Source: a virus
Lineage: Duplodnaviria; Heunggongvirae; Uroviricota; Caudoviricetes
Strand: one strand, 5' to 3'
Virus record (IMG/VR): IMGVR_UViG_3300013902_000267
Length of the DNA stretch: 64,000 bases
Shown: in pieces, positions 1 through 64,000 of the stretch
Layout of the letters: each line of letters begins with the position of its first letter
Position numbering within the stretch: position 1 is the first letter of the stretch
Position numbers and translations under genes: made by a program
Notes under the pieces: generated by a model
Database searches by the model: none
What the model saw: the letters and a program-made list of their open reading frames with translations, nothing else
Told to the model about the DNA's origin: nothing

Positions 1-32
1 TATATATAAGATAGTAAGCTTATAGATTTTAT

Positions 33-103
33 TGGGATATAATGTAATGGTAACATGGAATACTCTGAATGTTCTCTTACTGGTTCGAATCCGGTTATCC
101 CAA
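33..103 (+). tRNA. tRNA-Gln (anticodon CUG)
   Basis: Hand-folded cloverleaf: acceptor TGGGATA/TATCCCA, D stem ATGT/ACAT, anticodon stem GAATA/TGTTC with loop CTCTGAA (U33, CUG, A37), T arm ACTGG-TTCGAAT-CCGGT. Confidence 0.8.
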
Positions 104-222
104 CATATTCGTAATTTTTATTTTTTATTTTTTTTATTTTTAAAGGATTTATACATAAAGAGAAAAGGTTAATAAGATTTATTTCTTATTAACCTTTATT
201 ATTTTATTTCTTAAAATAAATA

Positions 223-846
223 TTAATCTTCATCATCCCAATAATCATAATATTCATTTGGATCATAATTTAATTCTTTATCTTCCTTAAAATTATCAAT
301 CACCTTAGAATTTTCAACAAATTCTTTTACTTTTTCTATAATATCTGCATCGTTAATCATTATTTCTTGAGTGCCATCTGTTAACATTAAACCATCAATA
401 TTTATTTTATCGATTTTACATTCAGTTTCATCTGGATCATCAGGTTGATCATAATCATGTGAACGCATACCTGGCGTATAATCAACCCAACAATCAATGT
501 CTGCATTAAATGCTAAACTTACGCCATAATCTTCCATTGAACGTGTTAATATTGTTGCTGTTTCATTCTTTGGATCAACATCTGGTATAATATTACACAT
601 TAAACAATCGTCATCTTGATCATATTGCTCTATATATCCATTATCATTAAGAAGATCCATAATTAATGAATTAATTAATTCTTGTGGAAGTGATTCCATA
701 TCAGAAAGATCAATATCTCCATTTTCATCATAATACTTTGGATCAATATTAGATGATGTTATTATACCTTCATTAAGTGATTTCTTAAGTGCTGAAGCAA
801 TACCATTTACTAATGATTCATATAATGCTTTATTTTGTTTCTTCAT
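223..846 (-). CDS. acidic hypothetical protein with shared N-terminal leader motif (LYES..KK.LNE)
   Basis: Track ORF of 207 aa, very D/E-rich. Its N-terminal ~28 aa resemble those of the sigma factor (59148-60137) and the lysozyme (62683-63897). Confidence 0.6.
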   Translation of the reverse strand: MKKQNKALYESLVNGIASALKKSLNEGIITSSNIDPKYYDENGDIDLSDMESLPQELINSLIMDLLNDNGYIEQYDQDDDCLMCNIIPDVDPKNETATILTRSMEDYGVSLAFNADIDCWVDYTPGMRSHDYDQPDDPDETECKIDKINIDGLMLTDGTQEIMINDADIIEKVKEFVENSKVIDNFKEDKELNYDPNEYYDYWDDED

Positions 847-942
847 AATTTCTATTAAATGCTAAATTATTTTTTATATTTATCATTTTTAAAACTATTT
901 AAAATAATTAATCTATAATAATTAAAATAAAAGGTTTGTTTT

Positions 943-1518
943 ATGAGTACACGTTGTAATTTACAAATACAAGATAATATAGAAGGAGAACATATATTAT
1001 ATCGACACTGTGATGGCATGCCAGATTCTGCAGGTAATGAAATAAAGAATTTCCTTAATGACTATGTAAAGAATACTAATACAACATATAATTATGAAGA
1101 AATTTCTAAAGGTATTATAGAACAGTTAGGATTTGAAGACGAAGGTAAAGTAGCAAAAGATATAAACTATTTTTATGAAATTGTTGTGCATCCAAATACA
1201 ATATTCTATACATGTTGGCATGTACCTGTATTTGGCAATTATGATATTGATAGTTTGGAGGATTATCCTGATTGTGAAGAACTAGAATGTGAGGAATTCA
1301 ATAAGTGTAATATACGAAAAGAAACTATTAATAAATCAACAGATGATATTGTTGATTCTAAAGAACTATTAAAATATGTAGATAGAAGAAATAAATTTCT
1401 TGATGAACTTTTAGATGAAGTTGAATTAAACGGTGGTATATCAAGAGATAAAATTATGAATATGTTAAAAGTAACATATGATCAGGGGTATAATTATAAT
1501 AGAGTAGATAATATTTAA
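943..1518 (+). CDS. hypothetical protein
   Basis: Track ORF of 191 aa; long open frame in a stop-rich AT background. Confidence 0.55.
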   Translation: MSTRCNLQIQDNIEGEHILYRHCDGMPDSAGNEIKNFLNDYVKNTNTTYNYEEISKGIIEQLGFEDEGKVAKDINYFYEIVVHPNTIFYTCWHVPVFGNYDIDSLEDYPDCEELECEEFNKCNIRKETINKSTDDIVDSKELLKYVDRRNKFLDELLDEVELNGGISRDKIMNMLKVTYDQGYNYNRVDNI

Positions 1519-1530
1519 TTTATAATTGTT

Positions 1531-1710
1531 ATGAAAAAATATTTAGAGATTCATTTGAAATATGAATTACCAGAAGATTATGATATTGATATTATAAATG
1601 ATGGTATTGATAATAAAGAAACATGGTCTTATATATTAGATTTAATGACAGATAATGAAAATAGAGAAAGTAAGGATACATGTAAATATACAACAGTTAA
1701 GATATACTAA
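1531..1710 (+). CDS. small hypothetical protein (59 aa)
   Basis: ATG..TAA frame read by hand (MKKYLEIHLKYELPEDYD...). It fills the gap between neighbouring genes and is below the track cutoff. Confidence 0.35.
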   Translation: MKKYLEIHLKYELPEDYDIDIINDGIDNKETWSYILDLMTDNENRESKDTCKYTTVKIY

Positions 1711-1712
1711 AT

Positions 1713-2396
1713 ATGAAACATTACGATTCAATAGATAATATAAAATATAATACTGAATTAGTAGGAGAACAAGTATGGGCATTCAATAAATTAGATGGTC
1801 AGAATTTTTGTGCTAAATATTCTGTAAAGAAAAAGGAATTTACAAATTTTGGTTCAAGAAAATGTATGGTAGATGAGACATCAGAACAATTTGGTGATGC
1901 TGTACGTTATTTTAAATCACATAATTATTCATCTATATTAAGTAATATAGTTGAAAAACATAGAGTAAAGAAAGATATATTTTGTGGTGTTGATGAAATT
2001 ACATTTTTCTTCGAATGGTATGGAGAACATAGTTTTGCAGGATTTCATTCTGAAGAAGATAAAGATAATATGCATCTTGCATTAATTGATGTGTTCATCA
2101 AAAAGAAGGGATATATTGAACCAAAGATATATATGGATCTATTTAGAGATTGTGGAATAGAATTGCCGCAATTAGTTTATACGGGACCATTATCAAATGA
2201 TTTTATTAAAGATATTCAAGAAAATGACTGGACTGAACCAAATTGTAAATTTCCTTATGTAAAGGAAGGTGTTGTAATAAGGAGATCTACTATTTTAAAA
2301 GGACAACGAATGCCTAAAGTAAAAGTTAAAACAAAATGGTGGTTAACTGAATTACATAAAAGATATACAGAAGAAGAATGTAAATTATTAGAGTAA
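1713..2396 (+). CDS. ATP-dependent RNA ligase-like nucleotidyltransferase
   Basis: Ligase motifs in order: NKLDGQN (KxDG), FFFEWYGEHS, KEGVVIRR, PKVKVKTKWW. Confidence 0.65.
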   Translation: MKHYDSIDNIKYNTELVGEQVWAFNKLDGQNFCAKYSVKKKEFTNFGSRKCMVDETSEQFGDAVRYFKSHNYSSILSNIVEKHRVKKDIFCGVDEITFFFEWYGEHSFAGFHSEEDKDNMHLALIDVFIKKKGYIEPKIYMDLFRDCGIELPQLVYTGPLSNDFIKDIQENDWTEPNCKFPYVKEGVVIRRSTILKGQRMPKVKVKTKWWLTELHKRYTEEECKLLE

Positions 2397-2398
2397 TT

Positions 2399-2851
2399 AT
2401 GACAACAGGTGAATTAGACGAAATTGTAAAAGATATTATTAATATTTTTGGTAAACATATAAAGCTTGCAAGTTTATCAGAAAAATCATATGCAACAGGA
2501 CATGAAAATTATTATGATATAGTGTTTGAGAATACTACATCATTTACTTCACGAATGTTCGGTTATCAATATAGAAAGTTCCTTAATAATCTTGCAAGTT
2601 TAACTAATGGTGAAACAAGAAAAACAAATTCATATAAAGGATTTGTATATTATTGGTTTCCTGGATTTATTTACAAGAAAAATAATTTAAGAATTGAATT
2701 TGGAAGGAAAGGTTGGAATAGACATAGTGGTGATGATTCAACTACATGTTTTTATATGACGACTAATAACAAATATATTATTGAAGAAATTGTTAATAAT
2801 ATATTAAGAGATAGAGATATACGTATTTTAAAGAAGAATGATTATGAATAA
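2399..2851 (+). CDS. hypothetical protein
   Basis: Track ORF of 150 aa, translationally coupled to its neighbours. Confidence 0.5.
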   Translation: MTTGELDEIVKDIINIFGKHIKLASLSEKSYATGHENYYDIVFENTTSFTSRMFGYQYRKFLNNLASLTNGETRKTNSYKGFVYYWFPGFIYKKNNLRIEFGRKGWNRHSGDDSTTCFYMTTNNKYIIEEIVNNILRDRDIRILKKNDYE

Positions 2852-3491
2852 TAAACCAACATTAGTTGTTCCAAAAGGCAGACTATATAAAGGAATTAAA
2901 CATATGTTTAATTTATGTAATATTGATATGCCTGATGAGAATACTAGACAATATTATTTCCCTGATTGGAGTGATGATTGTGCATTATTTATAGCAAAAC
3001 CTAAAGCAATACCAGAATTAATTGCAAGTAAATTCTGTGAATTCAGTATGTGCGGATATGATATTATAAAGAATAGTGAATATGAAAATGATATAGAGCT
3101 CATTAAACACACAGGACTAAATAGAGTAAAAGTATGTTTAGCTTCACGATATAATATTGATGAATTGTGTCATATGAATAAACCAGTTATTTGTGCCACA
3201 GAATTTGATGTGTTAGCAAATCATTATTTTACAAAATTAGGAATTCCACATTATATATTAAATACAGCAGGTTCAACAGAAGGATATATTGATATTGGTG
3301 CAGATTGTATTATTGATGTTGTAGAAACAGGGAAAACACTTAAAGAAAATAATATTAATATATTAGATACACTGATTGATACTGATACATGTATATTTGA
3401 ACATGCATCATTAATGGATGCAATGTTACCATCAAATATACAAATAATTTATGATCAATGGATTAATAAGACATGGGAAACGAGAATGTAA
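2838..3491 (+). CDS. hisG: ATP phosphoribosyltransferase (HisG short form)-like
   Basis: N-terminal LVVPKGRL and C-terminal IDIGADCIIDVVETGKTLKENNI match HisG signature regions; length 217 aa. Confidence 0.6.
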   Translation: MIMNNKPTLVVPKGRLYKGIKHMFNLCNIDMPDENTRQYYFPDWSDDCALFIAKPKAIPELIASKFCEFSMCGYDIIKNSEYENDIELIKHTGLNRVKVCLASRYNIDELCHMNKPVICATEFDVLANHYFTKLGIPHYILNTAGSTEGYIDIGADCIIDVVETGKTLKENNINILDTLIDTDTCIFEHASLMDAMLPSNIQIIYDQWINKTWETRM

Positions 3492-3934
3492 AATATATAG
3501 TAGAATTTGATGGTAATGATGGCACAGGAAAAACTTATACGATAAAAGTATTATCAAAAGTTTTTTCTAACTGTATTTTTATAGATAGAGGATTATTCAG
3601 TAAAGCAACATTGCTATCAGACGAAAATGATGAAATGTATAAGTATATTGATGATAATATTGATATGAATAGAATTTATATTATATTGGATGATTATCCA
3701 GAACATTGTCAAATGCTTATAAAAAGAAGAGGAGATTCTATTGAAGAGAAATATCATACAATAGAAGATTTAGAGTATTATCGTAAACAATTTACAAACT
3801 TATATGGTTATTGTTGTAAAAAGAATTATGATAATGTTTATTTAGTTACACGATTATTACCAGATCATGTTCAGGTAATGATTGATATTATTAAGAAATT
3901 TACTAATTTTAATAAGGAAAATAATAATGAGTAA
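3473..3934 (+). CDS. P-loop nucleotide kinase (dNMP/thymidylate kinase-like)
   Basis: VEFDGNDGTGKTY resembles the ExxDGxGKsT P-loop of dTMP kinase-type enzymes. Confidence 0.5.
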   Translation: MGNENVKYIVEFDGNDGTGKTYTIKVLSKVFSNCIFIDRGLFSKATLLSDENDEMYKYIDDNIDMNRIYIILDDYPEHCQMLIKRRGDSIEEKYHTIEDLEYYRKQFTNLYGYCCKKNYDNVYLVTRLLPDHVQVMIDIIKKFTNFNKENNNE

Positions 3935-4577
3935 AATAATTATTGGTACCAGTAATCCAGGTAAGATTAGAGAAATTGCATCTATTCTTTCACCATTAGG
4001 ATATGAGATTGAACCGCATGCATTGGATGTTGATGAAACAGGAAAGACTATTAAAGATAATGCTATTATAAAAGCAAAAGCATATAGTAATGTATTTCCA
4101 GATACTTATGTTATTGCAGAAGATAGTGGATTAGTCGTTCCTAAATTGAATAATCTTCCTGGTCCGTATTCAGCAAGATTTCATGAAATTACAATAGATG
4201 ATAATTTGAATGTTATAAATGTTCCACATGAAGAATTTACTACGGATAAATCTGAACATGATAAACTTAATAATGAGAAGTTGTTGAAGTATATTAAAGA
4301 TATTCCGTTTGATGAGCGTGCAGCATATTTTGAAGTATGTTTTGTCATTGCAAAGAATGGAATTATTCAAGAAACATTTAGTGGTTATTCATATGGTTAT
4401 ATAGCAGATGAATTACGTGGAACAAATGGATTTGGTTATGATCCATTGTTTATTGGTGAGAATACATTTGGTAAGACATATGCAGAACTAGATTCTGCAA
4501 GAAAGAATTTAAAGAGTCACAGAAAGCAAGCATTGAAACAATTGGGCCTTTGGGTTTCACAGAATATAGAGAATTAA
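3927..4577 (+). CDS. rdgB: dITP/XTP pyrophosphatase (RdgB/HAM1 family)
   Basis: IIIGTSNPGKIREI, EDSGLVVPKLNNLPGPYSAR and GFGYDPLF motifs. Start placed at the internal ATG (MSKIIIG) of track ORF 3882-4577. Confidence 0.75.
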   Translation: MSKIIIGTSNPGKIREIASILSPLGYEIEPHALDVDETGKTIKDNAIIKAKAYSNVFPDTYVIAEDSGLVVPKLNNLPGPYSARFHEITIDDNLNVINVPHEEFTTDKSEHDKLNNEKLLKYIKDIPFDERAAYFEVCFVIAKNGIIQETFSGYSYGYIADELRGTNGFGYDPLFIGENTFGKTYAELDSARKNLKSHRKQALKQLGLWVSQNIEN

Positions 4578-4583
4578 TAATAT

Positions 4584-5075
4584 ATGAAGAAATTTATTTT
4601 TCCAGGTTCATTTGATCCTTTTACAAATGGGCATAAAGCAATAGTAGATCAGACATATAAATTGTGTGATGAATTTATTATAGCATTAGCGACAAACTTA
4701 AAGAAAGGAGAAGGACTTATTAAACGTCCTGAGCGTATTAAGTTAATTAAAGAGATTTTTAAAGATTATCCGAATGTAAAGGTAATTGATATGACAGATA
4801 CCTTGATTTCTGATTATTGTAAAAAGAATGGAGTTTCTTATATTGTTAGAGGTATCAGAAATTCGGAAGACTTTACATATGAAAAATCATTGGCAGCTAC
4901 TAACCATTATTTGGCAGGTGTAGAAACAATGTTGGTAATGGGTTTTTGCGAACCATATAATATTGATATTTCATCTACATTCGTTAGAGAATTGGTACAT
5001 TATAAATTACCTATTGGTGAGTTTGTTCCACCAGTTGTTGAACAATATATTAAAGATAATAATTTAACATGGTAA
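4584..5075 (+). CDS. coaD: phosphopantetheine adenylyltransferase (CoaD-like cytidylyltransferase fold)
   Basis: FPGSFDPFTNGH, VRGIRNSEDFTYE and ISSTFVRELV align with PPAT motifs; length 163 aa. Confidence 0.7.
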   Translation: MKKFIFPGSFDPFTNGHKAIVDQTYKLCDEFIIALATNLKKGEGLIKRPERIKLIKEIFKDYPNVKVIDMTDTLISDYCKKNGVSYIVRGIRNSEDFTYEKSLAATNHYLAGVETMLVMGFCEPYNIDISSTFVRELVHYKLPIGEFVPPVVEQYIKDNNLTW

Positions 5076-5938
5076 ATAAGATTCAAGAAGAAGATTTAAA
5101 AGCAGTTGAGTATTGTAAAACTGTATTATATCCTAAATGGAATATCAAAGATTTGTATTCTATAGATTTTGATACATTTAGAAAAATGCCGTTGGTTGTA
5201 GAAGGTGAAAGTAAAGAGATACGTGCATTGGATGATGATTATTGTATCATTTATTTTAAACCTACAATTTATTCATTTACATATAATAGAACTGGTATTG
5301 TAGAAGGAAGTAATATTCCACGTGTTCATGTAAGTAAAGTATTGTGTGAGTTACTTAAAGAAAATGGTATTAAACATGCATATCTAGATTATGGTGATGA
5401 ATTTGTATTAGCACGCATAATTAAAGATACACCTAATATTGAAGTTGTTGTAAAAGCAAATCATACAGGTACAAGTAAACATAGATATTTTGGTATGGGT
5501 AAATCACATGTAAGAATGTCACATCCATATTATTCGGGAATGAAAATTAAAGACATGGAACCATATCCAGCACCTATTGTAAGATTTGATTGGCGAAATC
5601 CATTTTGGGAACCAAATACACATAAGATGTTAGCTGATGAAGTTATGTGCGATGATCAAGCAGATTATTATATTGATGTTAAGAAAGCAAAGAAAACTGC
5701 AGCACTAACATTCAGTGTATTAAGTGATTTTCTTGCAAGTAAAGATATTGTTATTTATGATTTGTGTTTGTTTATATCAGAAGATGGTGAAACAGTATAT
5801 GGAGAAATTTCACCAGATTGTGGAAGATATAGACATTATGATTTAGGAAGTCTTGATAAGGATGTATGGCGTGCAGGAGGTTCATCAGATCAGGTATTGG
5901 AGAAGTGGAATTTACTGTATAAAATGATTACACAATAA
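5069..5938 (+). CDS. SAICAR synthetase (PurC)-like ATP-grasp-type ligase
   Basis: EGESKEIR near the N-terminus and GEISPDCGRYRH resemble the PurC GKxK and (D/E)xxPDxxR motifs; weak, made by eye. Confidence 0.45.
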   Translation: MVNKIQEEDLKAVEYCKTVLYPKWNIKDLYSIDFDTFRKMPLVVEGESKEIRALDDDYCIIYFKPTIYSFTYNRTGIVEGSNIPRVHVSKVLCELLKENGIKHAYLDYGDEFVLARIIKDTPNIEVVVKANHTGTSKHRYFGMGKSHVRMSHPYYSGMKIKDMEPYPAPIVRFDWRNPFWEPNTHKMLADEVMCDDQADYYIDVKKAKKTAALTFSVLSDFLASKDIVIYDLCLFISEDGETVYGEISPDCGRYRHYDLGSLDKDVWRAGGSSDQVLEKWNLLYKMITQ

Positions 5939-5940
5939 TT

Positions 5941-6177
5941 ATGAGAAAATACGAATGTGAGATTGAAGATTATCATGGACATTTCTTTCACCATCGGTTT
6001 GAAGCAAACGATGATAATGAAGCGTTGGATAAAGCAAATGACCATGGTTATAGATATTATGCTAATGATGATACTTTATATTATGTAGAAGGAGATTATG
6101 TTGATTATAGTAATATAAGTACAGATCATTATAAAGAGAATATAAAGAAGTACCATCAAATATGGACTTCAATTTAA
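5941..6177 (+). CDS. hypothetical protein
   Basis: Track ORF of 78 aa. Confidence 0.5.
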   Translation: MRKYECEIEDYHGHFFHHRFEANDDNEALDKANDHGYRYYANDDTLYYVEGDYVDYSNISTDHYKENIKKYHQIWTSI

Positions 6178-6189
6178 ATAGTATATTTA

Positions 6190-6225
6190 AAAGTCACTAA
6201 AATAAAAACTTTAGTGACTTTTTCT
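6190..6225 (+). terminator. rho-independent terminator
   Basis: AAAGTCACTAAA / TTTAGTGACTTT 12-bp hairpin followed by a T run. Confidence 0.6.
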
Positions 6226-6263
6226 ATTATTATATATGAATTATAATTTAAACTATAAGATAA

Positions 6264-6647
6264 ATGAATTTAATTACAAATATAAAGAAATCATACAAAC
6301 ATATACCATATACATTTAAACATTGGAAGATGGTATTGAAATTAGAGAAGAAATATATAGGCTATTATAAATATCCTTTTCATGATTTAGATAAATTGTT
6401 CATGTATATATTCTTCCCTTATTTAGGAACAAAGATAATTCAGAAAATTCATACAAAGTTTGCTAATCATCATTTACGTAAATATAAGAAACATATGAAT
6501 TTTGATGAAGCTATTCTTGATTGGGAATCTGCAAGGTTTACAAAACCTGATAAACCATTGGATGCGTGGGATACATATCAAAAATATTTTACGGAATTTT
6601 CAAATGAACTTTTACCTATATTTGAAAAATTTAACTTGAAACATTAA
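6264..6647 (+). CDS. hypothetical protein
   Basis: Track ORF of 127 aa. Confidence 0.5.
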   Translation: MNLITNIKKSYKHIPYTFKHWKMVLKLEKKYIGYYKYPFHDLDKLFMYIFFPYLGTKIIQKIHTKFANHHLRKYKKHMNFDEAILDWESARFTKPDKPLDAWDTYQKYFTEFSNELLPIFEKFNLKH

Positions 6648-6869
6648 AGACTTTATTTATATACGTTTATATAAAATACATAATGATTTTGTTTTAGAAG
6701 AACATTTATAAAAACTGTTTTAATAATTAGTGTAAAAGTGAGCACACAGAAAAAGAGAATTATGATAATTTCTGTAGAGCATGGATCAATACCAGCATTA
6801 TATAATGTACAGTTTATAGCAACGAATGTTCGAAATTTAAATTAACTATATGTCTAACATTCTTAATTT

Positions 6870-6939
6870 TTATTATTGGTAATAAGTGGCAAAACATGCT
6901 AGGAATAGTAAGTTATCGGTTCGAACCCGATATAATAAA
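6870..6939 (+). other. tRNA-like fragment (T arm plus acceptor only)
   Basis: ATCGG-TTCGAAC-CCGAT T arm and TTATTAT/ATAATAA acceptor pairing are present, but no acceptable D or anticodon arm could be folded. Confidence 0.25.
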
Positions 6940-7154
6940 GATAGAAAATGGATGATAGTTAATGATGCTAGATATAACGCTTATTATAGAAGTATTATAG
7001 GATTTGATTGAAGTGTGGATGTTTATTATACCTGTTCTATTTTTTAATAAAACAAATGTCCCTATAGATTGAAACATGGATTGAGATGAATATAATATGA
7101 TGTAATTTTAAGTTTGTTATATTTAGCATTAATTTTTTAATAAGAATTATTAAT

Positions 7155-7598
7155 ATGTATATGTTACGATTACAAGATTTACCAGATGGTGCAATAGTTC
7201 AATTATACTATAGGTCTTACGAAGAAGGATATGGACGTAGTAAACCAATGTTTAGAACATATATTATATCATTTAATGATAATACTATAATTTTTTCAAA
7301 TGTAGAATCTAAATACGAAGGTAATTTTAGTTTTTATTTAAATCAAACAGCACAATATATACATTTTGATCCAACAGACATAAATAATATTAATAATTTT
7401 GGATTTGATAAAAACTATATTATTGTATATGGAATTTATACATTTGATGATTCTAATAATAAAGTAAAAATGCCATATTCAATGAAAGGCAAGTATAAAA
7501 TGAACATATACAATACAAAATGTATATATCAAGAAGATATATCAAAAATTGCAGGGGATGAAATACAAGCTTACAATAGACGATACAAATATTATTAA
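7155..7598 (+). CDS. hypothetical protein
   Basis: Track ORF of 147 aa. Confidence 0.45.
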   Translation: MYMLRLQDLPDGAIVQLYYRSYEEGYGRSKPMFRTYIISFNDNTIIFSNVESKYEGNFSFYLNQTAQYIHFDPTDINNINNFGFDKNYIIVYGIYTFDDSNNKVKMPYSMKGKYKMNIYNTKCIYQEDISKIAGDEIQAYNRRYKYY

Positions 7599-8109
7599 TA
7601 TAAACATATTACCCGGTGCAAAATTTGAATGTACAATATATAAAGGCAACGGACATTATGAAAGTTCATATGGAACTATTATGAAATGCAATGATAGATT
7701 AGTATTAATGTTGTGTGGACTTTTGTTTTTTGGATATGACTATCATTCTTGGAATAGTATTCATACTTATAATAAAAAACATTATCTGTATTATAATTAT
7801 TATAAGAATGATAACGATAGTATGAAAATAAAAGGTATTGTATGGTATTTAGATTTTGAAAAATATCCAGATAATTTTGGATTGTCTCCAAAATTATTTG
7901 TTGTTACTGATATATGGTTTAATAATATACATATATATAAAAGTAATTATATGTTGAAGAAATACAAACCAAGTTTAAAACCAAATTATATACATGAAGC
8001 AAATGAAAATTGTAAATGTTTTAAATATTGCGGTGGTAGTGTATATTCATCGGAAAAGTTAGAGGAATATGCAGAAGTAATACCTAATAAAAATTATAAT
8101 TATGAATAA
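7549..8109 (+). CDS. hypothetical protein
   Basis: Track ORF of 186 aa; the true start may be a downstream ATG. Confidence 0.45.
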   Translation: MQGMKYKLTIDDTNIININILPGAKFECTIYKGNGHYESSYGTIMKCNDRLVLMLCGLLFFGYDYHSWNSIHTYNKKHYLYYNYYKNDNDSMKIKGIVWYLDFEKYPDNFGLSPKLFVVTDIWFNNIHIYKSNYMLKKYKPSLKPNYIHEANENCKCFKYCGGSVYSSEKLEEYAEVIPNKNYNYE

Positions 8110-9580
8110 TATTAAAGAAAATAATTTTTTCATTCCTAGAAAAATTGCTGTAGGATTTGTAAAAAGAGCAAATACATATTCAGGAAAGTTATCTTATATT
8201 ACTTATTATGATAATACTAATAAATTACGTAAGGACGTATCTTGGAATGGTTGGAGAGATAAAAATATAGAACCTGTATATACGGATAATATTCCAACAA
8301 CAGGTTTTATTATTAATAAACGTGCAGGAGGCGAAAAATGGGGATGGAACCAAAGAGCAACATATGCGCGTATATATGATCCAAGAGGGTTTGAATTTGA
8401 GATAACTATAGATAATCTTCTTTGGATTCTGGAATATACTAATTCAGAAAACAAGGAATTAAAAGGACAATTTGTATATAGTTGGTATGGAACTGAACTT
8501 GTACTTATGCCTATTGTTTCATCTGATTATGAAGAATCTAAACGTTTATCTGAACAACAATATAATAAAACATCGTTTAAAGAACGCGATTTAATTCCTG
8601 GAACACTTTATAAAATGAAAGGTAAGGAATTAAATGAATTGGTATATATTGGTAAAGTAAAAGTATCTACTGAATTCAATATGTCTTATGTTAATAAATT
8701 AGCATTTGTACCTATACAGGATTCTTGGAAGTTATATTCACATTATGATAAAAATATCAACAGATCTGATTTCTTTATATTTAAAAGTGTTTCGTCTGTT
8801 ATAGCAGAAATGCAACAAAATTATTTTAGTGACGATATTGTAAAAGAATATCTACATAGATTTGATATGTGCGCGTATTCATATAATTTCTGGAATAATT
8901 TTGGTAATTTCATTGATAAATTTGTTTCTGACCATCCATGTATAATGAATGATTATAAAAAACCATATAAGATAGAATATAATAGATATAGCACAGAGAA
9001 GAATAATTATAATAATATTATTGATAAATTCGAATATAATGGTATAAAGTTAGATTCATTAAGAATTATTCCTGAATGGTTAATCCAAACAGACAGAGAA
9101 CACATATTTTATGAAAATACAAGTGTATTAAAATCAGTTATATCCGATGATGGTAAATCCGTATTGATAAAAGATCAATATCCTACTATAGAAAAGATTA
9201 ATACATTTAATAGGATTGTATATAAACGAATGTATGATTTCATGAATATTGATTTAAATACAAATACATTTAATAAAATATGTGATCCCGGATTGTGGGA
9301 TGAATATAGAGGTCATCATTCTTGCGAAGTATCAAATATTATATATAAGCATCCATCAGAAACTACAGATGTTCAGAAAGCAAGAGAAATTAATACTCAG
9401 GTTTCATTAAATGATAACAGAACATTCTTATATTATATAACGAAGGATAATTATATATCTATATCATTACAGGAAATGATACGGAATCATCGTTATATGA
9501 AATTCGGTTTCTCGAATGGTATAGATGAGAATAAATGGGTAACATTAGATGTAATATTGTTACCAAAAAAGATTAAGTAA
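8102..9580 (+). CDS. hypothetical protein (492 aa)
   Basis: Track ORF; long open frame. Confidence 0.55.
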   Translation: MNNIKENNFFIPRKIAVGFVKRANTYSGKLSYITYYDNTNKLRKDVSWNGWRDKNIEPVYTDNIPTTGFIINKRAGGEKWGWNQRATYARIYDPRGFEFEITIDNLLWILEYTNSENKELKGQFVYSWYGTELVLMPIVSSDYEESKRLSEQQYNKTSFKERDLIPGTLYKMKGKELNELVYIGKVKVSTEFNMSYVNKLAFVPIQDSWKLYSHYDKNINRSDFFIFKSVSSVIAEMQQNYFSDDIVKEYLHRFDMCAYSYNFWNNFGNFIDKFVSDHPCIMNDYKKPYKIEYNRYSTEKNNYNNIIDKFEYNGIKLDSLRIIPEWLIQTDREHIFYENTSVLKSVISDDGKSVLIKDQYPTIEKINTFNRIVYKRMYDFMNIDLNTNTFNKICDPGLWDEYRGHHSCEVSNIIYKHPSETTDVQKAREINTQVSLNDNRTFLYYITKDNYISISLQEMIRNHRYMKFGFSNGIDENKWVTLDVILLPKKIK

Positions 9581-9657
9581 TTTTTTTATTTCAAAATAAT
9601 TATGTATCTTTGTATTGTTAATAAACAAAAAGTATAAACAATTAAAAATATATAATT

Positions 9658-10149
9658 ATGGCAACAAATAAAAAGAATACAGTTAAGAAGTATATGCTTT
9701 CCCAAAATTTACCTTTTGGTAATTTAAAAGCAGGCATGATTTTCTCTTATGATACTATTACAAAAACTGCGGTATTTCCAAATGGACAAGAGATCTCACC
9801 ATTTGATGTAACAGATAAGAATTTCGTTAAGTCTGTCGCAGATGTAAAGTTTAATGTAGGTGATTGTGTCATTTATCATACACGATTGTATAAGATTACT
9901 GATATTAACTATGTAACAGGTCGTTGTAAGCTTTTAGAGTTTTACGCAAATAAAGAGGTTGATTTTGTAAGTCATTCTGTATTGACAGCAGCACAAGTTT
10001 ATTGGTTTGTTAATTCGTCTGGAACTGTTTCATCATCATATATTGGCAAACAACCAGATGCAGACTTATGGAGAGCAAAAACAAAGAACATGTTTAATAC
10101 CAAGGAGGAGTGTCAGAAGTATAAGAATATTGTTCTTAAAAGTAAATAA
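9658..10149 (+). CDS. hypothetical protein
   Basis: Track ORF of 163 aa. Confidence 0.55.
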   Translation: MATNKKNTVKKYMLSQNLPFGNLKAGMIFSYDTITKTAVFPNGQEISPFDVTDKNFVKSVADVKFNVGDCVIYHTRLYKITDINYVTGRCKLLEFYANKEVDFVSHSVLTAAQVYWFVNSSGTVSSSYIGKQPDADLWRAKTKNMFNTKEECQKYKNIVLKSK

Positions 10150-10198
10150 AGAATATTTTTCAAATTTAAAATTTTAAATTAATATTTTATTTAACTCT

Positions 10199-10236
10199 TA
10201 AAGAGATTTGTAGTGATTACAAGTCTCTTTTTTCTT
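10199..10236 (+). terminator. rho-independent terminator
   Basis: AAGAGATTTGTA / TACAAGTCTCTT hairpin followed by a T run. Confidence 0.5.
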
Positions 10237-10269
10237 TTTAATAAATATATAAAATATAAAAGAAGTATT

Positions 10270-10863
10270 ATGCCAACAATGATGCCATTAATGGATAAAG
10301 ATACCGTAAGATATATAACATAGAATATTACACCAGAAGAAACTAAATATGTAGCTGATATAAAATCTACTATTGATGATACAAAGTGTGAACCAGAGAA
10401 ATGTGATGATGTTATATATCTTACTAAGATTATCGCTTTTTATACTAAATTTACAAATCTTGCAAATACAACACCTAATAATCAATATAAGATGCATATT
10501 CAAGATTTTATGTGGAGATTACAGCAATATAAGGAAGATATATTTGAAGTTGTTCAATCTATCATAGGAGTTTTAAATGGTTCCGATATTACAAAGATTG
10601 AATTACCTATAAGTGATAATCCATTAGAGATTATAAATGAATTAAAACAATGTGTACAAAATTGGTTTACACTTCATACAGATGATATTGAATATGAAGG
10701 CGCTAGATCATTAACTAGTTCATTCCTTTCTGTAATTCATAAGTTTGTTTACCTTTTTAGATTAGATAAATGCTCGACTGCTGATTATGGTCAGGATTAG
10801 AAATTACCAAATCCTGATGCAGGATTATGTGGAGTAAACGGAGCATATGCAGTAAATTTTTAA
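10270..10863 (+). CDS. late-module hypothetical protein (2 in-frame TAG)
   Basis: ATG upstream is in frame with track ORF 10492-10800. Only TAG interrupts the frame and it ends at TAA. Confidence 0.55.
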
Positions 10864-10874
10864 TATGATATAAT

Positions 10875-11828
10875 ATGAATCCTATAAATCAACCATCATC
10901 TAGAAATTACAATATCAATGGTAGTACAAGAAATAATGGGTTCTTATATAAAATTATGCCTTTATCATTTAATTTACAATAGAGAGGAAATGATTTTAAA
11001 GTTAAAAAATACAATAAGTGTAAATTTAATATCGGCGATAATGTAAGAGGATTGTGTTTGGAAGATAAGAAAGAACATTCAGGACGAATTACTAATATCT
11101 TATACAGTACAAATACAGAAGTTCCTTATTTAGTTTATATCATTGATAATAAGACAAGATAGAAATTATCATTAAACTTTAGTTCGCTAGAATTTAATAA
11201 TTCTAAAATTGATGAGTCATATGGGTTTGATGTTGCCATTAAACTATATGAAACATTAAATAAAGATAAATATAATAAATTAAAACTTTAGAATAGAATG
11301 GTAAATTCAATAAAAGTTTTACTTGAAGAATATTTTAATAATACAGAACAAATGGATATGTTGTTAAATGATTATTAGAAACAACAGAAAAAAGCAAGTA
11401 AAGCATATGATTCACGTCAAGAGTTTTTAAAATCAATATTAGGTAAAGTAACATATAACAAATATCAAAATAAAGGTATGTTTGCTCCTATTCCTTTATC
11501 TGCATTGCATTTAACATTCGAAGATTTTTATTATTTGTTTCCAGAGAATAATATTAAGATGAGACCAATGGATAATGAAGCAGGTGTAGAGAAAGTAAAG
11601 AAACTTATTGCACGTATTAATAAGGAATATCCTAATAACGGTATTAGATTGTTAGATAATGGTGTTTCTTATACATTAAGTTCAAATCTTGTATTTAAGA
11701 GATTAGATAATATAATTGATTTTTTATAGATAATTCAGAAAAATGTTTTGAGGATTTCATCTGATAAAACAAATCCAACAGTTAATTGGAAGGCGATGAT
11801 AAAGAAATTCAGAAATTATCTACGATAA
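10875..11828 (+). CDS. late-module hypothetical protein (about 6 in-frame TAG)
   Basis: ATG 10875 is in frame with track ORF 11478-11729 (603 nt apart). All intervening stops are TAG and the frame ends at TAA 11826-11828. Confidence 0.65.
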
Positions 11829-11861
11829 TCAAATAAGTAAAATAAATTAATTAAAATAATA

Positions 11862-12365
11862 ATGATGATAACTACAAACATAAGTAACATTCCAGACGCA
11901 TGGGATGGTTATTTTGAACAATAGGTTAATAAGTTCACGCCTTCTGTTGAAGTTCCTAAGCCTTGGAGACATCCGGTTGGACCTGAACCTATGATGAAAC
12001 CTTGCAAGCATCATAAGACATAGTTTATTATAAAACATAAACCTGCTACATTACCAAATGGACCAGAACATGGATGTAACGTATGTGATCCATATCATCC
12101 AAATTTGTATGATCATATGAATATGCCTTGTTTTAATCAACATAAACCATATGGTATCGCTACTAATAGATTAATGAGTCCATTTGAAGATGATGATAGA
12201 CCTGATTGGCATGAATTCCATGCTAAGAATCGTAAACCTATGATGTTTGAAGAAGTTATAGATGAAAATGGTTGTTCACATGGTCCTCATGGAACAATTA
12301 ATGTTAGACCAGTTGAACCTGCTGATGATGAAGCAGATGAGATTGAAGATGAAGTAACAGTTTAA
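11862..12365 (+). CDS. His/Cys-containing protein with acidic tail (2 in-frame TAG)
   Basis: ATG 11862 is in frame with track ORF 12105-12365; CKHHK, GCNVCDPYHP and GCSHGPHG motifs. Confidence 0.65.
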
Positions 12366-12398
12366 AATGAAAATTAATTAATGATAGAAATATAAATT

Positions 12399-13166
12399 AT
12401 GCAAACATCAAGTAAAGTTTCATACGATAATTGGAGTGATTGGAATTTAGGAAATTAGATAATGAATATAAGACCTGTTGGTACATATTGCTTCTGTGAA
12501 CATCATCATTGTCACCATCATCATCCTTGTGATTGTGTAGATTGTGAATTCTCAGAATCATATATTAAACCAGAATCTTGTTGTCATCATCATCCGCATC
12601 CACCAGTACCATGTCCACCACATCATTGTGATTGTCATGATCCACATTTATTTCCAATTGATCAAGATAATGATGGATTTGTAGAAAGTGATATGATTCA
12701 TAAACATCCAGAACCATATATTCCAGAACCATTACCAGGAGAAATTGGAGATAAAGAAGATGATACAACAAATAGAATGGAAGTAGGTGACGAAGTTGAT
12801 GATATTGATGATTCAACAAATTATTATGGTTCAAATTTAGTTGTAAGTATTCCTAAAGAAATTCAACCAGTAGAAACATCAGATGAAATTGATTCTATTT
12901 TAGATGAAGATACACAAGATGATATGGTAACTACTGATGAAGATGGTTATCATACATTAAGTGATGAAGTTCCAGCAGAAGAAGATAATTGGGAAACATC
13001 AAAAATGATTGATACTAATACATCTAAAATTATTGAAGAAACACCAGTTCCTGAATAGGAATTAAAGGAAGTTGAAACTATTCCATCTGTAGAATCAGTA
13101 GAAGAGAAACCCACACGTGGACGTAGAAGAGTTAATCGTGGAGGAAGACGTAAAAAAGAAGAATAA
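12399..13166 (+). CDS. His/Cys-rich putative metal-binding protein (2 in-frame TAG)
   Basis: ATG 12399 is in frame with track ORF 12462-13058. CFCEHHHCHHHHPCDCVDC...CCHHHPHPPVPCPPHHCDCHDPH; reads through TAG 13056 to TAA 13164-13166. Confidence 0.65.
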
Positions 13167-13188
13167 TTTTTATTCTATATATAATAGA

Positions 13189-13226
13189 AAAGAGACTTAG
13201 AACAAAAATACTAAGTCTCTTTTTAT
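13189..13226. terminator. bidirectional terminator between convergent genes
   Basis: AAAGAGACTTAG / CTAAGTCTCTTT hairpin flanked by A and T runs. Confidence 0.6.
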
Positions 13227-13262
13227 TTTTTATAAACATTCACATTTAATTTTACTATAAAA

Positions 13263-13889
13263 TTAAAGCATACATTCATCCCACCAGTCAGCGCGGAAAG
13301 TCATATCACAAGACATCAAATCTGTACTGTCATAATTAAGTGTAGGACCAGGTACACCTGTTGTAGGGAAAATGTAATAGAATACCCATTGCCAATATGG
13401 ATTACCAGCACGATCTTGCATAGTAATAGTCATTGATGGCGCCACGTAATCTTTCTTAAGGCCTTCACGACCTGTAAGAGGATCATAAATAAGGTCAACC
13501 CATTCACGAAGGAACTTATATGTGTAGTTCTCAGGTGAACCGTTATCATATGAAAGGTTAAGGTTAAAGTGTAATGTCAAGTCGACATTAGTTCTATCTG
13601 GTTTTGCACCAGCGAATGAACGTTGTGCAAATTTATACTTTTGCTCTGTTGCGTTAGCACCAAATGAAGTAGAAATCTGACCAACACTTTGTACACCTTC
13701 AAGAATAATATTCAAACGTTCATCATCTGTTGTATCAACCATACCTTGAGGACAACTTAATTGAACAGTAAACAAGTTCAAATATATAGGTTCCCATAAT
13801 GAGGTAGATACACGGCTATTTCTAAAATGTGATAATCCTAACAAACCTGGAGATTTCTTAGGTAAAGTAGGTCCATTTGTTACTGCCAT
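13263..13889 (-). CDS. tail tube protein (T4 gp19-like)
   Basis: IYLNLFTVQL near the N-terminus and a MTFRADWWDE C-terminus recall T4 gp19 PNLFQVEI ... TLALDYWE. TAG-free and visibly higher GC than its neighbours. Confidence 0.6.
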   Translation of the reverse strand: MAVTNGPTLPKKSPGLLGLSHFRNSRVSTSLWEPIYLNLFTVQLSCPQGMVDTTDDERLNIILEGVQSVGQISTSFGANATEQKYKFAQRSFAGAKPDRTNVDLTLHFNLNLSYDNGSPENYTYKFLREWVDLIYDPLTGREGLKKDYVAPSMTITMQDRAGNPYWQWVFYYIFPTTGVPGPTLNYDSTDLMSCDMTFRADWWDECML

Positions 13890-14042
13890 ATTATTATTAA
13901 AGTATATTTTATTTTATTTATCTGTGAAAAATAGGTAGATTAAATGTAGACAAAAATATTTTTTTATAGTATAAATTAAGAATTTAAAAAAAATAGAGAT
14001 AAATAATTAAGTTCAAAAAATAAATTTTAAATAAAGAAGAAA

Positions 14043-14216
14043 ATGAAGAAGATTTTATTTGTACTTGCTGCTGTTGTAACAATGAGTTTCGCTTCTTGTG
14101 GTAACAAGACTACTACATGTGGAACAGCAAATGATTCAACTGCAACAGATACTACAGTTGTTGATTCTACAGCTACAGATTCAACTGCAGCTGATTCTAC
14201 AGTTTGTCCTATGTAA
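14043..14216 (+). CDS. small lipoprotein with DSTA repeats (57 aa)
   Basis: MKKILFVLAAVVTMSFASC signal peptide plus lipobox, then a repeated (T/A)DSTA(T/A) motif. Below the track cutoff. Confidence 0.55.
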   Translation: MKKILFVLAAVVTMSFASCGNKTTTCGTANDSTATDTTVVDSTATDSTAADSTVCPM

Positions 14217-14389
14217 TTCATAAGACAAACTTTATTTTAGAGAAGATTATTGTGTAATTAAAATATAACCTAATATAAGGTTTATATTAAACTAATTTTA
14301 GAGATATACTAAATATATTCATTTATATTTGGTATATCTTTTTTTATTTAATAAATATTTAAAATTTATTTAACTGAATTATATAATAT

Positions 14390-15286
14390 ATGGCAACATG
14401 GAATCAAGCAGTTCAATAGATGGGTAAGTTTTATCAATAGAATATACATACATATCAAGGAGGTAAATCAGGACATGCGACAGGTGCTAGACGTTCTTAT
14501 TCATGTCCTTTAGTTGGACACAGTGTAGGAGATGATTGTTCAGGATTTACTTCTGCGTGTTTATAGTTATTTGGAGCATTTCCAGGCTCATATATTGTTT
14601 CATCTAGTGGTTTTGCATCAACATCTGGTGCAACAGCCGCATATTTAAGAAAAGCTGGATTTTCACCGTTAAGATATATTAGTTACTCATCTTTATAGCC
14701 ATATGATATTGTTGCAAGAAATGGACATGTTGAAGTATTTTGTGGTATGAAGGGAAGTTCACCAATGTCATACGCATGGGGAAATATTCATGATGGCATA
14801 AATGGACATGTTGGTATGCCATGTTGGTTTTCTAAACAGTCTTATTCTATTGTATGGAGAAATTCTGGTGTAAGTATAGATACACCATTAGATTTTTCTT
14901 CAGTGTCTGGCGGTTCATTACAACAATAGATGAATTCTGGATATGGTACAGGTGGAACATTAAATGGGTAGACAGGTTCATAGTTTAATTATACATCAAA
15001 TACATATCCTGTTCATGATGAATATGAAACTATTTCATCTGGTAATGGTTCAAAATCTGTATTTGAAATTGTAGGTGAAAATACATTACGTATGGCATAT
15101 ACAAATTCATCATATATACAACAATTAGATTCATCTAATTATTAGTTAAAAAATACTCGTATATATTCAACTAATGATGCATCTATAATATTAGATGAAT
15201 TATCAATACCATTAGATCCATTTGATACGAGTGTTAATACATTAGATTCAAGTGTTATTGATAATTCAGTTAAAACAAATAATTAA
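14390..15286 (+). CDS. NlpC/P60-type cell-wall peptidase (about 8 in-frame TAG)
   Basis: ATG 14390 is in frame with track ORF 14747-14929. DCSGFTSACL (Cys nucleophile) and NGHVEVF (His); ends TAA 15284-15286. Confidence 0.7.
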
Positions 15287-15292
15287 TAATAT

Positions 15293-16333
15293 ATGGCTGG
15301 CAAGAAATTACTTAATGGTGTTTATATAACAAAGAAAATAATGGAAGCTTTTAATCTTAAAGATTATCAGGCTGCTGGATTTGCTGGTTGTTTTATGGAA
15401 GAATCTGGTTGTGATCCCGGTGCATATAATGCCGCTGAAAAATCTGGAAGATTTAAAGGTTCATCAGCGAACGGTGCAGGTTATGGTGCAGGTCTTGCAT
15501 AGTGGTCTAATGCATGGAAACGGTAGATATAGAGATAGTTTAATAATTCAAGGCCTATAGAAAATTGGACATTAGATTAGCAAATAGCTATTGTTACTAA
15601 AGGCTGTTCATAGTCTTTTGTAAATTTATTAAGAAAATGTACATCAGTAGGTTAGTCTACAGATATTGTTTTAAGAGGATATGAAAATGGTTCTGCAGGT
15701 AAAGGTACTAAATTACGTTCATAGCAATCAATGAAAGCATATACGTGGTGTAAGACATCATATATGGCAGATGGTAGTAGACGTACGTTTAGTGATGGAT
15801 ATATTGGTGCATTAACATGTAGAACATCATGGGCTAATGCAGTTTTAAGTAAAATGGGATCAGTTAATCTTGCAGATTTATCCGGATTAGGAACAGAAGT
15901 AGGTGGAGGATTAGGTGATGATGGCTCTTTTGGTTCTACTGGTGGAGGAGGAACTGGAGATTCAAACGCATATCCTGTTCATGATGAATATGAAACATTT
16001 ACTGGACAAGGTGGAAATATATTTGCAAATGCAAAAGATAATGCATTTCAATTAGCTGCTGATGCATCAAAATCTAAATTTTCATCTAAAGATTCTGAAG
16101 CATCTAAGCATACACGTATATATTCTACAAATGATTCTTGTATTGTTTTAGATGAATTAAGTATACCATATGATCCAAATGATCCAACTATTGAATATGC
16201 AAATCAAAATGTAAAAGCGGAAGATGTTAAGAAAGATACATCTACTAATGCAAAAGATAATACTAAAGACACATCTACAAATAAAAGTACAAATAAATCT
16301 AATACTACAAAAAAGACAACTAAATCTAAATAA
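15293..16333 (+). CDS. lysozyme-like (phage tail lysozyme-type) peptidoglycan hydrolase (about 8 in-frame TAG)
   Basis: Track ORFs 15293-15502 and 15731-16333 are co-framed (438 nt apart) and joined only by TAGs. AAGFAGCFMEESGCDPGAYN ... GYGAGLA-TAG-WS motif. Confidence 0.7.
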
Positions 16334-16335
16334 TT

Positions 16336-19300
16336 ATGATTACAATAAATGGTATTAAATATTTAAAAAAAGGAGAGACATCAAATGATAAAACAATAAC
16401 GCATTATTATTATACAGATTCATTAAAGAAAACTTATAACATAATATATAATGGCAAAAATGCTAAATTATATACAGATACTAAAGTATACAAGGATTCT
16501 GATACAAATTAGATTATAAAGAAAGATTTCTTTAATTATACTATTGATTACGGAACAGGAAAATATGGAGGTGTTTGTTATTCAAAATCAGATGAAGATA
16601 AGATATTAGGTATGGTCGATTCTGATAGTAATATAGATGGAAGTTCTAATGGAGATTCTACAACTGATGGTGATAATAGTTCAAACTCTGGAAATAATTC
16701 TGATGATTCTGATAATAATGACGGTAATAGTTCAAATAATGGTAATGGAACAGGTGATGATACAAATGATTCTGATAGTAATGGATCTGGTAATAAAGAT
16801 ACTAATAATAAAGGTATATTTGAGGATTCAATGGGTAATAAAGATAAAGATAATCCTCGAAGTTCATTACCATTAGGAGCAGATATTAAAGATCCTGATG
16901 TTACAGGTTTTAGCATTGATGAAGTAACAGCGCCACATCCACGAGAAAACAATTGGTATAATAAAGGTTCTGTTTGTCCAATAATACGTATAAATGATCA
17001 TTATTTTTCTGATACTGAAATATAGCATTTTTCTATGGAAACTGGATATTATAAGAATTTTTATGATTATCAAGTATACCAAGCACCGTTAACAGGTGTT
17101 TTACCAACTATGAGGCTTATTGTTACAACAACAGATCCAGGTTTATTAAAGAAAGATTTTATAAAGCAAGGTGATAGATGTAATGTATTTTTCTAGAGTA
17201 ATCATTCTATGATTAAATCTATGAGATGTGATTTCAGAATTACTAATGTTGTAACAGATTAGTTAGATTAGACGTAGTATTAGAAATATCAAACATAGAT
17301 TATAACAGGTGAACTTTATGTCCCGGATTTAAGAAATGAAGAAACTCGTTATAATTTTAATGGTTCATCAAGAGATGCTATGATGGATTTGGCAAAGAGA
17401 TTAAGATTAAGTTTTTTCTTTTGTGATCCTGATGATACTAATGATAAAATGGTTTGGTGTAATTGTAAAACACCTGAAATGTTCATTCATGATTTAACAA
17501 CGCATGCATGGAAAAATTCTATATCATTCTTTGAATCTTGGATTGATCCACGTTATGGATTATCTTTTATGAATATTAATAGATTATTAGGTGAAGATGG
17601 ATTTGATGAATCAATAGATATGACATTCTGGACTAATACATTTATTAATAATAGATCAGTTGATGGAAAATCTGCAAATGAAACAGATACAGAATAGAAA
17701 AATAGTACACATATTCAAACAAAATGTTTTACTAATATTATTAATGATAATGAATCTGCTACAGTATATCATGTTAATAGTTGGAGATTGGTTAATAATG
17801 CATAGGAAATACAAGATTTTGTTGGATTGAATTGTAAAATGCAATATTCATCTGTTAATCCTGGATTATTATCAGATGAGAATAATAATCCAAATTATAG
17901 TGTAGAATTTTCATTATGTTTAAATAGAACTAAATTTGATCCAACTAAAAAGGATAATGATTTTTATGTATTATTAGGACCTGGTAGAAATATGACATAT
18001 GCGAGTGGCGATGCCGCCATGGGAACATCTGAAACACAATCTTCAAATAAAAATGAACCTGAACAAGTTACAAATCAAATGTCTGATGGTGATGCAGATG
18101 CAATGGATAGTACAGGAAATAATATGATGTCTTCTGGTAATACACATCAATTTTATGAAGTTGCTTATGAACATAATATGAGAAATTTACTATAGTTATA
18201 GAAATAGTATTTACTTGTAGAATTAAATGGTGCAAACTTAAGTATTGTTCGCGGTGAAAAAATGCCTATTGTATTAATGGATTTAAATAAAGCAGAACAA
18301 GCTATTAGAACTAGTCAAGCACGTACAAAAATAGAAGAATGTATGTATGAAGCTGAATCCGGTTGGTATATAATTGATGGTATTGAATGGGTTTTTGATC
18401 CTGATAATGATTAGGGACAAGGTACAAACTGGCGAACTAATGTGAAATTAGTTAGAAGAGAATGGCCAATACCATCAAAAATAAAAGATGCAAATGGTAA
18501 TACTGTTTCAAAAAATGTCGCAAATAGTATTGTTTTGGTAGATATTGGAAACGGACAATAGATAAGAATGGCTTATTATGATGCAGTAAAGAAATATAGT
18601 TAGGAAATAAAAAATGGTGATGTCAAAATATTAGGTGGAACAACATCTGAAGACGCAGTTGTAATTGGTCAGAAAAAACAAAACATATCTTCAACTAATG
18701 ATGAATAGAATTCAGATGATCTAGAAGAAAGTGGTAAATTATATACTGCAAATGGTGTAGAGACTGTAAGTGCAGTTAATTTTAATCTTGATTTAATGGA
18801 TCAATATGTAAAAGATTCTGATTATGTTGGTTAGTCTACAATACCTTTAACTGGTTTGAAAGATTTTATGAAAAATATTTATAAAACAATATTATCTGAA
18901 TCCGATAATAAATGTAAATTGGTATCTGGAAGACGGTGGGCAGTAGATGAATATGGTAATAAGGTAAATGGAAATGCGTTTGTAAAGAAATATGATTATT
19001 ATAAATGTATGAATGCTATAGGTGAAGTAATGTATTTTAAAAAAAATAATTCAAGTCATTTATATGGTGAAGCTATTGATATTATTAATAATGGTATAGA
19101 TTTTACTGAACTTATGACTAATGTAATAATGAAATCACCTGCGATATTAAAATTATTTTATGATAATGGTGTTTCTGCTTATATAGAGCAAGCAAAGGAT
19201 GATACAGGCGCAACTACTAAACATTACCATATTGGAACTGATACAATAAAACAACGAGAATTTTGGGAATCTGTTAAAGCTATATTAGGTTCTGATATGA

Positions 19301-19425
19301 TTCCAGGAACTATGATAACATTTATGAACTATATGACAAAAAATACATAGAGAACAACAGAATTCTCTGTAAGTAGTGAAATAGACGAAAACACATTACA
19401 AAAAAATAGTAATAATGATAAATGA
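16336..19425 (+). CDS. large tail/baseplate-associated protein with C-terminal M15-type peptidase (about 19 in-frame TAG)
   Basis: Track ORFs 16612-17025, 17380-17697, 17827-18195 and 18856-19350 all share the frame of ATG 16336. N/D/S/G-rich low-complexity region; SSHLYGEAIDI...HYHIGTD zinc-peptidase motif; ends TGA 19423-19425. Confidence 0.7.
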
Positions 19426-19429
19426 AAAT

Positions 19430-19460
19430 AAGGGAATAGATATTTGTAATCTATTCCCTT
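19430..19460. terminator. bidirectional terminator between convergent genes
   Basis: AAGGGAATAGAT / ATCTATTCCCTT perfect 12-bp hairpin. Confidence 0.6.
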
Positions 19461-19467
19461 TATTATA

Positions 19468-20433
19468 TTAAATATGTTTTCTTTTTAATATTTGAATAAA
19501 TTCATCTTCAGTTATTTGAGCACCTGCTGCACCTTCATGTCCTCCACCATGATAATATTCTTGAAGATATTTACCACAATGGAATTCATGTGTATCTGTA
19601 GGATTATACAATGAAATTGCCCACATACCATCAGGTAATCTCTTAAATACAATACCGTTTTTGATTTTATCTTTACATGTTTTAAATATCTGTGAATTTG
19701 TTGGTTTCTGAATAAACAAAGCACATGCAGATCGATTATCAAATCCTACAGTCCATGTAAAATCACCATATGAATTAATGAGGTTCTTATTGTTTCTATC
19801 AATAATCTCTGATTCTAACTTACCTAATTCTTTAAGTTTCCCTAGTTCACATGCTAATTCTTCTGGTTTTGCTTGATATATTATATAATATACATGATTA
19901 ATAATTTCACTTACATTTAAATCATATTTATTATTAACACCAATGTTTACATATCTACAAAAATCAAAATTAATATTCTCCGCATCATAACTCCAGCTAT
20001 CCCATGCAGACAATACTTTAAACAAATCCGGTATTCTTCCAATAAAATTATACAAATAGCTAAAAGCATTATATAATGCAGAATGATCGATTGTCCTTAA
20101 ACCCTGAATATCGTCAAAATGTAATTCTTTTGAACTATTAATCATAGGCGCATGATGGTCAAACCAATATAGTTTATCACCAAAATGTTTTTTCAGTTTA
20201 AGCATTGTTTCTGCTGTATCAAACGAAATATCTGATATATAAACATAATCATATACACCTATAATATCATTTTGAATATTTAAGTTCTCCATCCCATTAT
20301 AATCTTCACCTAATAGTGTGATCATATTTGGATGTATTCCTTTTTCAATTACAAGAAAATTATATATGATAGCCATCGAAAATAAACCATCATTATCTTC
20401 CTTGTGATATATAATTAAATATTTGTCATCCAT
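19468..20433 (-). CDS. DHH/DHHA1 phosphoesterase (NrnA-like)
   Basis: HKEDNDGLFS, DISFD, WFDHHAP and GGGHEGAAG motifs. Confidence 0.75.
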   Translation of the reverse strand: MDDKYLIIYHKEDNDGLFSMAIIYNFLVIEKGIHPNMITLLGEDYNGMENLNIQNDIIGVYDYVYISDISFDTAETMLKLKKHFGDKLYWFDHHAPMINSSKELHFDDIQGLRTIDHSALYNAFSYLYNFIGRIPDLFKVLSAWDSWSYDAENINFDFCRYVNIGVNNKYDLNVSEIINHVYYIIYQAKPEELACELGKLKELGKLESEIIDRNNKNLINSYGDFTWTVGFDNRSACALFIQKPTNSQIFKTCKDKIKNGIVFKRLPDGMWAISLYNPTDTHEFHCGKYLQEYYHGGGHEGAAGAQITEDEFIQILKRKHI

Positions 20434-20445
20434 TATATTATTAAT

Positions 20446-20631
20446 TTAATAATTAGTTTTCTGTTTCTCTAACATTTCTATTGCTTTTGCTTGTCTATCT
20501 ACTGTCTCTTGAAGTTGTTCACACTTATATTTGTAATAATGAGCTTCACCAGCTGCAATCAATATACAAACACATGTAAGTCCCAATATATAAATATCAA
20601 GCTTATTAAAAATCTTTTTTATTGTTTCCAT
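20446..20631 (-). CDS. small membrane protein
   Basis: Track ORF of 61 aa with one hydrophobic helix (IYILGLTCVCILIAAG). Confidence 0.5.
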   Translation of the reverse strand: METIKKIFNKLDIYILGLTCVCILIAAGEAHYYKYKCEQLQETVDRQAKAIEMLEKQKTNY

Positions 20632-20642
20632 TTAATATATAA

Positions 20643-21344
20643 TTATTTTGATAAAGTACAATTATTAAAGAAAGTACAATATGATATATTAACTATATCA
20701 TTATATATAATTGTATCAACAAGTTCATCATATCTCAAAAGAGATGCTATGAAATTTTTATTATTCTGAAATTTAACACCTGGTTGCAATATCTTCGTTT
20801 CATAATGCATCCATATATTAACATTATTAAACTTATTTTTTAATATATCTATATACTTATGATAATCATCAAATGTATTAAATACACCTTTAAATAATGT
20901 ATCTATTATGTTAATATCATTGAAATCAACACTATTTAATAAATTTAATTCATCTGTATTACATGTTTCATATATTACATTATTATCTTTATCATATGAT
21001 TTTGTATTATATAAAATAAGTTGTATATCCTTTTCAGTTGTATTAATTATTTTTATATTTCTAACTATCAACGGACATGATATAATATATGATATAGGAC
21101 ATAGTATGCAGTTCTTTTTAATATTACTATCAAATATTAATGTAACACCACCATCTGAATATTCTATATCATCTATATTATGAACAATATTAATGTTTAT
21201 ATTATAATCATTCTTTTGTTTCTTTAATTTCAGTATATCATCTTTCCATCTTTTGAATTCTAATTCTCTTTGTTCATTTAGAACCTTTGAACCAACAGAT
21301 TCATTATTTACTATGTTATCAAATTCTTCGTCAAATAAATTCAT
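20643..21344 (-). CDS. hypothetical protein
   Basis: Track ORF of 233 aa. Confidence 0.5.
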   Translation of the reverse strand: MNLFDEEFDNIVNNESVGSKVLNEQRELEFKRWKDDILKLKKQKNDYNININIVHNIDDIEYSDGGVTLIFDSNIKKNCILCPISYIISCPLIVRNIKIINTTEKDIQLILYNTKSYDKDNNVIYETCNTDELNLLNSVDFNDINIIDTLFKGVFNTFDDYHKYIDILKNKFNNVNIWMHYETKILQPGVKFQNNKNFIASLLRYDELVDTIIYNDIVNISYCTFFNNCTLSK

Positions 21345-21433
21345 ACCTTTTTAAAATTAATCAATAATTATATAGAAAAATGATGAAAAAGTTATATATT
21401 TTCTTAAAAATATTGATATTTTAACAATAAAAA

Positions 21434-21463
21434 ATGATTCCAGTAGAAGTATACTGGAATCAT
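21434..21463 (-). terminator. rho-independent terminator downstream of nrdD
   Basis: ATGATTCCAGTA / TACTGGAATCAT perfect 12-bp hairpin, followed by a T run on the minus strand. Confidence 0.6.
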
Positions 21464-21489
21464 TAAAATATTAAAATAAAATAGTTAAA

Positions 21490-21579
21490 TTAAATATTTT
21501 CTTTTGGTAAATAAACACGTGTCTTTTGTTCTTTCTGACGTCCATCAGACCAATTCGAAATTTTAGTTAAATCACAATA
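21490..21579 (-). CDS. nrdD: anaerobic ribonucleotide reductase NrdD, exon 6 (C-terminus after the glycyl-radical Gly)
   Basis: Minus-strand frame reads (Y)CDLTKISNWSDGRQKEQKTRVYLPKENI-TAA, completing RIIG|Y from exon 5. The 5' boundary is approximate. Confidence 0.6.
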   Translation of the reverse strand, partial: YCDLTKISNWSDGRQKEQKTRVYLPKENI

Positions 21580-21817
21580 TACCCGAACTTTCATTCTATT
21601 TTAAAGGGGTTAGACTATACCACTAACTTCTTGAGTTACATCTTGGTAGTCGTTGAGGGCTTTTATTTGTTTCGTATCAAATAACTATCCCTGCTGATTA
21701 TCCATTGTTATATCATTAGAATTTTTACACTTTGGTATCTAATGCTTTAGGAACTTCCAGCATATTCGATGTTTGCTATATATGTCACCATATATAGGGG
21801 CATTTAATTAAAAATTT
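21580..21817 (-). ncRNA. group-I-like intron 5 (ORF-less)
   Basis: About 238 nt interrupt the RIIG/Y glycyl-radical motif. Contains ACTACCAAG ... GGTATAGTCTAA, like the P7 region of T4-type group I introns. The exact splice sites are ambiguous. Confidence 0.5.
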
Positions 21818-22156
21818 ACCCGATTATTCTGTCATATAAACTTACATGAACTGATCCACACTTTGGACATACACTAAATGGTGTCTTTGAAATATATCCA
21901 CAATCTTCACATTTACAATTAGGAACATTAAATGTCCAATATTGACAACCATTCTCTGCCGCAAATTTCATAATGTGAACAATCTGTTTCTTAGACAAGT
22001 GCTCTGACAAATTGAGATGCGCTGCTGAACCACCATCCAAAAAATCTCCAATATAGTTCTTACCATGTAAGGTAATCTTATCAAAGATTGACAATGTTTT
22101 ATCATTTGGTTTGAATATGTAAGACGCATACAGGTTAGTGTCTGTTGGTACCCAAT
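21818..22156 (-). CDS. nrdD: NrdD exon 5
   Basis: (Y)WVPTDTNLYASYIFKPNDKTLSIFDKITLHG...LDGGSAAHLNL...CEDCGY...CPKCGS...YDRIIG; track ORF 21816-22094 extended upstream. Confidence 0.75.
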
Positions 22157-22191
22157 CAACTCTGTTACATGATTACATAATAATTTTAATA

Positions 22192-22479
22192 TTATTGTTG
22201 AATGTAATCTGATTTATTAATATATTCATTTAGATTTATTAAACCTGCATGAATTTTCCTATGACAATTTGAACATACACATACACATTTTTTTATTTCT
22301 TCATATAGTTTTTCTTTACCTCTCCCTCGATGTTTACCTATTGTAAAATCTTTTTCATTTGGATCTATATGATGAAAATCTATACAACATGGTTCATATT
22401 CACTACATATTATACATGGATTCTTTAATGAATATAACCATTCTGTTTTTCTTTTTTGTGAACGCTTATTTTTGTTCAT
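22192..22479 (-). CDS. HNH homing endonuclease (intron 4)
   Basis: CIICSEYEPCCIDFHHIDP...CSNCHRKIH HNH/zinc motif; track ORF of 95 aa. Confidence 0.7.
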   Translation of the reverse strand: MNKNKRSQKRKTEWLYSLKNPCIICSEYEPCCIDFHHIDPNEKDFTIGKHRGRGKEKLYEEIKKCVCVCSNCHRKIHAGLINLNEYINKSDYIQQ

Positions 22480-22612
22480 TATGTATTTCAGGATGTGCTT
22501 TTCTCATCTATTTCCTATATAATTTTCTACATTCTTTACATACTGCACGTCCTTTTTCAAACATTTCTATAGACAATTCTTTACCACATTTATTACATAT
22601 TTTTGTTGTCAT
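22466..22612 (-). CDS. Cys4 zinc-ribbon ORF, probable detached N-terminus of the intron-4 HNH endonuclease
   Basis: MTTKICNKCGKELSIEMFEKGRAVCKECRKLYRK-TAG-MRKAHPEIHNEQK. Overlaps the HNH ORF start in another frame at an A-run. Confidence 0.4.
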
Positions 22613-22911
22613 ATATATTAAATTATGTTTTATTATTTATCACCGGAACATGACAAAAATAACATAACCCAATTATATTAATAAACGCTTAATTATTTCT
22701 AATCAAGTCTCTATGTTACCATAGAGTTCGGACTATTGCATAGTTTTGTTTCACAACAAAACTCCTTTTTATTTAGTCTCTCAGGCTGCCCATAACATTG
22801 TTGTTATTGCTTGCCCCTCGTTATCCTTACTACCGGTACCTAAGGTAATAAAATGTAAGGAACTTCGAGTCAATTAAAAAAGGTTTTACATGGACATTGT
22901 TATTGTTGTCT

Positions 22912-23395
22912 ATCCATCTTCAGAATCCCAATTATAATTCTTTATTGCCAAACTTTCAGCTGGTATACATTCAGTATTGAACGTTAACTTATGACCGTTA
23001 AATGTACCTGCAGCTTCTTGATTCTTTTGCTTTATATATCCAAATATTGTTTGACAAAGTTTTTCATAATGAGGATTTACATTACAAGTAATTCCTAAGA
23101 ATTCTGCCATTTGATTAAGACCATTCAAACCAATTGTTAAATATTGCTTATTCAAATTAATAAACCCTGCTTTATATACAGGTAATAATCCTGCGTCATA
23201 CATATCCCAAAGAAGTTCATTATATGCTGTATGATATTTATATACTCTATCAAGAATATTACCAAAATATTCGCACATATCATCATAATGCTCTTCTACA
23301 TTTTCTTTTGTTACTCCAGATTTCTTAACACTGTTAAACCAGTCTTGAGTTATGCGACTAAGATTCAGGGTTATCACACTTTTACTTCCTGTTTG
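22912..23395 (-). CDS. nrdD: NrdD exon 4
   Basis: QTGSKSVITLNLSRI ... AESLAIKNYNWDSEDG; track ORF 22910-23377 extended upstream. The 5' boundary is approximate. Confidence 0.75.
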
Positions 23396-24623
23396 ACGTT
23401 TTCTCCATATATTTCTATATGGTCCGGGTCATATCTTATGTTTATTTAAATAATAAACATTGCACTATTTCGGCATTTAAAACGATTCGTTTCCTAAAAC
23501 GTTACTACGTATCAATAGTAGTCCTACTCCACCTGCTCATCACTTAGGGGATGACCTCCACACACATTAATAATTTTTATATGTTCTACCTATTAACATA
23601 TTCCTAAAATTATTCATTAAATAATTTTTATATTTACCGATTTTTAATTCTTCAATAGATTTGCCATTATTATATTGTTCTCTTAAATAAACAACTTCAT
23701 CTTTAGATAACAATGGTAACTTCTATTTACATTTATCAGTTCTAATAGGCATTTTTACATGCATATATGATTTTCCAAATAATATTTTATTAAATCCACT
23801 CCATGAATATAAATTACTATATTCTTTAAAAATATCATCTTCTTTTTCACCATTTACAAAATATCTTATTCTTATGTTTAATACTTCTTCATCAGATAAA
23901 TTCTTAGAATTTGCATGCATATTTCCTCTACGTGTTCTTCGATCTGATTTATAAAAATCATTTACTTTATCTGTATTATATTCTATACCAATTTCAGGTC
24001 TTGTATAATAATGCCAATATTTTGAAAATCCACTTTTTGACATTCTATCTTTATACATTTCATATACTTCTCCAAAAGTATATTTCATAGAATAACGTAT
24101 TTTTCTTAATTCTAATAATTCATTATCATTTAATATTGCTTTGGGATGCTCCTCCCCAACTTTTATTATAGTTGCAGAATGTCCACCCAATGTAGAATTA
24201 TATCCATTATTATAACTATCATATAATTTAATGTAATATATTTCTTTATTATCAGCTTCATCCTAATTAGGAACATTATCTTCTAATATTGAAAAATTTG
24301 ATTCATTAATATTATATTTTCTCATTGCTCTATATAATTTATAATCACTATGTTTCATATCATTTAAATGTTCTCTTACTCTTATATGATAATGATGTGT
24401 CTACCCAATATATACTTTTCCATTAGGAAATGATATTTTATAAATTGTAAATATTTTATTCATATATTATAAATGTAAAATTATAACATATTTATATTAA
24501 CTTGGCTCGGTATTACCATGCATATAGTTTCACAACTTATGTTTAGGCTTCACCGATGCATTAATATCGCTATATTAATACATTGCTTGATTAGCAATTA
24601 AGCACATAAAGGACCCAAGTTGA
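23396..24623 (-). mobile_element. group-I-like intron 3 with GIY-YIG endonuclease ORF
   Basis: Separates GNLG(I) from QTGSKSV. Structured flanks include GCCGAAATAGTGCAATG. Boundaries are good to about 10 nt. Confidence 0.6.
23567..24463 (-). CDS. GIY-YIG homing endonuclease (3 in-frame TAG)
   Basis: IYKISFPNGKVYIG-TAG-THHYHIRVREH...YNNGYNST; in frame with track ORF 23723-24190; ends TAA. Confidence 0.75.
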
Positions 24624-25408
24624 TCCCTAAATTTCCATTTGTGAAGTTGAATTCCTTTGTTTGTATCTTATTCTTAAGTCTGCAGTTATGTGTTATATTT
24701 CCATTAGGCATTAAGAAATATGGTTCAAGATTCTTATCGCAGAGTTCTACACAATAATAATCTTTTGGTTCATCAAGATTTACAACTTCAACCTTTGTAA
24801 TTTTTCTTATAACAATGTCTTGATCTACATCTTTAAAATCATTTCTAAACATACCCATATATTGTCCATACTCAAAGATAAGTTGATCTCCTGTTTGAAG
24901 CAAATATGCTTGCTTATCTTTAATCATCTTATCATCATCAATAATAGGGAATATATGATCCGGTGTAACTCTCATTACATTTCGTGATTCATCCGGATTA
25001 AAATCGTCTGGAGCGAAATAAATTCTTACTTCTTGAACTGCTTCTGCTTTTACAAACTTAGCATTTACCCATTCACCTGTACATTTACCTGTTGTACCAT
25101 TAAAATTCATATGATATACATTAATAATTTCATCCTTATGCTTTTCATATGCATTTTTAAATGACTCAACCATATATGCGTTTGAACCTGCGTTTTCTTC
25201 CATATTACAAGGTTCTACATACATGAATGGAGTATCACCATCGAAACAACAACTTGATAATGAATCAACTGTATCTGACATATATGTAAAGAATGAATGA
25301 CCTCTTGCATATTCATCCGCCACAAAATCTGCAGATTCCTTATCAAGGAATTCTCCATCCTTATATACTAATGCGAAACTTTCCCATTTATATTCTATAT
25401 AGTTCGTT
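24624..25408 (-). CDS. nrdD: NrdD exon 3 (includes the intein)
   Basis: ...FALVYKDGEFLDKESADFVADEYARGHSFFTYMSDTVDSLSSC [intein] CRLKNKIQTKEFNFTNGNLG; track ORF 24598-25425. Confidence 0.75.
24685..25248 (-). mobile_element. mini-intein (188 aa Hint domain, no endonuclease domain)
   Basis: Starts CFDGDTPFMYV, has block B VTPDH, and ends YYCVEL..PYFLMPNGNITHN followed by +1 Cys. Excision restores SLSSC-CRLKN. Confidence 0.75.
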
Positions 25409-26203
25409 ACACTATATACGTTCATAATAATGAACTGCTTTATGTTACCATAAAGATTAGACTATATCACAATCCTATAAATATAGGATTCTCCCCATTT
25501 CCACTCACTTGAGTGTACTTCCTTTCGGAATAGTCGTTGAACCTTATTATATAAATGAATATTTATGACCATAATATAATCTATTTGCATTTATCGATTT
25601 TACTAATCCTGATATACATGCAGTTCCTCCAATATTTTTAATAACTTCGGACATTGATGAATATATTATATTATTATCTAAACATTTTATTTTCTTTGGA
25701 AACGTTTTTCCCTTCATCGTATTACCAAATGTTTTAATAGAATATAATTCATTCTCTGATTGTGTGCACCATTCTAAATTATCTACTCTATTATCTGATC
25801 TATTACCATTTAAATGATTTACAAATGGTTTATTTTCAGGATTTGGTATAAATTCTTGAGCAACAAGTCTATGACATAAATATCTAGTTTTAATAGAATT
25901 TTGCATTAATGATATTCTTAAATAACCATCTAATGTATATTCTACTTTTAATGGTTTACCTTTATACGGACGTAATCCACCCCATCTACAAGGCACCATT
26001 CTATCTTTACTTCTGAAATTACCTAAATTACTAACTTCAAATGCGCCATCATATCCTGTTATACTTTTCCAAATTTCTTCCATAATATTCTCTTATATAA
26101 TCTTGGTTGCTGATTATCTAATAACTTCGCATATTTATTAGAGTTCCCAGCAGTTAAAGGAGTTTTTCAATAATAAATTACTTTATTATGCCGCAGATTG
26201 ATT
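25409..26203 (-). mobile_element. group-I-like intron 2 with HNH endonuclease ORF
   Basis: Interrupts TFPV / TNYIEY. Core GTGATATAGTCTAA and CGACTATTCCGAAAGGAAGT elements. Boundaries are approximate. Confidence 0.6.
25547..26083 (-). CDS. HNH homing endonuclease (I-HmuI-like, NUMOD4 + HNH)
   Basis: YDGAFEVSNLGNFRS and VNHLNGNRSDNRVDNLEWCT motifs; track ORF of 178 aa. Confidence 0.8.
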   Translation of the reverse strand: MEEIWKSITGYDGAFEVSNLGNFRSKDRMVPCRWGGLRPYKGKPLKVEYTLDGYLRISLMQNSIKTRYLCHRLVAQEFIPNPENKPFVNHLNGNRSDNRVDNLEWCTQSENELYSIKTFGNTMKGKTFPKKIKCLDNNIIYSSMSEVIKNIGGTACISGLVKSINANRLYYGHKYSFI

Positions 26204-26442
26204 TACGGGGAAGGTGATTATCGTACGAAGACGTTCCTTATTAAACCATATCATGAAGTCTTTCTGTAACCATGAAACACTTTCCCAACATGGTCTTGTT
26301 CCTTCTTCATCAGGAAATACAAATTCACCAAACATACCTTCAAAGAACGGTTTATCAAAATAAGAGAAATTTACAACATTTTTTCTTCTACATAAATCGT
26401 TACTTTATGTACGTTACTATTTGTAACTGCTCTATGATTTCC
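26204..26442 (-). CDS. nrdD: NrdD exon 2
   Basis: Minus frame reads NHRAVTNSNVHKVTIYVEEKNVVNFSYFDKPFFEGMFGEFVFPDEEGTRPCWESVSWLQKDFMIWFNKERLRTIITFPV. Antisense to track ORF 26272-26454. Confidence 0.6.
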
Positions 26443-27797
26443 ATAGACGATTAACGAATTTCACGTTAAAAGGGTTTGTTTAAACCGTTTAGACTATATC
26501 ACCAAATTTAATTTTCTTAAATTTGCACCTACACTTCCATAACACTTGTTATGTACTCTACTAACTCATTTAAAGTTTTCGATAGTCGTTGAACTTTTAT
26601 CCTTGTAGGATAATTAGCTGCGTATGATTACCCAATCTTTATCGTTTTTACAATCTGATAGCCGTTATACTATCTGCTACTATCTATGTTACCATGATAT
26701 GCTGTAGATAAAGCTCTAAGGGACTTCCCGCAATTCAAGGTGTTTATTAACGTCAGCACATGTAATTTCTCTTATAATTTAATTATTACCAAAATTATGT
26801 ATTTTATACATGTGACAATTTTTACAATATGTTATAAGATTATCTATGTTATTAAGTTCTTTATTTTTTATCGCTAAATTAAATAATTCATCAAAATTAT
26901 CAGTAGGATTTAATTCTGGATGTTCTGATAATAAATTATGAAATAATATTTTAAATGGAACTATATGATGAACTTGAAGATTTTCATGACAACCGCATAG
27001 CTAACAAGTATTATGATCTCTCTCTATAACTTCTGGAACTAATCGATTAAAATATGTTCTTATTTTATTACCTAATCTTGTAGTATCTGTTGTATATGGA
27101 ATATTAGTAATATTTAAACTATTTAATACTCTATTAATTACAGCTATTGTACAATTATATCTCCGTGCCAATTCTGTTTTTGATATTGACTATTCAATAT
27201 ATAAATTATATAATTTTTTATAATCATTAAAATCTTCTGGTATTTCTTTTTTATGATAATTCCACATAGATTCTGCAAAAGTACGTCTTTTAATCCCATT
27301 ATGTTTTAAATGACTTCTTATAGTAGTTGCTGAACAGTTAAATATTTTACCTATTTCTACTGTAGATTTACCATCATTATATAATTTTATTATTTCCTAA
27401 TCATTTGTATCATCATATTGTTCATAAACTTCATAATTAGTATTTTTTATATTATATTTTTTAAAATATCTATTAATAGTACCTTTATGACATTTATATA
27501 TTTCTGAAATTTCTTTCATTGTTAAACCATTATTAACATAATTTATTAAATCTTCTTTTTTAATTATTAATTTAGATTTTTCAATATTCCATTTTCTTAA
27601 ATATTCTTTAATATTTGCTAATGTTGTATTTCCTTCTTTAGCACACTATTTTCGTGTTAAACCTTTAATAACATAATTTTCATATAACCAATCTCTATCT
27701 TTTGTAAAATATCTATAATTAGACATAATTTCAGATATGTAAAATTACATACAGGATTATGTAATTTTTAATTTATTTTAGTTTATGCTGACTATAA
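26443..27797 (-). mobile_element. group-I-like intron 1 with HNH endonuclease ORF
   Basis: Separates INQPAASRG from NHRAVTN. Core GGTGATATAGTCTAAACGG and CAACGACTATCGAAAAC elements. Boundaries are approximate. Confidence 0.6.
26779..27726 (-). CDS. HNH homing endonuclease with repeated HTH modules (4 in-frame TAG)
   Basis: 948 nt from ATG to TAA when TAG is read through. RDHNTC-TAG-LCGCHENLQVHHIVPF ... YCKNCHMYKIH, plus three NUMOD-like HTH repeats. Confidence 0.75.
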
Positions 27798-28901
27798 TCC
27801 TCTGGAGGCCGCAGGTTGGTTAATTGAATACACGACCTATTGAAAGAATTGTTGAATACATGAACCAATAGTTCTTGTACCATCACCTATCTTAATAGGA
27901 TTCGTAAAATCTTTTATTGAACCTTCAACATCATATTGTGATAATTCTTTCTCATATGCTTCAAGTTCTTCATCTGTTAACTCTCTTTCTGAATTATAAA
28001 CAAGTTCATCACGAAGTTTGTTTAATTCGTCTGAACCAAAATCATGTTTTCTCAATGTATCTACATCTTTACACCAATAATTAGATTCATTAAGAAGTTT
28101 CCTATATTTAGGCCCAATCTTATAAAATTCTTTACTATGCAAATGATAATCTTCACCAAACTCTTTTCTTGCAAAATAATCAAAATAAACAAGAAATTCC
28201 GATGTTGCAACTGCACCTGCAAATTGAGCAGCAACTGCAAATACAAGATTTACATACATACCACAATAAGAATCAAGATTTTGTGGATGACATGAAAGAC
28301 CTCCTATTTTTTCTAAACCATTATGAAGGAATGGATACATAGTTATACTTGTGCAATACGGACTTATGGCACCAGCGAAGCTAGACTCATCGTTCTTATA
28401 TATAATATGGTTTTTTAAATCTTTTTGATATTGTTTTGCTTTAAAATTTGGATATAGTTCTTTAAGTTTCCTTGTAATCATACCTCTGCTTACAAGAATA
28501 TTATCAGCTTTATGAATTTCAGCATTTAATACACCGATATTCTTAGAAGAAACATTAGAATTATCATCTACAGTACTATTTGCAGTATTAGATGCATTCT
28601 TATATCTTTCAATAAATGCTTCCTTATTAGCAACCCATTCTCTAATTTCCTTTTTCTTGTTACGATAAAGAATAAATTCTTTCGCAACTTTAGGATAATC
28701 ATGAGAATACAAACTTGTTTCAATTTGATCCTGTATTTCCTCTACAGGAATACCATCATATGGTGTTATTGAGTTTGCAATATTAGCTATAGTATCTTTA
28801 GTATACTTAGTTTTCGTAGACTTAAACGCCTCACGAATCGCTCGTTTAACTGTCTAAACACTATAGTTCTCAAAACTACCATCACGTTTCGTTACCTTCA
28901 T
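27798..28901 (-). CDS. nrdD: NrdD exon 1 (ATP-cone plus N-terminal core; in-frame TAGs at 28854-28856 and 27837-27839)
   Basis: MKVTKRDGSFENYSV-TAG-TVKRAIREAF (ATP-cone) is in frame with track ORF 27837-28712. Continues through TAG 27837 to VVYSINQPAASRG. Confidence 0.8.
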
Positions 28902-28992
28902 ACTTAGTTTTCTTTCTATTTTATTTTTGGTAAAATATTTATTCTCGACTATGAGAATTTTTCAAAATATTATTTTATATATTATATAAAAA

Positions 28993-29030
28993 AATGCAAA
29001 TGAAGTCTTATAACAAACATCATTTGCATT
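28993..29030 (-). terminator. rho-independent terminator
   Basis: AATGCAAATGA / TCATTTGCATT perfect 11-bp hairpin, followed by a T run on the minus strand. Confidence 0.5.
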
Positions 29031-29038
29031 AAAATATT

Positions 29039-29758
29039 TTAATTATTTTTAAAAATTTTTTCTTTCCAATAATTAAAGTCAATATCTTTGATTTGATATT
29101 GAATTAAATTTCCAGTTAATACATCAGAAAGTTTTACAGGTTTATAATCATTTCCATCAACACCAACATCATATGTCATTGCTTTTTCTTTTAATTTCTT
29201 AGCAATATTTGCATCTGTACCTGTATATGTTTCAACATTCTTTGGTGTATGCAGATGTCCATGTATATTGAACTTTCCTAAAAATTGACCATCACAATGT
29301 GGATAATGTGAAACTGTAAATTGAAGAATTATTTTATCTTTATAATCGTCATATATTTGTACAATAAGTTCTGTACTCCAATATACTTTACTATTCTCAT
29401 TATATGGCATCATATTCCTTCTTTGCAATACATTCTTTACATCATGATTTCCAATAATATTATAAATCTTTTCAGCATTAATATTATTAACCATTTCATC
29501 ATATGTACTTACATTACTAAATATAAAATCACCACAATTTATAAGTATTGGATTAACGCATTCAGATAAAGTTTCATTAAGATTATCAAATAAAACTTTA
29601 TTCATTTCTTGTACATCTTTAAATGGTCGATTACAATATTTTATTATATTTGCATGATTTGCATGTATATCACTAGTAAAAAATATTCTATTTATATCAG
29701 ATACTTTAAACTTTAATATATGCGGCCCCATTACTACTGTTTTCTTTTCTTGCTTCAT
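29039..29758 (-). CDS. calcineurin-like metallophosphoesterase
   Basis: FFTSDIHANH, CGDFIF, IIGNHD and IHGHLH motifs. Confidence 0.7.
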   Translation of the reverse strand: MKQEKKTVVMGPHILKFKVSDINRIFFTSDIHANHANIIKYCNRPFKDVQEMNKVLFDNLNETLSECVNPILINCGDFIFSNVSTYDEMVNNINAEKIYNIIGNHDVKNVLQRRNMMPYNENSKVYWSTELIVQIYDDYKDKIILQFTVSHYPHCDGQFLGKFNIHGHLHTPKNVETYTGTDANIAKKLKEKAMTYDVGVDGNDYKPVKLSDVLTGNLIQYQIKDIDFNYWKEKIFKNN

Positions 29759-29761
29759 TAT

Positions 29762-30016
29762 TTACCAAAATCCCCTTTTATAATCTTCATATTCTACATA
29801 ACATCTTTCTACATTCCTAAATAGAATTTTAAAATAACGTGGAAGTTCATCATACATTAATGCTAAACATTGATCTACACTTAATGGATCAACTATATAT
29901 TCATGTCCAGATAATTCCCAACATTTAGTTATAAGTTTTGCTTCACTTTCAACATAATCACACATAAATGGAGCAATCCATATATTACCAGAGTTCTTAA
30001 TTGTTACAATTCTCAT
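29762..30016 (-). CDS. hypothetical protein
   Basis: Track ORF of 84 aa. Confidence 0.5.
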   Translation of the reverse strand: MRIVTIKNSGNIWIAPFMCDYVESEAKLITKCWELSGHEYIVDPLSVDQCLALMYDELPRYFKILFRNVERCYVEYEDYKRGFW

Positions 30017-30018
30017 TA

Positions 30019-30822
30019 TTACATATTTCTAAATGAAGTTTTTGGATCAAAACCTGCATTTATAATTTTTGTTTTATTATCAGGTAAGCATTCAGGTTCT
30101 TTCTTTGTTTCCCAAAGAAAATTCTCTATATCTATATAAACATTCTGTTCATTCGTTATTCTACTTCTATTTGAACCTAATACATCAAACTTTTGTTTTA
30201 CAAATATAGGATTAATTGTTAATCCTGCATTACCATCAAGATAGTGAGAAATATCATCTGATTCATTAGCATACATAAAAGTAGGTGATTCAAGCTTTCT
30301 GAATATATCTGGATTCTCTATTTTCCAACTTTGTTTTTCAAATTCAAATTTAGGAATATACCACCTACTATTTCTATCATACAATTTATCAATATGAAGC
30401 TTTTCTCTTAATCCATTTTTCTTACAATATTCATCAAATTTACATTGGACCTTATTATAAATTTTATCCCACAAATTCTTATCATGTACATATTCTTCAG
30501 CAACTGGTATAGGATTTAATTCAATAGGGACATATGTATTTCTTGTAATTTTATGCATAATTACATAAAATGGACATATATAGATATAAGGATAAAATCC
30601 ACATACAATAGATTCCATCCATGCTACATAATCTTCTTTAAATCCATATGTATGAAAATAAAGATGTCCATAATCATGAATTTCCTTTATAATAGATTTA
30701 TATTTTTTATCATCTTTATCTATTTGTATAGGATTACGTACATAGGTAATACTTTCATCTGGTTTACCAAGAATAAATCCAAATGAATCATAAAAATCCT
30801 TATATTTTGATACTATTTTCAT
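30019..30822 (-). CDS. hypothetical protein
   Basis: Track ORF of 267 aa. Confidence 0.55.
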   Translation of the reverse strand: MKIVSKYKDFYDSFGFILGKPDESITYVRNPIQIDKDDKKYKSIIKEIHDYGHLYFHTYGFKEDYVAWMESIVCGFYPYIYICPFYVIMHKITRNTYVPIELNPIPVAEEYVHDKNLWDKIYNKVQCKFDEYCKKNGLREKLHIDKLYDRNSRWYIPKFEFEKQSWKIENPDIFRKLESPTFMYANESDDISHYLDGNAGLTINPIFVKQKFDVLGSNRSRITNEQNVYIDIENFLWETKKEPECLPDNKTKIINAGFDPKTSFRNM

Positions 30823-30827
30823 AATGA

Positions 30828-31280
30828 TTAAACTTTCATTTCTTTGTTAGATTCTGCAATATAAAGTTTCATATGTGTAAATATCATATATCCCCTATAT
30901 ACAGTATCTAAATTTTCATTTTCGTAAAAATGCTTTACTGCATTCTTCCTTTGTTCTTCACGTATTTCATCTATTCCTCTCCATTGAGATTCAGACCTAT
31001 ATGTATATTCATTAAATTTAAATCCATATGAATATTGTTCATATAAATCATTATTTAGTTTTCGAACGTGATTATATATATTTTCCCAAAGTTTCTTATC
31101 TATCCGTTTATTTGCATTCATAAAAAGATAAATCATGTCATAATTATCTTCTATATATGTAGCAAATGTTTCTTTAATATATGGCTGAAATTCTTCATAT
31201 GGATGATGTTTCTTTGGACGACCTCGTTTTCTTTTAACCGGTTGTTCAATAATTTCTTCAGTATCTTTAATTTCTTCCAT
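30828..31280 (-). CDS. hypothetical protein
   Basis: Track ORF of 150 aa. Confidence 0.5.
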   Translation of the reverse strand: MEEIKDTEEIIEQPVKRKRGRPKKHHPYEEFQPYIKETFATYIEDNYDMIYLFMNANKRIDKKLWENIYNHVRKLNNDLYEQYSYGFKFNEYTYRSESQWRGIDEIREEQRKNAVKHFYENENLDTVYRGYMIFTHMKLYIAESNKEMKV

Positions 31281-31282
31281 TT

Positions 31283-31477
31283 TTACTTTGCAAACTTTAA
31301 TTTCATAATAAGTTCATCCACTAATTCACCTGGAACATCATTCACTTTAATATATTGATTATCAAACTCAGACCATACACATGTGCATTCAGTCCACTTC
31401 AATACATCAATTAACTTTTGAACCATATCCTTTGAAAGTGATACTTGATTATTATTTCCTTTAAGTGTAAAATCCAT
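31283..31477 (-). CDS. hypothetical protein
   Basis: Track ORF of 64 aa. Confidence 0.45.
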   Translation of the reverse strand: MDFTLKGNNNQVSLSKDMVQKLIDVLKWTECTCVWSEFDNQYIKVNDVPGELVDELIMKLKFAK

Positions 31478-31598
31478 TATCGTTTTAATTTAAGTTATTA
31501 ATATACATATATTACTTTAAAAATATTGATTTGTTTACTCATATAAAATAAAAAATCTCTAATAATCTTTCAAAATTATTAGAGATAAAAATATAAAA

Positions 31599-32393
31599 TT
31601 ACTTTCCAAGAATTAAATTAGGAATTCCGTGACTACCAACATATGTTTTTGGTAGTTCTCCTGTCCATTTTTCAATTGCCATTTTTTGAATAAGCAAAGG
31701 TGTAAGAGACTGTTCTTTCAACTTATTTGCTTTAGCTTCTGCTTCTGCAAGAACAATCTTTTTCTTTGCTTCTGCTTCTGCCACGCGTATCTCATTGCTG
31801 ACTCGCATTTCATCTTGTATAGCTTTGTTTTTAGCATTAATAGCTTCTTCATAAGATTTCGGATAACCAATACCTGGTGTTAGTTGCTGAAGAATAAAAT
31901 GTTCTTTTGCAAATGATTTTCTAACTCTATCCTCAAATGATTTATCAACTGATTCTCGATTTGATACAATCTGATCTGCTGTATACTTGTTGAATTCAAT
32001 ACGAGCAGCGTCTCTAATATATACATATAATGTATTCTTTACAATATCATCAAGTTGCTTACGATATTTCTTAAATATAATAGGCGATTTCCCATCTTCT
32101 ATTTTTACAAGAACTGCTGGATCAACTGTAAATTTTGTTCCATCTTTACTGTTTACTTCAAATGATGGATAATCTACTGTCTGAATATATGTAGGATATT
32201 CAAATACGTCATTCGTAAATGGACAATACCATTTAACGCCTGTACATAGACTTACTTCACCCACACCCTTATCATCACCATAAAGATTTACATAAATACC
32301 TTCACACCCTGCGTCTATCCTCTCATACCAGCAAGATGTCAAACTCATACATGCTATAATAGCAACAATAAAATTCAATAGAATTTTCTTCAT
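31599..32393 (-). CDS. SPFH/band-7 family lipoprotein
   Basis: Signal peptide with lipobox (ACMSLTSC), an SPFH-like core, and the Ala/Glu coiled coil RVAEAEAKKKIVLAEAEAKANKLKEQ typical of HflK/C and prohibitin proteins. Confidence 0.65.
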   Translation of the reverse strand: MKKILLNFIVAIIACMSLTSCWYERIDAGCEGIYVNLYGDDKGVGEVSLCTGVKWYCPFTNDVFEYPTYIQTVDYPSFEVNSKDGTKFTVDPAVLVKIEDGKSPIIFKKYRKQLDDIVKNTLYVYIRDAARIEFNKYTADQIVSNRESVDKSFEDRVRKSFAKEHFILQQLTPGIGYPKSYEEAINAKNKAIQDEMRVSNEIRVAEAEAKKKIVLAEAEAKANKLKEQSLTPLLIQKMAIEKWTGELPKTYVGSHGIPNLILGK

Positions 32394-32418
32394 ATAAAAT
32401 TATATTTTAAATAGTTAA

Positions 32419-32670
32419 TTAATGTTGTATATTCTTATTCATTTCTTTTTGTCTCTTCATATATCTAATATAAAAATCATTATAATATCGCAATACAATA
32501 ATACAGCAATATATAGTAAATAATATAACAAATAACGCTACAATATTTAAAATCGTAGATGTTACAGAAAGTAATGTAGGTATTGCATATCCAAACATTA
32601 CAACCAGCAGAATAATAAATCCTGATGTTACTGTATAAATTCCTAATTTTCTAAGTGGATTATGATACAT
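32419..32670 (-). CDS. small membrane protein (2 TM helices)
   Basis: Track ORF of 83 aa with two long hydrophobic segments. Confidence 0.5.
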   Translation of the reverse strand: MYHNPLRKLGIYTVTSGFIILLVVMFGYAIPTLLSVTSTILNIVALFVILFTIYCCIIVLRYYNDFYIRYMKRQKEMNKNIQH

Positions 32671-32779
32671 AGTTTTAATTTTTATAATTATAATTTTATA
32701 TAATTATTTATTACATTTGTCTACTTTTAATATAAAGAAAAGAGAATAACAAGTTAATGTTATTCTCTTCAATATAAAA

Positions 32780-34816
32780 TTACTTTTCAATCATCTTAAT
32801 AGATCTCTTAACGAATTTCGCTAAATCTTCACCTTGAAGCAAACCATACTGCAACAATGCAATATCAATCAACTCGTGAATATGATTATCTGTATGTGCA
32901 TGATTATTGATGATTTCTTTCTTCTTCTCTAGGACTTTATCAAGTTCTTCCTTAATAGGTTTCTTTGCATCATCATTTTCTGCGTTTTCAAGGCGTGAAT
33001 TAATGTCTTTAACTTGTTCATTAATTTCATTAATTGCAGGTCCAATTTCTTTTTCTGCAATCTTAATAATTTTCTTAACAACCTTTGAATCTGCATTAAT
33101 TACAAATTTAATATTTGCATTATCCTCAAGATACATACCAGCATTATTAAGCATAGACATTTCTTTCATACGACGGAAGAACTCATCTGCGATAATAGTA
33201 ATAGGCAAAGCATCCTTGCCATCTTGCTTAACCTGGAATTGATGTGTAATCTTAGGAAGATTCAAATCAATACAATCAAACAAAGAAATAAGCATACTAA
33301 TAATATTATCAGAAATTGGTTTAACTTTCTTTGTATCATCTTCTTTCTGAATAAGTTCCTCTGGTACTGCAGAGTCAATTCTCTTAAATGTTACATTCTT
33401 ATCCTGAAGTTTCATCTCGAATGTATGAACTTCAAATGCACCATATTGACTATTAAACAACAAGATGTTATATCCATATTCCTTCAATGCTTCAATATAT
33501 GTATATTGTGTAGCAGTATCATATGTATAAAGATATACAATCTTTCCATTCTTATCTTTCTGTGTCTCTAATACCTTATCATAATATTCATCAAAAGTAT
33601 ACATCTTATTATCTGTATCAACAAGAAGAATAATATCCTTTGCCTTGTCAAAAATATTAGGCTCCGTTACAACACCAAGGTTAATAAATGTTTTAATCGT
33701 CTCCCATTTCTTTTCATATGTTTCACGATCTTTCTTCATAAGAGTTCTCAATGAACTCATTACCTTATTTGTAATATGTGAACTAATCTTCTTAACATTC
33801 GCATCATTCTGAAGAACTGATCTTGAAACATTCAAAGGAATATCAGGGGAATCAATCACACCATGAAGAAGACTCAAATAATCTGGCAATACACCATCAA
33901 CATCATCTGTAACGAATACGCGGTTACAATACAAATTCAAATGTCTACGTTCAAAAATAGGATGTTTTTGATCGAATGCTGGGAAATAAAGAATACCCTT
34001 AAATGTAAATGGTGTATCAATATTAATATGAATCCAGAAAAGAGGGTCAGGTCTACCAGGAAATGTATCCTTATAAAACTTAATATAATCTTCATCTTTA
34101 AGTTCTGATGCAGACTTCAACCACAATGGTTCATCTCTTGTAATCAAATTTTCTGTAGGCTCTGGATATGTAACTTCACCTGTAGACGCATCTGTTGTAG
34201 GTGCAGGAATATCTTTAAGATAAATCTTTACAGGAAGATATTCAGCATATTTCTTAAGAAGTTCAGAAAGTTTTGAATTATTTACATATTCCTTATACTC
34301 ATCAGAAATATGCATAATTACATCTGTACCAACAGTTTCTTTATCATCATCTACAAGAGTAAATTCTGTTGTTCCTTCACAAGTCCAACGACATGCTGTT
34401 GAACCTTCCTTATAACTCTTTGTGACAATCTCAACCTTTGAACTCACCATGAAACTTGAATAGAATCCAAGTCCAAAATGTCCAATAATCTGAGTATCTT
34501 TATATTTCTCAAGAAAATCATTAGCACCCGAAAATGCAATCTGATTAATATACTTCTCTACTTCATCAGCAGTCATACCGATACCCATATCAGATACAGT
34601 AATAGTATTATCTTCATGATTAATAGATACTGTAACTTTCAAATCATCGGGATTTGCATTATACTCATTTGCGCTAATAACCTTAACAAGTTTCTCTGTT
34701 GCATCAACTGCATTACTAACAATCTCACGGATAAAAATATCCTGATCGTTGTACATGAACTTTTTTATCAATGGAAAAATATCCTAACTAGTAACTCCAA
34801 TATTACCTTTTTGCAT
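32780..34816 (-). CDS. htpG: HSP90-family chaperone HtpG (1 in-frame TAG at 34784-34786)
   Basis: EIVSNAVDA, DMGIGMT and IGHFGLGFYS GHKL motifs. Start extended to MQKGNIGVTS-TAG-DIFPLIKKF, in frame with track ORF 32780-34771. Confidence 0.85.
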
Positions 34817-34893
34817 ATTTAATTATCAATAAAATTTTTATTTAATTATTATACTCTAATATAAGTTAATTGTTTGAATTATTTTAAAATAAA

Positions 34894-34924
34894 AAAGGGT
34901 ATAACCTTTAGAGTTATACCCTTT
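34894..34924 (-). terminator. rho-independent terminator
   Basis: AAAGGGTATAAC / GTTATACCCTTT perfect 12-bp hairpin, followed by a T run on the minus strand. Confidence 0.55.
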
Positions 34925-35057
34925 AAAAATTAATAGTATGTTTTTAATAATTATTCAAAATCTAAAAGTCCAATAAAATCTCCGCTTTAAATTAACCTCC
35001 AATAACACAGGGACATTCATTACTCATTAATCATCCAATTAATCTATAATACTATTT

Positions 35058-35076
35058 TCATCTCATTTTCAACTCC
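35058..35076. repeat. 19-nt direct repeat copy 1 (TCATCTCATTTTCAACTCC)
   Basis: Repeats at 35127-35145 with one mismatch, inside an ORF-free 570-bp region. Confidence 0.6.
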
Positions 35077-35126
35077 TAAACTTATATCAAACTTTTATTT
35101 TAAAATAAAAATCTTTATAAAAATTA

Positions 35127-35145
35127 TCATCTCATTTTCAATTCC
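35127..35145. repeat. 19-nt direct repeat copy 2 (TCATCTCATTTTCAATTCC)
   Basis: See copy 1; the spacing is 69 bp. Confidence 0.6.
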
Positions 35146-35495
35146 AATATATTACTTCATAATCTTCAAATTAACTTTCTTGGGTATAATACTACTGTAC
35201 TATTAAAATAAAGTTTCAATAATACCTTCCTAATAAACTGAAATAACTAATAAATAGTATCTAATTTATGTTTTTACTTGATTTATGGGATTATCAGAAA
35301 TATGTATATTGTTTATTCTTAAATATATTTAATCGTTCATATTCTATTATATATTACTACAACTATACATATATTCATATCATATTTCTAATTATAAATA
35401 TCTATTGATACTTATCTGATAAAGGAAATGGTCATAAAATCATAATGGTTTAGCCTATAGATTCAGTTATACTATTATTTTTTATATTATATCTT

Positions 35496-35921
35496 TTACT
35501 TATTAGTACTATCCTCTTTATTATTTTGAGCAATATCTTCATTCATCATTCGATAAATACGCTCAGGTGATTCATTGAATGTTGCAGACTCAATTGTCTC
35601 ATTATTAAAGTAAATAGTTGATACATACTTTCCAGATTCCTCTGTTTGAGAAATAACAGAAATAATATCTGTATTTACAATCATTACAGAATTATCGTCA
35701 TTCGAATGAAGCTTCAAAAAATCTGTATTACCAAAATCAATAATATTTTGATAAATTTTCTCGGGTGTTTCATTCACTGTAATACTATCAATATTATCAT
35801 CATCAAAATATACAGTTGTTACTTTATCTTCTGTACATACAATACTAATCTTATTAATACGTATAATAATAACACTGTTATCTTCCTTTGAATGAAGTTT
35901 CAAAAACTTATTTGTTGACAT
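35496..35921 (-). CDS. hypothetical protein with internal tandem domain duplication
   Basis: FLKLHSKEDNSVIII...ETPEKIYQNI repeats as FLKLHSNDDNSVMIV...ESPERIYRMM. Confidence 0.5.
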   Translation of the reverse strand: MSTNKFLKLHSKEDNSVIIIRINKISIVCTEDKVTTVYFDDDNIDSITVNETPEKIYQNIIDFGNTDFLKLHSNDDNSVMIVNTDIISVISQTEESGKYVSTIYFNNETIESATFNESPERIYRMMNEDIAQNNKEDSTNK

Positions 35922-36016
35922 ATTTGTTATTTAGTTTATATTACTTTATTAAATTCAAATTACAATAATCATATAATGTAAATTAGATAAAGTCTATAAT
36001 TTATTTAAAATATTTT

Positions 36017-36421
36017 TTACTTACAAGGAATCCAATTAAACTCCATAGAAAATACTTGCAATCCTGGTTCATACTTAATATGATACATTTTGCAATCATT
36101 TCTATTTAATGTAAATATAGTTCCTTGTGGTCCTTCTACTTGCTTAAGAATTAATACATTAAGAAGTTGACTTTTTGATGTATAAATAAACTTCTTACAT
36201 ATATATTTCTTAACTATTTCTCTTGATCCACAAACTGACTTTTGCCTAAGCATATACTTTTGTCCAATAACAAACTTTTTGTTAACAAGAGCTTTTGCAT
36301 TATTCTTTGCCTCTTGTTTTGATAATTCAACAATAGGTTCAATTAATGCGTCTTGCTCTTGTTCTTGCTTAGTCTTTAGTTCAGATTTTTTTGGACTCGC
36401 TTCCATCAAAAAAAATCCCAT
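36017..36421 (-). CDS. hypothetical protein
   Basis: Track ORF of 134 aa. Confidence 0.45.
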   Translation of the reverse strand: MGFFLMEASPKKSELKTKQEQEQDALIEPIVELSKQEAKNNAKALVNKKFVIGQKYMLRQKSVCGSREIVKKYICKKFIYTSKSQLLNVLILKQVEGPQGTIFTLNRNDCKMYHIKYEPGLQVFSMEFNWIPCK

Positions 36422-36438
36422 AACTATATATACTAAAA

Positions 36439-37560
36439 TTACTTTTTATCTGTATCTGTCAATGATACTTCAAGTTGACGTGCAAATTCACGCAAATGAT
36501 GCTCATATTCTTTTCGCTCCTCTGCACCACGTTCATGAATATTCTTAACTTCCTGAATAGTCTGAATAAGTTCCTGAGTTGTGTCCTTAAGTGTATCAAG
36601 TTTAATAACCGATTCCTCACTTGCCTTTGCAACATTAACAGAATTCATATGCAATGCCTTTGCATTTTCACGAAGGATCTTATTCGTTGTATCAGTAATT
36701 CTTTGTTGTGCCTCAATAGAATTTTTCTGATTATTCATAATGATACTAATAGAAATCTGATTCTTCCACAACGGTAAAACATTATTTACAATATTATCAG
36801 ACTTATCTGCAATTGCAATATTATTTTGCTGAGTTGCTCTAATCTGAAGAAGATTCTGCGTCAATACATATTCAGTTGTCTCCATATCAACAACCTTCTT
36901 CTGGATCTGATTCAAGAAATTCTGAGTATCATTAATCTCATACATTTCATAATCATTTGCATGTGCCTTCATATTTTCAAGTTCATCCTTTACTGCTTGC
37001 TCACGAATTTTAGCAGCCAAAATCAACTCTCGTATTTGCTCAATATATGATACATTAGCATCAAAAATAACATTAAGTGTTGAGTTATCTCTCAATGCAA
37101 CAGTACGTGCTTGGTCAATCTTTTCACCAATCTTAGATACACTATCCTTAATAGTATCATATTTTGTCATAATAGACTCAACAGAAGTCATCATCTTTCC
37201 AATAATAGGGAAATTACGCCAAAACTTCTTCCATCGTGTATTAGTATTAATCTCATCAATATCAATAAGATTAAGTTGTCCAAGAAGTTCATTTGTCAAC
37301 TGAACAACAACAGATGAATTATCGCCACGAACAGAATTCAAAAGGTTATCACCATTTCGAGAAATAACAGAGCTAAGTTCCTTACCATATGATGTAACAG
37401 TTGTCATATCATGTCGATCAAGTTTCTCTGTCTTTTGTAGATACTTTTGCTTTTCATCAGCAGACATAACAGCAATACGCTGATCATAGTTATACTGATT
37501 TTGAGTAAGGGTTTCTACTTGTCCCTTCTCATTAAACATTGCTACTTTTGTATTATCCAT
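36439..37560 (-). CDS. TelA-like (toxic anion resistance family) protein
   Basis: 373-aa all-helical protein. By-eye resemblance to the TelA/KlaA family (N-terminal ..TSYGKEL.., long coiled regions); not verified. Confidence 0.5.
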   Translation of the reverse strand: MDNTKVAMFNEKGQVETLTQNQYNYDQRIAVMSADEKQKYLQKTEKLDRHDMTTVTSYGKELSSVISRNGDNLLNSVRGDNSSVVVQLTNELLGQLNLIDIDEINTNTRWKKFWRNFPIIGKMMTSVESIMTKYDTIKDSVSKIGEKIDQARTVALRDNSTLNVIFDANVSYIEQIRELILAAKIREQAVKDELENMKAHANDYEMYEINDTQNFLNQIQKKVVDMETTEYVLTQNLLQIRATQQNNIAIADKSDNIVNNVLPLWKNQISISIIMNNQKNSIEAQQRITDTTNKILRENAKALHMNSVNVAKASEESVIKLDTLKDTTQELIQTIQEVKNIHERGAEERKEYEHHLREFARQLEVSLTDTDKK

Positions 37561-37633
37561 TAACTTTAGTAATTTAAAATTATTAATTAAAATTTACATT
37601 AATATATATAATAACTTATTAAAAATGTTTAAT

Positions 37634-38197
37634 TTACCAACCACATTTTTCAGTTATTAACTTTAATTTGTCTTTCTCCTCTTTTTTCAATGCATCAACT
37701 TCTTCTTTTACCATATGTGGATCATCATATATTTGAATTTTAGGTAAAACTTTTTTATTCTTATTACGACCCCACATTTCATTTAGATATTTGCTATATT
37801 TAGACATCGCTTCAAATCTATAATCAGGTGCATATCTATTATTATTTGTTGCAATATAATATAATTCTTCCTTTTTCTTATCAACGAAATCTTCTAATGT
37901 TTTGTTATTACCTATATATCTTTCCAATAATCTATAATTAAAAGATGTATTTTGAATATTATCCGGAGTAATAGTATTTGCAAGAATTTTTTTACGTTCT
38001 CTATCAATAACAATATATCTAAGTTCACATACGTTAAGTTCTTCGATAAAATTATCACAAACAGACTTATCATCAAATTCTTCTGCTTGTTCATTATCTG
38101 AATTTTGTGGAATACCGTAATTATTGATAGATCTAATCTTATCTATATAAATAACTACATATCTCTTATGCCATAAATATCTTCTATAATTATTCAT
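37634..38197 (-). CDS. hypothetical protein
   Basis: Track ORF of 187 aa. Confidence 0.5.
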   Translation of the reverse strand: MNNYRRYLWHKRYVVIYIDKIRSINNYGIPQNSDNEQAEEFDDKSVCDNFIEELNVCELRYIVIDRERKKILANTITPDNIQNTSFNYRLLERYIGNNKTLEDFVDKKKEELYYIATNNNRYAPDYRFEAMSKYSKYLNEMWGRNKNKKVLPKIQIYDDPHMVKEEVDALKKEEKDKLKLITEKCGW

Positions 38198-38202
38198 AAT
38201 AA

Positions 38203-38982
38203 TTAAACTTTATCTTGACTAAATATATTATATGAAATATTAAATTCTTTCTCGTTATTTGTTATATTTTTAATAGTACCGAATTCATCTATCATAAATC
38301 CAGCTCTACAATCCAAACATGCATATGTTTCTCTAAATATAGGTGTTTCTTGTTGTTGTGTATGTCCAAATATCTGATAATAAATATCATCTAATTTATT
38401 ATCTTCATATTGTAATTCGCATTCATCAGCCCAAAGTATTGAACCGTATTTAGAATACCCTCCACGTGCATATCCTACATAATCAAAAACTTTTGCTAAC
38501 TTTTGATTATCATGTTTCCGTATAAGTTCATTTAAATATGTAATAGAATCATAAATATTCTTATGTTTTATTTCACCTACATATTCGTTTTTCCATTGAT
38601 TACCAATACATGAATGACTAAATGTTACCATACAATCATTTATCATTCTGTATGTAACTACTTTAAAATATTTTATATTATCAATAAACAATTTACGATA
38701 TTCATCAGCATGCTCATAATCATATCGCGATCTAGATAAAAATTTCTTGCTGATATATTGTATATCATGATTTCCTAATAATAGTGTTACTTTATCAATA
38801 TTTTTAGATTTAAAATCAAGAATTTCTTTGAAATTACTTATAGCATCATCTATAGTTATTCCTTCATATCTATATGGATCCAAATAATCACCTAAGAATA
38901 TAATTTCATCACATTCTTGATTCACACATTCTTTCCAAAATGTACGTCCATGAATATCCGGTATAATTATAATTTTACTCAT
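38203..38982 (-). CDS. Ser/Thr-phosphatase-like metallophosphoesterase
   Basis: IIPDIHGR, FLGDYLDP, LLGNHD and IFGHT motifs. Confidence 0.7.
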   Translation of the reverse strand: MSKIIIIPDIHGRTFWKECVNQECDEIIFLGDYLDPYRYEGITIDDAISNFKEILDFKSKNIDKVTLLLGNHDIQYISKKFLSRSRYDYEHADEYRKLFIDNIKYFKVVTYRMINDCMVTFSHSCIGNQWKNEYVGEIKHKNIYDSITYLNELIRKHDNQKLAKVFDYVGYARGGYSKYGSILWADECELQYEDNKLDDIYYQIFGHTQQQETPIFRETYACLDCRAGFMIDEFGTIKNITNNEKEFNISYNIFSQDKV

Positions 38983-39035
38983 TAAATAAAATACTTTTAT
39001 AAATTATATTCATTAGATGATTATTTGTTTGATAA

Positions 39036-40082
39036 TTATTCAGATACATTATCTTTCATAACTTCATGATATTGTTCCTTTGCATATTCTTGCATATCAG
39101 GAACGTCATCTGTTTCATCAATAATTTCAATATTGAGTATTGTTTCGATAACATCCTCCAATGTTACAATACCTCTAAACGTTCCATATTCATCAGTAAT
39201 TGCAGAAATATGTTCATGATTCTTTACCATATCATTAAATATATCTGATACATCTGTAGTATCAATATAGTTATGAATATCATGGACATAATCAGAAATC
39301 TTAATATCCTCCTTTGTTAAATCCAATTCATTCTTAAGAATATAACCACTACAATAGTTATTCATATTCATACAAGGAATACGAGAGAATGTATCACCAT
39401 TAGAAAGATATTTATATAAATCTGTATCTTTATGAACTGTTATATAATCCGCAATAGTTTCAACAACAGTTGCAGGCGTCATAATATCTTCAGCTTTATA
39501 TTGATTAAGTTTCAATATACGTTGAATAATCATATTCTCTTTCTTATCAATTACTCCCTCTTTTGCACCTTCATCTGTCATTGCAATAATCTCTTCACGT
39601 GAAATAGCAACAGCATTATCATTACTAATAAGACGTGTTACAAAATTAAGAATCTTAACCAGTGGATATGTAATATAAATCATTATATTAATTACACGAG
39701 TAACATACAATGTAATATTTTTCCAATAATTTGCACCTATAGTTTTTGGTAAAATCTCAGCAAACATAAGAATCAATACTGTAAATATTGCTGATATGAT
39801 ACCTATAAATGAAGCGCCATCAATACCTTGTTCAACTGCATATGCTGATGCAGCTGAACCAACAATAGATGCACCTACTGTATTTGCAATAGTATTAATA
39901 ATAAGGATAGCAGACAATGGTTTATCCATATTTTCCTTAAAATTTCTTAATATATCTGCCCCAGATTTTCCTTTAAGTGTAGATACAAAAGACATAGGTG
40001 TAGAAGACAAACATGCTTCACATAACGAGCAAATTGCTGATACCACAATGGCAATCAACATATAAATTATAATTGTTTCCAT
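39036..40082 (-). CDS. CNNM/CorC-HlyC family membrane protein (DUF21 + CBS pair)
   Basis: N-terminal multi-TM DUF21-like region, then IMTPATVV and ISAITDEYGTFRGIVTLEDVIETI CBS-pair motifs. Confidence 0.75.
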   Translation of the reverse strand: METIIIYMLIAIVVSAICSLCEACLSSTPMSFVSTLKGKSGADILRNFKENMDKPLSAILIINTIANTVGASIVGSAASAYAVEQGIDGASFIGIISAIFTVLILMFAEILPKTIGANYWKNITLYVTRVINIMIYITYPLVKILNFVTRLISNDNAVAISREEIIAMTDEGAKEGVIDKKENMIIQRILKLNQYKAEDIMTPATVVETIADYITVHKDTDLYKYLSNGDTFSRIPCMNMNNYCSGYILKNELDLTKEDIKISDYVHDIHNYIDTTDVSDIFNDMVKNHEHISAITDEYGTFRGIVTLEDVIETILNIEIIDETDDVPDMQEYAKEQYHEVMKDNVSE

Positions 40083-40087
40083 TTAGC

Positions 40088-40396
40088 TTAATCTTTTTTA
40101 TAATAATCATTCAGCCAATCACATTTTTTAAGATAATGGATATATTCACCATTACGGAATGATCCCTCTAAATATTGTGTATCATCCCATGTTTCTTCAT
40201 GTGTATAACCTGTCTGAAGACTATGACATAATACTCTTACATCATTACATTCATCTTCATTGAAATCAGTTAATAATGTAAATACCATATCACCTTCACC
40301 ACCACCATTACGGAATGTATAACCAGTTTTCAGATATTGAGGACGAGACCAGAAATCTGAATGATTCATAGGATAGAATTGTACTTTATTACTCAT
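40088..40396 (-). CDS. hypothetical protein
   Basis: Track ORF of 102 aa. Confidence 0.5.
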   Translation of the reverse strand: MSNKVQFYPMNHSDFWSRPQYLKTGYTFRNGGGEGDMVFTLLTDFNEDECNDVRVLCHSLQTGYTHEETWDDTQYLEGSFRNGEYIHYLKKCDWLNDYYKKD

Positions 40397-40434
40397 AATT
40401 ATTTTATTTTTAATTGTTTAATATACCATATTAA

Positions 40435-40698
40435 TTAGAATGGCAGTTCAGATTCAATAACACCTGGCTCTCCTAATGGGAGAAAATCCATACATGTATT
40501 AGTATTAAATACACGATCAAATGCATACATTACAGAAAACTTTACAAACTCATCCTTATCAACAATAAGATCTGATGTTTCCTGCTGAATATATGATGCT
40601 TCTGCAACTAATGTATTTAATGTATCATTATCAGTTAATTCTTTATTAAAACGATTCTTATATTCGTTTTTAATCATTTCTATTAATGTTGTATTCAT
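40435..40698 (-). CDS. hypothetical protein
   Basis: Track ORF of 87 aa. Confidence 0.5.
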   Translation of the reverse strand: MNTTLIEMIKNEYKNRFNKELTDNDTLNTLVAEASYIQQETSDLIVDKDEFVKFSVMYAFDRVFNTNTCMDFLPLGEPGVIESELPF

Positions 40699-40730
40699 AT
40701 TTCTTATTTTTTATAATTGAATTATTACAT

Positions 40731-40742
40731 CACAAAGATACA
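40731..40742 (-). promoter_or_regulatory. conserved promoter core (gene-sense TGTATCTTTGTG; TAnnTTTG -7-like)
   Basis: One of 5 copies of the ACAAAGATACA motif (plus-strand spelling), each upstream of a minus-strand start codon. Confidence 0.45.
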
Positions 40743-40810
40743 CATATTTTTTAAAACAAAAAAATGATGATACTATATTTTTCAATATAATACCATCATT
40801 TAATATTTAA

Positions 40811-41974
40811 TTATTGTTCGTCAATATAACTATTTGAATCATCATTATCAATATTTTCAGATTGTTCATCTTCAATATTAGTTATACTCTTTAATATATT
40901 ATCTTTATATTTTTTATTTATACATTTATTTAATATATATGGTTCCATAGTTTCCGATCTACTAAACATAAATCCATTTGATTCATATAAATTTGAATTC
41001 TTTTTACATAAAGCAGATATTCTAGAAAATGCAACACCTGTTATCTTTTCCGCATCTTTTAATTTATTACATTTATATAACAATTTTCCGTTTAAATTAA
41101 ATACATTTACTCCTTTTTGTGTTAATAATATATCTTTATTTTTATAATTTACACAATAATTATATATTTCATTAGTCCATTTTCTAGTTAATGTAGGTAA
41201 CTAATATTTTATTATATAATTTTCATAATAATATTTAAAAATAGTTCTTGCTTTCTTAGATGATATAATATAATAACCAAAATTTTTTGTTTTATCTTCT
41301 ATAAAAATATTTGATGTTTTATCCTATAATATTTCTTCAAATCTTTGTTTTATATATAATAGTGTTTCATATGTTCCTACACAACTTATATATAAACGTT
41401 TACTTTTATGTCTATTTTCATTATATACTCCTATAGAACCATCTCCATCTATTACACCTATAATAAAGCAATCCTTATATATAGTTTCTAATATTGGTGG
41501 TATATATACATTCGTTTTCTATTTAGTAATATTAAAATTTTTATATAAATCATTCACTATCTACTCAGATAAAATATGAAAACTTACATTTTTAAATTTT
41601 TTATTATTTAAAATATTATAACCATAATATAATTTATATGTTGATGATATATTATATTTCAACTATTTTAAAAAATTCTCATCTTTTATTGATAATTTTA
41701 TATTCAAATTTTTATTTGTTTTATCTATAGAACCATCGGCAGCTATAAACCCTGCATAGTAAGAATTTATCGGATTTATTAATGAAAAATAATTATCATT
41801 AACATTATAAATACGTTCTCCTTTAATATTTTTCTTTAGTTGTAAATTATATACCTTTTTCCAATATGTTAAATTCTTACAAATTTTACCGGTAATTTCT
41901 TTTGATGCAACCTATTCTGAAATATTTTTATTATTTGCATAATCTATAATTTCCTATAATATATTTTTATCCAT
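40811..41974 (-). CDS. LAGLIDADG homing endonuclease (7 in-frame TAG)
   Basis: Two LAGLIDADG motifs (YYAGFIAADGSI, FIIGVIDGDGSIG). ATG 41974 is in frame with track ORF 40811-41083 (891 nt) and all internal stops are TAG. Confidence 0.75.
40860..40887. repeat. 28-nt perfect direct repeat copy A (GATTGTTCATCTTCAATATTAGTTATAC)
   Basis: Identical to 42066-42093. Encodes ITNIEDEQS at the C-termini of both the LAGLIDADG ORF and the RNA ligase. Confidence 0.7.
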
Positions 41975-42043
41975 TTATTAAAAAATATTTTATATATTTA
42001 TATAAAATATGGAAGCATTTAAACTTAAATGCTTCCATAAATA

Positions 42044-43555
42044 TTAATTAGTTTCATTTTCTGATGATTGTTCATCTTCAATATTAGTTATACCTGCATC
42101 TAATTCTTTTTCTTCCTTATTAACAAAACGATAGCACTTCAATTTGAATGCACGAGGTATCATATCATCTATTTTAATTACAACACCTTCATGTGGAACT
42201 TTATTATTACATTCAGGTGATAACATTTCCATATAAAAATTCTTATCACTTGACATCTTATTCCAAAAATTTTCGTGCCAATGATTAGTTATATCAAGCT
42301 CAGGATACAAATCTTTAGCTTTACCATAATAATATTCAATTACAGGTGTTAATTCATGTTGAATACACCATACTTGTACTTCTCGTGGTGAAAATTCATG
42401 TACATCTCCATCAACATTTGTTAAAGTAATACGATATATCATTATCTTAAAATGCTTTCCATATGTATACTCTTCACCAGACTTTAAAGGTACACATCCA
42501 TAATCATATCCCTTTTGTATATAATTATTATTTGGAAGATAACCTACAATTTCTGCATAAATCATCATTCCCTTTATCATGTGTGGCTTTAATACATTAA
42601 ATGCTTCACCCCATATATCAAAATTATAGAATCCCTTATGATATACATTACCATTTTTTTCAGATTCCTTCATTATATACTGGTTTTTTATAACAGTTCT
42701 TGATGAATATAAATAATCATAATCATTAAATTCATAACCTGTTAAAAATTTCGCAATTTTCTGCTTTATAGTTAATTGTTTCTTACATAAAACATAACCA
42801 ACACAAAGAGAAGTACCGTGCCATTTAGAACTTATATGTATATAATCATTAGGTTGAACAACAAATGGAACCTTCTTAACAAGTGCAGTGTCGTAATGGA
42901 ACCTAAATTGTTCTGGTATAACTCTGTTAAATCTCTTTAACTTTCGTTGTCTTCTCTTATATCTAGATTGATCACCTCCAGTTTTATTTCTCTTTATAAA
43001 TATCTTTGGTATAAATTTCTTTGATAACCAAAATGATTTACCATTATGTTCAATAGTATCAAACCATGTTCCATCCTTTATATCATTCTCATTAACTTCT
43101 ATATTAAAATTATCTAATATAAAATTAAGAACTACTTGTAATTCTATCAAGAAACCATCTGATACACCATTAGGTAAAAATACTTTTTCAACTTCTCCAG
43201 TAGATGGATCAATTTTATCCATTGTTGCTCGTAGTCTAATGGACTTCACTCTACCATTATCATCAAATAACCCAGTTTTATTAGGATTACTATTCATTTC
43301 ATTTTTACGATATAAATTAGCATATCTTAAAAATTCAGGATTTATTTGTGTACTTGATGGAAAGAATACATATTTTCCTGGTTGTGAATCCTTACTTACT
43401 ATAACATTATAAATTGTATCTCCACCTATTCTACAACACTTTAACTTGTTAACTTCAGGATTAGGATGTGGAGAGAAATCCTCTTCCTTGATATAAATTA
43501 CACGTGAAACATAATTAGGGTGTAATTCACTTTCCTTCGACTTAATAAACTTCAT
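42044..43555 (-). CDS. ATP-dependent RNA ligase (503 aa)
   Basis: ISSKWHGTS (KxHG nucleotidyl-lysine motif), IYAEIVGY, HEGVVIKID and FKLKCYRF motifs. Confidence 0.7.
   Translation of the reverse strand: MKFIKSKESELHPNYVSRVIYIKEEDFSPHPNPEVNKLKCCRIGGDTIYNVIVSKDSQPGKYVFFPSSTQINPEFLRYANLYRKNEMNSNPNKTGLFDDNGRVKSIRLRATMDKIDPSTGEVEKVFLPNGVSDGFLIELQVVLNFILDNFNIEVNENDIKDGTWFDTIEHNGKSFWLSKKFIPKIFIKRNKTGGDQSRYKRRQRKLKRFNRVIPEQFRFHYDTALVKKVPFVVQPNDYIHISSKWHGTSLCVGYVLCKKQLTIKQKIAKFLTGYEFNDYDYLYSSRTVIKNQYIMKESEKNGNVYHKGFYNFDIWGEAFNVLKPHMIKGMMIYAEIVGYLPNNNYIQKGYDYGCVPLKSGEEYTYGKHFKIMIYRITLTNVDGDVHEFSPREVQVWCIQHELTPVIEYYYGKAKDLYPELDITNHWHENFWNKMSSDKNFYMEMLSPECNNKVPHEGVVIKIDDMIPRAFKLKCYRFVNKEEKELDAGITNIEDEQSSENETN
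42066..42093. repeat. 28-nt perfect direct repeat copy B
   Basis: See copy A. Confidence 0.7.
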
Positions 43556-43657
43556 ACTAGATTTAATTTTATTTTCCTATGTCATTCTTTAGTTCGAGTC
43601 TCCACTACTCACGTATCACCAGATTATTTTTTAATAGGAAAATAATCAAACCTATTA

Positions 43658-43930
43658 TTAATATTTAGAAAACTGTTCATTCAGAACAGATAATTCTTTT
43701 TCTTTCTTAAAAATTAGCTTATCTAGGAAATCATCCATCATTCTCATTTCATCTTGATTTAGAATAATGTCAATATATGGTTTTCCATAATGATATGTTT
43801 GATAATCACTTTTCATTATCCATTCAATATCATGCAACTTTTTTAATTCTTTACATGCGGATATAATACCTTTAGTCTTTAATATTCTTTCATGTAAAGA
43901 ATTAATTTTTTTTAAAGTATCTTCATTCAT
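43658..43930 (-). CDS. hypothetical protein
   Basis: Track ORF of 90 aa. Confidence 0.5.
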   Translation of the reverse strand: MNEDTLKKINSLHERILKTKGIISACKELKKLHDIEWIMKSDYQTYHYGKPYIDIILNQDEMRMMDDFLDKLIFKKEKELSVLNEQFSKY

Positions 43931-43933
43931 AAT

Positions 43934-44425
43934 TTAAAATAGTTTAACGGACGCATTAGTATCCATTCTTTCCTTCATACCATTATTATAATAATCAGCC
44001 AAAATTTCAGCTTTAATTTTAGGTGACAATACTTTCCGTACTACATAATCATAATTAAAATTAAAGAATTCATTTATAGCTATTACCATTTCATATGCAG
44101 ATAATGTCTTCACCTCTGCTAATTTATTTTTCATGTAATAGAAGATTTTCCCTGTTTCTTCCTTAGGTATTTTTGGAACGACGAATGTAGATGTATCAAC
44201 TTTATATTGTTCTGCAAATGGAGATTCTATCCATATGCTATATAATTTTTCTGCTGTATCTTTCCTTTCATGCAACAAGACTATATCATCTGTCATCGCA
44301 TAATCATACTAATCTGCGACTAAAGGAGATACAGTCATTGTTTGACTTGAAAGATCTGCATTATAGTCTGAACTCGCAAAATACCCATCATTACTAAGCA
44401 TCTTCTATGTATTAATTCTTGCCAT
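43934..44425 (-). CDS. hypothetical protein (2 in-frame TAG), possibly a helicase accessory factor
   Basis: ATG 44425 is in frame with track ORF 43934-44296 (129 nt) and only TAG intervenes. Confidence 0.55.
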
Positions 44426-44491
44426 ATAATGTTTGATATTTTTTCTTTTACTATAATTATATGATAAAAATAGCAAATTGTTTATAATATT

Positions 44492-46000
44492 TTACATAGA
44501 AAATAAATCTTGTGCTTGTATTTGTGTTTCAGTTAATCCTAATTGCGGAGTACTCATAGAATCAGATGCACCGGGACGAATACCAACAGATGAAGAATAA
44601 TTATTTGAATTATTATGTTGGTAATTATTATCTCCTTTATGCTTATCTTTTACTAATCCATCCAATGAAACATTCTCAGGAATAATATTTTCCTCAAGAT
44701 TCTCTTCAATTCTTAAATATGTAGGATTAAAATCAAATTTCTTCTTATCTCCCATGTGTCCAGAATTACGTATTGCTACTGCTTTCAAATAATATGTATT
44801 ATCTACACGCATTAAAGATGACTGAATAATACCGAACAAACTATCAACAGTTGCGATAAGACCTCCAGATTCTGAAACGTTACTCATACCAATATCAGTA
44901 GAATCATATGCAGTTCTATTTGTCTGTGTTAATGATACAACACACCAATTATTTCTCTGAGCCATCGCACGAACATCCTCGCAGATAGATTTAATCTTTA
45001 AATATGTACTTTCAGAATTTGGATTCTTTGCGTCTTTCATAATATTAACATAATCAATGAAAATGTTCTTAAACTTAAATGGTTTATCTTCTGTAGATAA
45101 CTCTTCTTCTTGCTTAAGTAAGAATGACTCAATATCATAAACAGTTGCAGATGATGTAGGGAACTCTTCTATAATAAACTTACCTGGATTAATAAGTGAA
45201 TTCATATAAAATTCCTTCATTTTCTGCATCATAAGATTTGTGTCTGATGCATACTTATCATATTCTTCAATTGGAATATTAAAAAGATTTGAACCTATAC
45301 GTTGTGCTACAAGCTGATAAGCCATCTCCAATGTAATATATGCAGAATTCTCACCATTTCTTACAGAATTCGCACATAGGTTACAAAGCCACATAGATTT
45401 ACCAACTTTAGGTGACCCCATAAATACATTAAGAGTCTTATTTGCCCATCCGCCTTTCAAACATTGATCAACAAAATTATAACCTGTTTTCCTTGTTTCA
45501 AGTTCAGTTTGTTTATGATTAATTGGGTCAAAGAAATCATGTCCTTTAGAATTATTTAATGTAAAATTAGTTTCACTCTGAAATAATGATTTTATATGTT
45601 GTACAATTTCTGCACAATTTTCAAATGTAACTTCAGATTCTGTTGTCTTTACATATTCAATAACTCTTCGGAGACCTGTCATTAAATTCTACCATTCGCC
45701 AAATGCTACTGTATTCTGTTCCAACCATTCATCTGTATATTGACTAACCATATCACGAGTTTGCCATAATGTATGAATTTGATCTTCTGTTACTTTATCA
45801 TCTTTAGCTGCTAATCTAATAAGATCTATTGTTTGTTGCTCAGTTGGTTCTGCTCTAAAATCTAATATATGCGGTTTAACCACATCAAATATAATTTTTA
45901 ATGCAGGATTAGTAAAATATCTTCCTTTAAAAGACTATACAAGATTTAAATTCTTAATTATATAAAAGAATATGACGTTTTCAAGATACGTATTATTCAT
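44492..46000 (-). CDS. DnaB/gp41-like replicative helicase (2 in-frame TAG)
   Basis: Track ORFs 45689-45883 and 44492-45682 are co-framed and joined by TAG 45689-45691, extended to ATG 46000. Walker A GSPKVGKS and a RecA-like core (LTQTNR). Confidence 0.75.
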
Positions 46001-46125
46001 AAATAAATTATTCTACCTTTGTTTTAATTTATAGTGAGTAAAAGTATTAAAGTTTATTAGCAATTCAAAAATTAAGAAAATTATATATAGTTTTGTAAAA
46101 CTATAAAAATTTCTCAATTTTTATA

Positions 46126-46938
46126 TCATTTTATTGGAATTTTTGATGTTTTTTCAAAGATTTTTCTATTGTTTTCATCATTAAGTATATACCCACTGTG
46201 AATAACAAATTTATCTCTATCAAACTCCCCATATTCATCTGATTTCATATGAACAGTTTCCTTATATACAAATCTTCCATATTTCTTTCCATCATCAAAT
46301 GTATTCCAATCAATATCAGTTGATTCTTTCAAAATATCTATAAGTTCATCTGCTTTCTTTGATGTACATTCCTTATGTGACAAATAAGTTCTTACTGTTT
46401 GTTGCTTGCTGTTTCTTATACAATCAAGTTGTCTATATAAGAACCATGTATAAACATCATTATATGATGGAACATTCCATGCTTTACAATCGAACTCATG
46501 TAATTTTATATTATTAATAATATCAATAAGTTCAGATTTACTGAATTGCTCTTTACATGTTCTATTAATTGCTTCAATAATCATTAATTGATTAAACTTA
46601 GATGTTGCCATTGATGCACATAGTGGTAATATTTTCTCCAATCTATAACCAAAAAATGAATCTGTTTCTGGTGTATCAAAATCCGTAATAACAAGAGATA
46701 TTTCATCTGACTGGACATATGCGAATTTACATCCTTGTATACATTCACATAAATATCTTGCGGTTTCATTCATAATATTAATGAATGTATCATCAAATGG
46801 TTTCTTGAAATATTTTTTAATGGTTGATGAAAATGATCTACCGTCTAACATAACCATTACATAACTATTTGGCATTAACTTATAATCTGTTAAACCACGA
46901 AGATATAGCATTCTATCTTCAATATTCTTAAATTTCAT
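46126..46938 (-). CDS. Thg1-like tRNA 3'-5' nucleotidyltransferase
   Basis: MVMLDGRSFSSTIKKYFKKPFDDTFINIMNETA...AYVQSDEISLVI matches Thg1-family motifs. Start placed at MKFKNIEDR. Confidence 0.75.
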   Translation of the reverse strand: MKFKNIEDRMLYLRGLTDYKLMPNSYVMVMLDGRSFSSTIKKYFKKPFDDTFINIMNETARYLCECIQGCKFAYVQSDEISLVITDFDTPETDSFFGYRLEKILPLCASMATSKFNQLMIIEAINRTCKEQFSKSELIDIINNIKLHEFDCKAWNVPSYNDVYTWFLYRQLDCIRNSKQQTVRTYLSHKECTSKKADELIDILKESTDIDWNTFDDGKKYGRFVYKETVHMKSDEYGEFDRDKFVIHSGYILNDENNRKIFEKTSKIPIK

Positions 46939-47025
46939 AATTATACAAATATAATAAAAGGATATTATCAAATAAATCAAATATTTGGTAATATCCTCAT
47001 GTTATTAAAAATTAAATATTCATTA

Positions 47026-47262
47026 TTAATATACAAATTGAATCTTTGATTCAGCCATATTTGTGATACGCCATGAGAACATAGTACCACTCATTTGCTC
47101 AGTTACCTTGTGTTCACAATTTGTAACATTTGTAGCCTCAACAAGATGCACTTCCTTAATTTTCTTAGGCTTACCATTATCTGGATTTTCTCCATCAATA
47201 ACAACAGTACACATATAGAACTTATTGCCTTCTGATGGTTGCATTACTTTCATGTCTTCCAT
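47026..47262 (-). CDS. hypothetical protein (DUF4494-like by eye)
   Basis: Track ORF of 78 aa. Confidence 0.5.
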   Translation of the reverse strand: MEDMKVMQPSEGNKFYMCTVVIDGENPDNGKPKKIKEVHLVEATNVTNCEHKVTEQMSGTMFSWRITNMAESKIQFVY

Positions 47263-47457
47263 AAATTAAACAATTAAATTTGATTTTTTACTTCTTGCTT
47301 ATCCTTCTTAGTTTTAGTTTTTAAATTAATTATTTTTAAAAACCTATGTTTCTTGTTTCATAGACACACTACTTTTTAGTATAGTTATTATTTATAACTT
47401 CTGTCATCCATAGTTAGTATCTCCACAAGCGTAAATTCGGTAAAACTCAACCCTATT

Positions 47458-47772
47458 TTAAACTATTAAATTTAATTTTTTCTCTTCTTGCTTATCATTT
47501 TTATTCTTCATATTCTTTCTACTTTCAAAAAGTTTCTTATCATATGGACTTAATTCCCTACAATTAGCACATATAAAAACTTTCAATGGAACTTGTGTAG
47601 TTTCTGAACCTTGACCAATAAGCATGCCAGGAACTTTCTTAAAAATAATACCAGGTATAAAAACCTCACATCCACAATTTGGACATACTTCTGAAGGATA
47701 ATCTAACGGATTTACCGCTGGCATATTTGCATTAGTACCAGCGGCATTTCCAAATAGTTTGCTATTTTCCAT
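47458..47772 (-). CDS. zinc-ribbon protein
   Basis: CPNCGC...CANCRE Cys4 pattern; track ORF of 104 aa. Confidence 0.5.
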   Translation of the reverse strand: MENSKLFGNAAGTNANMPAVNPLDYPSEVCPNCGCEVFIPGIIFKKVPGMLIGQGSETTQVPLKVFICANCRELSPYDKKLFESRKNMKNKNDKQEEKKLNLIV

Positions 47773-48881
47773 TAGTCAACTTTATTTTCTTCTTTTTCTG
47801 CATCAGCTGCAGCTTCTTCAGCCTCACGACGTGCAATAACAGCATCACGTTCATCAGATGGTACATCTGACAAAATTACACGATTCTTCTCAATCTTATG
47901 TACATATACCTGTACATTTGCACCTGCAGGAATTTCATTATTTCTCATTGCCTCGCGAGTCTCATCCTTTACAAGTGTCTTATGCAACATACCTGTAATA
48001 AACTCGTCAAGCTCGACGAACACACCAAATGAGGTTGTACCTGTTACTTTACCCTCAAATACATGGTCCTTATCATTCTCCAACAAATCCTCAAGTTCAC
48101 GAAGCTTGACTGGAAGCATTGTTCTCAAGAACTTCTTACGTGATACAACAAAACCATAATTTGGATCATAAGATTCAATCATAACCTCAAACTTAGTACC
48201 AACCATGCTCTCAAAATCAGTTACACGGTTAGCTGCTGCCATTGAACCAGGCATAAATGCCTTAACCGTATTCATAATATCAACAACAAATCCACCCTTA
48301 TTAGTAGACAAAATTGTTGCGTAATATGCCTTAGACTTCTTGGTAATCTGTTCCTTCATCTCTCTCTCAAGAGTTTCAACATAACCATTCCAGATAGACG
48401 CTTTCTCAACATCACCCTCTGTAATCTTAGCATTCAAATCCATACCAAGAAGTTGTTCCTTAAACTTAGGGTCCTTCAATGCGGTTACAAACATATCCTT
48501 ATCCATTGTCTTATCATCACCGACATTGAACTGATTAAAGAACTGATGTTCCTTATTAAGATCAACGATAACATTGTTAGAACCACCATTAATTGTCAAC
48601 ATCAATGTATCATCATCAATAGGATCAATATCAGAAATATGCACAAGTGCATTCTTAATAAGTTCCTTACTACCAATTACATGAACATTTGCATATGCAT
48701 CATACAAATCCTGTGCATAAGATTCATGACTATAAACTTTCTCGTTATTCTTTGTCTTAATATTCTTATTTACCTTAAGTGAAGTACCATTCCATCCATC
48801 ATCATATGGACTCCAATCAAATGAACCCGGTGTTGGTTCGCCCCATTCATAACGTTGGGTCAACTCATTAAATTTCGCCAT
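47772..48881 (-). CDS. ribosomal protein S1-like multi-S1-domain RNA-binding protein
   Basis: FEGKVTGTTSFGVFVELDEFITGMLHKTLV S1 motif, further S1-like repeats, and an N-terminal FDWSPYDDGW like Bacteroidota RpsA. Confidence 0.7.
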   Translation of the reverse strand: MAKFNELTQRYEWGEPTPGSFDWSPYDDGWNGTSLKVNKNIKTKNNEKVYSHESYAQDLYDAYANVHVIGSKELIKNALVHISDIDPIDDDTLMLTINGGSNNVIVDLNKEHQFFNQFNVGDDKTMDKDMFVTALKDPKFKEQLLGMDLNAKITEGDVEKASIWNGYVETLEREMKEQITKKSKAYYATILSTNKGGFVVDIMNTVKAFMPGSMAAANRVTDFESMVGTKFEVMIESYDPNYGFVVSRKKFLRTMLPVKLRELEDLLENDKDHVFEGKVTGTTSFGVFVELDEFITGMLHKTLVKDETREAMRNNEIPAGANVQVYVHKIEKNRVILSDVPSDERDAVIARREAEEAAADAEKEENKVD

Positions 48882-48950
48882 TAAATATTCGTTTTTAAAA
48901 AATTAAACTTAAAATTATCAAAAATTAAAAATTATTAAATATTAAATTAA

Positions 48951-49829
48951 TTACTGTTGTACTGTTGAAAGAACAGTAAATGATGTTTGATCAGTTGATT
49001 CAATTCTTACCTTTTGCTTTGAATCATTAGGTAATGTAATAATAATACTCTCTGCATCACCTTTAAGATTTACTGCTGTAAAGAAATTACTTCTGTAAAT
49101 AGGTATTGCATTTTCTGCACCTGTACCATCTTTCAAGAAACCAAGCAAATAATCATAAGATTCATTTGTATCATCATACGCATAAAGTGCCCATTTGCCT
49201 GTACCTTCATCAATCTTTGTATAGAACTTAATAATATCTTTCTTTGCATCTGTAACAAAAATAGAAGAAATATTAGTAAGATTCTTCAATACATTCATTG
49301 AAATCTCAAATGACATAGGATTTGCAATAACATTAATTCTATCAAAGAAAAGTTCATCTGATACTTGTTCAAACTCAGATATATTGCAATCCTTTACCTT
49401 CATTGTATTTGTACGAGATTTAAGTCTAATAGACTGTGCATGGAACTCATCTCCTACATGTCCCTTATAAACATCAAAATCTACATTCAATTGAAAATCT
49501 GTATCCTTGAAAATATCGATAACGGAAATAAATCGTGGAAGAATCATAAAGATACCAATCTTAATTCTTACATTATATTTCTCATTCCATTCATCAAGAG
49601 AATATGCAACATTATCATTATCTCTGATATTCAAAATTTCCAATCCAGCATTTTCAAAAGAAATCTTTGCATATTTAACTACAGTATGATCTGCAGTAAA
49701 ACCCTTTGAAACAAAGCATTGTTCTTTCAAATCACATTCTATGAGAAGTGAACTTTGGATTTCCTTAAAGGCTTTCAACCATGTAGAAAATCCTGCAGTT
49801 GTTCCTTTATTCTTAAATACTAAATTCAT
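48951..49829 (-). CDS. hypothetical protein (possible sliding-clamp-like)
   Basis: Track ORF of 292 aa. The clamp idea rests only on size, beta-rich composition and the replication neighbourhood. Confidence 0.4.
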   Translation of the reverse strand: MNLVFKNKGTTAGFSTWLKAFKEIQSSLLIECDLKEQCFVSKGFTADHTVVKYAKISFENAGLEILNIRDNDNVAYSLDEWNEKYNVRIKIGIFMILPRFISVIDIFKDTDFQLNVDFDVYKGHVGDEFHAQSIRLKSRTNTMKVKDCNISEFEQVSDELFFDRINVIANPMSFEISMNVLKNLTNISSIFVTDAKKDIIKFYTKIDEGTGKWALYAYDDTNESYDYLLGFLKDGTGAENAIPIYRSNFFTAVNLKGDAESIIITLPNDSKQKVRIESTDQTSFTVLSTVQQ

Positions 49830-50134
49830 TATTAAATTATGTTAAAATTAAACGTTTATAATTATTAGATATTTAACTTAATAACAACATATACAAACTT
49901 TATAATATATGTGAAGTTAACCTAAGAAACTATATTATAATATAGAAGATAATTATCTAAATCTTATCTTATCTTTTTTTTAAAAATATAAATTAATTTA
50001 AATTCTATATGCATAATTTATAAACTAAATTCTTCCAATGACTTAAATTTATAAATACATAATGTATATAAAATAAATATATTCATATTTTAATATTTTA
50101 TTTATTATATTGATTAACTTATAAAAAGTTTATA

Positions 50135-51157
50135 TTAAATTCTTGAAAAATTTTTAATAATTGAATTTATACGTTTTGTATGTTTTAATTGTTGTTGTGT
50201 AGTTGGCCATTTAGTATATCCTCTGCTAAACCATGTATGAACAGCAATTAAATTTGTATCATAAAATTCATTTTTAATATCATTGCTATATATCGCTGAT
50301 GTTAATCCCGATAAATCAAATGTACAATTATTTTTTACAAAATCTGAATCATATAAATCTGTACCAAACAAATAATATATAGGTGTATCAGATAAAATTA
50401 CTAATGCTTGCTACAATATATAATATGGTTCAAAATTAGGTTCTTCTTCATCTTTATAACTATATGGAATTTGATGGGGTTCAATTTTATTATCAGGATC
50501 ATCTCTTACTGTTTTACAATAAGGTGTCTCATGATTTGGTAAATCAACTCTTGTTTCTCGAAATATCTTTGCATTAGAAATCATTTTCATTGATTCTCCA
50601 TTCATATACTTATATAAATCTTTATCTTTATTGTTTATTAATTTATTGATAAATTCTTTATATAAAGTATTAGGATTTTTCTCAAATTCGTTTGATATAT
50701 ATGTAATTATATTATTAAAAGAAATATTTTTATCTCTTAATAATTTAATATTCCAAAAACTTAAAAAAGTATTAATCATAAAACGACTATGATTCCTATG
50801 ACAAAATACCCCACCATCTTGAGGACCTGCTATACAACAACCACTTTGTACAAAATTCTTAAATTCTTTTATTAAAGATTCAAAATCATTAATAAAACAA
50901 TCCTCATCTATATAAATTACATAATCAAAATTTTTATTAGATAACATATAACTAAACATTAATAAAAATGCATCTAACCCATAAAATGGCTTGTTATCTT
51001 TTATACCTGGAATAACCCAAAAATTTTGAATAGGTATATATTCTATATATGTCTTTAATGACGGTATTAACAATGAACTAGGTAAACATATTGAATTTGT
51101 TACAAAGCATACTTTATTCTATGATAACCATGTTTTAATCTCTACTATATTATCCAT
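50135..51157 (-). CDS. glycosyltransferase-like protein (2 in-frame TAG)
   Basis: Track ORFs 50411-51073 and 50135-50371 are co-framed and joined by TAG 50411-50413, extended to ATG 51157. YIDEDCF DxD-like motif. Confidence 0.55.
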
Positions 51158-51209
51158 TTAAATAAAATTAAATTATTGTATATATTTTACTTTAAATTAA
51201 TAATAAAGT

Positions 51210-51518
51210 TTACAATGTTGATATATTAAAGCCACAATAACTCAATAAAATTACTATACGGATAAAATCTTGCATTTTAACATTTTCAAAATCTTTAACT
51301 TGCTCAAGATGTATCTTTAATAATTTTATATCTAATGGTTTATTTTCCTTATATAGTTTATATACATAATCATAACATATTTCAAAAAGTTCTTTTTCAC
51401 TTTTAGGCATATCACCATTAAGAATAGTATTCTTCATTTCTAAAGAATAATGGTCAAAGTCCATTTTCTCAAGGGACTTTGACCATTCATTAAAATCTTG
51501 TTTATTTGTTGTGTTCAT
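51210..51518 (-). CDS. hypothetical protein
   Basis: Track ORF of 102 aa. Confidence 0.5.
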   Translation of the reverse strand: MNTTNKQDFNEWSKSLEKMDFDHYSLEMKNTILNGDMPKSEKELFEICYDYVYKLYKENKPLDIKLLKIHLEQVKDFENVKMQDFIRIVILLSYCGFNISTL

Positions 51519-52227
51519 AATACTTTCTATACTCTTTGTATAATTTATCTATAATCAATTGGTTATCTAAATTTTCAATATGAATTTCATTTACCATTGC
51601 ACATAATTTCCATAATTCATATTGATTAATACCAGATTTTTCATAATCATGATACCATGTAGTTTCAGGAAACATCCATCCATCATCCTCGCCAATACCA
51701 AATATATGAATATCATTATGTAATTTATCTATAATTAATGATACACCACCATATGATTGACAATGACTATTATATGTAAAATGGTAAAGTCTTATAGAAG
51801 CTTCATCATAAAACCCTTTATCATAACAACCAAATGAATCCATCATATTACCTAAATAACACGGATCATAATCATATTCATATTTAACTTCTGCTAAATC
51901 ATTATACCAACGTGGTTGTCGATTTTTAATAACACCTATTTGAATAAGTTTATCTTCAATATCCTTATTATAAGGCCAATATTGCCATAAACAATTGCAT
52001 CCATAATGAGTTAATTCAGCAAATTTATATATATCATTCTGAATACATTCAAAGAATGGTGCATATTGCGTTTTATCTATATTATTTTCTTCAAAATATT
52101 TAAGATCATAACCACAACAACTACCATCTGCATCGGCAAGTAAATCTTCTTTCTGTTTATCAGATAATTCAGTTTTATTAAATATATATGGTAACCATTC
52201 AGAGCCTTTATTATAATCTAGAATCAT
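51502..52227 (-). CDS. hypothetical protein
   Basis: Track ORF of 241 aa. Confidence 0.5.
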   Translation of the reverse strand: MILDYNKGSEWLPYIFNKTELSDKQKEDLLADADGSCCGYDLKYFEENNIDKTQYAPFFECIQNDIYKFAELTHYGCNCLWQYWPYNKDIEDKLIQIGVIKNRQPRWYNDLAEVKYEYDYDPCYLGNMMDSFGCYDKGFYDEASIRLYHFTYNSHCQSYGGVSLIIDKLHNDIHIFGIGEDDGWMFPETTWYHDYEKSGINQYELWKLCAMVNEIHIENLDNQLIIDKLYKEYRKYYEHNK

Positions 52228-52478
52228 ATGGTACCTCCTTTCTTTATTAATATAGGTTTATAATAATCCTGAAAAAATTCAGGACATGCTAAAGGATTAA
52301 ATTCATTAGCTTTACGTAAATCTATATTTTCCCTTACATTTTTACAAAAAGGTTTAAGTACAGAAATTATATCATCTTCAAATATCTTTTCGCCTGTATT
52401 AATATCAACTAAACCAGTCCATGCAACATCTGATCTTTCAGATACCCATTGATTATTTTTATTTAGCCATGTTCTCAT
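52224..52478 (-). CDS. hypothetical protein
   Basis: Track ORF of 84 aa. Confidence 0.5.
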   Translation of the reverse strand: MRTWLNKNNQWVSERSDVAWTGLVDINTGEKIFEDDIISVLKPFCKNVRENIDLRKANEFNPLACPEFFQDYYKPILIKKGGTI

Positions 52479-52600
52479 TGTATAATTATCTTTTAGTTTT
52501 ACATTTAATTATACAAGATATTGAATAGAACAATAAATATATATATTCTATCCAATATCAGGCAGCCAGTTTCATTTATAGTTTGAAACAAACTTTTTAT

Positions 52601-52738
52601 TTATCGTACATCACCAGTAAAAATTGCCCATATAAACTGAAGTACCATTCCGATAACTCCAAATACTACAGGAATAATTACACATGCAAGTGCAAATACA
52701 GCAATCGCTATGATGATACCAAGTAAAAACATTATCAT
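52601..52738 (-). CDS. small membrane protein (45 aa)
   Basis: MIMFLLGIIIAIAVFALACVIIPVVFGVIGMVLQFIWAIFTGDVR, read by hand. Preceded by a promoter-motif copy. Confidence 0.4.
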   Translation of the reverse strand: MIMFLLGIIIAIAVFALACVIIPVVFGVIGMVLQFIWAIFTGDVR

Positions 52739-52783
52739 AATCTTTATATTTAAATTGTTAATATTTATGTTTATTATTTACAT

Positions 52784-52795
52784 TACAAAGATACA
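52784..52795 (-). promoter_or_regulatory. conserved promoter core (gene-sense TGTATCTTTGTA)
   Basis: Motif copy 46 nt upstream of start codon 52738. Confidence 0.45.
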
Positions 52796-52834
52796 TAATA
52801 TTTTCCTAAATAAAAAATATATTACCTAAAATTA

Positions 52835-53368
52835 TTAAGAATTTAAATAATTATGAAATGAACCATCATCAGAATCTCCAATAAGATTGTTCAATACATG
52901 CCAATACTCAAGATAACGCTTTGCTTTCTCCATATCCTGTGTTTCTTTCTCCTTATGGTCAGATCTCCAAATATACTTAAATGAATTCAACTTACAGAAA
53001 TCCATTGTTGCTTGTTTTCCAAATGTCTGAAGCATAGCTTCTATACATTGTAAGCCATTACCACCAGCGCCATAATGATTTGGATGTTCAACAACATTCA
53101 AATTCTGTGTACTAAAAATAGGATTTAATTTTGTCTTATGTAATTGTAAATGTGCAGGTTCATCCTTAAATACAATCTTCTCATAATTCAACGGTTCTCT
53201 ATTCTATTCAGCTACATTATCACTAATAGGTTCACCACATTTCTCGTCATTATCTGTTGCAACTTCATCGGTTCTATTAGAAACAAATACAATATCTTTA
53301 TCATCCTTTGTACGTGTAGGTTCACCATATACAGGTTCCTATGTACGAGTTTCCTTATTATAACTCAT
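52835..53368 (-). CDS. DUF3310-like phage protein (2 in-frame TAG)
   Basis: HPNHYGAGGNGLQCIEAM...FCKLNSFKYIWRSDHK...MEKAKRYL pattern. ATG 53368 is in frame with track ORF 52835-53191. Confidence 0.6.
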
Positions 53369-53413
53369 ATTATATCAATTAGTTTTCATTTATAATTATA
53401 CAGTAAAAATAAA

Positions 53414-53884
53414 TCATTGTTTAATAGATTTTAACGAAATTAATGTAGTTCCAGATAAATCTATTAAATCTTTTTCTTTTGATGAAAAATCTAATATATG
53501 TTGTGTATGAGTTTCTTTAATTATACCATCGTTTTCCTATATAGGTTCAGGTTCAATTAAATAAGATAACTATTCATTATTATCTTTTTTATGTATCATA
53601 TATAATGTATTCTGTTCTAACGCATCTTCTATTGAAAGTTCTTTAGTTGAACCATCAGCAAAATATGTTACGCTTGGTATTGGTGCATCTAAATCATAAT
53701 ACGTCTAAATAATATCATATTTAGACGTATCTATATCATTTATACTTTTAATATTAGTTAAATCATCTTCATCATTATTTTCATCTACAATATCTGACGT
53801 AATATCATTAACTCCTGTAAATTTTACTAATAGACAAAGAATAACAAAAAAACCTATACTTATTGATATTACTGGATCTATCAT
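53414..53884 (-). CDS. membrane-anchored hypothetical protein (3 in-frame TAG)
   Basis: 471 nt from ATG to TGA when TAG is read through; N-terminal TM helix ISIGFFVILCLLV. Confidence 0.5.
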
Positions 53885-53913
53885 AATCTCTTATTTTATT
53901 AAATTAATAATTA

Positions 53914-54147
53914 TTATTTACTCTCAAAATTAATAGTTGATACATCTTCCACTTTTTCTTTTAAACTATCAACTGTTATTGTATGTGTATTCTGTTGCTC
54001 TTGTAATGAGTCTACAATGAATTCCTGTGTTTGCTTAATATGCTTTAGCTTCTCTTCATAATCAATACGGAGACGATTTGCAATTACAAGCATCATTATA
54101 AATCCTAATACAAATAAAACAATAAATACTGTTACTATTATATTCAT
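53914..54147 (-). CDS. small membrane protein
   Basis: Track ORF of 77 aa with an N-terminal TM helix. Confidence 0.5.
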   Translation of the reverse strand: MNIIVTVFIVLFVLGFIMMLVIANRLRIDYEEKLKHIKQTQEFIVDSLQEQQNTHTITVDSLKEKVEDVSTINFESK

Positions 54148-54264
54148 ATTATTTTCTAATTAAAATTTTACTTTTTATTTATAGTATATTAAATCAATAA
54201 AGTTTATATATTAAAATAAAAAATGGATAGATAGTTAAACGAAAAAACTATCTATCCATCATAA

Positions 54265-55302
54265 TTATGCTTGATACGAATACTTGTCAAACAATGATTC
54301 AATATTAGAGGGATGCACAGCATTTATGCCGATTTCATTGCATTTTTTCAATGTATCATGGAAATCATCTATAAGACATACATCCTTAACATTCCACTTC
54401 ATTTTATGAGCAAACTGCTCAATAAAAACGTGCTTATAATTTTTATTTCCGACAAACATTCGGTTCTCAACAGGAATCTCTGGGAAATATTTATCAAGCC
54501 ATTCATTCTTCTCATTCCACGCTATTGAATTAGCACATGCAGTCACAATATAAACATTCTTCATGTCATAATGTTTCTTAACAAAATCAATGATATGTTT
54601 AACAGGCTTCAAATTTTTAAATAGTTCGCTACTTACAAAATCTGAATTTCCGTTAATATCAAGTTTTGCCTTGCCATAACAAGCTAATGTACCATCCATG
54701 TCAAGAAGTAAATACTTATTGGTAAAATAATCAACGCGAATGAATTCATCTACCAATGGGATGTACTTATTCTTACATGCTTCAATACGTAAATTTTTCT
54801 TATAAATATCTTCAATTGGAACTTTACGAGTTCTTCCTTGAAGTCTATTTATACAAACTTCTACAGGAGTATCAAAGAATATACAAGTAATCTTATCTAC
54901 ATTTTTATTTCTTAAATAATCTATAATACTAAGATTATAATGATTATTAATTCCACCGCCGTCAAGAATAACATTACAATTAATCTTTGAACTATCTGCA
55001 ATAGCAAAAATTATTTTTCGTGTTATTTGAACCGACTCTTCATGAACAACTTCCGGATGTTCATCAGTATAACCTTTTAACAATGGTTTAATTTCATCAG
55101 CAGAAATTACTATTGTTTCATTTATACAAAGATTATCTTCAATTGTCTGAATAATTTTATCTAAATTACATTCATCAAATGGTTTATCTAAAATAGATGT
55201 TAACCATTCAATGAGATGCAAAATATTTGGATAATTCTCTTGAAGATATGTACTTTTACCAGATGCAGGCAAACCGAGGAAGTACGAGAACTTACTGATC
55301 AT
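54265..55302 (-). CDS. polynucleotide 5'-kinase / 3'-phosphatase (T4 Pnk-like)
   Basis: N-terminal P-loop GLPASGKST, GRTRKVPIEDIYKKN (compare T4 KRGTKAVPIDVL), and a C-terminal HAD domain LLLDMDGTLA ... IDDF. Confidence 0.7.
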   Translation of the reverse strand: MISKFSYFLGLPASGKSTYLQENYPNILHLIEWLTSILDKPFDECNLDKIIQTIEDNLCINETIVISADEIKPLLKGYTDEHPEVVHEESVQITRKIIFAIADSSKINCNVILDGGGINNHYNLSIIDYLRNKNVDKITCIFFDTPVEVCINRLQGRTRKVPIEDIYKKNLRIEACKNKYIPLVDEFIRVDYFTNKYLLLDMDGTLACYGKAKLDINGNSDFVSSELFKNLKPVKHIIDFVKKHYDMKNVYIVTACANSIAWNEKNEWLDKYFPEIPVENRMFVGNKNYKHVFIEQFAHKMKWNVKDVCLIDDFHDTLKKCNEIGINAVHPSNIESLFDKYSYQA

Positions 55303-55327
55303 AACTAAAATATAATTTAATTTTTAA

Positions 55328-56911
55328 TTAGTCAACAGTTCCATCAAGAAGTTTATGAACTGCATCTTGACGAGTCTTTCGGATTTCAGCAAGTGTAAAC
55401 TCTCTTACTAACTTACCATCTTCAAAAACAGTCTTCAATTCATTCTTATCTGATGCTTCCTCTTCAGGCGTTACACGATCAACTGGTACATACTTACCAT
55501 TACCATCTTTTACAACCATAAGAAGTCCACGATGTGATTTCTTTGGCATACCGCATACTGTTTTAGGATCCTTATAAATTTCTATAGGTTTGCCATTAAC
55601 TTTACACCATGTAGACTTACAGGCTATGCCTAAAGAATCTCTGGATCGTACATTATAAGTAAAGCTTCCTATACCTTCAATAAGGTTAGTTGCTGCGAAA
55701 CCCTTATCTTCAAGTTGAGAATATGTATCCTTTTGGCGTTTCATATTAATTGAGTCTCCATAAAGAAGTCCAATATGTGGATCAAGAATTTTATATCCTT
55801 TTTCATTAAATGTTCCACCGAACGTATTCCAAAGAAATTCATAAGAACCCATCTTTACAAATGGATCTTCTGCTTCCGGATCACCACAAATAATTTTAAC
55901 AGGATCACCACTATCAGGACGAATTACTACACGCCCATTACGAGACATAATTTGTTCTTTATACTTAGGAACAATCTTTGTCAAGAAATACCAATAATCA
56001 TAACCATCTGCAACAATTGAAATAATACCATCTGGAAATTCATCAAGCATATTCTTAAAATAAACTTCATCATTTGGCTTACCTGTTTCATCTGTTGCAT
56101 TAGAGCACTCAATAGAATGTTCAGTAGCTGGAACAGTTGCAGCTATCAATTCTTTTTTAGGATCTGCATTATAATAATACTCAATCATCTTAATTGCTGG
56201 AACTGTTTCAGAACCACAAAAAGAAGTAAGATGTGCCATACCAGAAACAATAGATGCTTCAAATGAACTCATTCCTCTCATAGAGAAATCATGACATAGA
56301 AATGCAAGATTAGACATATCGTTAGGATTATAAAAACCAGTTTTCATAGCATGTCTAACAAGTTCACGTTTAAATACATCAGCTGTTGTTGCAGAAGTAA
56401 TTGGAAGCCAAAGGACATTTGAAGTCAAAGACTCCAAATAATTTGTGAGCCAAGCAAAATCAGGATGTGTATTTGTGATTGTTAAAATAGGGCATCCGAT
56501 TGGACAATATGAACCTTCAGGAAGTGCCTTAATACGAATAGGAAGATAACCAAGTTTATGCAATGCAATAATATGATCAACCCCTACTTTCTTTGCAACT
56601 GCTTCTCCTAGAAATGTAGTTGTCAAATCTGTATAAGTTTTTCGTACAGTATCTTCATCAAGATTAAAGAAATAATTATTAAATGTATTAATAAGATACT
56701 TCTTAATAAAATACTGAATACCAAACACAACTGCTCCCTCTGTAGCTTCCGGAAAATATTTATTACTACGAGGAGTAAAGTTACTGAAAAGTTGCGTCAT
56801 TCCCTTAGGGTACATACAGTGATGACCAAGCTTGTAGCCATCTGTCATAAGCATTGCATTAAGAAGTATGTCTTCTACCAATACATGCTGTGAATCTTTT
56901 ACGTTTGTCAT
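55328..56911 (-). CDS. nadV: nicotinamide phosphoribosyltransferase (NAMPT/NadV)
   Basis: LMTDGYKLGHHCMYPKG, VIRPDSGDP and LLYGDSIN motifs; 527 aa. Confidence 0.85.
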   Translation of the reverse strand: MTNVKDSQHVLVEDILLNAMLMTDGYKLGHHCMYPKGMTQLFSNFTPRSNKYFPEATEGAVVFGIQYFIKKYLINTFNNYFFNLDEDTVRKTYTDLTTTFLGEAVAKKVGVDHIIALHKLGYLPIRIKALPEGSYCPIGCPILTITNTHPDFAWLTNYLESLTSNVLWLPITSATTADVFKRELVRHAMKTGFYNPNDMSNLAFLCHDFSMRGMSSFEASIVSGMAHLTSFCGSETVPAIKMIEYYYNADPKKELIAATVPATEHSIECSNATDETGKPNDEVYFKNMLDEFPDGIISIVADGYDYWYFLTKIVPKYKEQIMSRNGRVVIRPDSGDPVKIICGDPEAEDPFVKMGSYEFLWNTFGGTFNEKGYKILDPHIGLLYGDSINMKRQKDTYSQLEDKGFAATNLIEGIGSFTYNVRSRDSLGIACKSTWCKVNGKPIEIYKDPKTVCGMPKKSHRGLLMVVKDGNGKYVPVDRVTPEEEASDKNELKTVFEDGKLVREFTLAEIRKTRQDAVHKLLDGTVD

Positions 56912-57106
56912 AAAATAATTTGTTTAAATTTTAATTTGATTACAATAATAATTTGTTTGTTTAATTATCTTGTAATCATTATTTATATATATTATTAATT
57001 AAATTGTTTATAAAATTCATATTAAAAAAATAACATCCTATTTTCACAAACAAGATGTTAATAATTCAAAGACATATTTATTTGAAAATTAAGTTGCGAA
57101 ATTAAT

Positions 57107-57652
57107 TTATGCAGCCTGTCGAACTTCCCAATCAATAATATCAACAACATACTTTTCTTTGTTGATAGAAATTGACTTAATATTTTTAAGTGAAAGTGTT
57201 CTATACTCAATAACAGAAGTACTTGCCTTTTTCTTTGGCATGAATCTCTTCATATACACTTCATCTTCTGCAGAAATCTTCTCACCATTAAGAATAATAT
57301 TATTCTTTGAATAATTATTAGGAATGTAAATCAAACATACATTACCTGTACTAATATATTGCATAACAACATTCTTTACAAGATGACGGCGATTTGTATC
57401 TGTTGCCTTATAATCCTCACCAAGAATCTTACTCATTGTCTTTTCATAATCCTGTCCAAAATGGAAAGTAACTGAGAAATCTGTGCGTGGTTGAAATCCA
57501 TCCTTAATATGTTCCTTAGGAAGACCATCTGTATTAAACTTATTCAACTTAATATCAGACTCACCATATACAGTGACATACTTACCGTTGCACTTTGCGT
57601 TAGACATAAGCTCGATAAACTCATCTACTGTTGTAATAATATTGTTGTTCAT
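57107..57652 (-). CDS. hypothetical protein
   Basis: Track ORF of 181 aa, preceded by the promoter/leader cassette. Confidence 0.5.
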   Translation of the reverse strand: MNNNIITTVDEFIELMSNAKCNGKYVTVYGESDIKLNKFNTDGLPKEHIKDGFQPRTDFSVTFHFGQDYEKTMSKILGEDYKATDTNRRHLVKNVVMQYISTGNVCLIYIPNNYSKNNIILNGEKISAEDEVYMKRFMPKKKASTSVIEYRTLSLKNIKSISINKEKYVVDIIDWEVRQAA

Positions 57653-57697
57653 ATTCTTTATATTTTTAATTGTTCAACTTAATTGTTTTATTAACAA

Positions 57698-57709
57698 TAC
57701 AAAGATACA
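57698..57709 (-). promoter_or_regulatory. conserved promoter core (gene-sense TGTATCTTTGTA) plus conserved leader
   Basis: TTATTAACAATACAAAGATACA is identical at 59021-59042 and 61889-61910; 46 nt to the start codon. Confidence 0.5.
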
Positions 57710-57746
57710 TGTTTTATTTCAAATAAAAAAATATTAGAAGAAAAAA

Positions 57747-57887
57747 TTAAATATTTTCTCTTAAAAATTTATCGATAAGTTTTTTAACACTATTACATTT
57801 ATATTGTGTTTCTACATAACTACCTGTCCAATCAGTATGAACATGAAAATTCTCAAGAAACCAGTTTGCAATCTTTTCTTTATCCAT
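57747..57887 (-). CDS. small hypothetical protein (46 aa)
   Basis: MDKEKIANWFLENFHVHTDWTG... read by hand; its start overlaps the stop of the upstream gene. Confidence 0.3.
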   Translation of the reverse strand: MDKEKIANWFLENFHVHTDWTGSYVETQYKCNSVKKLIDKFLRENI

Positions 57888-57888
57888 A

Positions 57889-58188
57889 TCAATAATCTTC
57901 TGCATCTCGTGAAACTCTCATATTCTTTAAATCATTAATGAGTTTTTCACACTCTTTTAACAATACATATATAGTAGAAATAATTATCACTATAATAAAT
58001 AATAATATTCCTAATGCTATATAAAACCCTGAATCTTCATAATTAGAAATAAACTTAAAACATGTAATTATATATGTAAAAGTAAATGGTATTACTAAAC
58101 ATAAAATCCAATTTATTATATGTCTCCATACATGTTTCTCTATATATTCGTTTCTCTCTTTATGTGATTTAAACCATTTATTTTCCAT
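57889..58188 (-). CDS. membrane protein
   Basis: Track ORF of 99 aa with two hydrophobic helices. Confidence 0.5.
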   Translation of the reverse strand: MENKWFKSHKERNEYIEKHVWRHIINWILCLVIPFTFTYIITCFKFISNYEDSGFYIALGILLFIIVIIISTIYVLLKECEKLINDLKNMRVSRDAEDY

Positions 58189-58229
58189 ATTTCCTATTTC
58201 TTTTTTACATCATCAATAGTTAGAATACG

Positions 58230-58415
58230 TCACTTTTTAATATAAAATTTCTTTATAGATGGAGATTCCTGTATTTCTTCAAATAATGAACATGGACTAA
58301 ACCAATTATGTACAGTCTTAGCATATTCCATTGCTGTCTCTTCTGAATCGCAAACTGCAGATAATTCACGATTATATTCGTCACATGTACGATAAACTTC
58401 TACAACTTCTTTCAT
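58230..58415 (-). CDS. hypothetical protein
   Basis: Track ORF of 61 aa. Confidence 0.45.
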   Translation of the reverse strand: MKEVVEVYRTCDEYNRELSAVCDSEETAMEYAKTVHNWFSPCSLFEEIQESPSIKKFYIKK

Positions 58416-58434
58416 AATTATATGTAATTTAAAA

Positions 58435-58623
58435 TTAATTATTCAAATGTATATCATTAATACATAAAGGGATAAAAATATAAAATATATTTTCTATATA
58501 TAATGATAAAATCAAATTCCATAAATTATCTATAGTTAACATATTATAATACCAAAATCCCAATATAGTTAGTACGCTACCTATGATAGAACATAAAATA
58601 GTAAATTTATATATTTGTTTCAT
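58435..58623 (-). CDS. small membrane protein
   Basis: Track ORF of 62 aa, hydrophobic. Confidence 0.45.
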   Translation of the reverse strand: MKQIYKFTILCSIIGSVLTILGFWYYNMLTIDNLWNLILSLYIENIFYIFIPLCINDIHLNN

Positions 58624-59009
58624 TCTTTAATTTTTCTACCTAAAATATTTTTTAACATCCATACCAACATATTAAATGCAACCAATAATTTATTTTCTGT
58701 ATCATCAGTCTCTTCTGAATGAACTATATTATCACCTTTCATATTTTCAAGTTTCACCGAATAACTATCAATAACCATATAATATTCTGTACTCATAGTC
58801 AAATCTTCAATACGACGGTATAAATCTTGAAGAGTATATGTATAATAACCTAATTTATACTTAACTAATTGTTCACAATAATCTTTGTGCATATTTACAT
58901 TATATTGATTTTTACCAATATAAATTAATGAAGCATCTGAAATATCAAGTCCAAGCTTCACCAATATATCCATATTATCTTTTGATAATGTAATTGTATT
59001 CTCTTTCAT
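58620..59009 (-). CDS. hypothetical protein
   Basis: Track ORF 58620-59030 trimmed to MKENTITL, because the promoter motif occupies 59031-59042. Confidence 0.5.
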   Translation of the reverse strand: MKENTITLSKDNMDILVKLGLDISDASLIYIGKNQYNVNMHKDYCEQLVKYKLGYYTYTLQDLYRRIEDLTMSTEYYMVIDSYSVKLENMKGDNIVHSEETDDTENKLLVAFNMLVWMLKNILGRKIKE

Positions 59010-59030
59010 ATATATAATTTTTATTAACAA

Positions 59031-59042
59031 TACAAAGATACA
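59031..59042 (-). promoter_or_regulatory. conserved promoter core (gene-sense TGTATCTTTGTA)
   Basis: Motif copy 22 nt upstream of ATG 59009. Confidence 0.5.
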
Positions 59043-59147
59043 TATTTTATTTTAAATAAAAAAGAGATATAACAAAATAATCTGTTATACCTCTTATAAA
59101 ATATATCTTAAAATAATAAAAAATTACATAATATATTGTAAAAGCAT

Positions 59148-60137
59148 CTATGTTTCCTCATCAGCTTTTAATTTTGGATATGCAGCTCTAAGTATCTGTA
59201 ATACACGTGTTTCTGTCATTCCATGTTCTTCTGCAACTTGCCATGTATTCTTTTCACCACGTCCATTAATACCATAGCAATCACATACAATTTCACCATC
59301 TCTTTCACCAAGAACTCTCTTTACATTATCTTCAAGTTCTCTTTCAAGATCAGCGTTATTAAGATTACTATCAGGGTCTTTAAATGTCCTATTAGCTGTT
59401 ACATCACCTAATGTTGTTTTAGAATCATCATCATCCCCGTATGATTTATCCAAACTATTTGCACGTGTATTTGCTTCCATTGTTTGTGCAAATGTTTCAT
59501 ATTTCAAATCTGGATGTTTCTTTACGAGAACATTATAAATATCATCAATATCAGGTTCATAACCATTCTTATTATATAATTGATCCTTGATACGAGCGGC
59601 TTCACGAGCAATACTACCCATATTACGGGGAACTGCCATATGTCCACCTACCTCATCAACAGCAGTCATAATTTCTCTACGAATATACCAAATAGCATAA
59701 GAAACAAAACGTACATCTTTACCTGGCAAACTTGGATCATATGTATCTGCTGCTTGCATAAGTCCTATATTTCCATATTGAATCATATCTTCCTTTGGTA
59801 TATTAATATTTTTATACTTATTGACAACAGAAATAACAAATGGAAGATTTGCGGACACCAACTTATTCTTTGCCTTTTCAATTTCTCTCTTATTATCAGA
59901 ATGTTGAATAATATCAGCAAGTTTCACTTCATCTGCATGTGATAATTGTTTTTTCTTATTAATAGCATGTAAATATGCAATAGTAGACTTTGCTGTATTT
60001 TCATCCTGTGTAATAGCAAAATCATCATGCAAATCCATATGCATTCCATTATTAGCTTCATTGAGTTTCTTTCTAATAGTCTTAGAAACATTTCTCATGA
60101 TACTTTCATACAATGTCTTCTTTTCATTTAACTTCAT
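59148..60137 (-). CDS. sigma-70 family RNA polymerase sigma factor
   Basis: Region 2 LPFVISVVNKYKN...YGNIGLMQAADTYDP...FVSYAIWYIRREI and region 4 WQVAEEHGMTETRVLQILRAAYPKL. The N-terminus carries the shared leader motif. Confidence 0.8.
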   Translation of the reverse strand: MKLNEKKTLYESIMRNVSKTIRKKLNEANNGMHMDLHDDFAITQDENTAKSTIAYLHAINKKKQLSHADEVKLADIIQHSDNKREIEKAKNKLVSANLPFVISVVNKYKNINIPKEDMIQYGNIGLMQAADTYDPSLPGKDVRFVSYAIWYIRREIMTAVDEVGGHMAVPRNMGSIAREAARIKDQLYNKNGYEPDIDDIYNVLVKKHPDLKYETFAQTMEANTRANSLDKSYGDDDDSKTTLGDVTANRTFKDPDSNLNNADLERELEDNVKRVLGERDGEIVCDCYGINGRGEKNTWQVAEEHGMTETRVLQILRAAYPKLKADEET

Positions 60138-60189
60138 ATCTTGATAAAAATTATTTCAATATTTTAAATATTTATCTTAAAATAAAAAT

Positions 60190-60216
60190 AGAGAATAGTT
60201 ATCGCAACTACTCTCT
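60190..60216 (-). terminator. rho-independent terminator
   Basis: AGAGAATAGTT / AACTACTCTCT hairpin (one mismatch), followed by a T run on the minus strand. Confidence 0.5.
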
Positions 60217-60231
60217 ATTTATAATTATCTA

Positions 60232-60789
60232 TTATTCTATATTTAATATTTGTTTAATCTTTACTATGTCATCCTGTGTTATACCTGAATAACTATCTAT
60301 TTTTATAAAGTTATCCTGTTGATATGTCATCATATCATCATCGTCATCTACTATACAATAATCTATTCTTAATTCATCATCTTTAAATTTAAAATAATCT
60401 TCATCATAAAATTGTTTATAGTTTCGCACATTTGTATTTCCGCTATACATAAGGAAATAATGAATTTCATTTCCTCTTATTGAGTGTTCATCATGATATT
60501 TTGGTGTTATACCTACTATATATTTAATTAAACATTTCAAATCTTTATACTTATCAAACGCATATTTTGTTGCTTCTAATGAAATCTCTCTCCATGACGA
60601 TGATATAACTAATCTTACATTATAATTCTCACATAATTGTTCTATAAGTTTTACTGCATTTTTGTCTACAAAATGATCACCATTTTCTTCATTTATATAT
60701 TTCTTTCCTTCCTTTGTAAAACACCAATTCGCATATTGTTCAGAATTCAAAACACCGTCTATGTCTAAAAATAATATTTTTATATTCAT
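60232..60789 (-). CDS. HAD-superfamily phosphatase
   Basis: ILFLDIDGVLN motif I, SSSWR, and a late VDDDDD acidic motif. Confidence 0.6.
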   Translation of the reverse strand: MNIKILFLDIDGVLNSEQYANWCFTKEGKKYINEENGDHFVDKNAVKLIEQLCENYNVRLVISSSWREISLEATKYAFDKYKDLKCLIKYIVGITPKYHDEHSIRGNEIHYFLMYSGNTNVRNYKQFYDEDYFKFKDDELRIDYCIVDDDDDMMTYQQDNFIKIDSYSGITQDDIVKIKQILNIE

Positions 60790-60792
60790 TTA

Positions 60793-61116
60793 TTAATCTT
60801 CATCAAAATTATCATATATTGAAATCTTATTCTTCCTACGTTCTTTCTTAGGTTCTATACAAGGAAAACAATACTCTCCTACATGCTTTATATATCTTTC
60901 ATTCGTATATGTTGGTTCACCTTTAAAATTAAAATTCCGTTGTTCACCATATGCAATATGTTTCTTTTTCTTCCATTTAACAACTTTATCTTTCTGTACT
61001 TCTATATCTTGTAAATCCTTATGTTTATTCTTTACTTTAAATTTTTTATCACATTCTACTACAAAACTAGATGAACCCTTATTTACTTTATGTGTTTGAT
61101 GATAACTTCTTGACAT
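60793..61116 (-). CDS. hypothetical basic protein
   Basis: Track ORF of 107 aa. Confidence 0.5.
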   Translation of the reverse strand: MSRSYHQTHKVNKGSSSFVVECDKKFKVKNKHKDLQDIEVQKDKVVKWKKKKHIAYGEQRNFNFKGEPTYTNERYIKHVGEYCFPCIEPKKERRKNKISIYDNFDED

Positions 61117-61132
61117 AATATAAATTTTTTAT

Positions 61133-61444
61133 TTATAATCTTTCTATATTTATAACTTTATCTGCTAATAATGGTTTTAATGTTTTATTAAACGTGTTTT
61201 CACTTATAGAAATTTTTTTATATCTTAATTTATATTCTCGTGTATTACTTTCAAAAGGATTATTTACTTCATATTTTAATTCAGAAGCAAAATATATTGT
61301 ATAATATATATTTGGTCTAACAGAATCATATGTTCTACTTATATTCTTTTCTATATATACAATGGATTTAATAGGTAAAATTATATTACTACATTTTATA
61401 TATTCTATATTATTTCCTTTACTATGATTTTTAAATTTTATCAT
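61133..61444 (-). CDS. hypothetical protein
   Basis: Track ORF of 103 aa. Confidence 0.5.
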   Translation of the reverse strand: MIKFKNHSKGNNIEYIKCSNIILPIKSIVYIEKNISRTYDSVRPNIYYTIYFASELKYEVNNPFESNTREYKLRYKKISISENTFNKTLKPLLADKVINIERL

Positions 61445-61448
61445 TTTA

Positions 61449-61853
61449 CTAAATATATCTTAAATCATCTGCATAATCGCACATATCTAAAAATTCATTT
61501 TGAAGTTCACTATCTATAATAGTAAATGCTCTGACTTCATCATATGATTTCTTGTCTGGAATAACATCACACCAATCTGCATCCACATCATATACTTTAT
61601 GCGTCGCTGTAGACATAACACGAATCATTGTTTTTTCTTTATATTCTTGTGTATATCCTAACGGTCCATATTCGTTAACTAATACTGTTTTCTTAAATGG
61701 CTTCATAATACATACAAGTCTTGTATTCATTTCATCTTTCTCACATGAATACATTCCTGGTATAAGCAATACTCTTTTACCTGTTGTTACATTTATATTA
61801 TATTCACAGTTACTTCTGAGAAATATCAAATCACCAATATTAAAGCACATCAT
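61449..61853 (-). CDS. hypothetical protein
   Basis: Track ORF of 134 aa, preceded by the promoter/leader cassette. Confidence 0.5.
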   Translation of the reverse strand: MMCFNIGDLIFLRSNCEYNINVTTGKRVLLIPGMYSCEKDEMNTRLVCIMKPFKKTVLVNEYGPLGYTQEYKEKTMIRVMSTATHKVYDVDADWCDVIPDKKSYDEVRAFTIIDSELQNEFLDMCDYADDLRYI

Positions 61854-61898
61854 AATTCTTTATATTTTTAATTGTTTATATTCTTATTTTATTAACAA

Positions 61899-61910
61899 TA
61901 CAAAGATACA
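61899..61910 (-). promoter_or_regulatory. conserved promoter core (gene-sense TGTATCTTTGTA) plus conserved leader
   Basis: 46 nt to start codon 61853. The leader ACAATTAAAAATATAAAGAAT is shared with the 57652 gene. Confidence 0.5.
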
Positions 61911-62091
61911 CATTATTTTTGATATAAAAAAGAAAACATAAAGAAATATCAATTTTTATAGTAAAAACAATTAAAATTCTATAGAAATCTTATTAAATTT
62001 TATAATATTTTTTAAACAAGTATAGATAAGAAAAGTCTACCATGACTTACATCATAATAGACTTATAGTACATCTTTAAAAATAATATCTG

Positions 62092-62187
62092 TGGATATAG
62101 ATGGACTCGAACCACCATGTATCTGCCCTAGAATTATGATACAAACTAACATCATATTAGTCGCGTTTACCATTTCGCCATATATCC
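62092..62187 (-). tRNA. type-II (long variable arm) tRNA, Ser(UGA)-like, with a non-canonical anticodon loop
   Basis: Acceptor GGATATA/TATATCC, Ser-like D arm TGGCGAAATGGTAAACGC, anticodon stem ACTAA/TTAGT with loop TATGATG (A33, U37), a 26-nt variable hairpin TGTATC..GATACA, and T arm GGTGG-TTCGAGT-CCATC. Confidence 0.55.
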
Positions 62188-62193
62188 ATATAG

Positions 62194-62266
62194 CAGGCCT
62201 GATGAGATTCGAACTCACAACAACATGATTAAAATTCGTGTGCTCTACCAATTGAGCTACAGGCCC
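62194..62266 (-). tRNA. tRNA-Lys (anticodon UUU)
   Basis: GGGCCTG acceptor, GCTC-AATTGGTA-GAGC D arm, anticodon loop ATTTTAA, and T arm GTGAG-TTCGAAT-CTCAT. Confidence 0.85.
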
Positions 62267-62322
62267 AAAGTTCTATTTTAAATTTCCACGCAATAGAACT
62301 CCGAAGATTTGTAGATCTGTGT

Positions 62323-62472
62323 TCATGGTACTTAATCTAATGCTTGTTTTTAATACTGACGTGTTAACCTCTTCACCAAATCCCCGATTAAATAATATGT
62401 AATAGAGGGGATTCATGGGTTCGAACCATGGATAATCAGTAAAATCATGATATATCACGAATGACACCATGA
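62323..62472 (-). ncRNA. tRNA-like element with closed acceptor stem and open anticodon stem (YrlA / Y-RNA-like topology)
   Basis: Minus strand reads ACTGA-TTATC-CATGG TTCGAAC CCATG-AATCCCC-(21 nt)-GGGGATT-TG-GTG AAGAGGTTAA CAC-G-TCAGT. The flanks TCATGGT (62466-62472) and ACCATGA (62323-62329) pair 25 nt out on each side. Confidence 0.55.
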
Positions 62473-62682
62473 CAATCTACGTTAACTGTAATACTAAAGC
62501 TCTTGACTCAATGCTAACGCTAAAATCTAGGATTCTGTTTATGCTAAATGTAATCAAGCTAATGCTTTAGTCAATTTACATATGTTATATATGATATTAT
62601 ATTCAAAGTCTATTATTCATATCAAAAATATTTTTAAGAAATAAATATCATAAATGAATCGATAACATTTATTATATAATAT

Positions 62683-63897
62683 ATGAATAAGAATTATAAC
62701 AAACTATATGAAGAAATGATGTCAGATATTTCAGTTATCGTTAAAAAGAAAATAAATGAAGCATATGACAATCAGCTTCTCGAAGAATATGGTGCAAAGG
62801 ATATGTTTAATGATATTATGAAAGAAGCATCAAAAGAAGGTAAAATCTTTTATAAGCATCTTAAATAGTTTATAATTTATATCATCAAAAAATTACAAGA
62901 GACAGATCAATATAAAAAAGCTGAAAAACTTATGAATGCGTATGTTCAGAAAGTACAGAAATATATTGATGAACATAAGAAGATTACTCCGAGACGTATG
63001 TTGAAAATTACTGTTGCTGTATTGACAATGTATGGAGGTGTTTCAATGATACAAGATTGTAAATAGATGATTAAATCTTTATAGGGTAATGTTGAAACTT
63101 ATGAATAGAAAGTAGAAAATGTACCGGATGAAAAGCAACAAGAAGTAATAGTAGAAGAACCTGAAGATTTTGTTGTTGAAGTTAAAGATGAAGCAAAAGA
63201 AAAATTAAGTGTCAAGAAAGTATCTACTGAAGATATTAATAATACACCTGAAAAGAAATTTAAGGAAGACAAGAATTTCAATTTTAAGTCAAGCAACGAG
63301 GCTCGCGAATTTATTAAACATCATGAGTTATGCTTACTTTACCCTTATTACGCAAAACCCGAAGAGGAAGCAAAAGGAATGGTAACTATTGGTTATGGTC
63401 ATGTTGTATTGGAATCAGATGGTGAATTATACAAGAAAGTATAGCAATTAAAAAAGAAAGGCTTAATTAAACAATCATTTGTTACAAAAAATGGTAAAAC
63501 TATTTTAAACCCTAATCATTGTAAAACCATTATAACAAAGACTGACGCAGATAAATTATTTTAGAAAGATATTAAGATTGCTGAATAGCGTGCATATAGA
63601 ACTATACAAAATATGCCTACTGATGATGATAATGTTAAATATTATATGTTATATAATCAAAAAATAAGAGATGGTTTAACATCATTATGTTATAATGCTG
63701 GATAGCTTAAACATGAAAAATATACATTCATAACAAAAGGTCTTGCAAAATCTAGATATGATTATCAAGCATAGAAAATAAATGCAGGTGATTATAATGT
63801 ATCCTTTAAATATTTCAAGAATATTAAAGATAATCCTAACAGAAGAAATGAGGAATATAAGTTATTCTTTATGAACGCAAATAAGTCTATGTCATAA
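62683..63897 (+). CDS. membrane-anchored GH24 (T4-type) lysozyme with long N-terminal extension (9 in-frame TAG)
   Basis: Track ORF 62683-62868 continues in frame through TAGs to TAA 63895-63897. TM helix ITVAVLTMYGGVSMI; HHELCLLYPYY...GMVTIGYGHVV...TKTDADKLF lysozyme motifs. Confidence 0.75.
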
Positions 63898-63922
63898 TAA
63901 AAAATAAATTTTAATTAAATAT

Positions 63923-64000
63923 ATGAAAAAATTATTTGAAGCAAAATAGAAGCCATTAGTTGTTTATAATCCTGCTGATATTTTCATGAAATATAATATG
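63923..64000 (+). CDS. hypothetical protein, 5' partial at window edge (1 in-frame TAG)
   Basis: ATG AAA AAA TTA TTT GAA GCA AAA TAG AAG CCA..., open to the end of the window. Confidence 0.35.

What the first reader, a model, noticed from the sequence alone, without database searches (positions are those of the whole stretch)
55328..56911. Phage-encoded NAMPT: an NAD+ salvage gene consistent with countering NAD-depleting host immunity, but no obvious NMNAT partner nearby
The 527-aa ORF has clear NAMPT motifs (TDGYKLGHH, RPDSGDP). Phage NAMPT paired with an NMN adenylyltransferase is known to rebuild NAD+ after depletion by host defence systems. Here the adjacent gene is the Pnk-like enzyme, not an NMNAT. 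The only adenylyltransferase-fold protein in the window (4584-5075) looks like CoaD/PPAT. The second step is therefore encoded elsewhere, supplied by the host, or carried out by a divergent enzyme.
Basis: partly seen in the sequence, partly recalled or inferred. Interest (0 to 1): 0.5.

Follow-up and report, generated by a model that had tools for sequence, protein, structure and literature searches.

The report
Split NARP1 NAD-rebuilding system in megaphage
The "NAMPT" gene of this Prevotella megaphage (Lak-B7) is most likely a Namat, which rebuilds NAD+ from ADP-ribose with a Prs-like partner (Adps) rather than an NMNAT; that partner lies 223 kb away, and the neighbouring "Pnk-like" gene turns out to be a recurrent, undescribed member of such operons.

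Summary
The ORF is real: 527 aa, with both NAMPT domains and both motifs. The window is Prevotella megaphage Lak-B7 (MK250026.1), which reads TAG as Gln.

The "missing NMNAT" puzzle comes from assigning the wrong subfamily. The protein scores 459 bits against solved SPbetaL1 Namat but about 206 against human NAMPT, and is 29% identical to a T4-like phage Nampt. In 68 of 71 relatives a Prs-like Adps lies within 3.6 kb; none has an NMNAT within 10 kb.

Lak-B7 encodes an Adps-like protein 223 kb away, preceded by a small HAD-like gene. In the closest non-Lak relatives (about 75% identity), Namat, kinase-HAD, small HAD and Adps form one four-gene operon. The two Lak loci are therefore halves of a split NARP1-type operon.

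The window's "Pnk-like" neighbour has a T4 Pnk-like fold. All 8 sampled homologs (64-34% identity) cluster with both Namat and Adps, so it is an apparently unreported NARP1 accessory.

The genome also holds a NadR-like NMNAT/NR kinase next to PnuC (NARP3-type), 162 kb away. ORF 4584-5075 is a true CoaD/PPAT. One clamp residue is non-aromatic (V421). No biochemistry was done.

The parts
55328..56911 (-). Namat-clade NAMPT-family enzyme, 527 aa (predicted nicotinamide ADP-ribose transferase). Clamp helix is G415-S-F417-T-Y419-N-V421-R-S-R-D425. Clamp loop is P47-R-S-N-K51-Y52-F53.
   Evidence: Pfam and NCBIfam matches. phrog_448 at 3e-176. PDB 9w5x/9w5w (SPbetaL1 Namat) 459 bits versus human NAMPT about 206 bits. 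55-57% identical to crAss-like Namats and 75-77% to L029, L103 and L104, all of which sit in Adps operons; 29% to the T4-like Nampt of PMBT1.
54265..55302 (-). Kinase-HAD fusion, 345 aa: N-terminal P-loop kinase (GLPASGKST) and C-terminal HAD phosphatase (DMDGT). It starts 26 nt after the Namat stop codon. Predicted NARP1 accessory enzyme; substrate unknown.
   Evidence: Pfam NT5C 1.7e-7 and a weak AAA_33 match. AF2 model with pLDDT 93.4. Foldseek best hit T4 Pnk 2ia5 at 1.6e-9; kinase half versus C. thermocellum Pnkp kinase, target-normalised TM-score 0.74. 133 homologs found. 8 of 8 sampled homologs cluster with both Namat and Adps. Same adjacency in Lak-A1, Lak-C1 and L029.
54216..54260 (-). 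Terminator-like hairpin (15-bp stem, 9-nt loop) followed by a U-run, directly after the kinase-HAD stop codon.
   Evidence: RNA fold dG -19.2 kcal/mol, z = -6.2 against shuffles. Sequence read. The consensus scanner missed it because its loop limit is 8 nt.
57022..57069 (-). Terminator-like hairpin plus U-run after the upstream 181-aa gene. It marks the 5' boundary of a probable two-gene Namat / kinase-HAD transcription unit.
   Evidence: RNA fold dG -15.2 kcal/mol, z = -5.1. Sequence read.

Best explanation
ORF 55328-56911 encodes a Namat, the second enzyme of NAD+ reconstitution pathway 1 (NARP1).

Proposed mechanism. When a host NADase effector cleaves NAD+ into ADP-ribose (ADPR) and nicotinamide, the phage Adps pyrophosphorylates ADPR with ATP to give ADPR-PP. 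Adps is at Lak-B7 genome 419,730-420,599, outside the window. Namat then joins ADPR-PP to nicotinamide, which regenerates NAD+ in two steps without any NMNAT.

Gene arrangement. In Lak megaphages the ancestral four-gene operon (Namat, kinase-HAD, small HAD, Adps) has been split into two pairs about 223 kb apart. One pair is Namat plus kinase-HAD, in the window. The other is small HAD plus Adps.

Accessory enzymes. The kinase-HAD and small HAD proteins are probably 'feeder' or conditioning enzymes acting on phosphorylated ADPR/NAD(P) derivatives. This is by analogy with the known NARP1 add-ons Adpp and RyDEP.

Second route. A NadR-like/PnuC pair elsewhere in the genome provides an independent NARP3-type route. 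It could also adenylate any NMN that the Namat makes from PRPP.

Shown here: family and clade placement, genome content, synteny in relatives, and fold. Inferred: every enzymatic activity, the substrate preference, and the counter-defence role.
For: (1) Clade. phmmer against PDB gives 459 bits to 9w5x/9w5w. That chain has GSFTYQYNTRD with F392, Y396 and R40 exactly as PMC12774641 describes for SPbetaL1 Namat. Human, mouse and rat NAMPT give about 206 bits and Xanthomonas-type Nampt 190 bits. Identity to the T4-like PMBT1 Nampt is 29%.

(2) Context of relatives. The best annotated phage hits (46-47% identity) lie immediately downstream of a 'ribose-phosphate pyrophosphokinase'. Of 71 non-Lak IMG/VR relatives, 68 have an Adps within 3.6 kb or less. 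None of the 78 loci has NadD, NadR or PnuC within 10 kb.

(3) Partner present in the genome. The Lak-B7 Adps-like ORF matches phrog_619 at 8.4e-56 over its full length. It fails all canonical Prs models (best 74.7 bits against a cutoff of 296; TIGR01251 70.5 against 113), as known Adps proteins do. In alignment it lacks the Prs C-terminal alpha11-alpha12 module, has RMDRV instead of RQDRR, keeps the catalytic Lys and the DD..D residues, and carries the Adps-type aromatics (FNEAF; DDLCDGGGTFCW against Prs DDMIDTGGTLCK) (features from PMC13586617).

(4) Rosetta-stone fusion. phrog_12872 (547 positions) matches the Lak Adps at its N-terminal end and the Lak Namat at its C-terminal end.

(5) Synteny. 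crAss-like Bacteroides phages have Namat, small HAD and Adps in one operon. Each of the three is the best match to its Lak counterpart (600, 120 and 247 bits). L029 and L103 (about 75% identity) have Namat, kinase-HAD, small HAD and Adps as one contiguous operon.

(6) Conservation. Namat plus kinase-HAD, small HAD plus Adps, and NadR are present in Lak clades A, B and C.

(7) Clamp loop. PRSNKYF has a Lys followed by Tyr, the Bas63-type pattern of PMC12774641.

(8) None of the NAD-related genes has an in-frame TAG. They can therefore be translated before recoding sets in, which fits early expression (Lak paper).
Against: Clamp-helix position 7, which stacks on adenine in SPbetaL1 Namat (Y396), is Val in Lak-B7. 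It is Met in Lak-A1 and Lak-C1 and Leu in L029. ADPR-PP preference could therefore be weaker or altered.

Namat and Adps are unlinked in Lak genomes, so co-regulation is not evident.

Namats keep substantial PRPP-dependent NMN-forming activity in vitro (PMC12774641). Since the genome has a NadR-type NMNAT, an NMN route cannot be excluded.

No NAD-depleting defence system is documented here for the Prevotella host.

Nothing was assayed.
Confidence: 0.65

Rival explanations
1. NARP2-like route. The enzyme works mainly as a true Nampt (nicotinamide + PRPP gives NMN). The Prs-like protein supplies PRPP. The NadR-like enzyme at genome 31.8-33.0 kb adenylates NMN to NAD+.
For: A NadR-type NMNAT is encoded in every Lak genome. 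Clamp position 7 is non-aromatic. Namats retain roughly half of human Nampt's NMN-forming activity in vitro (PMC12774641). The original Lak paper annotated a 'ribose-5P to PRPP' gene.
Against: The protein is far closer to Namat than to any Nampt (459 versus about 206 bits; 29% identity to a T4-like phage Nampt). The Prs-like protein fails every canonical Prs model and has Adps-type features. None of 78 related loci has an NMNAT within 10 kb, while nearly all have an Adps. NadR sits beside PnuC, a self-sufficient NR-based module.
Confidence: 0.18
2. General metabolic boosting. The genes raise or maintain NAD+ for the very large replication demand of a 550-kb phage (for example NAD-dependent enzymes), independently of host NADase immunity.
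For: Jumbo phages frequently carry NAD synthesis genes, and these have been interpreted this way (PMC11662467). The Lak genome holds several nucleotide and cofactor genes (CoaD, Ham1, PnuC, NadR). No host NADase system was identified here.
Against: An ADPR-recycling route only has substrate when NAD+ is being cleaved (Osterman preprint). Experimental NARP1, NARP1-AP and RyDEP data all point to counter-defence. The operon-type accessory phosphatases suggest handling of immune-derived ADPR species.
Confidence: 0.12
3. The kinase-HAD neighbour is an ordinary RNA/DNA end-healing Pnk (tRNA repair) that merely lies next to Namat and has no role in NAD+ reconstitution.
For: The best structural matches are T4 Pnk and bacterial Pnkp. 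It matches PHROG 'polynucleotide kinase' families. One distant locus (L107) has an RNA ligase about 4.5 kb away.
Against: 8 of 8 sampled homologs across 64-34% identity, plus Lak-A1, Lak-C1, L029 and five Lak-like IMG/VR loci, are clustered with Namat. All 8 sampled loci and L029 also carry an Adps in the cluster, and in L029 and L110 the reading frames overlap. Sequence identity to T4 Pnk is only 16%. The HAD half is closest to small-molecule 5'(3')-nucleotidases.
Confidence: 0.15

Closest known systems
NARP1 (Adps + Namat; Osterman et al., bioRxiv 10.1101/2024.02.11.579819; Namat structure PMC12774641; Adps structure PMC13586617)
   Same: A Namat-clade NAMPT-family enzyme and a Prs-like Adps are encoded in the same genome. 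The nearest relatives have them in one operon. The catalytic core is conserved, the clamp loop and most of the clamp helix are Namat-like, and the Adps lacks the Prs regulatory C-terminus.
   Different: In Lak the two core genes are 223 kb apart. Clamp position 7 is Val, Met or Leu instead of Tyr or Phe. The ancestral operon carries two extra genes, a kinase-HAD fusion and a small HAD.
NARP1-AP (NARP1 plus Macro-domain ADPR-1''-phosphatase Adpp; bioRxiv 10.64898/2026.01.28.702374) and RyDEP (cADPR glycosidase inside NARP1 loci; bioRxiv 10.64898/2026.05.28.727677)
   Same: These are precedents for extra enzymes embedded in NARP1 operons that convert modified ADPR species into linear ADPR. Phosphatase chemistry is plausible for both HAD domains found here.
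   Different: The Lak and crAss accessories are HAD-fold, and one of them is fused to a P-loop kinase. They are not Macro or RyR domains. Their substrates are unknown, and none of the NARP papers I searched or read describes them.
NARP2 (Nampt + Nmnat, Vibrio phage KVP40 type)
   Same: NAMPT-superfamily enzyme. An NMNAT activity (NadR-like) is present somewhere in the genome.
   Different: The Lak protein is only 29% identical to a T4-like phage Nampt and has GSFTYNV where Nampt has GGGLLQE. The NMNAT is NadR-type and paired with PnuC. No relative has an NMNAT nearby.
NARP3 (NadR-like + PnuC, Escherichia phage Bas30; PMC13464706)
   Same: Lak-B7 genome 31,849-33,655 has an HTH-less NadR-like NMNAT/RNK immediately followed by PnuC.
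   Different: It lies outside the window, 162 kb from the finding. It is a separate module that co-exists with the NARP1-type genes.
T4 polynucleotide kinase/phosphatase (Pnk; PDB 2ia5, 1rrc)
   Same: Same two-domain order (P-loop kinase, then HAD phosphatase). It is the best whole-chain structural match.
   Different: 16% identity and a different inter-domain orientation (rmsd about 14 A over the whole chain). The gene family is tied to Namat-Adps operons, not to RNA ligase.

Membership tests
NAMPT superfamily (PF18127 + PF04095) | N-terminal NAMPT domain plus type II PRTase catalytic domain, above curated thresholds | tested here: met
   PF18127 40.2 bits (cutoff 25). PF04095 109.2 bits (cutoff 20.8). 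NF006629 489.9 bits (cutoff 405).
NAMPT superfamily (PF18127 + PF04095) | Catalytic His and active-site Arg (human H247 and R311; SPbetaL1 R306) | tested here: met
   ATEHS at aa 262-266 and IRPDSGDP at aa 330-337 align with the corresponding residues of 9w5x.
Namat (NARP1 nicotinamide ADP-ribose transferase) | Closer in sequence to experimentally defined Namat than to Nampt | tested here: met
   459 bits to SPbetaL1 Namat (9w5x) versus about 206 bits to human NAMPT and 190 to bacterial Nampt. 29% identity to T4-like Nampt versus 47-57% to Adps-linked Namats.
Namat (NARP1 nicotinamide ADP-ribose transferase) | [quoted passage not shown] | tested here: inconclusive
   Lak-B7 has GSFTYNVRSRD: correct length, F at position 3, T, Y and N, but V at position 7 and S at position 9. 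All 15 Namats linked to kinase-HAD are non-aromatic at position 7. A further clade of 29 Adps-adjacent homologs has a remodelled helix, so the consensus is not universal among Adps-linked enzymes.
Namat (NARP1 nicotinamide ADP-ribose transferase) | Clamp loop supplying a stacking residue (Arg at the third position, or Lys/Tyr followed by a stacking residue) | tested here: met
   PRSNKYF has K51 followed by Y52, the Bas63-type pattern. This is sequence-level only; no ligand model was made.
Namat (NARP1 nicotinamide ADP-ribose transferase) | Adps homolog encoded in the same phage genome (Osterman's criterion for the Namat tree) | tested here: met
   Adps-like ORF at genome 419,730-420,599. It is conserved in all 15 Lak genomes.
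Namat (NARP1 nicotinamide ADP-ribose transferase) | Adps and Namat adjacent in one operon | tested here: not met
   The two genes are 223 kb apart in Lak-B7 and also unlinked in Lak-A1 and Lak-C1. They are adjacent in the nearest non-Lak relatives L029, L103-L106 and the crAss-like phages.
Namat (NARP1 nicotinamide ADP-ribose transferase) | Preference for ADPR-PP over PRPP; NAD+ formed directly | not testable with these tools
   This needs an enzyme assay.
Adps (ADPR pyrophosphokinase, Prs-like) | Prs fold without the C-terminal alpha11-alpha12 module, with the catalytic Lys, the acceptor Asp residues and a remodelled PP loop with aromatic lid | tested here: met
   Alignment A1 compared with the features reported in PMC13586617. 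Canonical Prs models fail. Residue mapping is by motif, not by structure.
NARP2 (KVP40-type Nampt + Nmnat) | Nampt of the KVP40/T4-like clade | tested here: not met
   29% identity and 174-176 bits to the T4-like PMBT1 Nampt. The clamp-equivalent region differs: GGGLLQEVTRD against GSFTYNVRSRD. KVP40 itself was not fetched.
NARP2 (KVP40-type Nampt + Nmnat) | Nmnat homolog in the same genome | tested here: met
   NadR-like NMNAT/RNK at genome 31,849-33,006. It is NadR-type and paired with PnuC, not the KVP40 NatV (NMNAT-Nudix) type.
NARP3 (NadR-like + PnuC) | Adjacent HTH-less NadR-like bifunctional enzyme and PnuC transporter | tested here: met
   TIGR01526 191 bits with full-length coverage (below its curated cutoff of 341.15). 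PF01467 plus PF13521. PDB 6gye at 8.8e-47. PnuC TIGR01528 129.5 bits (cutoff 42.45). The genes overlap and lie on the same strand. This module is outside the window.
CoaD / PPAT (for ORF 4584-5075) | Equivalog-level match to pantetheine-phosphate adenylyltransferase rather than NMNAT | tested here: met
   TIGR01510 132.5 bits (cutoff 103.3). All NMNAT models are far below their cutoffs. 34 of 35 PDB matches are PPAT.
T4 Pnk-type kinase/phosphatase (for ORF 54265-55302) | N-terminal P-loop kinase plus C-terminal DxDGT HAD phosphatase in one chain | tested here: met
   GLPASGKST and LDMDGT motifs. AF2 pLDDT 93.4. Foldseek 2ia5 at E 1.6e-9.
T4 Pnk-type kinase/phosphatase (for ORF 54265-55302) | Polynucleotide 5'-kinase / 3'-phosphatase activity, and functional pairing with an RNA ligase | not tested
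   Activity cannot be tested here, and RNA ligase was not searched for in Lak-B7. The family's neighbourhood is Namat plus Adps in 8 of 8 sampled loci.

The most novel reading that the evidence does not exclude
The kinase-HAD fusion (window 54265-55302) and the small HAD protein are new classes of NARP1 'feeder' enzymes. They would convert phosphorylated NAD(P)-breakdown products that Adps cannot use into linear ADPR. Candidate substrates are ADPR-1''-phosphate from RES-type effectors and 2'-phospho-ADPR from NADP+ cleavage. The kinase may also re-phosphorylate a product, for example NAD+ to NADP+ or a 5'-OH riboside. In this reading, the Namat subclade with a non-aromatic clamp position 7 co-evolved with the kinase-HAD to accept a modified adenosine moiety. 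Lak megaphages would then carry a four-enzyme extended NARP1, split over two loci, alongside a NARP3 module.
Probability: 0.3. Interest if true: 0.7.

Novelty: new variant of a known kind. Interest (0 to 1): 0.5.

Why it matters
Three points.

1. It corrects a common annotation trap. Most phage "NAMPT" genes are Namat, so the absence of an NMNAT is expected and not a puzzle. Pipelines that require Adps and Namat to be adjacent would miss split systems such as this one.

2. It identifies a widespread kinase-HAD fusion and a small HAD protein that are consistently embedded in Namat-Adps operons of gut phages (Lak megaphages, crAss-like phages and many uncultured contigs). Two other NARP1 add-ons, Adpp and RyDEP, each turned out to reveal a new layer of the NAD+ arms race. 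These genes are directly testable candidates for a further layer, and may point to still-unknown NAD(P)-modifying defences in Bacteroidota.

3. It shows that a 550-kb megaphage of a dominant human and animal gut genus keeps at least two independent NAD+-restoring modules. That argues NAD+ depletion is an important defence in Prevotella.

Tried and rejected
- **CoaD as a disguised NMNAT: rejected.** ORF 4584-5075 passes the CoaD equivalog threshold and matches 34 PPAT structures, against one marginal NaMNAT hit.
- **Kinase-HAD or small HAD as homologs of the published NARP1 phosphatase Adpp: rejected.** Adpp is a Macro-domain protein. These are HAD-fold proteins.
- **Lak Prs-like protein as a canonical PRPP synthetase: disfavoured.** Scores are far below every Prs cutoff, and the C-terminal module is missing.
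- **Terminator and promoter scanner: uninformative.** It found no terminators because its loop limit is 8 nt, so I folded the two hairpins directly instead. Sigma-70-type promoter matches were fewer than in shuffles (21 against 29). The consensus may also not suit a Bacteroidota host.
- **Pfam on the small HAD protein: nothing significant for the Lak copy.** PDB phmmer gave only a weak hit to 2obb. It is identified through phrog_1238, the DxDxT motif and synteny only.
- **Regex extraction of the clamp motif: replaced.** It missed 33 loci, so I used an alignment-based extraction.
- **Clamp position 7 and kinase-HAD.** The link (15 of 15 non-aromatic) probably reflects shared ancestry of one clade. 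I did not test it with a phylogeny-aware method.
- **10-kb-bin TAG density profile: not used.** It is noisy because spurious ORFs are included. I rely only on the zero in-frame TAG count in the named genes.
- **Not done:** a formal phylogenetic tree, fetching KVP40 NadV/NatV, and searches for Macro, RyR or RNA-ligase genes in Lak-B7.
Full report
**1.

ORF 55328-56911 on the minus strand is 527 aa, from ATG to TAA. It matches Pfam NAMPT_N and NAPRTase, and NCBIfam NF006629 at 489.9 bits against a cutoff of 405. The two quoted motifs are at aa 23-31 and 331-337, and the catalytic-His context ATEHS is at aa 262-266.

The window is a 100% match to Prevotella phage Lak-B7 (MK250026.1, 550,702 bp, circular, unannotated). 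Window position x equals genome position x + 139,511. Lak phages read TAG as Gln (Devoto et al. preprint). Treating TAG as sense raises the longest ORF from 1,154 to 2,900 aa. All genome-wide searches therefore used ORFs called with TAG as sense.

**2. It is a Namat-type, not a Nampt-type, enzyme**

The NARP paper reports that about 79% of phage NAMPT-family proteins are Namat. Namat joins nicotinamide to ADPR-PP made by a Prs-like Adps (NARP1). A separate clade, associated with Nmnat, is true Nampt (NARP2).

- Against solved structures, the Lak protein scores 459 bits to 9w5x/9w5w. That chain's sequence has R40, F392 and Y396 exactly as published for SPbetaL1 Namat. Human, rodent and bacterial Nampt score only 190-209 bits.
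- It is 47% identical to the Namats of Staphylococcus Kayvirus HYZ21 and Bacillus phage PJN02. Both of those lie directly downstream of a "ribose-phosphate pyrophosphokinase".
- It is 29% identical to the T4-like Nampt of Klebsiella phage PMBT1, which has no such neighbour.

The published Namat signature is a clamp helix G-S-X-phi-X-phi-X-phi-T-R-D, with adenine-stacking aromatics at positions 3 and 7, plus a clamp loop.

- Lak-B7 reads GSFTYNVRSRD. The length is right and it has F417, T, Y419 and N, but V421 at position 7.
- The loop PRSNKYF has Lys followed by Tyr, as in Bas63 Namat.
- The T4-like Nampt reads GGGLLQEVTRD.

**3. The partner exists, far away**

phmmer with phage Adps sequences found one Lak-B7 ORF, at genome 419,730-420,599(+), 289 aa, scoring 2.6e-22 to PJN02 Adps.

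- It matches phrog_619 over its full length (8.4e-56).
- It fails Pfam and NCBIfam PRPP-synthetase models by wide margins, as genuine Adps proteins do.
- In alignment with four Adps proteins and E. coli Prs, it lacks the C-terminal alpha11-alpha12 module, has RMDRV where Prs has RQDRR, and keeps the catalytic Lys and acceptor Asp residues.
- It carries the aromatic residues that the Adps structure paper assigns to ADPR and ATP adenine contacts. This residue mapping is by motif only.
- phrog_12872 is a natural Adps-Namat fusion family that matches both Lak proteins.
- Adps is present in all 15 Lak genomes at 80-100% identity.

**4. Synteny in relatives joins the two Lak loci**

The nearest non-Lak Adps homologs (41-47% identity) are in crAss-like Bacteroides phages. 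There the order is Namat, a 143-aa HAD-like gene (DFDNT motif, phrog_1238), then Adps. Each of the three is the best match to a Lak-B7 gene. In Lak, the small HAD gene sits immediately upstream of Adps.

A scan of IMG/VR with the Lak Namat gave 78 loci, which I screened locally.

| Group of loci | Arrangement found |
|---|---|
| 5 Lak-like loci with flanking sequence (a sixth, L026, is only 1.8 kb) | Namat + kinase-HAD; no Adps within 10 kb |
| L029 (75% identity, 84-kb contig) | Namat, kinase-HAD, small HAD, Adps as four contiguous same-strand genes |
| 68 of the other 71 loci | Adps within 3.6 kb |
| All 78 loci | No NadD, NadR or PnuC within 10 kb |

Lak-A1 and Lak-C1 show the same split as Lak-B7. 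The simplest reading is that an ancestral four-gene operon was broken into Namat + kinase-HAD and small HAD + Adps.

**5. The "Pnk-like" neighbour belongs to the system**

- The 345-aa protein starts 26 nt after the Namat stop codon.
- The gene pair is bracketed by two stable hairpins, each followed by a U-run (z = -5.1 and -6.2).
- Its AF2 model (pLDDT 93.4) is most similar to T4 polynucleotide kinase/phosphatase. The kinase half also resembles Clostridium Pnkp kinase. Identity is only about 16%.
- By sequence, the HAD half is closest to 5'(3')-deoxyribonucleotidases.
- The family has at least 133 members on phage-sized contigs. I sampled eight, from 64% down to 34% identity. All eight cluster with both a Namat and an Adps, and all keep the Walker A and DMDGT motifs.

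Published NARP1 add-ons are a Macro-domain ADPR-1''-phosphatase (Adpp) and a cADPR glycosidase (RyDEP). Both feed linear ADPR into the pathway. None of the NARP papers I searched or read mentions a kinase or HAD add-on. I infer an analogous conditioning role, but the substrates are unknown.

**6. An NMNAT does exist in the genome**

phmmer with genuine E. coli NadD and NadR found a NadR-like ORF at genome 31,849-33,006.

- It matches TIGR01526 at 191 bits over its full length, below that model's curated cutoff of 341.
- It has CTP_transf_like and AAA_28 domains and no HTH.
- It matches Lactococcus NadR (6gye) at 8.8e-47.
- It is immediately followed by a bona fide PnuC (TIGR01528, 129.5 bits against a cutoff of 42.45).

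This is the NARP3 architecture. It is conserved in all Lak genomes. The genome also has a weak 207-aa nucleotidyltransferase at 83.3 kb and a Nudix protein at 220.4 kb. ORF 4584-5075 is a true PPAT.

**7. Caveats**

- Clamp position 7 is non-aromatic in all 15 Namats linked to kinase-HAD (V, M, L or C). Among the other 77 aligned sequences it is aromatic in 43.
- A further clade of 29 Adps-adjacent homologs has a longer, remodelled helix. The published consensus is therefore not a strict requirement.
- Single clamp mutations reduced SPbetaL1 Namat activity only 1.3- to 1.7-fold.
- Namats keep PRPP-dependent activity, so an NMN route via the NadR-like enzyme cannot be excluded.
- All activities are inferred.

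**8. Prior knowledge and verdict**

The Lak paper listed "ribose-5P to PRPP", "interconversion of nicotinate and nicotinamide" and pnuC, without a pathway assignment. A jumbo-phage survey treats all NAMPT homologs as NMN-forming.

The Namat itself is a new member of a known family. The split arrangement, the variant clamp and the two HAD-type accessories make this a new variant of NARP1. None of the NAD-related genes contains an in-frame TAG, which is compatible with expression before recoding.

Noticed in passing
L018 (Lak-A1, MK250015.1) 4078-7047; homologous to window about 55650: In Lak-A1 the Namat gene is interrupted by 1.32 kb, with exon 1 ending at ...GIG of the clamp-helix motif. The insert holds a 440-aa ORF with a GIY-YIG-like motif. 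It is probably an intron carrying a homing endonuclease. Lak-B7 and Lak-C1 lack it.
   Followed up: partly
L081 (IMGVR_UViG_3300049929_000026) 4966-7314: A distant Namat homolog carries an in-frame intein of about 285 aa (Cys1, a LAGLIDADG block, terminal His-Asn, Thr at +1). It is inserted between positions 3 and 4 of the same clamp-helix motif (GSF|...|TYQHVTRD). This site is therefore a hotspot for mobile elements.
   Followed up: partly
L019 (Lak-C1) 4057-4998; corresponds to window 55303-55327: A free-standing 313-aa LAGLIDADG-type homing endonuclease gene lies between Namat and kinase-HAD in Lak-C1. The other eight Lak-B genomes have about 935 bp extra in this interval relative to Lak-B7, probably the same element.
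   Followed up: partly
Lak-B7 genome 31,849-33,655 (outside the window; L001): A NadR-like NMNAT/NR kinase without an HTH domain, directly followed by PnuC. This is a NARP3-type module co-existing with the NARP1-type genes in all 15 Lak genomes.
   Followed up: yes
Lak-B7 genome 419,239-421,294 (outside the window; L009): A small HAD-like gene (151 aa, phrog_1238, mislabelled 'phosphoheptose isomerase'), Adps and GrpE form a block conserved in Lak-A1 and Lak-C1. The same small HAD gene sits inside Namat-Adps operons of crAss-like Bacteroides phages and several IMG/VR contigs.
   Followed up: partly
window 3473-5938 (+): A tight run of nucleotide and cofactor genes: a P-loop protein whose DGNDGTGKT motif looks thymidylate-kinase-like (my reading; no significant family match), a Ham1/RdgB (d)ITP/XTP pyrophosphatase, CoaD, and a divergent SAICAR-synthetase-like protein. 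The Kongming defence is triggered by dITP made via a phage dNMP kinase (PMC12774641). A phage ITPase next to a kinase-like gene might therefore blunt that signal. This is speculative.
   Followed up: no
Lak-B7 genome 83,313-83,936(-) and 220,396-220,920(-): A 207-aa protein with a GGFKPFHDGH nucleotidyltransferase motif (weak matches to archaeal-type NMNAT and CTP_transf_like), and a 174-aa Nudix hydrolase. Either could touch NAD/ADPR metabolism.
   Followed up: partly
window 59148-60137 (-): A phage-encoded sigma-70-family factor: region 2 clearly matched, regions 1.2, 3 and 4 weakly.
   Followed up: no
window 52835-53191 (-): A DUF3310 protein, 118 aa, with a TTG start as called.
   Followed up: no
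L107 8431-9866: In one distant kinase-HAD locus the Namat is called as two separate genes (NAMPT_N and NAPRTase parts), and a T5orf172/MUG113-type endonuclease-like gene lies on the opposite strand just upstream. This may be another mobile-element disruption of a Namat locus.
   Followed up: no

What the first reader, a model, noticed from the sequence alone, without database searches (positions are those of the whole stretch)
57653..57730. A five-copy promoter motif with a Bacteroidota-type -7 element, in three cases with a conserved leader
In gene sense the core TGTATCTTTGT(A/G) contains TATCTTTG, which matches TAnnTTTG, the -7 element of Bacteroidota sigma-A promoters. It occurs upstream of the minus-strand genes starting at 40698, 52738, 57652, 59009 and 61853. 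Three copies share the longer TGTATCTTTGTATTGTTAATAAAA. Two of those (57652 and 61853) also share the leader ACAATTAAAAATATAAAGAAT up to the ATG, with an identical 46-nt spacing. An upstream T-run (TTTTTTAT) lies about 20 nt 5' of the core. This probably defines one temporal class of phage genes, all small proteins of unknown function, and it hints at the host phylum.
Basis: partly seen in the sequence, partly recalled or inferred. Interest (0 to 1): 0.5.

Follow-up and report, generated by a model that had tools for sequence, protein, structure and literature searches.

The report
Host-type early promoter of Lak megaphage
The repeated motif is a real, very stringent Bacteroidota-style promoter of the Prevotella megaphage Lak-B7 (about 58 copies genome-wide), and it sits almost only in front of genes that avoid the phage's recoded TAG codon, so it probably marks the genes read before the phage switches the genetic code.

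Summary
The window is 100% identical to Prevotella phage Lak-B7 (550 kb, TAG read as Gln). It occurs 45 times in the genome, and a position matrix finds 58 sites against 1 in a null. The full element is an invariant T-run, a 19-nt spacer, then TG-TATCTTTG-TA. All six window copies are intergenic. Of the 58 genome-wide sites, 54 lie 19-53 nt before an ATG and the other four precede tRNA genes or other non-coding stretches. This matches the Bacteroidota sigma-A -33/-7 layout. The same extended motif lies upstream of gyrA, gyrB and other chromosomal genes in Bacteroidota genomes. The phage version is far stricter than host promoters. Genes directly behind it almost never carry in-frame TAG (2/48). 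Genes behind a second motif, ATAAATA, usually do (94/123). That supports an early, standard-code class. No transcription starts were mapped, and which sigma factor reads the motif is unresolved. It is a new member of a known kind, of moderate interest.

The parts
57698..57731 (-). Class I promoter (the focal copy). T-run at 57725-57731, A-rich spacer, TG at 57708-57709, -7 box TATCTTTG at 57700-57707, TA at 57698-57699. The predicted start is near 57695.
   Evidence: PWM score 46.8. The block from the T-run to TGTATCTTTGTATTGTTAAT is identical in Lak-A1 and Lak-C1 apart from five substituted positions in the A-rich spacer, while the flanks carry indels.
57653..57697 (-). Leader of gene 57107-57652. 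It includes the ATG-anchored box AACAATTAAAAATATAAAGAAT at 57653-57674.
   Evidence: It is predicted to be unstructured: MFE -1 kcal/mol, z +1.56.
61899..61932 (-). Class I promoter upstream of gene 61446-61853.
   Evidence: score 46.0.
61854..61876 (-). Leader box AACAATTAAAAATATAAAGAATT before the ATG at 61853.
59031..59064 (-). Class I promoter upstream of gene 58620-59009. The leader is short, 23 nt from the G to the ATG.
   Evidence: score 48.3. The promoter block is conserved in Lak-A1 and Lak-C1 while the leader has diverged.
59062..59095 (-). Terminator-like hairpin (15-bp stem) at the end of the sigma gene. Its T-tail is the promoter's T-run.
   Evidence: terminator scan; dG -15.7. 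The stem is kept with different sequence in Lak-A1.
52784..52817 (-). Class I promoter upstream of a 45-codon hydrophobic ORF that starts at 52738.
   Evidence: (score 42.6).
52739..52759 (-). Leader box variant AACAATTTAAATATAAAGATT.
40731..40764 (-). Class I promoter (core ends in G: TGTATCTTTGTG) upstream of gene 40435-40698. The unit continues into the CNNM/CBS gene 39036-40082.
   Evidence: (score 42.2).
40763..40800 (-). Strong hairpin (17-bp stem, dG -17.3) that ends at the T-run of the 40740 promoter. Together they form a composite terminator/promoter.
9581..9614 (+).
   Evidence: score 47.1.
9637..9657 (+). Leader box AACAATTAAAAATATATAATT before the ATG at 9658.
59124..60137 (-). Context: phage sigma-70-family gene, 337 codons with one sense TAG at codon 330.
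   Evidence: Pfam Sigma70_r2 at 1.3e-11 plus weak r1.2, r3 and r4. NCBIfam RpoD/RpoS-like but far below the cut-offs. PHROG 351 at 2.4e-42. Orthologs have K or R at the TAG position.
60169..60175 (-). Context: class II motif ATAAATA 31 nt before the sigma ATG, preceded by a terminator-like hairpin at 60186-60220.
62641..62647 (+). Context: class II motif ATAAATA 35 nt before the TAG-rich lysozyme gene 62683-63897 (9 TAG).

Best explanation
The element is the promoter of one transcription class of the Prevotella megaphage Lak-B7. It has the two-part layout of Bacteroidota primary-sigma (sigma-A, sigma-ABfr) promoters. A T-run lies at about -36 to -30. An A-rich 19-nt spacer ends in TG. The -7 box TATCTTTG sits at -12 to -5 and is followed by TA. 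Transcription is predicted to start about 5 nt after the G. The transcript has a short, A-rich, unstructured leader of 15-49 nt. The phage copies are an idealised, near-invariant version of the degenerate host consensus, as is usual for strong phage early promoters. Host RNA polymerase with its own sigma-A most likely fires them right after infection. The genes they drive can be translated with the standard code, because they avoid in-frame TAG. That fits expression before the phage's TAG-to-Gln switch. TAG-rich genes (lysozymes, homing endonucleases, replication genes) instead sit behind a different motif, ATAAATA. In about 40% of copies a terminator hairpin abuts the T-run, giving compact terminator-promoter cassettes. 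In about 30% a conserved ATG-anchored leader box is also present. Shown: the motif, its anatomy, its enrichment, its conservation, its link to TAG-free genes, and use of the same motif before cellular genes in Bacteroidota. Inferred: the start site, the sigma factor, and early timing.
For: Identity and code: the window is 100% Lak-B7. Reading TAG as sense raises ORF coverage from 67% to 85%. Enrichment: 6 window copies against 0.08 expected. TATCTTTG is the top-ranked upstream 8-mer genome-wide, in 45 of 294 regions against 2.9 expected. Among TAnnTTTG variants only nn=TC is enriched in intergenic DNA (51 intergenic, 46 of them 15-120 nt before a same-strand ATG). Intergenic copies have an invariant TTT at -23 to -21 and TG at -2/-1 in 96%, while coding copies have no flank signal. 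The PWM finds 58 sites against 1 in a Markov null. Of these, 54 are followed by an ATG-ORF 19-53 nt after the G. The rest precede tRNA genes or other non-coding stretches. Layout matches the literature: -7 box at -12 to -5, 5 nt to the start, -33 TTTG, AT-rich phased upstream motifs (PMC6847099, PMC9723704, PMC7366714). Host use: a GTDB scan for TTTTT-N16-TGTATCTTTGTA gave 60 Bacteroidota among 120 matches. Of those, 25/60 were non-coding and upstream of an ORF, against 4/60 in other phyla (p=1e-5). The downstream genes include gyrB, gyrA, a PRTase, Fe-ADH and a peroxiredoxin. Independent TAnnTTTG sites in those loci have a broad nn distribution, with G the most common base at -1 and A at +9. 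Conservation: the same motif occurs in Lak-A1 and Lak-C1, and orthologous promoters are conserved amid diverged flanks. It is also present in Lak relatives down to about 70% identity. Class link: in-frame TAG occurs in 2/48 class I genes (both at the 3' end) against 94/123 ATAAATA genes, p=2.9e-19. This replicates in Lak-A1/C1 at 0/8 against 18/29. Class II window genes include a tail lysozyme, a lysozyme, GIY-YIG and HNH endonucleases, NrdD and a DnaB-like helicase. Leaders are unstructured. E. coli-type -35/-10 sites are not enriched.
Against: No transcription start or expression data exist for Lak phages, so promoter activity, start site and timing are all inferred. The -33 position holds TTTT(T), not the textbook TTTG. 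The phage motif is much stricter than host promoters: nn=TC in about 55 of 58 sites against 12 of 67 in the Bacteroidota loci. That could mean a more selective factor than host sigma-A. The S. copri dRNA-seq preprint prints the -7 box as TAnnTTTCA (10.1101/2024.04.05.588293), which differs in its last letters. The TAG suppressor tRNA and the RF2 gene are not directly behind a class I site, so the early class does not obviously contain the code-switch machinery. My gene calls are a crude longest-ORF set.
Confidence: 0.65

Rival explanations
1. The motif is a promoter, but it is read by a phage-specified sigma factor rather than by host sigma-A. That could be the sigma-70-family protein at 59124-60137 or another phage factor, either made early or delivered with the virion. 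The near-invariance of TGTATCTTTGTA would then reflect the narrower specificity of that factor.
For: The phage encodes a full-length group-1/2-like sigma. It is conserved across Lak lineages. The phage motif is far more stringent than host promoters. The sigma gene has its own ATAAATA site and is bracketed by terminator-like hairpins, like TAG-rich genes. It shares an N-terminal ~27-residue motif ending in (L/I)NE with a lysozyme and about 12 other proteins. That motif might be a sorting or processing signal.
Against: The identical extended motif sits before ordinary chromosomal genes (gyrA, gyrB and others) in Bacteroidota genomes that have no such phage factor. Both boxes and their spacing fit the host layout. 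Nothing shows that the sigma is packaged. The meaning of the N-terminal motif is untested, and Pfam finds nothing in the other carriers. A phage sigma more commonly drives middle or late classes.
Confidence: 0.2
2. The conservation mainly reflects a mobile or recombinogenic terminator-promoter-leader cassette, like the PeSL elements of T4-type phages. Such a cassette spreads and shuffles genes. On this view sequence identity is due to common descent and gene conversion rather than to the needs of the polymerase.
For: 24 of 58 copies have a strong hairpin ending 0-4 nt before the T-run (terminator scan). Sixteen leaders share an ATG-anchored box (mean pairwise identity 76%, up to 91%) in front of non-homologous genes; only one paralog pair exists among the 54 downstream genes, and it is not among these 16. 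PeSLs are described as a stem-loop, then a near-perfect host promoter, then translation signals and the ATG (PMC4122927). A gene block next to the 57707 cassette differs between Lak-B7 and Lak-A1.
Against: This explains similarity among copies but is not an alternative to promoter function, since PeSLs are promoters too. The core is held invariant across lineages that differ by 20-30% elsewhere, which indicates selection. The one recent indel examined, the 946-bp Lak-B2 insertion at 55322/55334, is not at a cassette.
Confidence: 0.1
3. The motif is not a promoter. It is instead a binding site for a regulator or another DNA-level signal, such as an operator, or a replication or packaging signal, that happens to lie upstream of genes.
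For: Nothing specific supports this. Function has not been measured. The downstream ATTGTT...AACAAT looks like an inverted repeat in some copies.
Against: The strict co-orientation with the downstream gene, the narrow distance to the ATG, the match to both host promoter boxes with canonical spacing, and the use before cellular genes in Bacteroidota all point to a promoter. The inverted-repeat arms do not co-occur consistently and their spacing varies.
Confidence: 0.03

Closest known systems
Bacteroidota primary-sigma (sigma-ABfr / sigma-A) promoters: -33 TTTG and -7 TAnnTTTG (revised to TAHHTTTG)
   Same: The -7 box TATCTTTG fits TAHHTTTG. A T-rich element lies 19 nt upstream at the -33 position. 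The spacer is A/T-rich. There is no Shine-Dalgarno sequence, the leader is A-rich and unstructured, and A is at -3. The same extended motif is found before chromosomal genes in Bacteroidota (PMC6847099, PMC7366714, PMC9723704).
   Different: The phage version is almost invariant over about 34 nt: nn=TC, TG before the box and TA after it, and TTTTTT(A)TTT instead of TTTG. Host promoters in the sampled loci are degenerate at all these positions.
PeSL (promoter-early stem-loop) composite terminator/promoter cassettes of T4-type phages
   Same: A stem-loop lies just upstream of a near-consensus host-type early promoter. Conserved translation-initiation sequence and the ATG follow. The cassettes are scattered through the genome in front of small, mostly unknown genes (PMC4122927, PMC2839356).
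   Different: The host signals are different (Bacteroidota -33/-7, no SD). The hairpin is present in only about 40% of copies. A role in gene shuffling was not demonstrated here.
T4 late promoter TATAAATA (relevant to the second class seen here, not to the finding itself)
   Same: The second Lak motif, (A/T)ATAAATA, is a single short A/T box without an upstream partner. It lies 20-40 nt before the ATG of lysis and other TAG-rich genes.
   Different: No gp55-like factor was looked for. The resemblance is by sequence only and comes from memory of the T4 consensus.
The stop-codon-recoding model for Lak and crAss-like phages (early genes in standard code, late genes recoded)
   Same: TAG-free and TAG-rich genes form separate groups, and structural and lysis genes are recoded (10.1101/2021.08.26.457843).
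   Different: The three Lak papers held here never use the word promoter. The split of the two codon-usage groups between two promoter motifs is added here.

Membership tests
Bacteroidota sigma-A (-33/-7) promoter | -7 element TAnnTTTG (TAHHTTTG) | tested here: met
   TATCTTTG is exact in all 6 window copies and in about 55 of 58 genome sites. The variants are TATCTTCG, TAACTTTG and TATCGTTG.
Bacteroidota sigma-A (-33/-7) promoter | -33 element TTTG about 19-21 nt upstream of the -7 box | tested here: inconclusive
   TTT is invariant at the right place with a 19-nt spacer, but the fourth base is T (82%), not G. The literature reports the -33 element as weak or absent in several species (PMC6847099; PMC7366714; 10.1101/2024.04.05.588293).
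Bacteroidota sigma-A (-33/-7) promoter | Lies in non-coding DNA upstream of, and co-oriented with, a gene or RNA gene | tested here: met
   6 of 6 in the window. Genome-wide, 54 of 58 are followed by an ATG-ORF within 19-53 nt, and the others precede tRNA genes or other non-coding stretches.
Bacteroidota sigma-A (-33/-7) promoter | Transcription starts about 5 nt downstream of the G of the -7 box | not testable with these tools
   No RNA data are available. The start sites given are predictions.
Bacteroidota sigma-A (-33/-7) promoter | Recognised by host core polymerase with sigma-A | not testable with these tools
   Indirect support only: the same extended motif lies before gyrA, gyrB and other cellular genes in Bacteroidota.
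PeSL-type terminator/promoter cassette | Stem-loop immediately upstream of a near-consensus early promoter | tested here: met
   24 of 58 genome copies and 2 of 6 window copies (40763-40800, 59062-59095). The feature is not universal.
PeSL-type terminator/promoter cassette | Cassette coincides with indel or replacement breakpoints between related genomes | tested here: inconclusive
   The Lak-B2 insertion at 55322/55334 is not at a cassette. A block replaced between Lak-A1 and Lak-B7 (57887-58622) lies next to one. Too few events were examined.
Proteobacterial-type sigma-70 promoter (TTGACA-N17-TATAAT) | -35/-10 hexamers enriched | tested here: not met
   75 sites against 89.4 +/- 10.6 in shuffles over 52000-62500.

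The most novel reading that the evidence does not exclude
The class I promoters are not read by host sigma-A. They are read by the phage's own full-length sigma factor. That sigma is made from an ATAAATA unit together with TAG-rich genes. It carries the shared N-terminal (K)KxLYESIMxxVSKxVKKKLNE peptide as a virion-targeting or processing signal, and it is injected with the DNA. A megaphage would then bring its own sigma to launch a standard-code early programme from super-stringent host-like promoters.
Probability: 0.1. Interest if true: 0.85.

Novelty: new member of a known kind. Interest (0 to 1): 0.5.

Why it matters
Lak megaphages are uncultured, and nothing in the Lak papers held here describes their transcription signals. 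A sequence-defined early promoter, plus a second motif for TAG-rich genes, lets every Lak gene be assigned to a predicted expression class from sequence alone. It turns the idea that early genes use the standard code and late genes use the recoded one into something directly testable with 5'-end RNA-seq on Lak-positive gut samples. It also independently supports a Bacteroidota host. The roughly 34-nt consensus is a candidate strong, compact promoter for Prevotella and Bacteroides engineering.

Tried and rejected
1. Leader as a structured RNA, or the ATTGTT...AACAAT inverted repeat as a hairpin or operator: rejected. Predicted leaders are less structured than shuffles. The predicted start lies inside the 5' arm. 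The arms do not co-occur consistently, and the AACAATT box keeps its distance to the ATG (20-21 nt in 11 of 19; 19-22 nt in 13 of 19), not to the promoter.

2. Leader conservation as a by-product of gene duplication: rejected. Only one paralog pair exists among the 54 downstream genes, and none among the 16 box-bearing leaders.

3. Multiple sigma paralogs: the phmmer hits to the sigma turned out to share only an N-terminal 27-residue motif, not sigma domains.

4. Finding bacterial relatives of the sigma to infer its specificity: the large protein search listed only Lak orthologs among its best 120 of 132 hits. The PDB search gave generic RpoD, RpoS and SigA matches. Neither was informative.

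5. My first operon walk placed the sigma gene in a class I unit. The terminator scan shows it is bracketed by hairpins and has its own ATAAATA site. I also first read its TAG as a stop. Orthologs show it is a sense position, K or R.

6. Code-switch genes under class I: not found for the suppressor tRNA(CTA) or for RF2.

7. A tRNA-like 3' end that I saw upstream of RF2 is not called by ARAGORN.

8. PeSL-style shuffling: the one clean Lak-B2/B7 indel is not at a cassette.

9. Pfam and PHROGs on the first genes behind the six window promoters gave nothing above the curated cut-offs. The 45-codon ORF at 52738 was not scanned.

Full report
**What the window is.** Window 55000-64000 is 100% identical to Prevotella phage Lak-B7 (MK250026.1, 550,702 bp, from baboon faeces), and the record carries no annotation. 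The whole window maps to record positions 139512-203511. Lak phages read TAG as glutamine (PMC6784885, PMC8346664). Treating TAG as sense raises the ORF coverage of the window from 67% to 85%. I fetched the whole genome. I then made a crude code-15 gene set of 602 ORFs covering 90% of the genome.

**The observation.**
- TGTATCTTTGTR occurs 6 times in the window against 0.08 expected. A sixth lies on the plus strand at 9603-9614, before the gene at 9658.
- The 24-mer is exact in three copies and has one mismatch in the 9603 copy.
- All six copies are intergenic and point at the next gene. They lie 23-47 nt before its ATG, counted from the G of the box.
- The ORF at 52738 is a 45-codon hydrophobic peptide.
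The 61853 copy has one extra T before the ATG.

**Genome-wide picture.**
- The 12-mer occurs 45 times in the genome.
- Without any prior, TATCTTTG is the top-ranked 8-mer in upstream intergenic DNA. It is in 45 of 294 regions against 2.9 expected.
- Among all TAnnTTTG variants, only nn=TC is enriched outside genes. There are 51 intergenic and 52 coding copies in a genome that is 10% intergenic. Of the intergenic copies, 46 lie 15-120 nt before a same-strand ATG.
- The intergenic copies share long flanks. TTT is invariant at -23 to -21 within TTTTTT(A)TTT. The spacer is A-rich. TG lies directly before the box in 96%, and TA directly after.
- The coding copies have no flank signal at all.
- A position matrix finds 58 sites with score at least 20, against 1 in a Markov null of equal size.
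- Of these, 54 are followed by an ATG-ORF 19-53 nt after the G. The others stand before tRNA genes or other non-coding stretches, for example genome 125973 and 126096 ahead of the tRNAs at 126577-130278.

**Why it is a Bacteroidota-type promoter.**
- In Flavobacterium the -7 box occupies -12 to -5, and the start lies 5 nt after it. The box is TAHHTTTG, and phased A/T-rich motifs lie upstream (PMC6847099, PMC9723704). The textbook -33 element is TTTG (PMC7366714).
- Placing the G of the Lak box at -5 puts the invariant TTT at -35 to -33, with a 19-nt spacer.
- E. coli-type -35/-10 sites are not enriched: 75 against 89 +/- 11.
- I scanned one genome per GTDB species for TTTTT-N16-TGTATCTTTGTA.
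- In that phylum 25 of 60 matches are non-coding and directly upstream of an ORF, against 4 of 60 in other phyla, p=1e-5.
- The downstream genes there include gyrB, gyrA, a phosphoribosyltransferase, an iron alcohol dehydrogenase and a peroxiredoxin.
- Other TAnnTTTG sites in the same loci are six times denser upstream of genes than inside them. Their nn usage is broad (TT 13, TC 12, TA 10 and so on). G is the most common base at -1, and A the most common at +9.
- So the phage motif is the consensus-most form of a degenerate host signal.

**Conservation.**
- Lak-A1 and Lak-C1 are about 80% identical to Lak-B7 here. Each carries six such sites in about 47 kb.
- At the orthologs of the 57707 and 59040 promoters the promoter block is conserved. 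At 57707 the stretch from the T-run to TGTATCTTTGTATTGTTAAT is identical apart from five substituted positions in the A-rich spacer. At 59040 the stretch from the T-run to TGTATCTTTGTAT is identical apart from one. The upstream DNA and the leaders carry indels and substitutions.
- In IMG/VR, 37 of 116 matching stretches belong to Lak relatives of 69-99.9% identity.

**Link to the genetic code.**
- Genes with a class I site within 75 nt upstream almost never contain in-frame TAG. Only 2 of 48 do (0.22 per 1000 codons). In both, the TAG is at the extreme 3' end.
- A second motif emerged from the remaining intergenic regions: ATAAATA, often AATAAATA. It is in 129 of 287 regions against 19 expected. 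It sits sharply 20-40 nt before the ATG.
- Genes behind ATAAATA are TAG-rich: 94 of 123 carry TAG (12.6 per 1000 codons). Fisher p=2.9e-19.
- The contrast repeats in the Lak-A1/C1 loci, at 0 of 8 against 18 of 29, p=0.003.
- In the window, the ATAAATA or TAG-bearing genes include a tail lysozyme, a phage lysozyme, GIY-YIG and HNH endonucleases, an NrdD fragment, an RNA ligase and a DnaB-like helicase.
- The class I units hold unknown small proteins plus NAMPT, an NT5C/AAA protein, a CNNM/CBS protein and a HAD protein.
- This fits the published model that standard-code genes are expressed first and recoded genes later (10.1101/2021.08.26.457843).
- The three Lak papers held here never mention promoters.

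**Extra anatomy.**
- 24 of 58 sites have a strong hairpin ending 0-4 nt before the T-run, so the T-run doubles as a terminator tail. In the window these hairpins are 40763-40800 and 59062-59095, and the second is also found by the terminator scan.
- Sixteen leaders share an AACAATT(T)AAA box. Across the 19 leaders that contain ACAATT, the box keeps its distance to the ATG (20-21 nt in 11; 19-22 nt in 13) rather than to the promoter. The 16 box-bearing leaders precede non-homologous genes.
- The leaders are predicted to be unstructured. That suits Shine-Dalgarno-less initiation in this phylum (PMC6847099).
- The whole unit resembles the PeSL terminator/promoter cassettes of T4-type phages (PMC4122927). 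I could not show a role in gene shuffling.

**Which sigma factor?** This stays open.
- The gene at 59124-60137 encodes a full-length but divergent sigma-70-family protein.
- It is bracketed by terminator-like hairpins and has its own ATAAATA site.
- Its single TAG is a sense position, K or R in orthologs.
- It shares an N-terminal 27-residue motif with a lysozyme and about 12 other proteins.
- Host sigma-A remains the simplest reader of class I, because the same motif serves cellular genes. The unusual stringency of the phage sites keeps a phage-factor model alive.

**Verdict.** It is a new member of a known promoter kind. It has one useful new association with codon reassignment. That association, and the predicted early timing, still need RNA data.

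Noticed in passing
window 883(-), 10241(+), 13921(-), 14351(+), 24495(-), 28942(-), 32711(-), 42001(-), 54182(-), 60175(-), 62641(+) (position of the 5' A of ATAAATA on its own strand); genome-wide in L001-L012: A second promoter-like motif, ATAAATA (often AATAAATA), sits 20-40 nt before the ATG. It lies 12-45 nt before the ATG of 123 genes, and 76% of those contain in-frame TAG. It resembles the T4 late promoter TATAAATA by sequence.
   Followed up: partly
window 60057-60137 (sigma, N-terminus), 62683-62763 (lysozyme), 766-846 (gene 223-846); about 11 more in L001-L011: An N-terminal ~27-residue motif, (K)KxLYESIMxxVSKxVKKKLNE, is shared by about 14 otherwise unrelated Lak-B7 proteins, including the sigma factor and a lysozyme. 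It always ends in (L/I/M)NE or a similar triplet. Its function is unknown. It may be a sorting or propeptide signal.
   Followed up: partly
window 59148-59150: The sigma gene's single TAG (codon 330 of 337) aligns with K or R in orthologs from other Lak lineages, and the C-terminal MLLQYIM is conserved. So in Lak-B7 the full-length sigma needs TAG suppression, while in other lineages it does not.
   Followed up: yes
window 60186-60220 and 59062-59095 (-): Terminator-like hairpins bracket the sigma gene and make it a separate one-gene unit. Each hairpin is followed at once by a promoter motif, ATAAATA and class I respectively.
   Followed up: partly
window 23567-24463 (-), 26779-27726 (-), 27783-28901 (-): GIY-YIG and HNH/HTH endonuclease genes, both containing TAG, lie next to an N-terminal fragment of anaerobic ribonucleotide reductase (ATP-cone plus NRDD positions 15-157 of 562). 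This suggests an nrdD gene split by mobile endonuclease or intron insertions.
   Followed up: no
L003:25973-26160, L003:26096-26160, L010:31990-32050 (genome 125973+, 126096+, 482050-): Three class I promoters that are not followed by an ORF share the box G(T/A)TCTTTGAAAT(A/T)TTGATA about 30 nt after the -7 box. Two of them head the large tRNA array. Rfam finds only tRNAs there.
   Followed up: partly
L009:14053-14125 (genome 414053-414125); L007:45556-45628 (genome 345556-345628): The TAG suppressor tRNA (anticodon CTA) directly follows a TAG-rich GIY-YIG-like ORF and has no class I site nearby. ARAGORN also calls a tRNA with anticodon TTA, which would read TAA, 621 nt after a class I site.
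   Followed up: no
L006:41031-42167 (genome 291031-292167): A release-factor gene, found by its GGQNVN motif and presumed to be the RF2 reported for Lak phages, is TAG-free. It has neither an exact class I nor a class II motif upstream. A hairpin plus T-run lies just before it. More promoter types probably exist.
   Followed up: no
window 55322/55334 and 55624-55686: Lak-B2 carries a 946-bp insertion relative to Lak-B7 in the short spacer between the NT5C/AAA gene and the NAMPT gene. Lak-A1 carries about 1.4 kb extra inside the NAMPT gene. Both look like mobile insertions.
   Followed up: no
window 33-104 (+), 62193-62266 (-): There are two tRNA genes in the window: Gln(CTG) and Lys(TTT). The crude ORF call 62063-62470 overlaps the Lys tRNA and is probably spurious.
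   Followed up: no

Follow-up and report, generated by a model that had tools for sequence, protein, structure and literature searches.

A shared N-terminal leader on unrelated proteins of a huge Lak phage as a probable capsid-targeting propeptide

Three proteins encoded in a 64,000-nucleotide stretch of the genome of Prevotella phage Lak-B7 (the window, part of a genome of 550,702 bp), namely a sigma-70 factor, an acidic protein and a lysozyme, share an N-terminal leader of 26-27 residues. This leader is probably a capsid-targeting propeptide, an elongated variant of the capsid targeting sequence (CTS) of T4, by which the cargo would be docked, cut after the NE motif and injected. Lak phages are among the largest phages known, occur commonly in the guts of humans and animals and are uncultivated, and the function of most of their genes is not known. 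An original prediction made from the window alone had proposed a detachable N-terminal sorting signal, giving capsid targeting and cleavage as its first example, and this proposal gains circumstantial support from the spread of the leader, its LNE boundary, the T4-type head module and the late-promoter motif described below. The literature searched contained no paper describing the Lak leader and no virion proteome of a Lak phage.

The leader follows the pattern M-x4-KK-x-LYESIMKSVSKTVKKKLNE, and re-reading of the sequences shows it to be present, as originally described, at the N-termini of all three proteins (Table 1). The original prediction had also proposed scanning the proteome with a small HMM. 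A model built from the three leaders, iterated and searched against the complete genome as 7,972 six-frame segments, returned 17 matches at E <= 3e-6, beyond what chance would give, and 16 of these start directly after the start codon. The three proteins singled out at first are confirmed as leader-bearing but are part of a larger set, with about 17 in Lak-B7, and 16-17 otherwise unrelated proteins of this phage bear an N-terminal copy. In metagenomes, matches were found in 1,244 protein clusters (50% identity clusters, E <= 1e-3). The leader is N-terminal in 194 of the 219 leader-bearing sequences collected, and in a further 20 a Met lies just upstream of it, which indicates that these are fused ORF calls; some proteins have two copies. 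Independent data are provided by 120 metagenome loci holding 184 leaders (161 of them with an [LI]NE end), 46 of the loci containing between 2 and 5 leader genes. A degenerate DNA pattern for the KDVAKTVK subtype of the leader retrieved nothing from IMG/VR, and the contigs encoding two divergent leader proteins were all shorter than 1 kb, with no gene context.

Table 1. Location of the leader-bearing genes, their leaders and associated features in the window.
Feature	Coordinates	Strand	Basis
Sigma-70 family gene with leader; 337 aa if TAG codon 330 is sense	59124..60137	-	Pfam
Sigma factor leader MKLNEKKTLYESIMRNVSKTIRKKLNE, 27 aa, putative cut after E27	60057..60137	-	HMM, E 9e-16
ATAAATA late-promoter-like motif, 38 nt upstream of sigma factor ATG	60169..60175	-	motif match
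Acidic ORFan protein with leader, 207 aa, mature pI 4.05	223..846	-	ORF
Acidic protein leader MKKQNKALYESLVNGIASALKKSLNE, 26 aa	769..846	-	HMM, E 3.2e-16
ATAAATA motif, 37 nt upstream of acidic protein ATG	877..883	-	motif match
Lysozyme late gene with leader, 404 aa, nine in-frame TAG as sense	62683..63897	+	PF00959
Lysozyme leader MNKNYNKLYEEMMSDISVIVKKKINE, 26 aa	62683..62760	+	HMM, E 2.7e-16
ATAAATA motif, 42 nt upstream of lysozyme ATG	62641..62647	+	motif match
Start of 451-aa late protein, runs off the window (genome 203434-204786)	63923..64000	+	ORF

Downstream of the leader the cargo proteins are unrelated to one another. They are hyperdiverse, nearly all of them ORFans, strongly acidic (median pI 4.4) and often encoded in variable tandem arrays, and they include sigma-70, lysozyme, peptidase-like and repeat-domain proteins. 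The mature parts contain few internal LNE sites. A membrane-like segment is present in a 413-aa tape-measure-like protein.

Within the collected sequences the leader columns are highly conserved (L 100%, Y 100%, E 92%, S 85%, I 90%, M 92% and K13 96%, followed at the end by L/I16 99%, N17 91% and E18 99%), with a fixed distance between Met and Leu. Conservation stops sharply after the near-invariant (L/I)-N-E, the position after E18 showing no preference other than for small or polar residues (S 30%, D 15%, A 14%, N 13%). The leader is conserved at the protein level and is under selection as a peptide: between copies the Ser codons alternate between TCN and AGY and the Leu codons between TTR and CTN. 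Synonymous differences among the copies are numerous, two-step Ser codon switches included, and the DNA between the upstream promoter motif and the ATG is not conserved. The codons largely refute the notion that the likeness is a DNA-level by-product of a mobile promoter-plus-leader cassette or of recent duplications, with a functionless peptide. Such a cassette would suit the joint travel of promoter motif and leader, the frequent tandem arrangement of leader genes and the existence of two-copy proteins, but not the conservation of amino acids across 1,244 clusters up to one exact residue, and it is regarded as highly improbable.

The residues at which conservation ends recur in the head module of the phage, which is of T4 type. 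Lak-B7 encodes a gp21-like prohead protease (Peptidase_S77, PF03420, E 9.5e-15) with the catalytic motifs GELDHPE and FVSSRA, the His and Ser motifs aligning with those of T4 gp21, as well as a gp23-type capsid protein (Gp23, PF07068, E 3.1e-32) and a gp20-type portal (Portal_T4, PF07230, E 1.6e-59). The capsid protein carries K-L-N-E at residues 61-64, at the propeptide boundary, comparable with T4 gp23, which has a propeptide of 65 residues (PMC9026906) and is cut after L-T-E65. Among 16 capsid proteins of 50-100% identity, (L/V)-N-E followed by (D/A/S)A is kept and the flanks vary. As judged from the sequences, the leader and the capsid propeptide end in a common (L/I/V)-N-E motif, and this sharing of the motif suggests that the Lak S77 protease may be specific for LNE. 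The string KAIYES in the capsid propeptide resembles the leader but was dropped as evidence, since other Lak-like capsid proteins lack a conserved counterpart. The protease ORF itself has the highest density of [LIV]NE among 523 genes, with LNE at residues 19-21, and an acidic C-terminal extension; it lies at genome 497185-498930, the protease domain taking up about residues 1-230. Further [LIV]NE sites occur in two hyper-acidic proteins, 4 in one of 735 aa and 8 in one of 1,687 aa.

These observations bear on the possibility, also named in the original prediction, that the leader serves for docking or regulation of late proteins that are not packaged, either as a degron or adaptor site for a phage-encoded ClpXP or for routing to a chaperone such as the phage HtpG or GroEL. 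An N-terminal, basic leader exposed before a flexible linker would be well placed for such a role. The one basis of the ClpXP version is the published annotation of Lak-A1, which lists ClpX (749 aa), ClpP (230 aa) and HtpG; the 735-aa ORF taken as a candidate for the Lak-B7 ClpX proved to be the hyper-acidic protein mentioned above, without a family match. Known N-motifs recognized by ClpX are short and unstructured rather than 20-residue helices, which also counts against a degron, and a degron leaves unexplained both the (L/I)-N-E at a fixed distance and its identity with the capsid propeptide boundary. For the chaperone version, the title of a reference cited in PMC10052503 attributes to the N-terminus of T4 gp23 the ability to direct proteins to GroEL. 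Taken as a whole, a tag on unpackaged proteins appears unlikely.

Between the initiator Met and the boundary lies a consensus helix, L-Y-E-S-I-M-K-S-V-S-K-T-V-K-K-x, with a net charge of about +5 and hydrophobic residues spaced at i, i+4. The leader is rich in K, S, T and E and has no continuous hydrophobic stretch, and it does not have the features of a Sec, Tat or lipoprotein signal peptide or of a SAR anchor. A cationic helix of this kind might nevertheless target a membrane, for example at an assembly site, or another phage compartment than the capsid interior, and membrane-like segments do occur in the lysozyme and in the 413-aa tape-measure-like protein. The hydrophobic moment of the helix is, however, not significantly above that of shuffled versions, a soluble sigma factor has no cause to be sited at a membrane, and neither the LNE boundary nor its match in the capsid protein would be explained; membrane targeting is therefore considered improbable.

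The sigma-70 core that had been assigned to the first of the three proteins is borne out by Pfam (Sigma70_r2, E 1.2e-11), and the protein has sigma-70 regions 2, 3 and 4, although the match to Sigma70_r3 (E 2.6e-5, 24.7 bits) falls just below the Pfam cut-off of 25.3 bits and those to r4 and r1.2 are weak (E ~0.008). The end of the gene, originally placed at 59148 from a code-11 ORF, probably lies at 59124 instead. This follows from reading TAG codon 330 as sense: over 100 orthologs carry Arg or Lys at the position of this codon, and the tail MLLQYIM beyond it is conserved among them. A homolog search returned close Lak orthologs only; these keep the L-Y and LNE of the leader, the remaining leader positions having diverged. 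The AF2 model of the sigma factor, which is of low overall confidence (pLDDT 57.8) and was used for secondary structure only, predicts a helix at residues 3-28 followed by a low-confidence coil at 29-45.

A clearer picture is predicted for the acidic protein, the AF2 model of which (pLDDT 84.5) contains a helix at residues 3-25, a disordered stretch at 22-31 and a confident alpha/beta domain at 35-195, so that the leader would form a helix of its own, with a disordered linker between it and a confidently predicted globular domain. Neither a Pfam nor a PHROG family was matched by this protein, and searches of PDB and BFVD with its modeled fold gave no match (best E 0.19 and 0.028, respectively), leaving unsupported the idea that it has a known fold or is a known DNA mimic. 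Its orthologs alternate between two leader subtypes, both of which keep LY...(L/I)NE.

In the lysozyme, the leader is followed by a helical region, a weakly hydrophobic segment (residues 106-124), an acidic linker and a GH24 domain (residues 225-367). The GH24 domain of the originally described ORF is substantiated (Phage_lysozyme, PF00959, E 3.2e-6), with the qualification that the ORF requires nine TAG codons to be read as sense, TAG being a sense codon in Lak-B7 late genes (code 15). The transmembrane segment attributed to the protein fares less well, being only weakly hydrophobic (Kyte-Doolittle mean 1.32). A suppressor tRNA was sought beside the lysozyme gene, where only a tRNA-Lys and one type II tRNA are present. 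The 451-aa late protein that starts next in the window ends in a leader-like helix without NE at its C-terminus (...EKKKKALYESIMSKVAKTIKRKLQLI, followed by the stop codon). This C-terminal variant also occurs in several other contigs, and seven cases ending in LQL were found among the metagenome loci. A pure cleavable-propeptide model does not predict it.

Indirect evidence suggests that the leader genes are expressed late, when proheads assemble. Of the 17 Lak-B7 leader genes, 15 have the motif ATAAATA at 26-42 nt upstream, among them the sigma factor gene and all seven genes free of TAG, and in the metagenome loci the motif lies upstream of 124 of 145 leaders. It is the 7-mer that best discriminates TAG-rich from TAG-free genes. 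The background rate is 10% among TAG-free genes (Fisher p 4e-8) and about 50% among TAG-rich ones. This upstream motif, together with a gp55-type late sigma factor encoded by Lak-B7 (phrog_234, E 4e-11) and the reading of TAG as sense in the leader-bearing sigma factor gene, points to late expression.

The head module, the LNE sites and the evidence for late expression would also fit with the tagged proteins being prohead core or scaffold components, the leader being an assembly or oligomerization helix and the cargo being degraded or expelled at maturation. The acidic cargo resembles the T4 core proteins gp67 and gp68, and the uncleavable C-terminal helix suits a structural role. Conserved scaffold proteins are nevertheless unlike this cargo, with its 1,244 clusters, nearly all ORFans, and its variable tandem arrays; sigma-70, lysozyme, peptidase-like and repeat-domain proteins have no obvious role in a scaffold, and the mature cargo has few internal LNE sites. 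A scaffold function is accordingly held to be quite unlikely.

A capsid-targeting propeptide is the preferred reading, and from it we infer the following course of events. The tagged proteins would be made late, and their basic N-terminal helix would dock them to the prohead core as it assembles. Hyper-acidic proteins of the core or scaffold are the likely binding partners, among them the protease with its acidic C-terminal extension. The gp23-type capsid shell would then close around the core, and the gp21-type S77 protease would cleave after (L/I)-N-E, the motif that also ends the capsid propeptide. The freed cargo would remain in the head and be ejected with the DNA into the next host; it would include the complete sigma-70 factor, the lysozyme with its membrane-like segment and many fast-evolving small acidic proteins. 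Once injected, the sigma factor would immediately enable the core RNA polymerase of the host to read phage promoters, and the acidic ORFans are candidate anti-defence or host-takeover effectors.

The closest parallel is found in T4, the internal proteins of which are a diverse set with only the CTS conserved in common (PMC3012670, PMC9026906). In both phages, which share homologous gp21, gp23 and gp20, a short N-terminal propeptide is borne by unrelated, fast-evolving proteins (in T4 by IPI, IPII, IPIII and Alt, from which gp21 removes it), and both peptides end in hydrophobic-x-Glu (in T4 IAE/A, ITE/A and, for gp23, LTE/A, the stroke marking the cut). The CTS-bearing cargo of T4 is non-essential, and the Lak cargo is likened to it in this respect; cargo aimed at host transcription would be represented by Alt in T4 and by the sigma factor in Lak. 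Residues 4 and 7 of the T4 CTS matter for targeting (PMC9026906), and a Tyr-x-x-hydrophobic core is common to the CTS and the Lak leader, in which the equivalent residues are conserved at 100% (Y) and 90% (I). Comparison with the T4 sequences MKTYQEFIAE and MKTFKEF... gave no clear sequence homology, and the length of the leader lies outside the 10-19 residues of the T4 CTS. Because of its 26-27 residues, and because only Y-x-x-hydrophobic is common to both, the leader is classed as a variant of the T4 CTS and not as its homolog. Further differences are that the Lak leader is far more conserved than the mutation-tolerant CTS, that its P2 residue is almost always Asn, that there are about 17 cargo genes per genome as opposed to about 4 in T4, that the cargo is acidic whereas T4 internal proteins are basic, and that a C-terminal uncleavable version exists.

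Giant myophages related to phiKZ offer a second comparison: they have a gp21-related protease (phiKZ gp175, SPN3US gp245) that cleaves after Glu, they process many of their internal and ejected proteins, and they package an RNA polymerase in the virion for use in early transcription (PMC5694885, PMC10052503). In SPN3US, a TM segment comes after the propeptide of the ejection protein gp47 (PMC5694885). Propeptides in these phages are often longer than 100 aa and have no single common sequence, unlike the one common 27-aa sequence of Lak, and their (S/A/G)-x-E motif differs from the Lak (L/I)-N-E, with L or I at P3 in 99%; the Lak leader thus has neither the motif nor the long, non-shared propeptide of the phiKZ-like type. 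Moreover, phiKZ-like phages inject a whole RNA polymerase, whereas in Lak the sigma factor alone is tagged.

More distant systems share single aspects. Phage P1 packages its Dar anti-restriction proteins in the capsid and injects them together with its DNA, and a paper on P1 structure and assembly reportedly uses the term 'capsid targeting sequence'. P1 differs from Lak in belonging to another head lineage, in having no common cleavable leader and in the ordered dependence of Dar on helper proteins. For encapsulins, the shells of which have the HK97 fold, and for microcompartments, a short N- or C-terminal helix suffices to load unrelated cargo into the shell. Those peptides are uncleaved, the shells are non-viral, the cargo is not delivered, and there is no sequence similarity to the Lak leader.

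Beyond the assignment of the leader itself, it is conceivable, at somewhat less than even chance, that one 27-residue leader loads a rapidly turning-over ejectome of more than 1,200 families, in which an injected, complete sigma-70 factor redirects the host core RNA polymerase to phage promoters within the first seconds of infection, without a virion RNA polymerase. To our knowledge, a virion-delivered sigma factor has not been described as a host-takeover strategy; if true, it would stand between the Alt enzyme injected by T4 and the RNA polymerases that N4 and phiKZ inject. If the leader does mark packaged and injected proteins, it would provide, from sequence only, a list of such proteins, about 17 in each genome and over 1,200 families across metagenomes, and would predict the injected proteins of uncultivated huge phages. 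The injected proteome is the expected place for anti-defence and host-takeover factors, and the leader might serve as a tool for loading proteins into the capsids of phages that infect Bacteroidota.

The three leader-bearing N-termini lie exactly where the original prediction had placed them, as found in a six-frame scan for LYE, and domain matches agree that the remainder of the three proteins is unrelated: a sigma-70 family factor (59124-60137, minus strand; Sigma70_r2 E 1.2e-11, with weaker matches to r3, r1.2 and r4), a GH24 lysozyme (62683-63897, plus strand; PF00959 E 3.2e-6) and an acidic ORFan (223-846, minus strand) with no match in Pfam or PHROG. For the lysozyme, the GH24 domain stands, and the segment that had been taken as transmembrane is weakly hydrophobic. 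The order of its parts (leader, membrane-like segment, enzyme) parallels that of the SPN3US ejection protein gp47 (PMC5694885), and the separate amidase of the Lak-A1 annotation could be the endolysin.

Bases 40000-64000 of the window (G+C about 27%) are 100% identical to Prevotella phage Lak-B7 (MK250026.1, 550,702 bp, baboon faeces), genome position being window position plus 139,511, as verified over the overlap. Lak phages use code 15, in which TAG is sense (Devoto et al. 2019, PMC6784885), and in-frame TAG is limited to some window genes, such as the lysozyme gene (nine TAG) and a plus-strand, TAG-rich late-gene block at 10270-19425. This block, which presumably encodes structural proteins of the tail or baseplate, has a largest ORF of 1,029 aa with 19 TAG and slightly raised G+C at 12001-16000 (0.32 versus 0.27); near 20 kb, coding strand and GC skew both switch. 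The end of the sigma ORF, earlier set at 59148, has to be moved, the TAG at codon 330 almost certainly being read through to a TAA at 59124. At this codon Arg or Lys is present in more than 100 orthologs, and the seven residues after it (MLLQYIM) are conserved, so the codon is sense. A type II tRNA beside tRNA-Lys has the anticodon loop UAUGAUG, possibly Ser-UGA with an unusual A33, and is not a CUA suppressor.

Coordinates of features in the window and in the Lak-B7 genome
Feature	Position	Strand	Remarks
ATAAATA motif, sigma gene	window 60169-60175		
ATAAATA motif, acidic protein gene	window 877-883		
ATAAATA motif, lysozyme gene	window 62641-62647		
Sigma gene 3' end	window 59124-59150	-	whole gene 337 aa, with one recoded TAG
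451-aa late protein	starts window 63923, ends genome 204786	+	directly downstream of lysozyme
gp55-type late sigma	genome 404231-404617		phmmer vs T4 gp55 E 7.8e-5; phrog_234 'late sigma transcription factor' E 4e-11
Hyper-acidic protein, 735 aa	genome 81045-83252, outside window	-	4 [LIV]NE sites; starts MKRKLNE/S
Hyper-acidic protein, 1,687 aa	genome 60478-65541, outside window	-	8 [LIV]NE sites
Type II tRNA (long variable arm)	window 62092-62187	-	Rfam 45.3 bits; missed by ARAGORN
tRNA-Lys(UUU)	window 62193-62266		adjoins type II tRNA
tRNA-Gln(CUG)	window 33-104		

The leader recurs as a tag across the proteome. When an HMM of the three leaders was run against all six-frame segments of the whole Lak-B7 genome with TAG read as Gln, 17 segments matched at E <= 3e-6 after two iterations, 16 of them directly behind a start codon; a 413-aa tape-measure-like protein also begins with a match, though a weak one. 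Counted among the 16 is a gene (genome 316885-316607, minus strand) with ATA in place of its orthologs' ATG (INKIQKKALYENIM... versus MNKIQKK...). Either the ATA serves as a non-canonical start or the copy was inactivated recently; a second leader gene, at 317598, lies in tandem with this one. Besides the sigma factor and the lysozyme, the tagged proteins comprise two paralogues of about 500 aa, one 504-aa protein and many of 90-220 aa, and nearly all of the cargo (the part behind the leader) is without any family match. Among the copies, codons range between TCN and AGY for Ser and TTR and CTN for Leu, those for Ile, Val and Lys vary freely, and the DNA between promoter motif and ATG is not conserved, which argues for selection on the peptide rather than the DNA; spread as a DNA-level cassette accounts for fewer observations than the capsid-targeting reading set out below.

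When 1.84 billion cluster representatives were searched exhaustively with HMMER, the leader profile matched 1,244 clusters at E <= 1e-3, of which 24 reached E <= 1e-10. The leader is N-terminal in 194 of the 219 leader-bearing sequences collected, and in 20 further ones a Met lies just upstream of it, which points to fused ORF calls. Conservation is concentrated in a few columns (Met at -8, 86%; L0 and Y1, 100%; E2, 92%; S3, 85%; I4, 90%; M5, 92%; V/I8, 100%; K13, 96%; L/I16, 99%; N17, 91%; E18, 99%), with no preference from position 19 onward except for small or polar residues. Pattern scans placed 20 of 21 IMG/VR leader stretches on contigs of 158-554 kb and found at least 120 metagenome loci, from human gut, apparently rumen, and other samples, with contigs reaching 554 kb in the two scans. 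Among the 120 metagenome loci listed there are 184 leaders, 161 of them ending [LI]NE, and in 46 loci between two and five tagged genes occur together (five within 3.4 kb in locus L092). In four metagenome representatives (P0080, P0086, P0101, P0109) either the leader occurs twice, both times ending in NE, or a module of leader plus domain is duplicated; these may be polyproteins from which two cargos are cut, or products of fused ORF calls. No mention of the leader was found in the Lak literature or the wider literature searched.

Compared with size-matched Lak-B7 proteins (median pI 5.9, 23% below 5), the mature cargo is strongly acidic (median pI 4.4, 74% below 5; Mann-Whitney p 2e-22). Pfam matches are few: 4 of 96 representatives and 5 of the 28 long cargos from metagenomes have one, to Peptidase_U32, DUF2201_N and M56-like metallopeptidase, or DUF285, WG and hexapeptide repeats. 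In their hyperdiversity, ORFan status and tandem arrays the cargos parallel the internal proteins of T-even phages. An AlphaFold2 model of the acidic protein (15-sequence alignment, mean pLDDT 84.5) has a helix at 3-25 of modest confidence, disorder at 22-31, where the LNE lies, and an alpha/beta domain predicted with confidence at 35-195; searches of PDB and BFVD gave no match to this fold. The poor sigma model (pLDDT 57.8) has a similar layout, with a helix at 3-28 and coil to residue 45. Furthermore, leader subtypes are swapped among orthologous cargo (MKKQNKALYESLVNGIASALKKSLNE versus MNKKALYEAIMKDISKIVKKKINE, and two sigma subtypes), with the L-Y, the i/i+4 hydrophobic pattern and (L/I)NE kept in every subtype.

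A head module of the T4 type is encoded in the Lak-B7 genome: the Peptidase_S77 (gp21) domain (E 9.5e-15) is found in a protein of 581 aa, and matches to Gp23 (E 3.1e-32) and to the T4-type portal (E 1.6e-59) identify the capsid protein and the portal protein. Alignment with T4 gp21 (AF158101) indicates that the catalytic His and Ser motifs of the protease are kept (GELDHPE, FVSSRA). The T4 protease cuts after the Glu of hydrophobic-x-Glu, as seen in the retrieved T4 sequences (gp23, FLTE65/AEIGG; IPII and IPIII, MKTYQEFIAE/A; IPI, TITE/A), the gp23 propeptide being 65 residues long (PMC9026906, which also describes the function of the capsid targeting sequence, CTS). Residues 61-64 of the Lak capsid protein are K-L-N-E, and (L/V)-N-E followed by (D/A/S)-A is kept at the propeptide boundary of 16 Lak-like capsid proteins of 50-100% identity, while neighbouring residues and linker lengths vary; the leader thus ends in the tripeptide of the capsid protein's probable maturation site. 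Among 523 crude gene calls, [LIV]NE is densest in the protease ORF, where one LNE (residues 19-21) lies close to the N-terminus of the protein; a comparable N-terminal motif, LIE-9, is present in T4 gp21 (PMC9026906).

We consider the leader to be, with somewhat better than even probability, a long and unusually conserved variant of the T4 CTS that is removed after (L/I)-N-E; the S77 prohead protease would make this cut, and the cargo would be packaged and injected. In length and sequence similarity the leader differs from the T4 CTS, and it is therefore termed a new variant rather than a homolog. The basic leader may plausibly dock on core or scaffold components; candidates are the two hyper-acidic proteins, with their long tracts rich in D, E and S, and the protease's acidic C-terminal extension. 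A purely structural role in the core, and likewise membrane targeting, accounts for fewer observations than a CTS variant. The same is true of a degron or chaperone tag, a rival on which phage chaperones and proteases could bear: a minus-strand ORF of 678 aa (window 32780-34816) has an HtpG (Hsp90)-like N-terminus, and the published Lak-A1 table lists htpG (680 aa), ClpX and ClpP.

The one strong non-N-terminal match is a leader-like helix at the C-terminus of the conserved 451-aa late protein (...EKKKKALYESIMSKVAKTIKRKLQLI*), which lacks the NE site and any Pfam or PHROG match, and whose gene is followed by a terminator-like hairpin. Endings of the EKKKKALYESIMSKVAKTIKRKLQLI type occur in other Lak contigs and in at least 7 metagenome loci, which suggests that the helix is basically a docking element, usable also without release.

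Seven tagged genes lack TAG, as is typical of the non-recoded, early class, and this constitutes an objection to a capsid signal. All seven, together with the sigma gene, are among the 15 of 17 leader genes that have the heptamer ATAAATA 26-42 nt upstream of the ATG (8 of 8 versus 20 of 201, Fisher p 4e-8). This is the most discriminating 7-mer between upstream regions of TAG-rich and TAG-free genes (about -40 to -21 from the ATG), found for approximately 50% and 10% of them, respectively, and in 2.6% of random windows. The genes for capsid protein, protease and portal have it upstream too, as do 124 of 145 leader genes among the metagenome loci listed. The motif resembles the T4 late promoter, TATAAATA, and, together with the gp55-type sigma, suggests that this Bacteroidota megaphage has late promoters in the style of T4. 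The sense TAG within the sigma gene also points to late expression. A complete sigma-70 factor made only late would have little obvious use in the producing cell, but would make sense if carried to the next host, in the manner of T4 Alt and of the RNA polymerases that N4 and phiKZ-like phages package.

Follow-up and report, generated by a model that had tools for sequence, protein, structure and literature searches.

A permuted tRNA-like RNA of the Prevotella megaphage Lak-B7 as a candidate Y-RNA-like transcript with a Ro60-like protein partner

What role might be played by an RNA that heads a phage tRNA operon and carries the parts of a tRNA in the wrong order? The question is raised by a locus in a 64,000-nucleotide stretch of DNA (IMG/VR record IMGVR_UViG_3300013902_000267, hereafter the window), which belongs to the Prevotella megaphage Lak-B7. 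A sequence-only reading of this stretch had proposed a YrlA-type Y RNA, i.e., a tRNA mimic in which the 3′ half precedes the 5′ half. Ro60–Y RNA particles are RNA quality-control machines, and the Y RNAs known from bacteria and phages were discovered beside annotated TROVE genes. The Lak element is best explained as a phage Y-RNA-like two-module transcript with a Ro60-like protein partner, a reading to which a probability of about 0.65 is assigned and in which binding and processing are presumed.

All features of the locus lie on the minus strand. The core is a circularly permuted cloverleaf at 62440–62355, and its letters run in exactly the permuted order first described. The 3′ half of the tRNA-like domain (62407–62440; 71.4 bits with model R1) is delimited by its sequence, by comparison with Lak-A and Lak-C, and by core covariation. 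It consists of the 3′ strand of an anticodon stem (ACTGA, 62440–62436) followed by the variable region TTATC, a T arm (CATGG-TTCGAAC-CCATG, 62430–62414), and the 3′ strand of the acceptor stem (AATCCCC, 62413–62407). A 21-nt, AU-rich linker (62386–62406) closes the acceptor stem and starts with TCTA, which supplies U73 and then a conserved C. The 5′ half (62355–62385), delimited by sequence and core covariation, harbors the acceptor 5′ strand GGGGATT (62385–62379), TG as U8 and G9, a D arm (GTG-AAGAGGTTAA-CAC, 62376–62361), G26, and the anticodon-stem 5′ strand TCAGT (62359–62355).

The tRNA hallmarks are present, with U8, A14, G15/C48, G18G19, A21, G53-C61, T54-T55-C56, and A58 at their expected places. 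The D arm, TGGTGAAGNGGTTAACAC, is near-invariant across the RNA family. The anticodon stem has no loop and instead opens, via a junction, into a bulged helix of about 15 bp made by the two ends of the RNA. The linker measures 18–131 nt in relatives and is unconserved in sequence except for a leading N-C-W-A. The ordinary tRNAs of these phages end in the same C-W-A trailer. A search with model R1 finds one copy of the element in the Lak-B7 genome.

The element is not called by ARAGORN and, at the Rfam gathering thresholds as well as at E ≤ 10, is unmatched by the YrlA, tmRNA, intron, ribozyme, GOLLD, and ROOL models. The Rfam tRNA model gives 15.3 bits at best, over a mis-registered span. A canonical tRNA can be rejected, as the contiguous cloverleaf with an anticodon loop is missing and ARAGORN is silent. 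Folded as a single sequence, positions 62323–62472 are not significantly structured (z = −1.3). The support for the structure is therefore comparative, not thermodynamic.

Approximately 84 homologous loci are found, in Lak-A, Lak-B, and Lak-C as well as in many human-gut phage contigs of about 135–190 kb. In Lak-A and Lak-C (about 82% identity), compensatory changes affect the T and acceptor stems as well as the outer helix. Among 16 distinct family cores, 99.4% of the stem cells are paired and 14 of 20 core pairs have changed on both sides, a level of pairing and covariation reached by none of 500 shuffles; slid controls are paired at 30–57%. The covarying core stems are the T, acceptor, and anticodon-like stems, while the D stem is invariant and hence provides no covariation evidence for or against. 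To keep the columns of this alignment in register, one variable-region base was dropped from the five sequences with a 6-nt variable region. Whole-locus alignment with MAFFT followed by RNAalifold misaligned the variable flanks, recovering, besides the T and acceptor stems, nothing but a spurious pairing with the downstream tRNA; the stems were therefore counted on register-fixed segments. Among representative bacterial and archaeal genomes, a scan gave 15 pattern hits, all of which lack both the upstream domain and the D arm of the family.

The sequence-only reading had also paired TCATGGT (62472–62466) with ACCATGA (62329–62323), 25 nt outside the domain on either side. This outer helix is real but is only one segment of a longer terminal stem, which is bulged and covaries. 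The 5′ strand of that stem (62466–62480) comprises S1 (GTAGAT, 62480–62475), S2 (TGT, 62474–62472), and S3 (CATGGT, 62471–62466), and the 3′ strand (62311–62329) comprises S3 (ACCATG, 62329–62324), a bulge (AAC, 62323–62321), S2 (ACA, 62320–62318), a G, and S1 (ATCTAC, 62316–62311). For S1-S2-bulge-S3, 100% of the cells are paired and 11 of 13 pairs are double-changed in 13 sequences, the segments having been located partly by complementarity. Thus, the S1 pair GTAGAT/ATCTAC of Lak is replaced by CTCAT/ATGAG, GTGAGA/TCTCAC, GCAGAA/TTCTGC, or GCAAA/TTTGC in other members, and S2 occurs as GT/AC, AC/GT, TC/GA, or CC/GG. The AAC bulge is conserved among the variants examined with three exceptions; it is AAA in locus L006 and AAT in L067, and L056 and L057 lack the bulge part of the stem. 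As judged from sequence covariation, the permuted cloverleaf and the terminal stem are real and strongly supported.

Two further segments connect the terminal stem to the tRNA-like domain. On the 5′ side, single-sequence folding predicts a hairpin, H5 (TCGTGA-TATA-TCATGA, 62445–62460); a hairpin is also predicted at this position in most representatives, with differing sequences such as ATTCG/CGAAT in L008 and ATAATC/GATTAT in the 180-kb phages. On the 3′ side, a 25-nt single-stranded junction (62330–62354) carries the motif ACAAGCATTAG at 62347–62337, recognized from the family consensus A(C/A)A(A)GC(A/T)TTAGC; in L019 and L022 the motif reads ACAGCATTAGC. It resembles the (U)ACAGCAA of RNAs that adjoin DUF2828 genes in other phages. 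Within the window, AAGCATTAG is found at 62337–62345 and again at 62559–62567.

The second of these occurrences falls in an upstream module (module 1, 62503–62574), a Y-like stem-loop recognized by its conservation. Its stem pairs TTGACT (62574–62569) with AGTCAA (62508–62503) and is flanked by the motif AAAGCAUUAGC. Directly after the 5′ strand lies AAAGCATTAGC (62568–62558), and the loop holds more TTAGC repeats and TCCTAGA. With its motif straight after the 5′ strand, module 1 is like the DUF2828-adjacent stem-loops of the phages Sf14, Faith1, and Lbo-JY46. It is near-invariant between Lak-A and Lak-B, and its anchors are kept in 13 of 13 representatives; since the stem does not vary, covariation lends it no support. 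Between clades, a 1-nt indel that breaks the frame speaks against module 1 being coding on either strand. The same indel led to rejection of the conserved upstream ~100 nt as an opposite-strand coding region in which TAG is read as Gln.

Downstream, a hairpin (GTTCTATT-GCGTGGAAATTTAA-AATAGAAC, 62270–62299) lies between the Y-like RNA and a tRNA-Lys gene. In Lak-A it shows a compensatory TC/GA to CT/AG change, and other clades have a hairpin at this position as well. The rest of the probable transcription unit (62033–62266) consists of tRNA-Lys(UUU) (62194–62266), a type-II tRNA (62092–62187), and a terminator-like hairpin (62033–62064). A candidate sigma-70-like promoter, TTGATA-18-TATAAT (62596–62625), matches the consensus at 11 of 12 positions and lies some 20 nt ahead of the conserved RNA region. 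A similar TATATT is seen at that position in Lak-A. The locus 62574–62270 is thus apparently a two-module Y-RNA-like transcript whose modules and 3′ hairpin are co-transcribed with the two tRNAs. The sequence-only reading had captured its tRNA-like core, while the upstream module, the full terminal stem, and the 5′ and 3′ hairpins had escaped it.

How does this RNA compare with known Y RNAs? YrlA has been described as a terminal stem, a T arm, an acceptor-like stem-loop, a D arm, and the terminal stem again (Chen et al. 2014, PMC4201824). The Lak element follows the same order of parts as YrlA (RF02553), an architecture that is real and conserved across the family. It also keeps the tRNA tertiary nucleotides, including the G15-C48 Levitt pair, and a terminal stem formed by the RNA ends (paired at 100%). 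In both cases, a second, simpler Y-like stem-loop is encoded alongside. Apparent co-transcription with a tRNA is shared with Yrn1/Yrn2 of D. radiodurans, and a 7-bp acceptor stem is shared with the YrlA of Mycobacterium smegmatis, where it makes the RNA a substrate of RNase P and a target of CCA addition.

In contrast to YrlA, the Lak element has no match to the Rfam model. Even at E ≤ 10, nothing is reported on 62311–62480, and the sole YrlA hit (19.4 bits, gathering threshold 69 bits) is to the neighboring tRNA-Lys. The Rsr-binding motif GNCGAAN0-1G is absent from 62480–62441 and from all representatives, and the conserved motif in its place is A(C/A)AGC(A/U)UUAG. The Lak element keeps a proper 5-bp anticodon-like stem and a 5–6-nt variable region, and its acceptor-closing linker, a few nucleotides in YrlA, is 18–131 nt in the family. 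The partner of YrlA belongs to Pfam TROVE and is encoded within about 4 kb on the same strand, whereas the partner proposed for the Lak element belongs to DUF2828/DUF7788 and is encoded 143 kb away. In the ~180-kb relatives, a Ro-like DUF2828/DUF7788 gene about 0.8 kb upstream restores the neighborhood characteristic of YrlA. The original assignment is therefore upheld in the sense that the element resembles YrlA in how it would work, but not in the sense that it is a YrlA.

Another parallel is the Thermus phage phiLo, for which phiRo60 has been reported together with Yrl1 and Yrl2 (PMC12135203). Common to both systems are a phage-encoded Ro60-fold protein and adjacent Y-like RNAs, proposed to engage the PNPase or RNA-decay machinery of the host. 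However, phiLo has a canonical Ro60 homologue and Yrls with a CGAA motif for which no tRNA-like domain has been described, while the Lak element is known from sequence.

The case for a protein partner comes from the ~180-kb phages, in which the RNA always lies about 0.8 kb downstream of a DUF2828/DUF7788 protein gene on the same strand. The order 600-aa protein, DUF7873, RNA, tRNAs, all on one strand, is found at 42 of the 52 loci for which 2.8 kb or more of upstream sequence is available, and these 42 are every non-Lak locus except L006. The 600-aa protein matches Pfam DUF7788, weakly matches DUF2828, and falls into phrog_850 (“RNA-binding protein”), but is unmatched by Pfam TROVE. The six best PDB matches of its AlphaFold model (pLDDT 73) are all Ro60, with ~530–575 columns aligned and E ~1e-6, though at modest TM scores of 0.34–0.43; its sequence profile found no Ro60 chain in the PDB. 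What suggests the link to Ro60 is the modeled fold, the PHROG family, and the naming chosen by annotators. The proposed architecture of the protein is a ring and a vWA domain.

Lak-B7 yielded no match to the 600-aa protein by tblastn or with a narrow HMM, and the Lak gene was found only with a broad HMM built from 106 diverse homologues. It encodes 455 aa (genome positions 58253–59617), passes both Pfam cut-offs, belongs to phrog_850 with E = 3e-44, is conserved in 15 of 15 Lak genomes, and can be aligned from end to end with mycobacteriophage proteins annotated “Ro-like RNA binding protein”. The gene lies 143 kb from the RNA on the same strand; the window was said to show no rsr gene, and indeed neither the window nor the next 50 kb holds a Ro-like gene. 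The search for an Rsr partner thus ended with a Ro-like homologue in every Lak genome, but one that is neither TROVE/Rsr nor within 4 kb. About 100 nt upstream of the Lak gene is a second Y-like stem-loop with AAUACAGCAAAC, whose stem and motif are kept in Lak-A while the loop has diverged. The Lak protein has homologues in 607 phage records, among them FelixO1-like, KVP40-like, Campylobacter, and Staphylococcus phages as well as cluster L mycobacteriophages.

Unrelated phages have similar RNAs near their DUF2828 genes. In Shigella phage Sf14, a tRNA-like RNA with a closed acceptor stem lies 1.1 kb downstream of this gene (26.5 bits with model R1, E = 4e-8). In Mycobacterium phage Faith1, three stem-loops follow the DUF2828 gene, the central one of which is tRNA-like and gives the best match to Rfam YrlA, though below threshold. 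Five stem-loops follow the DUF2828 gene of Leptolyngbya phage Lbo-JY46. In all three phages, (U)ACAGCAA stands beside the 5′ strand of the stem. The tRNA-like module of the window has an approximate ACAGCAA match, ACAAGCAUUAG, on the 3′ side of the junction, whereas in Sf14 and Faith1 the motif is on the 5′ side.

Building on the observed structure, conservation, and gene neighborhood, we infer protein binding, processing, and a downstream effector as follows. Module 1 would be a plain stem-loop, and module 2 a tRNA mimic with a T arm, a D arm, and a 7-bp acceptor stem. The Ro60-like DUF2828/DUF7788 protein would bind the terminal stem and the junction motif, and the tRNA-shaped end could then be offered to tRNA-recognizing or RNA-decay enzymes. 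Such an arrangement would fit the bacterial and phage Ro60–Y RNA particles that tether PNPase; a phage Ro60–Yrl–PNPase complex has been reported (PMC12135203). The RNA is probably cut by RNase P and CCA-tailed, since all members have a perfect 7-bp acceptor stem, a discriminator followed by C, and a dispensable linker. This would yield a two-piece RNA of the kind that has been shown for M. smegmatis YrlA.

With the Ro-like gene 143 kb away, the link between RNA and protein in Lak draws on co-occurrence and on what is seen in the relatives. Being close kin of one another, the ~180-kb phage loci represent few independent events. DUF2828 genes often adjoin tRNA clusters, so their adjacency to the RNA could reflect a shared “tRNA neighborhood” and not a specific partnership. 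A broader proposal is put forward more tentatively, at a little under even odds. The megaphage element may belong to a widespread class of phage Y RNAs that has so far gone undescribed, with DUF2828/DUF7788 (phrog_850) partners replacing Rsr and an ACAGCAA-type motif replacing GNCGAA. In the Lak and gut-phage branch, RNase P and CCA addition would mature the RNA into a CCA-tailed, two-piece tRNA mimic, which would possibly be aminoacylated.

A mimic that acts independently of Ro is an unlikely competitor. The RNA could sequester or distract a host or phage factor that binds tRNA (e.g., a tRNA-modifying enzyme, a defense nuclease directed at tRNAs, or the CCA-adding enzyme), or else be an element for processing or stabilizing the tRNA operon. 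In every clade it heads a tRNA transcription unit; in Lak the Ro-like gene is remote from it, and in L006 the 8.8 kb upstream of the RNA contain no Ro-like gene. Moreover, ordinary phage tRNA-His genes have this same invariant D arm, a hint that a tRNA-specific factor recognizes it. However, a mimic of this kind leaves the Y-RNA features, namely the long, covarying, bulged terminal stem, the junction motif, and the extra stem-loop, unexplained, and the DUF2828 genes of unrelated phages repeatedly have tRNA-like RNAs next to them. Lacking an anticodon loop, the element would also be a poor decoy for anticodon nucleases.

It is very improbable that the locus is a true circularly permuted tRNA gene, the ends of whose transcript would be joined (e.g., by a phage RNA ligase) and processed by RNase P and at the 3′ end into a chargeable tRNA. 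The gene order of 3′ half, linker, and 5′ half, the perfect tRNA core, and the variable, dispensable linker would all fit, and in Lak-B the seven nucleotides after TCAGT (AUUAAAA) can be read as an anticodon loop with UAA. This “loop”, however, is unconserved, being AUAUUUA in Lak-A and wholly different in L006, L008, and L010, and no partition of the flanks gives U33 and purine 37 family-wide. Instead, more than 50 nt of flanking sequence make up a stem and junction that are conserved and covary, and neither a bulge–helix–bulge motif nor a group I intron signal (at E ≤ 10) is found. Bacteria are not known to possess the splicing endonuclease used by algal permuted tRNAs. The permuted genes of Cyanidioschyzon merolae and other algae share the leading 3′ half and the intervening sequence that joins the acceptor strands. 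In the algae, the anticodon, D, or T loop is rebuilt via a bulge–helix–bulge junction and a circular intermediate, while the open end of the Lak RNA, from a phage of a bacterial host, is a long helix without a loop. Permuted group I intron–exon arrangements or self-cleaving ribozymes that would re-join the ends were rejected, as no intron or ribozyme signal is found and the flanks form a covarying helix.

Equally remote is a divergent two-piece (permuted) tmRNA with a short tag in the 3′ junction, where many members read GCN-UUA-NNN-stop, or Ala-Leu-X-stop. The junction can be read as ALD*, ALV*, ALI*, or ALA*, with a stop that varies between UAA and UGA, and GCUUUAGCA is the same as the end of the E. 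coli tag-coding sequence. The topology is likewise that of permuted ssrA, in which the acceptor piece comes first and is followed by a segment removed by tRNA processing (PMC11915505). The two-piece tmRNAs (RF04321, RF01849-51) thus share with the Lak element a permuted domain, a probably removed segment, and a long helix in place of the anticodon arm. Against this, the G3:U70 pair is absent, as pair 3-70 is G-C or C-G in 16 of 16 sequences; the D arm is complete and not reduced, and there is no pseudoknot region. ARAGORN and the Rfam tmRNA, tmRNA_permuted, alpha, beta, and cyano models find no match. The tag reading was rejected on the missing G3:U70, on an inconsistent frame (broken or without a stop in L019, L032, and L095), and on the three to four copies of the junction motif within non-coding module 1, which mark it as an RNA motif and not a codon string.

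The possibility that the region codes for protein, the RNA features being incidental, is negligible: the ATG-initiated, 65-codon minus-strand ORF at 62273–62470 (65 aa), rightly suspected as spurious, shows no conserved reading frame across the family, relatives differing by non-triplet length changes (linkers of 18–131 nt, 1-nt indels) and by substitutions that occur as pairs across stems instead of falling at third codon positions.

Beside the TROVE-linked systems, the Lak element points to DUF2828/DUF7788 as a second and much commoner phage protein family, annotated so far only as “RNA-binding protein” or “Ro-like”. It apparently has tRNA-shaped and stem-loop RNAs of its own, which lie outside the coverage of Rfam; annotation of tRNAs and non-coding RNAs in huge phages overlooks permuted tRNA-like genes. 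If the preferred reading of a Y-RNA-like transcript with a Ro60-like partner is true, it would provide a function and an RNA ligand for a protein family found in hundreds of well-studied phages. It would also explain the conserved non-coding region that heads the tRNA operon of Lak megaphages and of abundant human-gut phages, and would constitute a natural two-piece tRNA mimic made by the tRNA-processing machinery.

The segment 61800–63000 is identical (100%) to the genome of Prevotella megaphage Lak-B7 (MK250026.1), in which window position 1 corresponds to position 139512. It is 98.8–99.9% identical to other Lak-B genomes and ~82% identical to Lak-A and Lak-C. The tRNA-like core runs on the minus strand from 62440 to 62355 and begins with its 3′ half, consisting of ACTGA, TTATC, CATGG-TTCGAAC-CCATG, and AATCCCC. 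A 21-nt, AU-rich linker joins the acceptor strands, and the 5′ half follows as GGGGATT, TG, GTG-AAGAGGTTAA-CAC, G, and TCAGT. Direct inspection agrees segment by segment with the sequence-only reading, and every base expected at tRNA tertiary contacts is in place (U8, A14, G15 with C48, G18G19, A21, G53–C61, T54, T55, C56, and A58). The two strands that it proposed as an outer helix, TCATGGT (62472–62466) and ACCATGA (62329–62323), each lie 25 nt outside the core.

On comparative evidence, the permuted cloverleaf is real. Scanning viral and metagenome contigs for the pattern yielded 84 homologous loci, found in Lak-like megaphages and many human-gut phage contigs of ~135–190 kb, and including more divergent loci such as L006 and L062. 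The fold proposed from a single sequence has covariance support in these related genomes: among 16 distinct cores, 99.4% of cells pair and 14 of the 20 pairs are changed on both sides, a level reached by 0 of 500 shuffles, and slid controls pair 30–57%. Covariation is present in the anticodon-like, T, and acceptor stems, while the D stem is invariant and hence uninformative. In Lak-A and Lak-C, for example, the T stem CATGG/CCATG becomes ACGGG/CCCGT, the acceptor stem GGGGATT/AATCCCC becomes GGGCGAT/ATTGCCC, and the outer helix TCATGGT/ACCATGA becomes TCATAGT/ACTATGA.

Every variant has a perfect acceptor stem of 7 bp, with a discriminator (U, in one case G) and then a conserved C on its 3′ side. 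The linker varies from 18 to 131 nt across the family and its sequence is unconserved. It is 21–27 nt, unstructured, and AU-rich in Lak phages; in the ~180-kb gut phages (L017, L021, L022, and similar loci) it spans 59–131 nt and contains a long hairpin, e.g., AAAGGTGAGA...TCTCACCTTT. A covariance model of the family core (R1) detects the element just once across the entire 550 kb of the Lak-B7 genome (71.4 bits), the remaining matches being junctions between adjacent tRNA genes. The same pattern scan of 185,579 representative bacterial and archaeal genomes did not detect the family, as all 15 matches were due to chance.

Standard tools do not report the element. ARAGORN finds only tRNA-Gln (33–104, plus strand) and tRNA-Lys (62193–62266, minus strand) in the window, and the single-sequence fold of the element is no better than that of shuffles (z = −1.3). 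The Rfam tRNA, YrlA, tmRNA, intron, and ribozyme models give zero matches on it even at E ≤ 10, so the YrlA covariance match that might have identified it was not obtained. The Rfam search adds a type-II tRNA at 62092–62187 (minus strand), missed by ARAGORN; this tRNA has a long variable arm, an Rfam tRNA score of 45 bits, and the anticodon loop UAUGAUG with A in place of the expected U33.

The RNA element is larger than first described. The outer helix does pair, but it is only the inner segment (S3) of a terminal stem that extends further and, together with the tRNA mimic, forms module 2. From the outside in, this stem consists in the window of S1 (GTAGAT/ATCTAC), S2 (TGT/ACA), a conserved 3-nt AAC bulge on the 3′ strand, and S3 (CATGGT/ACCATG). 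In other lineages, S1 reads CTCAT/ATGAG, GTGAGA/TCTCAC, GCAGAA/TTCTGC, or GCAAA/TTTGC, and S2 reads AC/GT, TC/GA, or CC/GG. Across 13 sequences, every cell of the terminal stem is paired, and 11 of its 13 pairs are changed on both sides, S1 and S3 having been placed partly by complementarity and S2 by position only. The junction that links the terminal stem to the tRNA-like domain contains a small hairpin on its 5′ side (62460–62445, minus strand) and, on its 3′ side, a 25-nt single strand carrying ACAAGCAUUAG.

Upstream lies module 1 (62574–62503, minus strand), a stem-loop of ~70 nt closed by TTGACT/AGTCAA, with AAAGCAUUAGC directly after the 5′ strand. Lak-A and Lak-B hardly differ in this module, which is better conserved than the tRNA-like part and is possibly another Y-like RNA. 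It has AAAGCATTAGC adjoining the stem, together with TTAGC repeated three or four times. A covarying hairpin (62299–62270, minus strand) separates the Y-like RNA from tRNA-Lys; it has a conserved loop (GCGTGGAAATTTAA) and lacks a T tract, and is thus not an obvious terminator. The RNA and the two tRNAs are bracketed by a candidate sigma-70-like promoter (62625–62596) and a terminator-like hairpin (62064–62033), both on the minus strand.

Several other identities are disfavored. A permuted tRNA that is re-joined at its open anticodon stem would share the cloverleaf, but the flanking nucleotides show no loop conservation (AUUAAAA in Lak-B, AUAUUUA in Lak-A, and unrelated sequences in the homologous loci L006, L008, and L010), and a conserved helix is found there instead. 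A tmRNA is rejected because pair 3–70 is always G–C or C–G, the D arm is complete, and neither ARAGORN nor the tmRNA models make a call. In many family members the junction would translate as Ala-Leu-X-stop, as in a tag peptide, but this frame fails in three loci (L019, L032, and L095) and the same motif is repeated in module 1. A 1-nt indel between clades excludes module 1 as an opposite-strand coding sequence, and ORF 62273–62470 (65 codons, frame not conserved) is spurious, as had been suspected.

In the ~180-kb phages, a 600-aa protein gene, a 263-aa DUF7873 protein gene (L017 3466–4257, minus strand), and the RNA always follow one another in this order on one strand. Upstream sequence of 2.8 kb or more is available for 52 family loci. 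In 42 of these the 600-aa gene ends ~0.75–0.85 kb ahead of the RNA, the ten exceptions being L006 and nine Lak-type loci. The 600-aa protein matches Pfam DUF7788, DUF2828 weakly, and phrog_850 "RNA-binding protein" (E = 1e-29). The six best PDB matches of its AlphaFold model (pLDDT 73.2) are Ro60 structures (1yvr, 2i91, 1yvp, 9nep, and 9nfa), aligned over ~530–575 columns with E values of 1e-6 to 1e-5 and TM scores of 0.34–0.43, followed by vWA/MIDAS domains. On these family and fold matches, the protein looks Ro60-like, while its sequence profile alone fails to reach Ro60. The AlphaFold model of the DUF7873 protein (pLDDT 78.5) has no convincing PDB match and no recognizable fold. Loci L056 and L057, which may be degenerate copies or assembly variants, have a deletion that removes the 3′ strand of S3 and the AAC bulge, and their gene for DUF7873 is truncated as well.

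The absence of an rsr gene holds for the window, but a Ro60-like protein is encoded elsewhere in the Lak genome, on the same strand as the RNA and at a distance of 143 kb. A narrow search of the Lak-B7 genome, pieced together from 50-kb parts, found no homologue of the 600-aa protein; an HMM built from 106 diverse homologues identified a 455-aa protein (genome 58253–59617, minus strand) that scores above both Pfam cut-offs, with 42.5 bits for DUF2828 and 40.1 bits for DUF7788, and matches phrog_850 with E = 2.8e-44. It is present in 15 of 15 Lak genomes at 80–100% identity and can be aligned end to end with proteins of cluster L mycobacteriophages annotated "Ro-like RNA binding protein". The DUF7873 homologue (60% identity) lies elsewhere in the Lak-B7 genome (36494–37297, minus strand). 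Upstream of the Lak RNA is a short divergent ORF (61 aa, 62683–62868, plus strand); because this gene has the opposite orientation, Lak lacks the operon link with the DUF7873 and Ro-like genes that is seen in gut phages.

The Lak protein has homologues in 607 phage records. Several were examined, and unrelated phages among them carry similar RNAs near the gene, which independently supports the pairing. In the FelixO1-like Shigella phage Sf14, the DUF2828 gene heads the tRNA cluster, and an unannotated 450-nt gap in that cluster, 1.1 kb downstream of the gene, harbors a closed-acceptor tRNA-like RNA (R1, 26.5 bits, E = 4e-8) with the terminal stem AGACCG/CGGUCU and UUUACAGCAAAC after the 5′ strand. 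It is preceded by a simpler stem-loop with AAAUACAGCAAGC, and both carry ACAGCAA motifs (locus L110, 5880–6110, plus strand). Mycobacterium phage Faith1 has three tandem stem-loops (L128, 5420–5690, plus strand) between its DUF2828/DUF7788 "Ro-like" gene 55 and a terminator, and in all three (U)AACAGCAA follows the 5′ strand. The middle stem-loop is tRNA-like and gives the highest Rfam YrlA score of the locus, 21.7 bits, far under the gathering score of 69. Leptolyngbya phage Lbo-JY46 has five tandem stem-loops with UUACAGCAAAU after its DUF2828 gene (L107, 6660–7010, plus strand), one of which has a T arm. Three of the five match Rfam Dicty_Class_I_RNA just under threshold (best 39.3 vs 41.5 bits).

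Outside the window, a Lak stem-loop of the form AGAGUC-AAUACAGCAAAC-42 nt-GACUCU lies ~100 nt upstream of the Ro-like gene (L105 ~9720–9785, Lak-B7 genome ~59720–59785, minus strand). Lak-A1 (L129) retains the stem and motif with a diverged loop, and this is probably a second Y-like RNA of Lak phages. The Lak and gut-phage motif A(C/A)A(A)GC(A/U)UUAG, on the 3′ side of the module 2 junction, resembles ACAGCAA and reads ACAGCAUUAGC in loci L019 and L022. RNA-repair genes also occur near DUF2828 genes, namely RtcB in Listeria phage LMSP-25 and, in Serratia phage BF, genes for an RNA ligase and a CCA-adding enzyme. In LMSP-25, the RtcB "tRNA splicing ligase" gene is 1.3 kb downstream of the DUF2828 gene, and a ROOL RNA match (L109, 1588–2139, plus strand; 88.5 bits vs a gathering score of 99.1, E = 1e-16) is ~1 kb upstream.

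A full-text search of incomplete coverage found no paper on RNA partners of DUF2828-type proteins, returning only genome announcements and unrelated plant papers. The proposed assignment as a YrlA-type Y RNA stands insofar as the Lak RNA appears to work like one, but it lacks the Rfam model match, the GNCGAA motif, and a nearby TROVE gene. Structure, conservation, and gene neighborhood are observed, whereas each step of the mechanism is one that we infer. RNase P cleaves the Mycobacterium smegmatis YrlA, whose acceptor stem has 7 bp, and CCA is added to it in vivo (PMC4201824). From its invariant stem of 7 bp, its discriminator plus C, and its dispensable linker, the same two-piece maturation is predicted for the phage RNA, in which RNase P would cut and CCA would be added. 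By analogy with Ro60–Y RNA particles (PMC4201824, PMC12135203, PMC7824862), the Ro-like protein would bind the terminal stem and junction, and the tRNA-shaped end would engage a tRNA-recognizing or RNA-decay enzyme.
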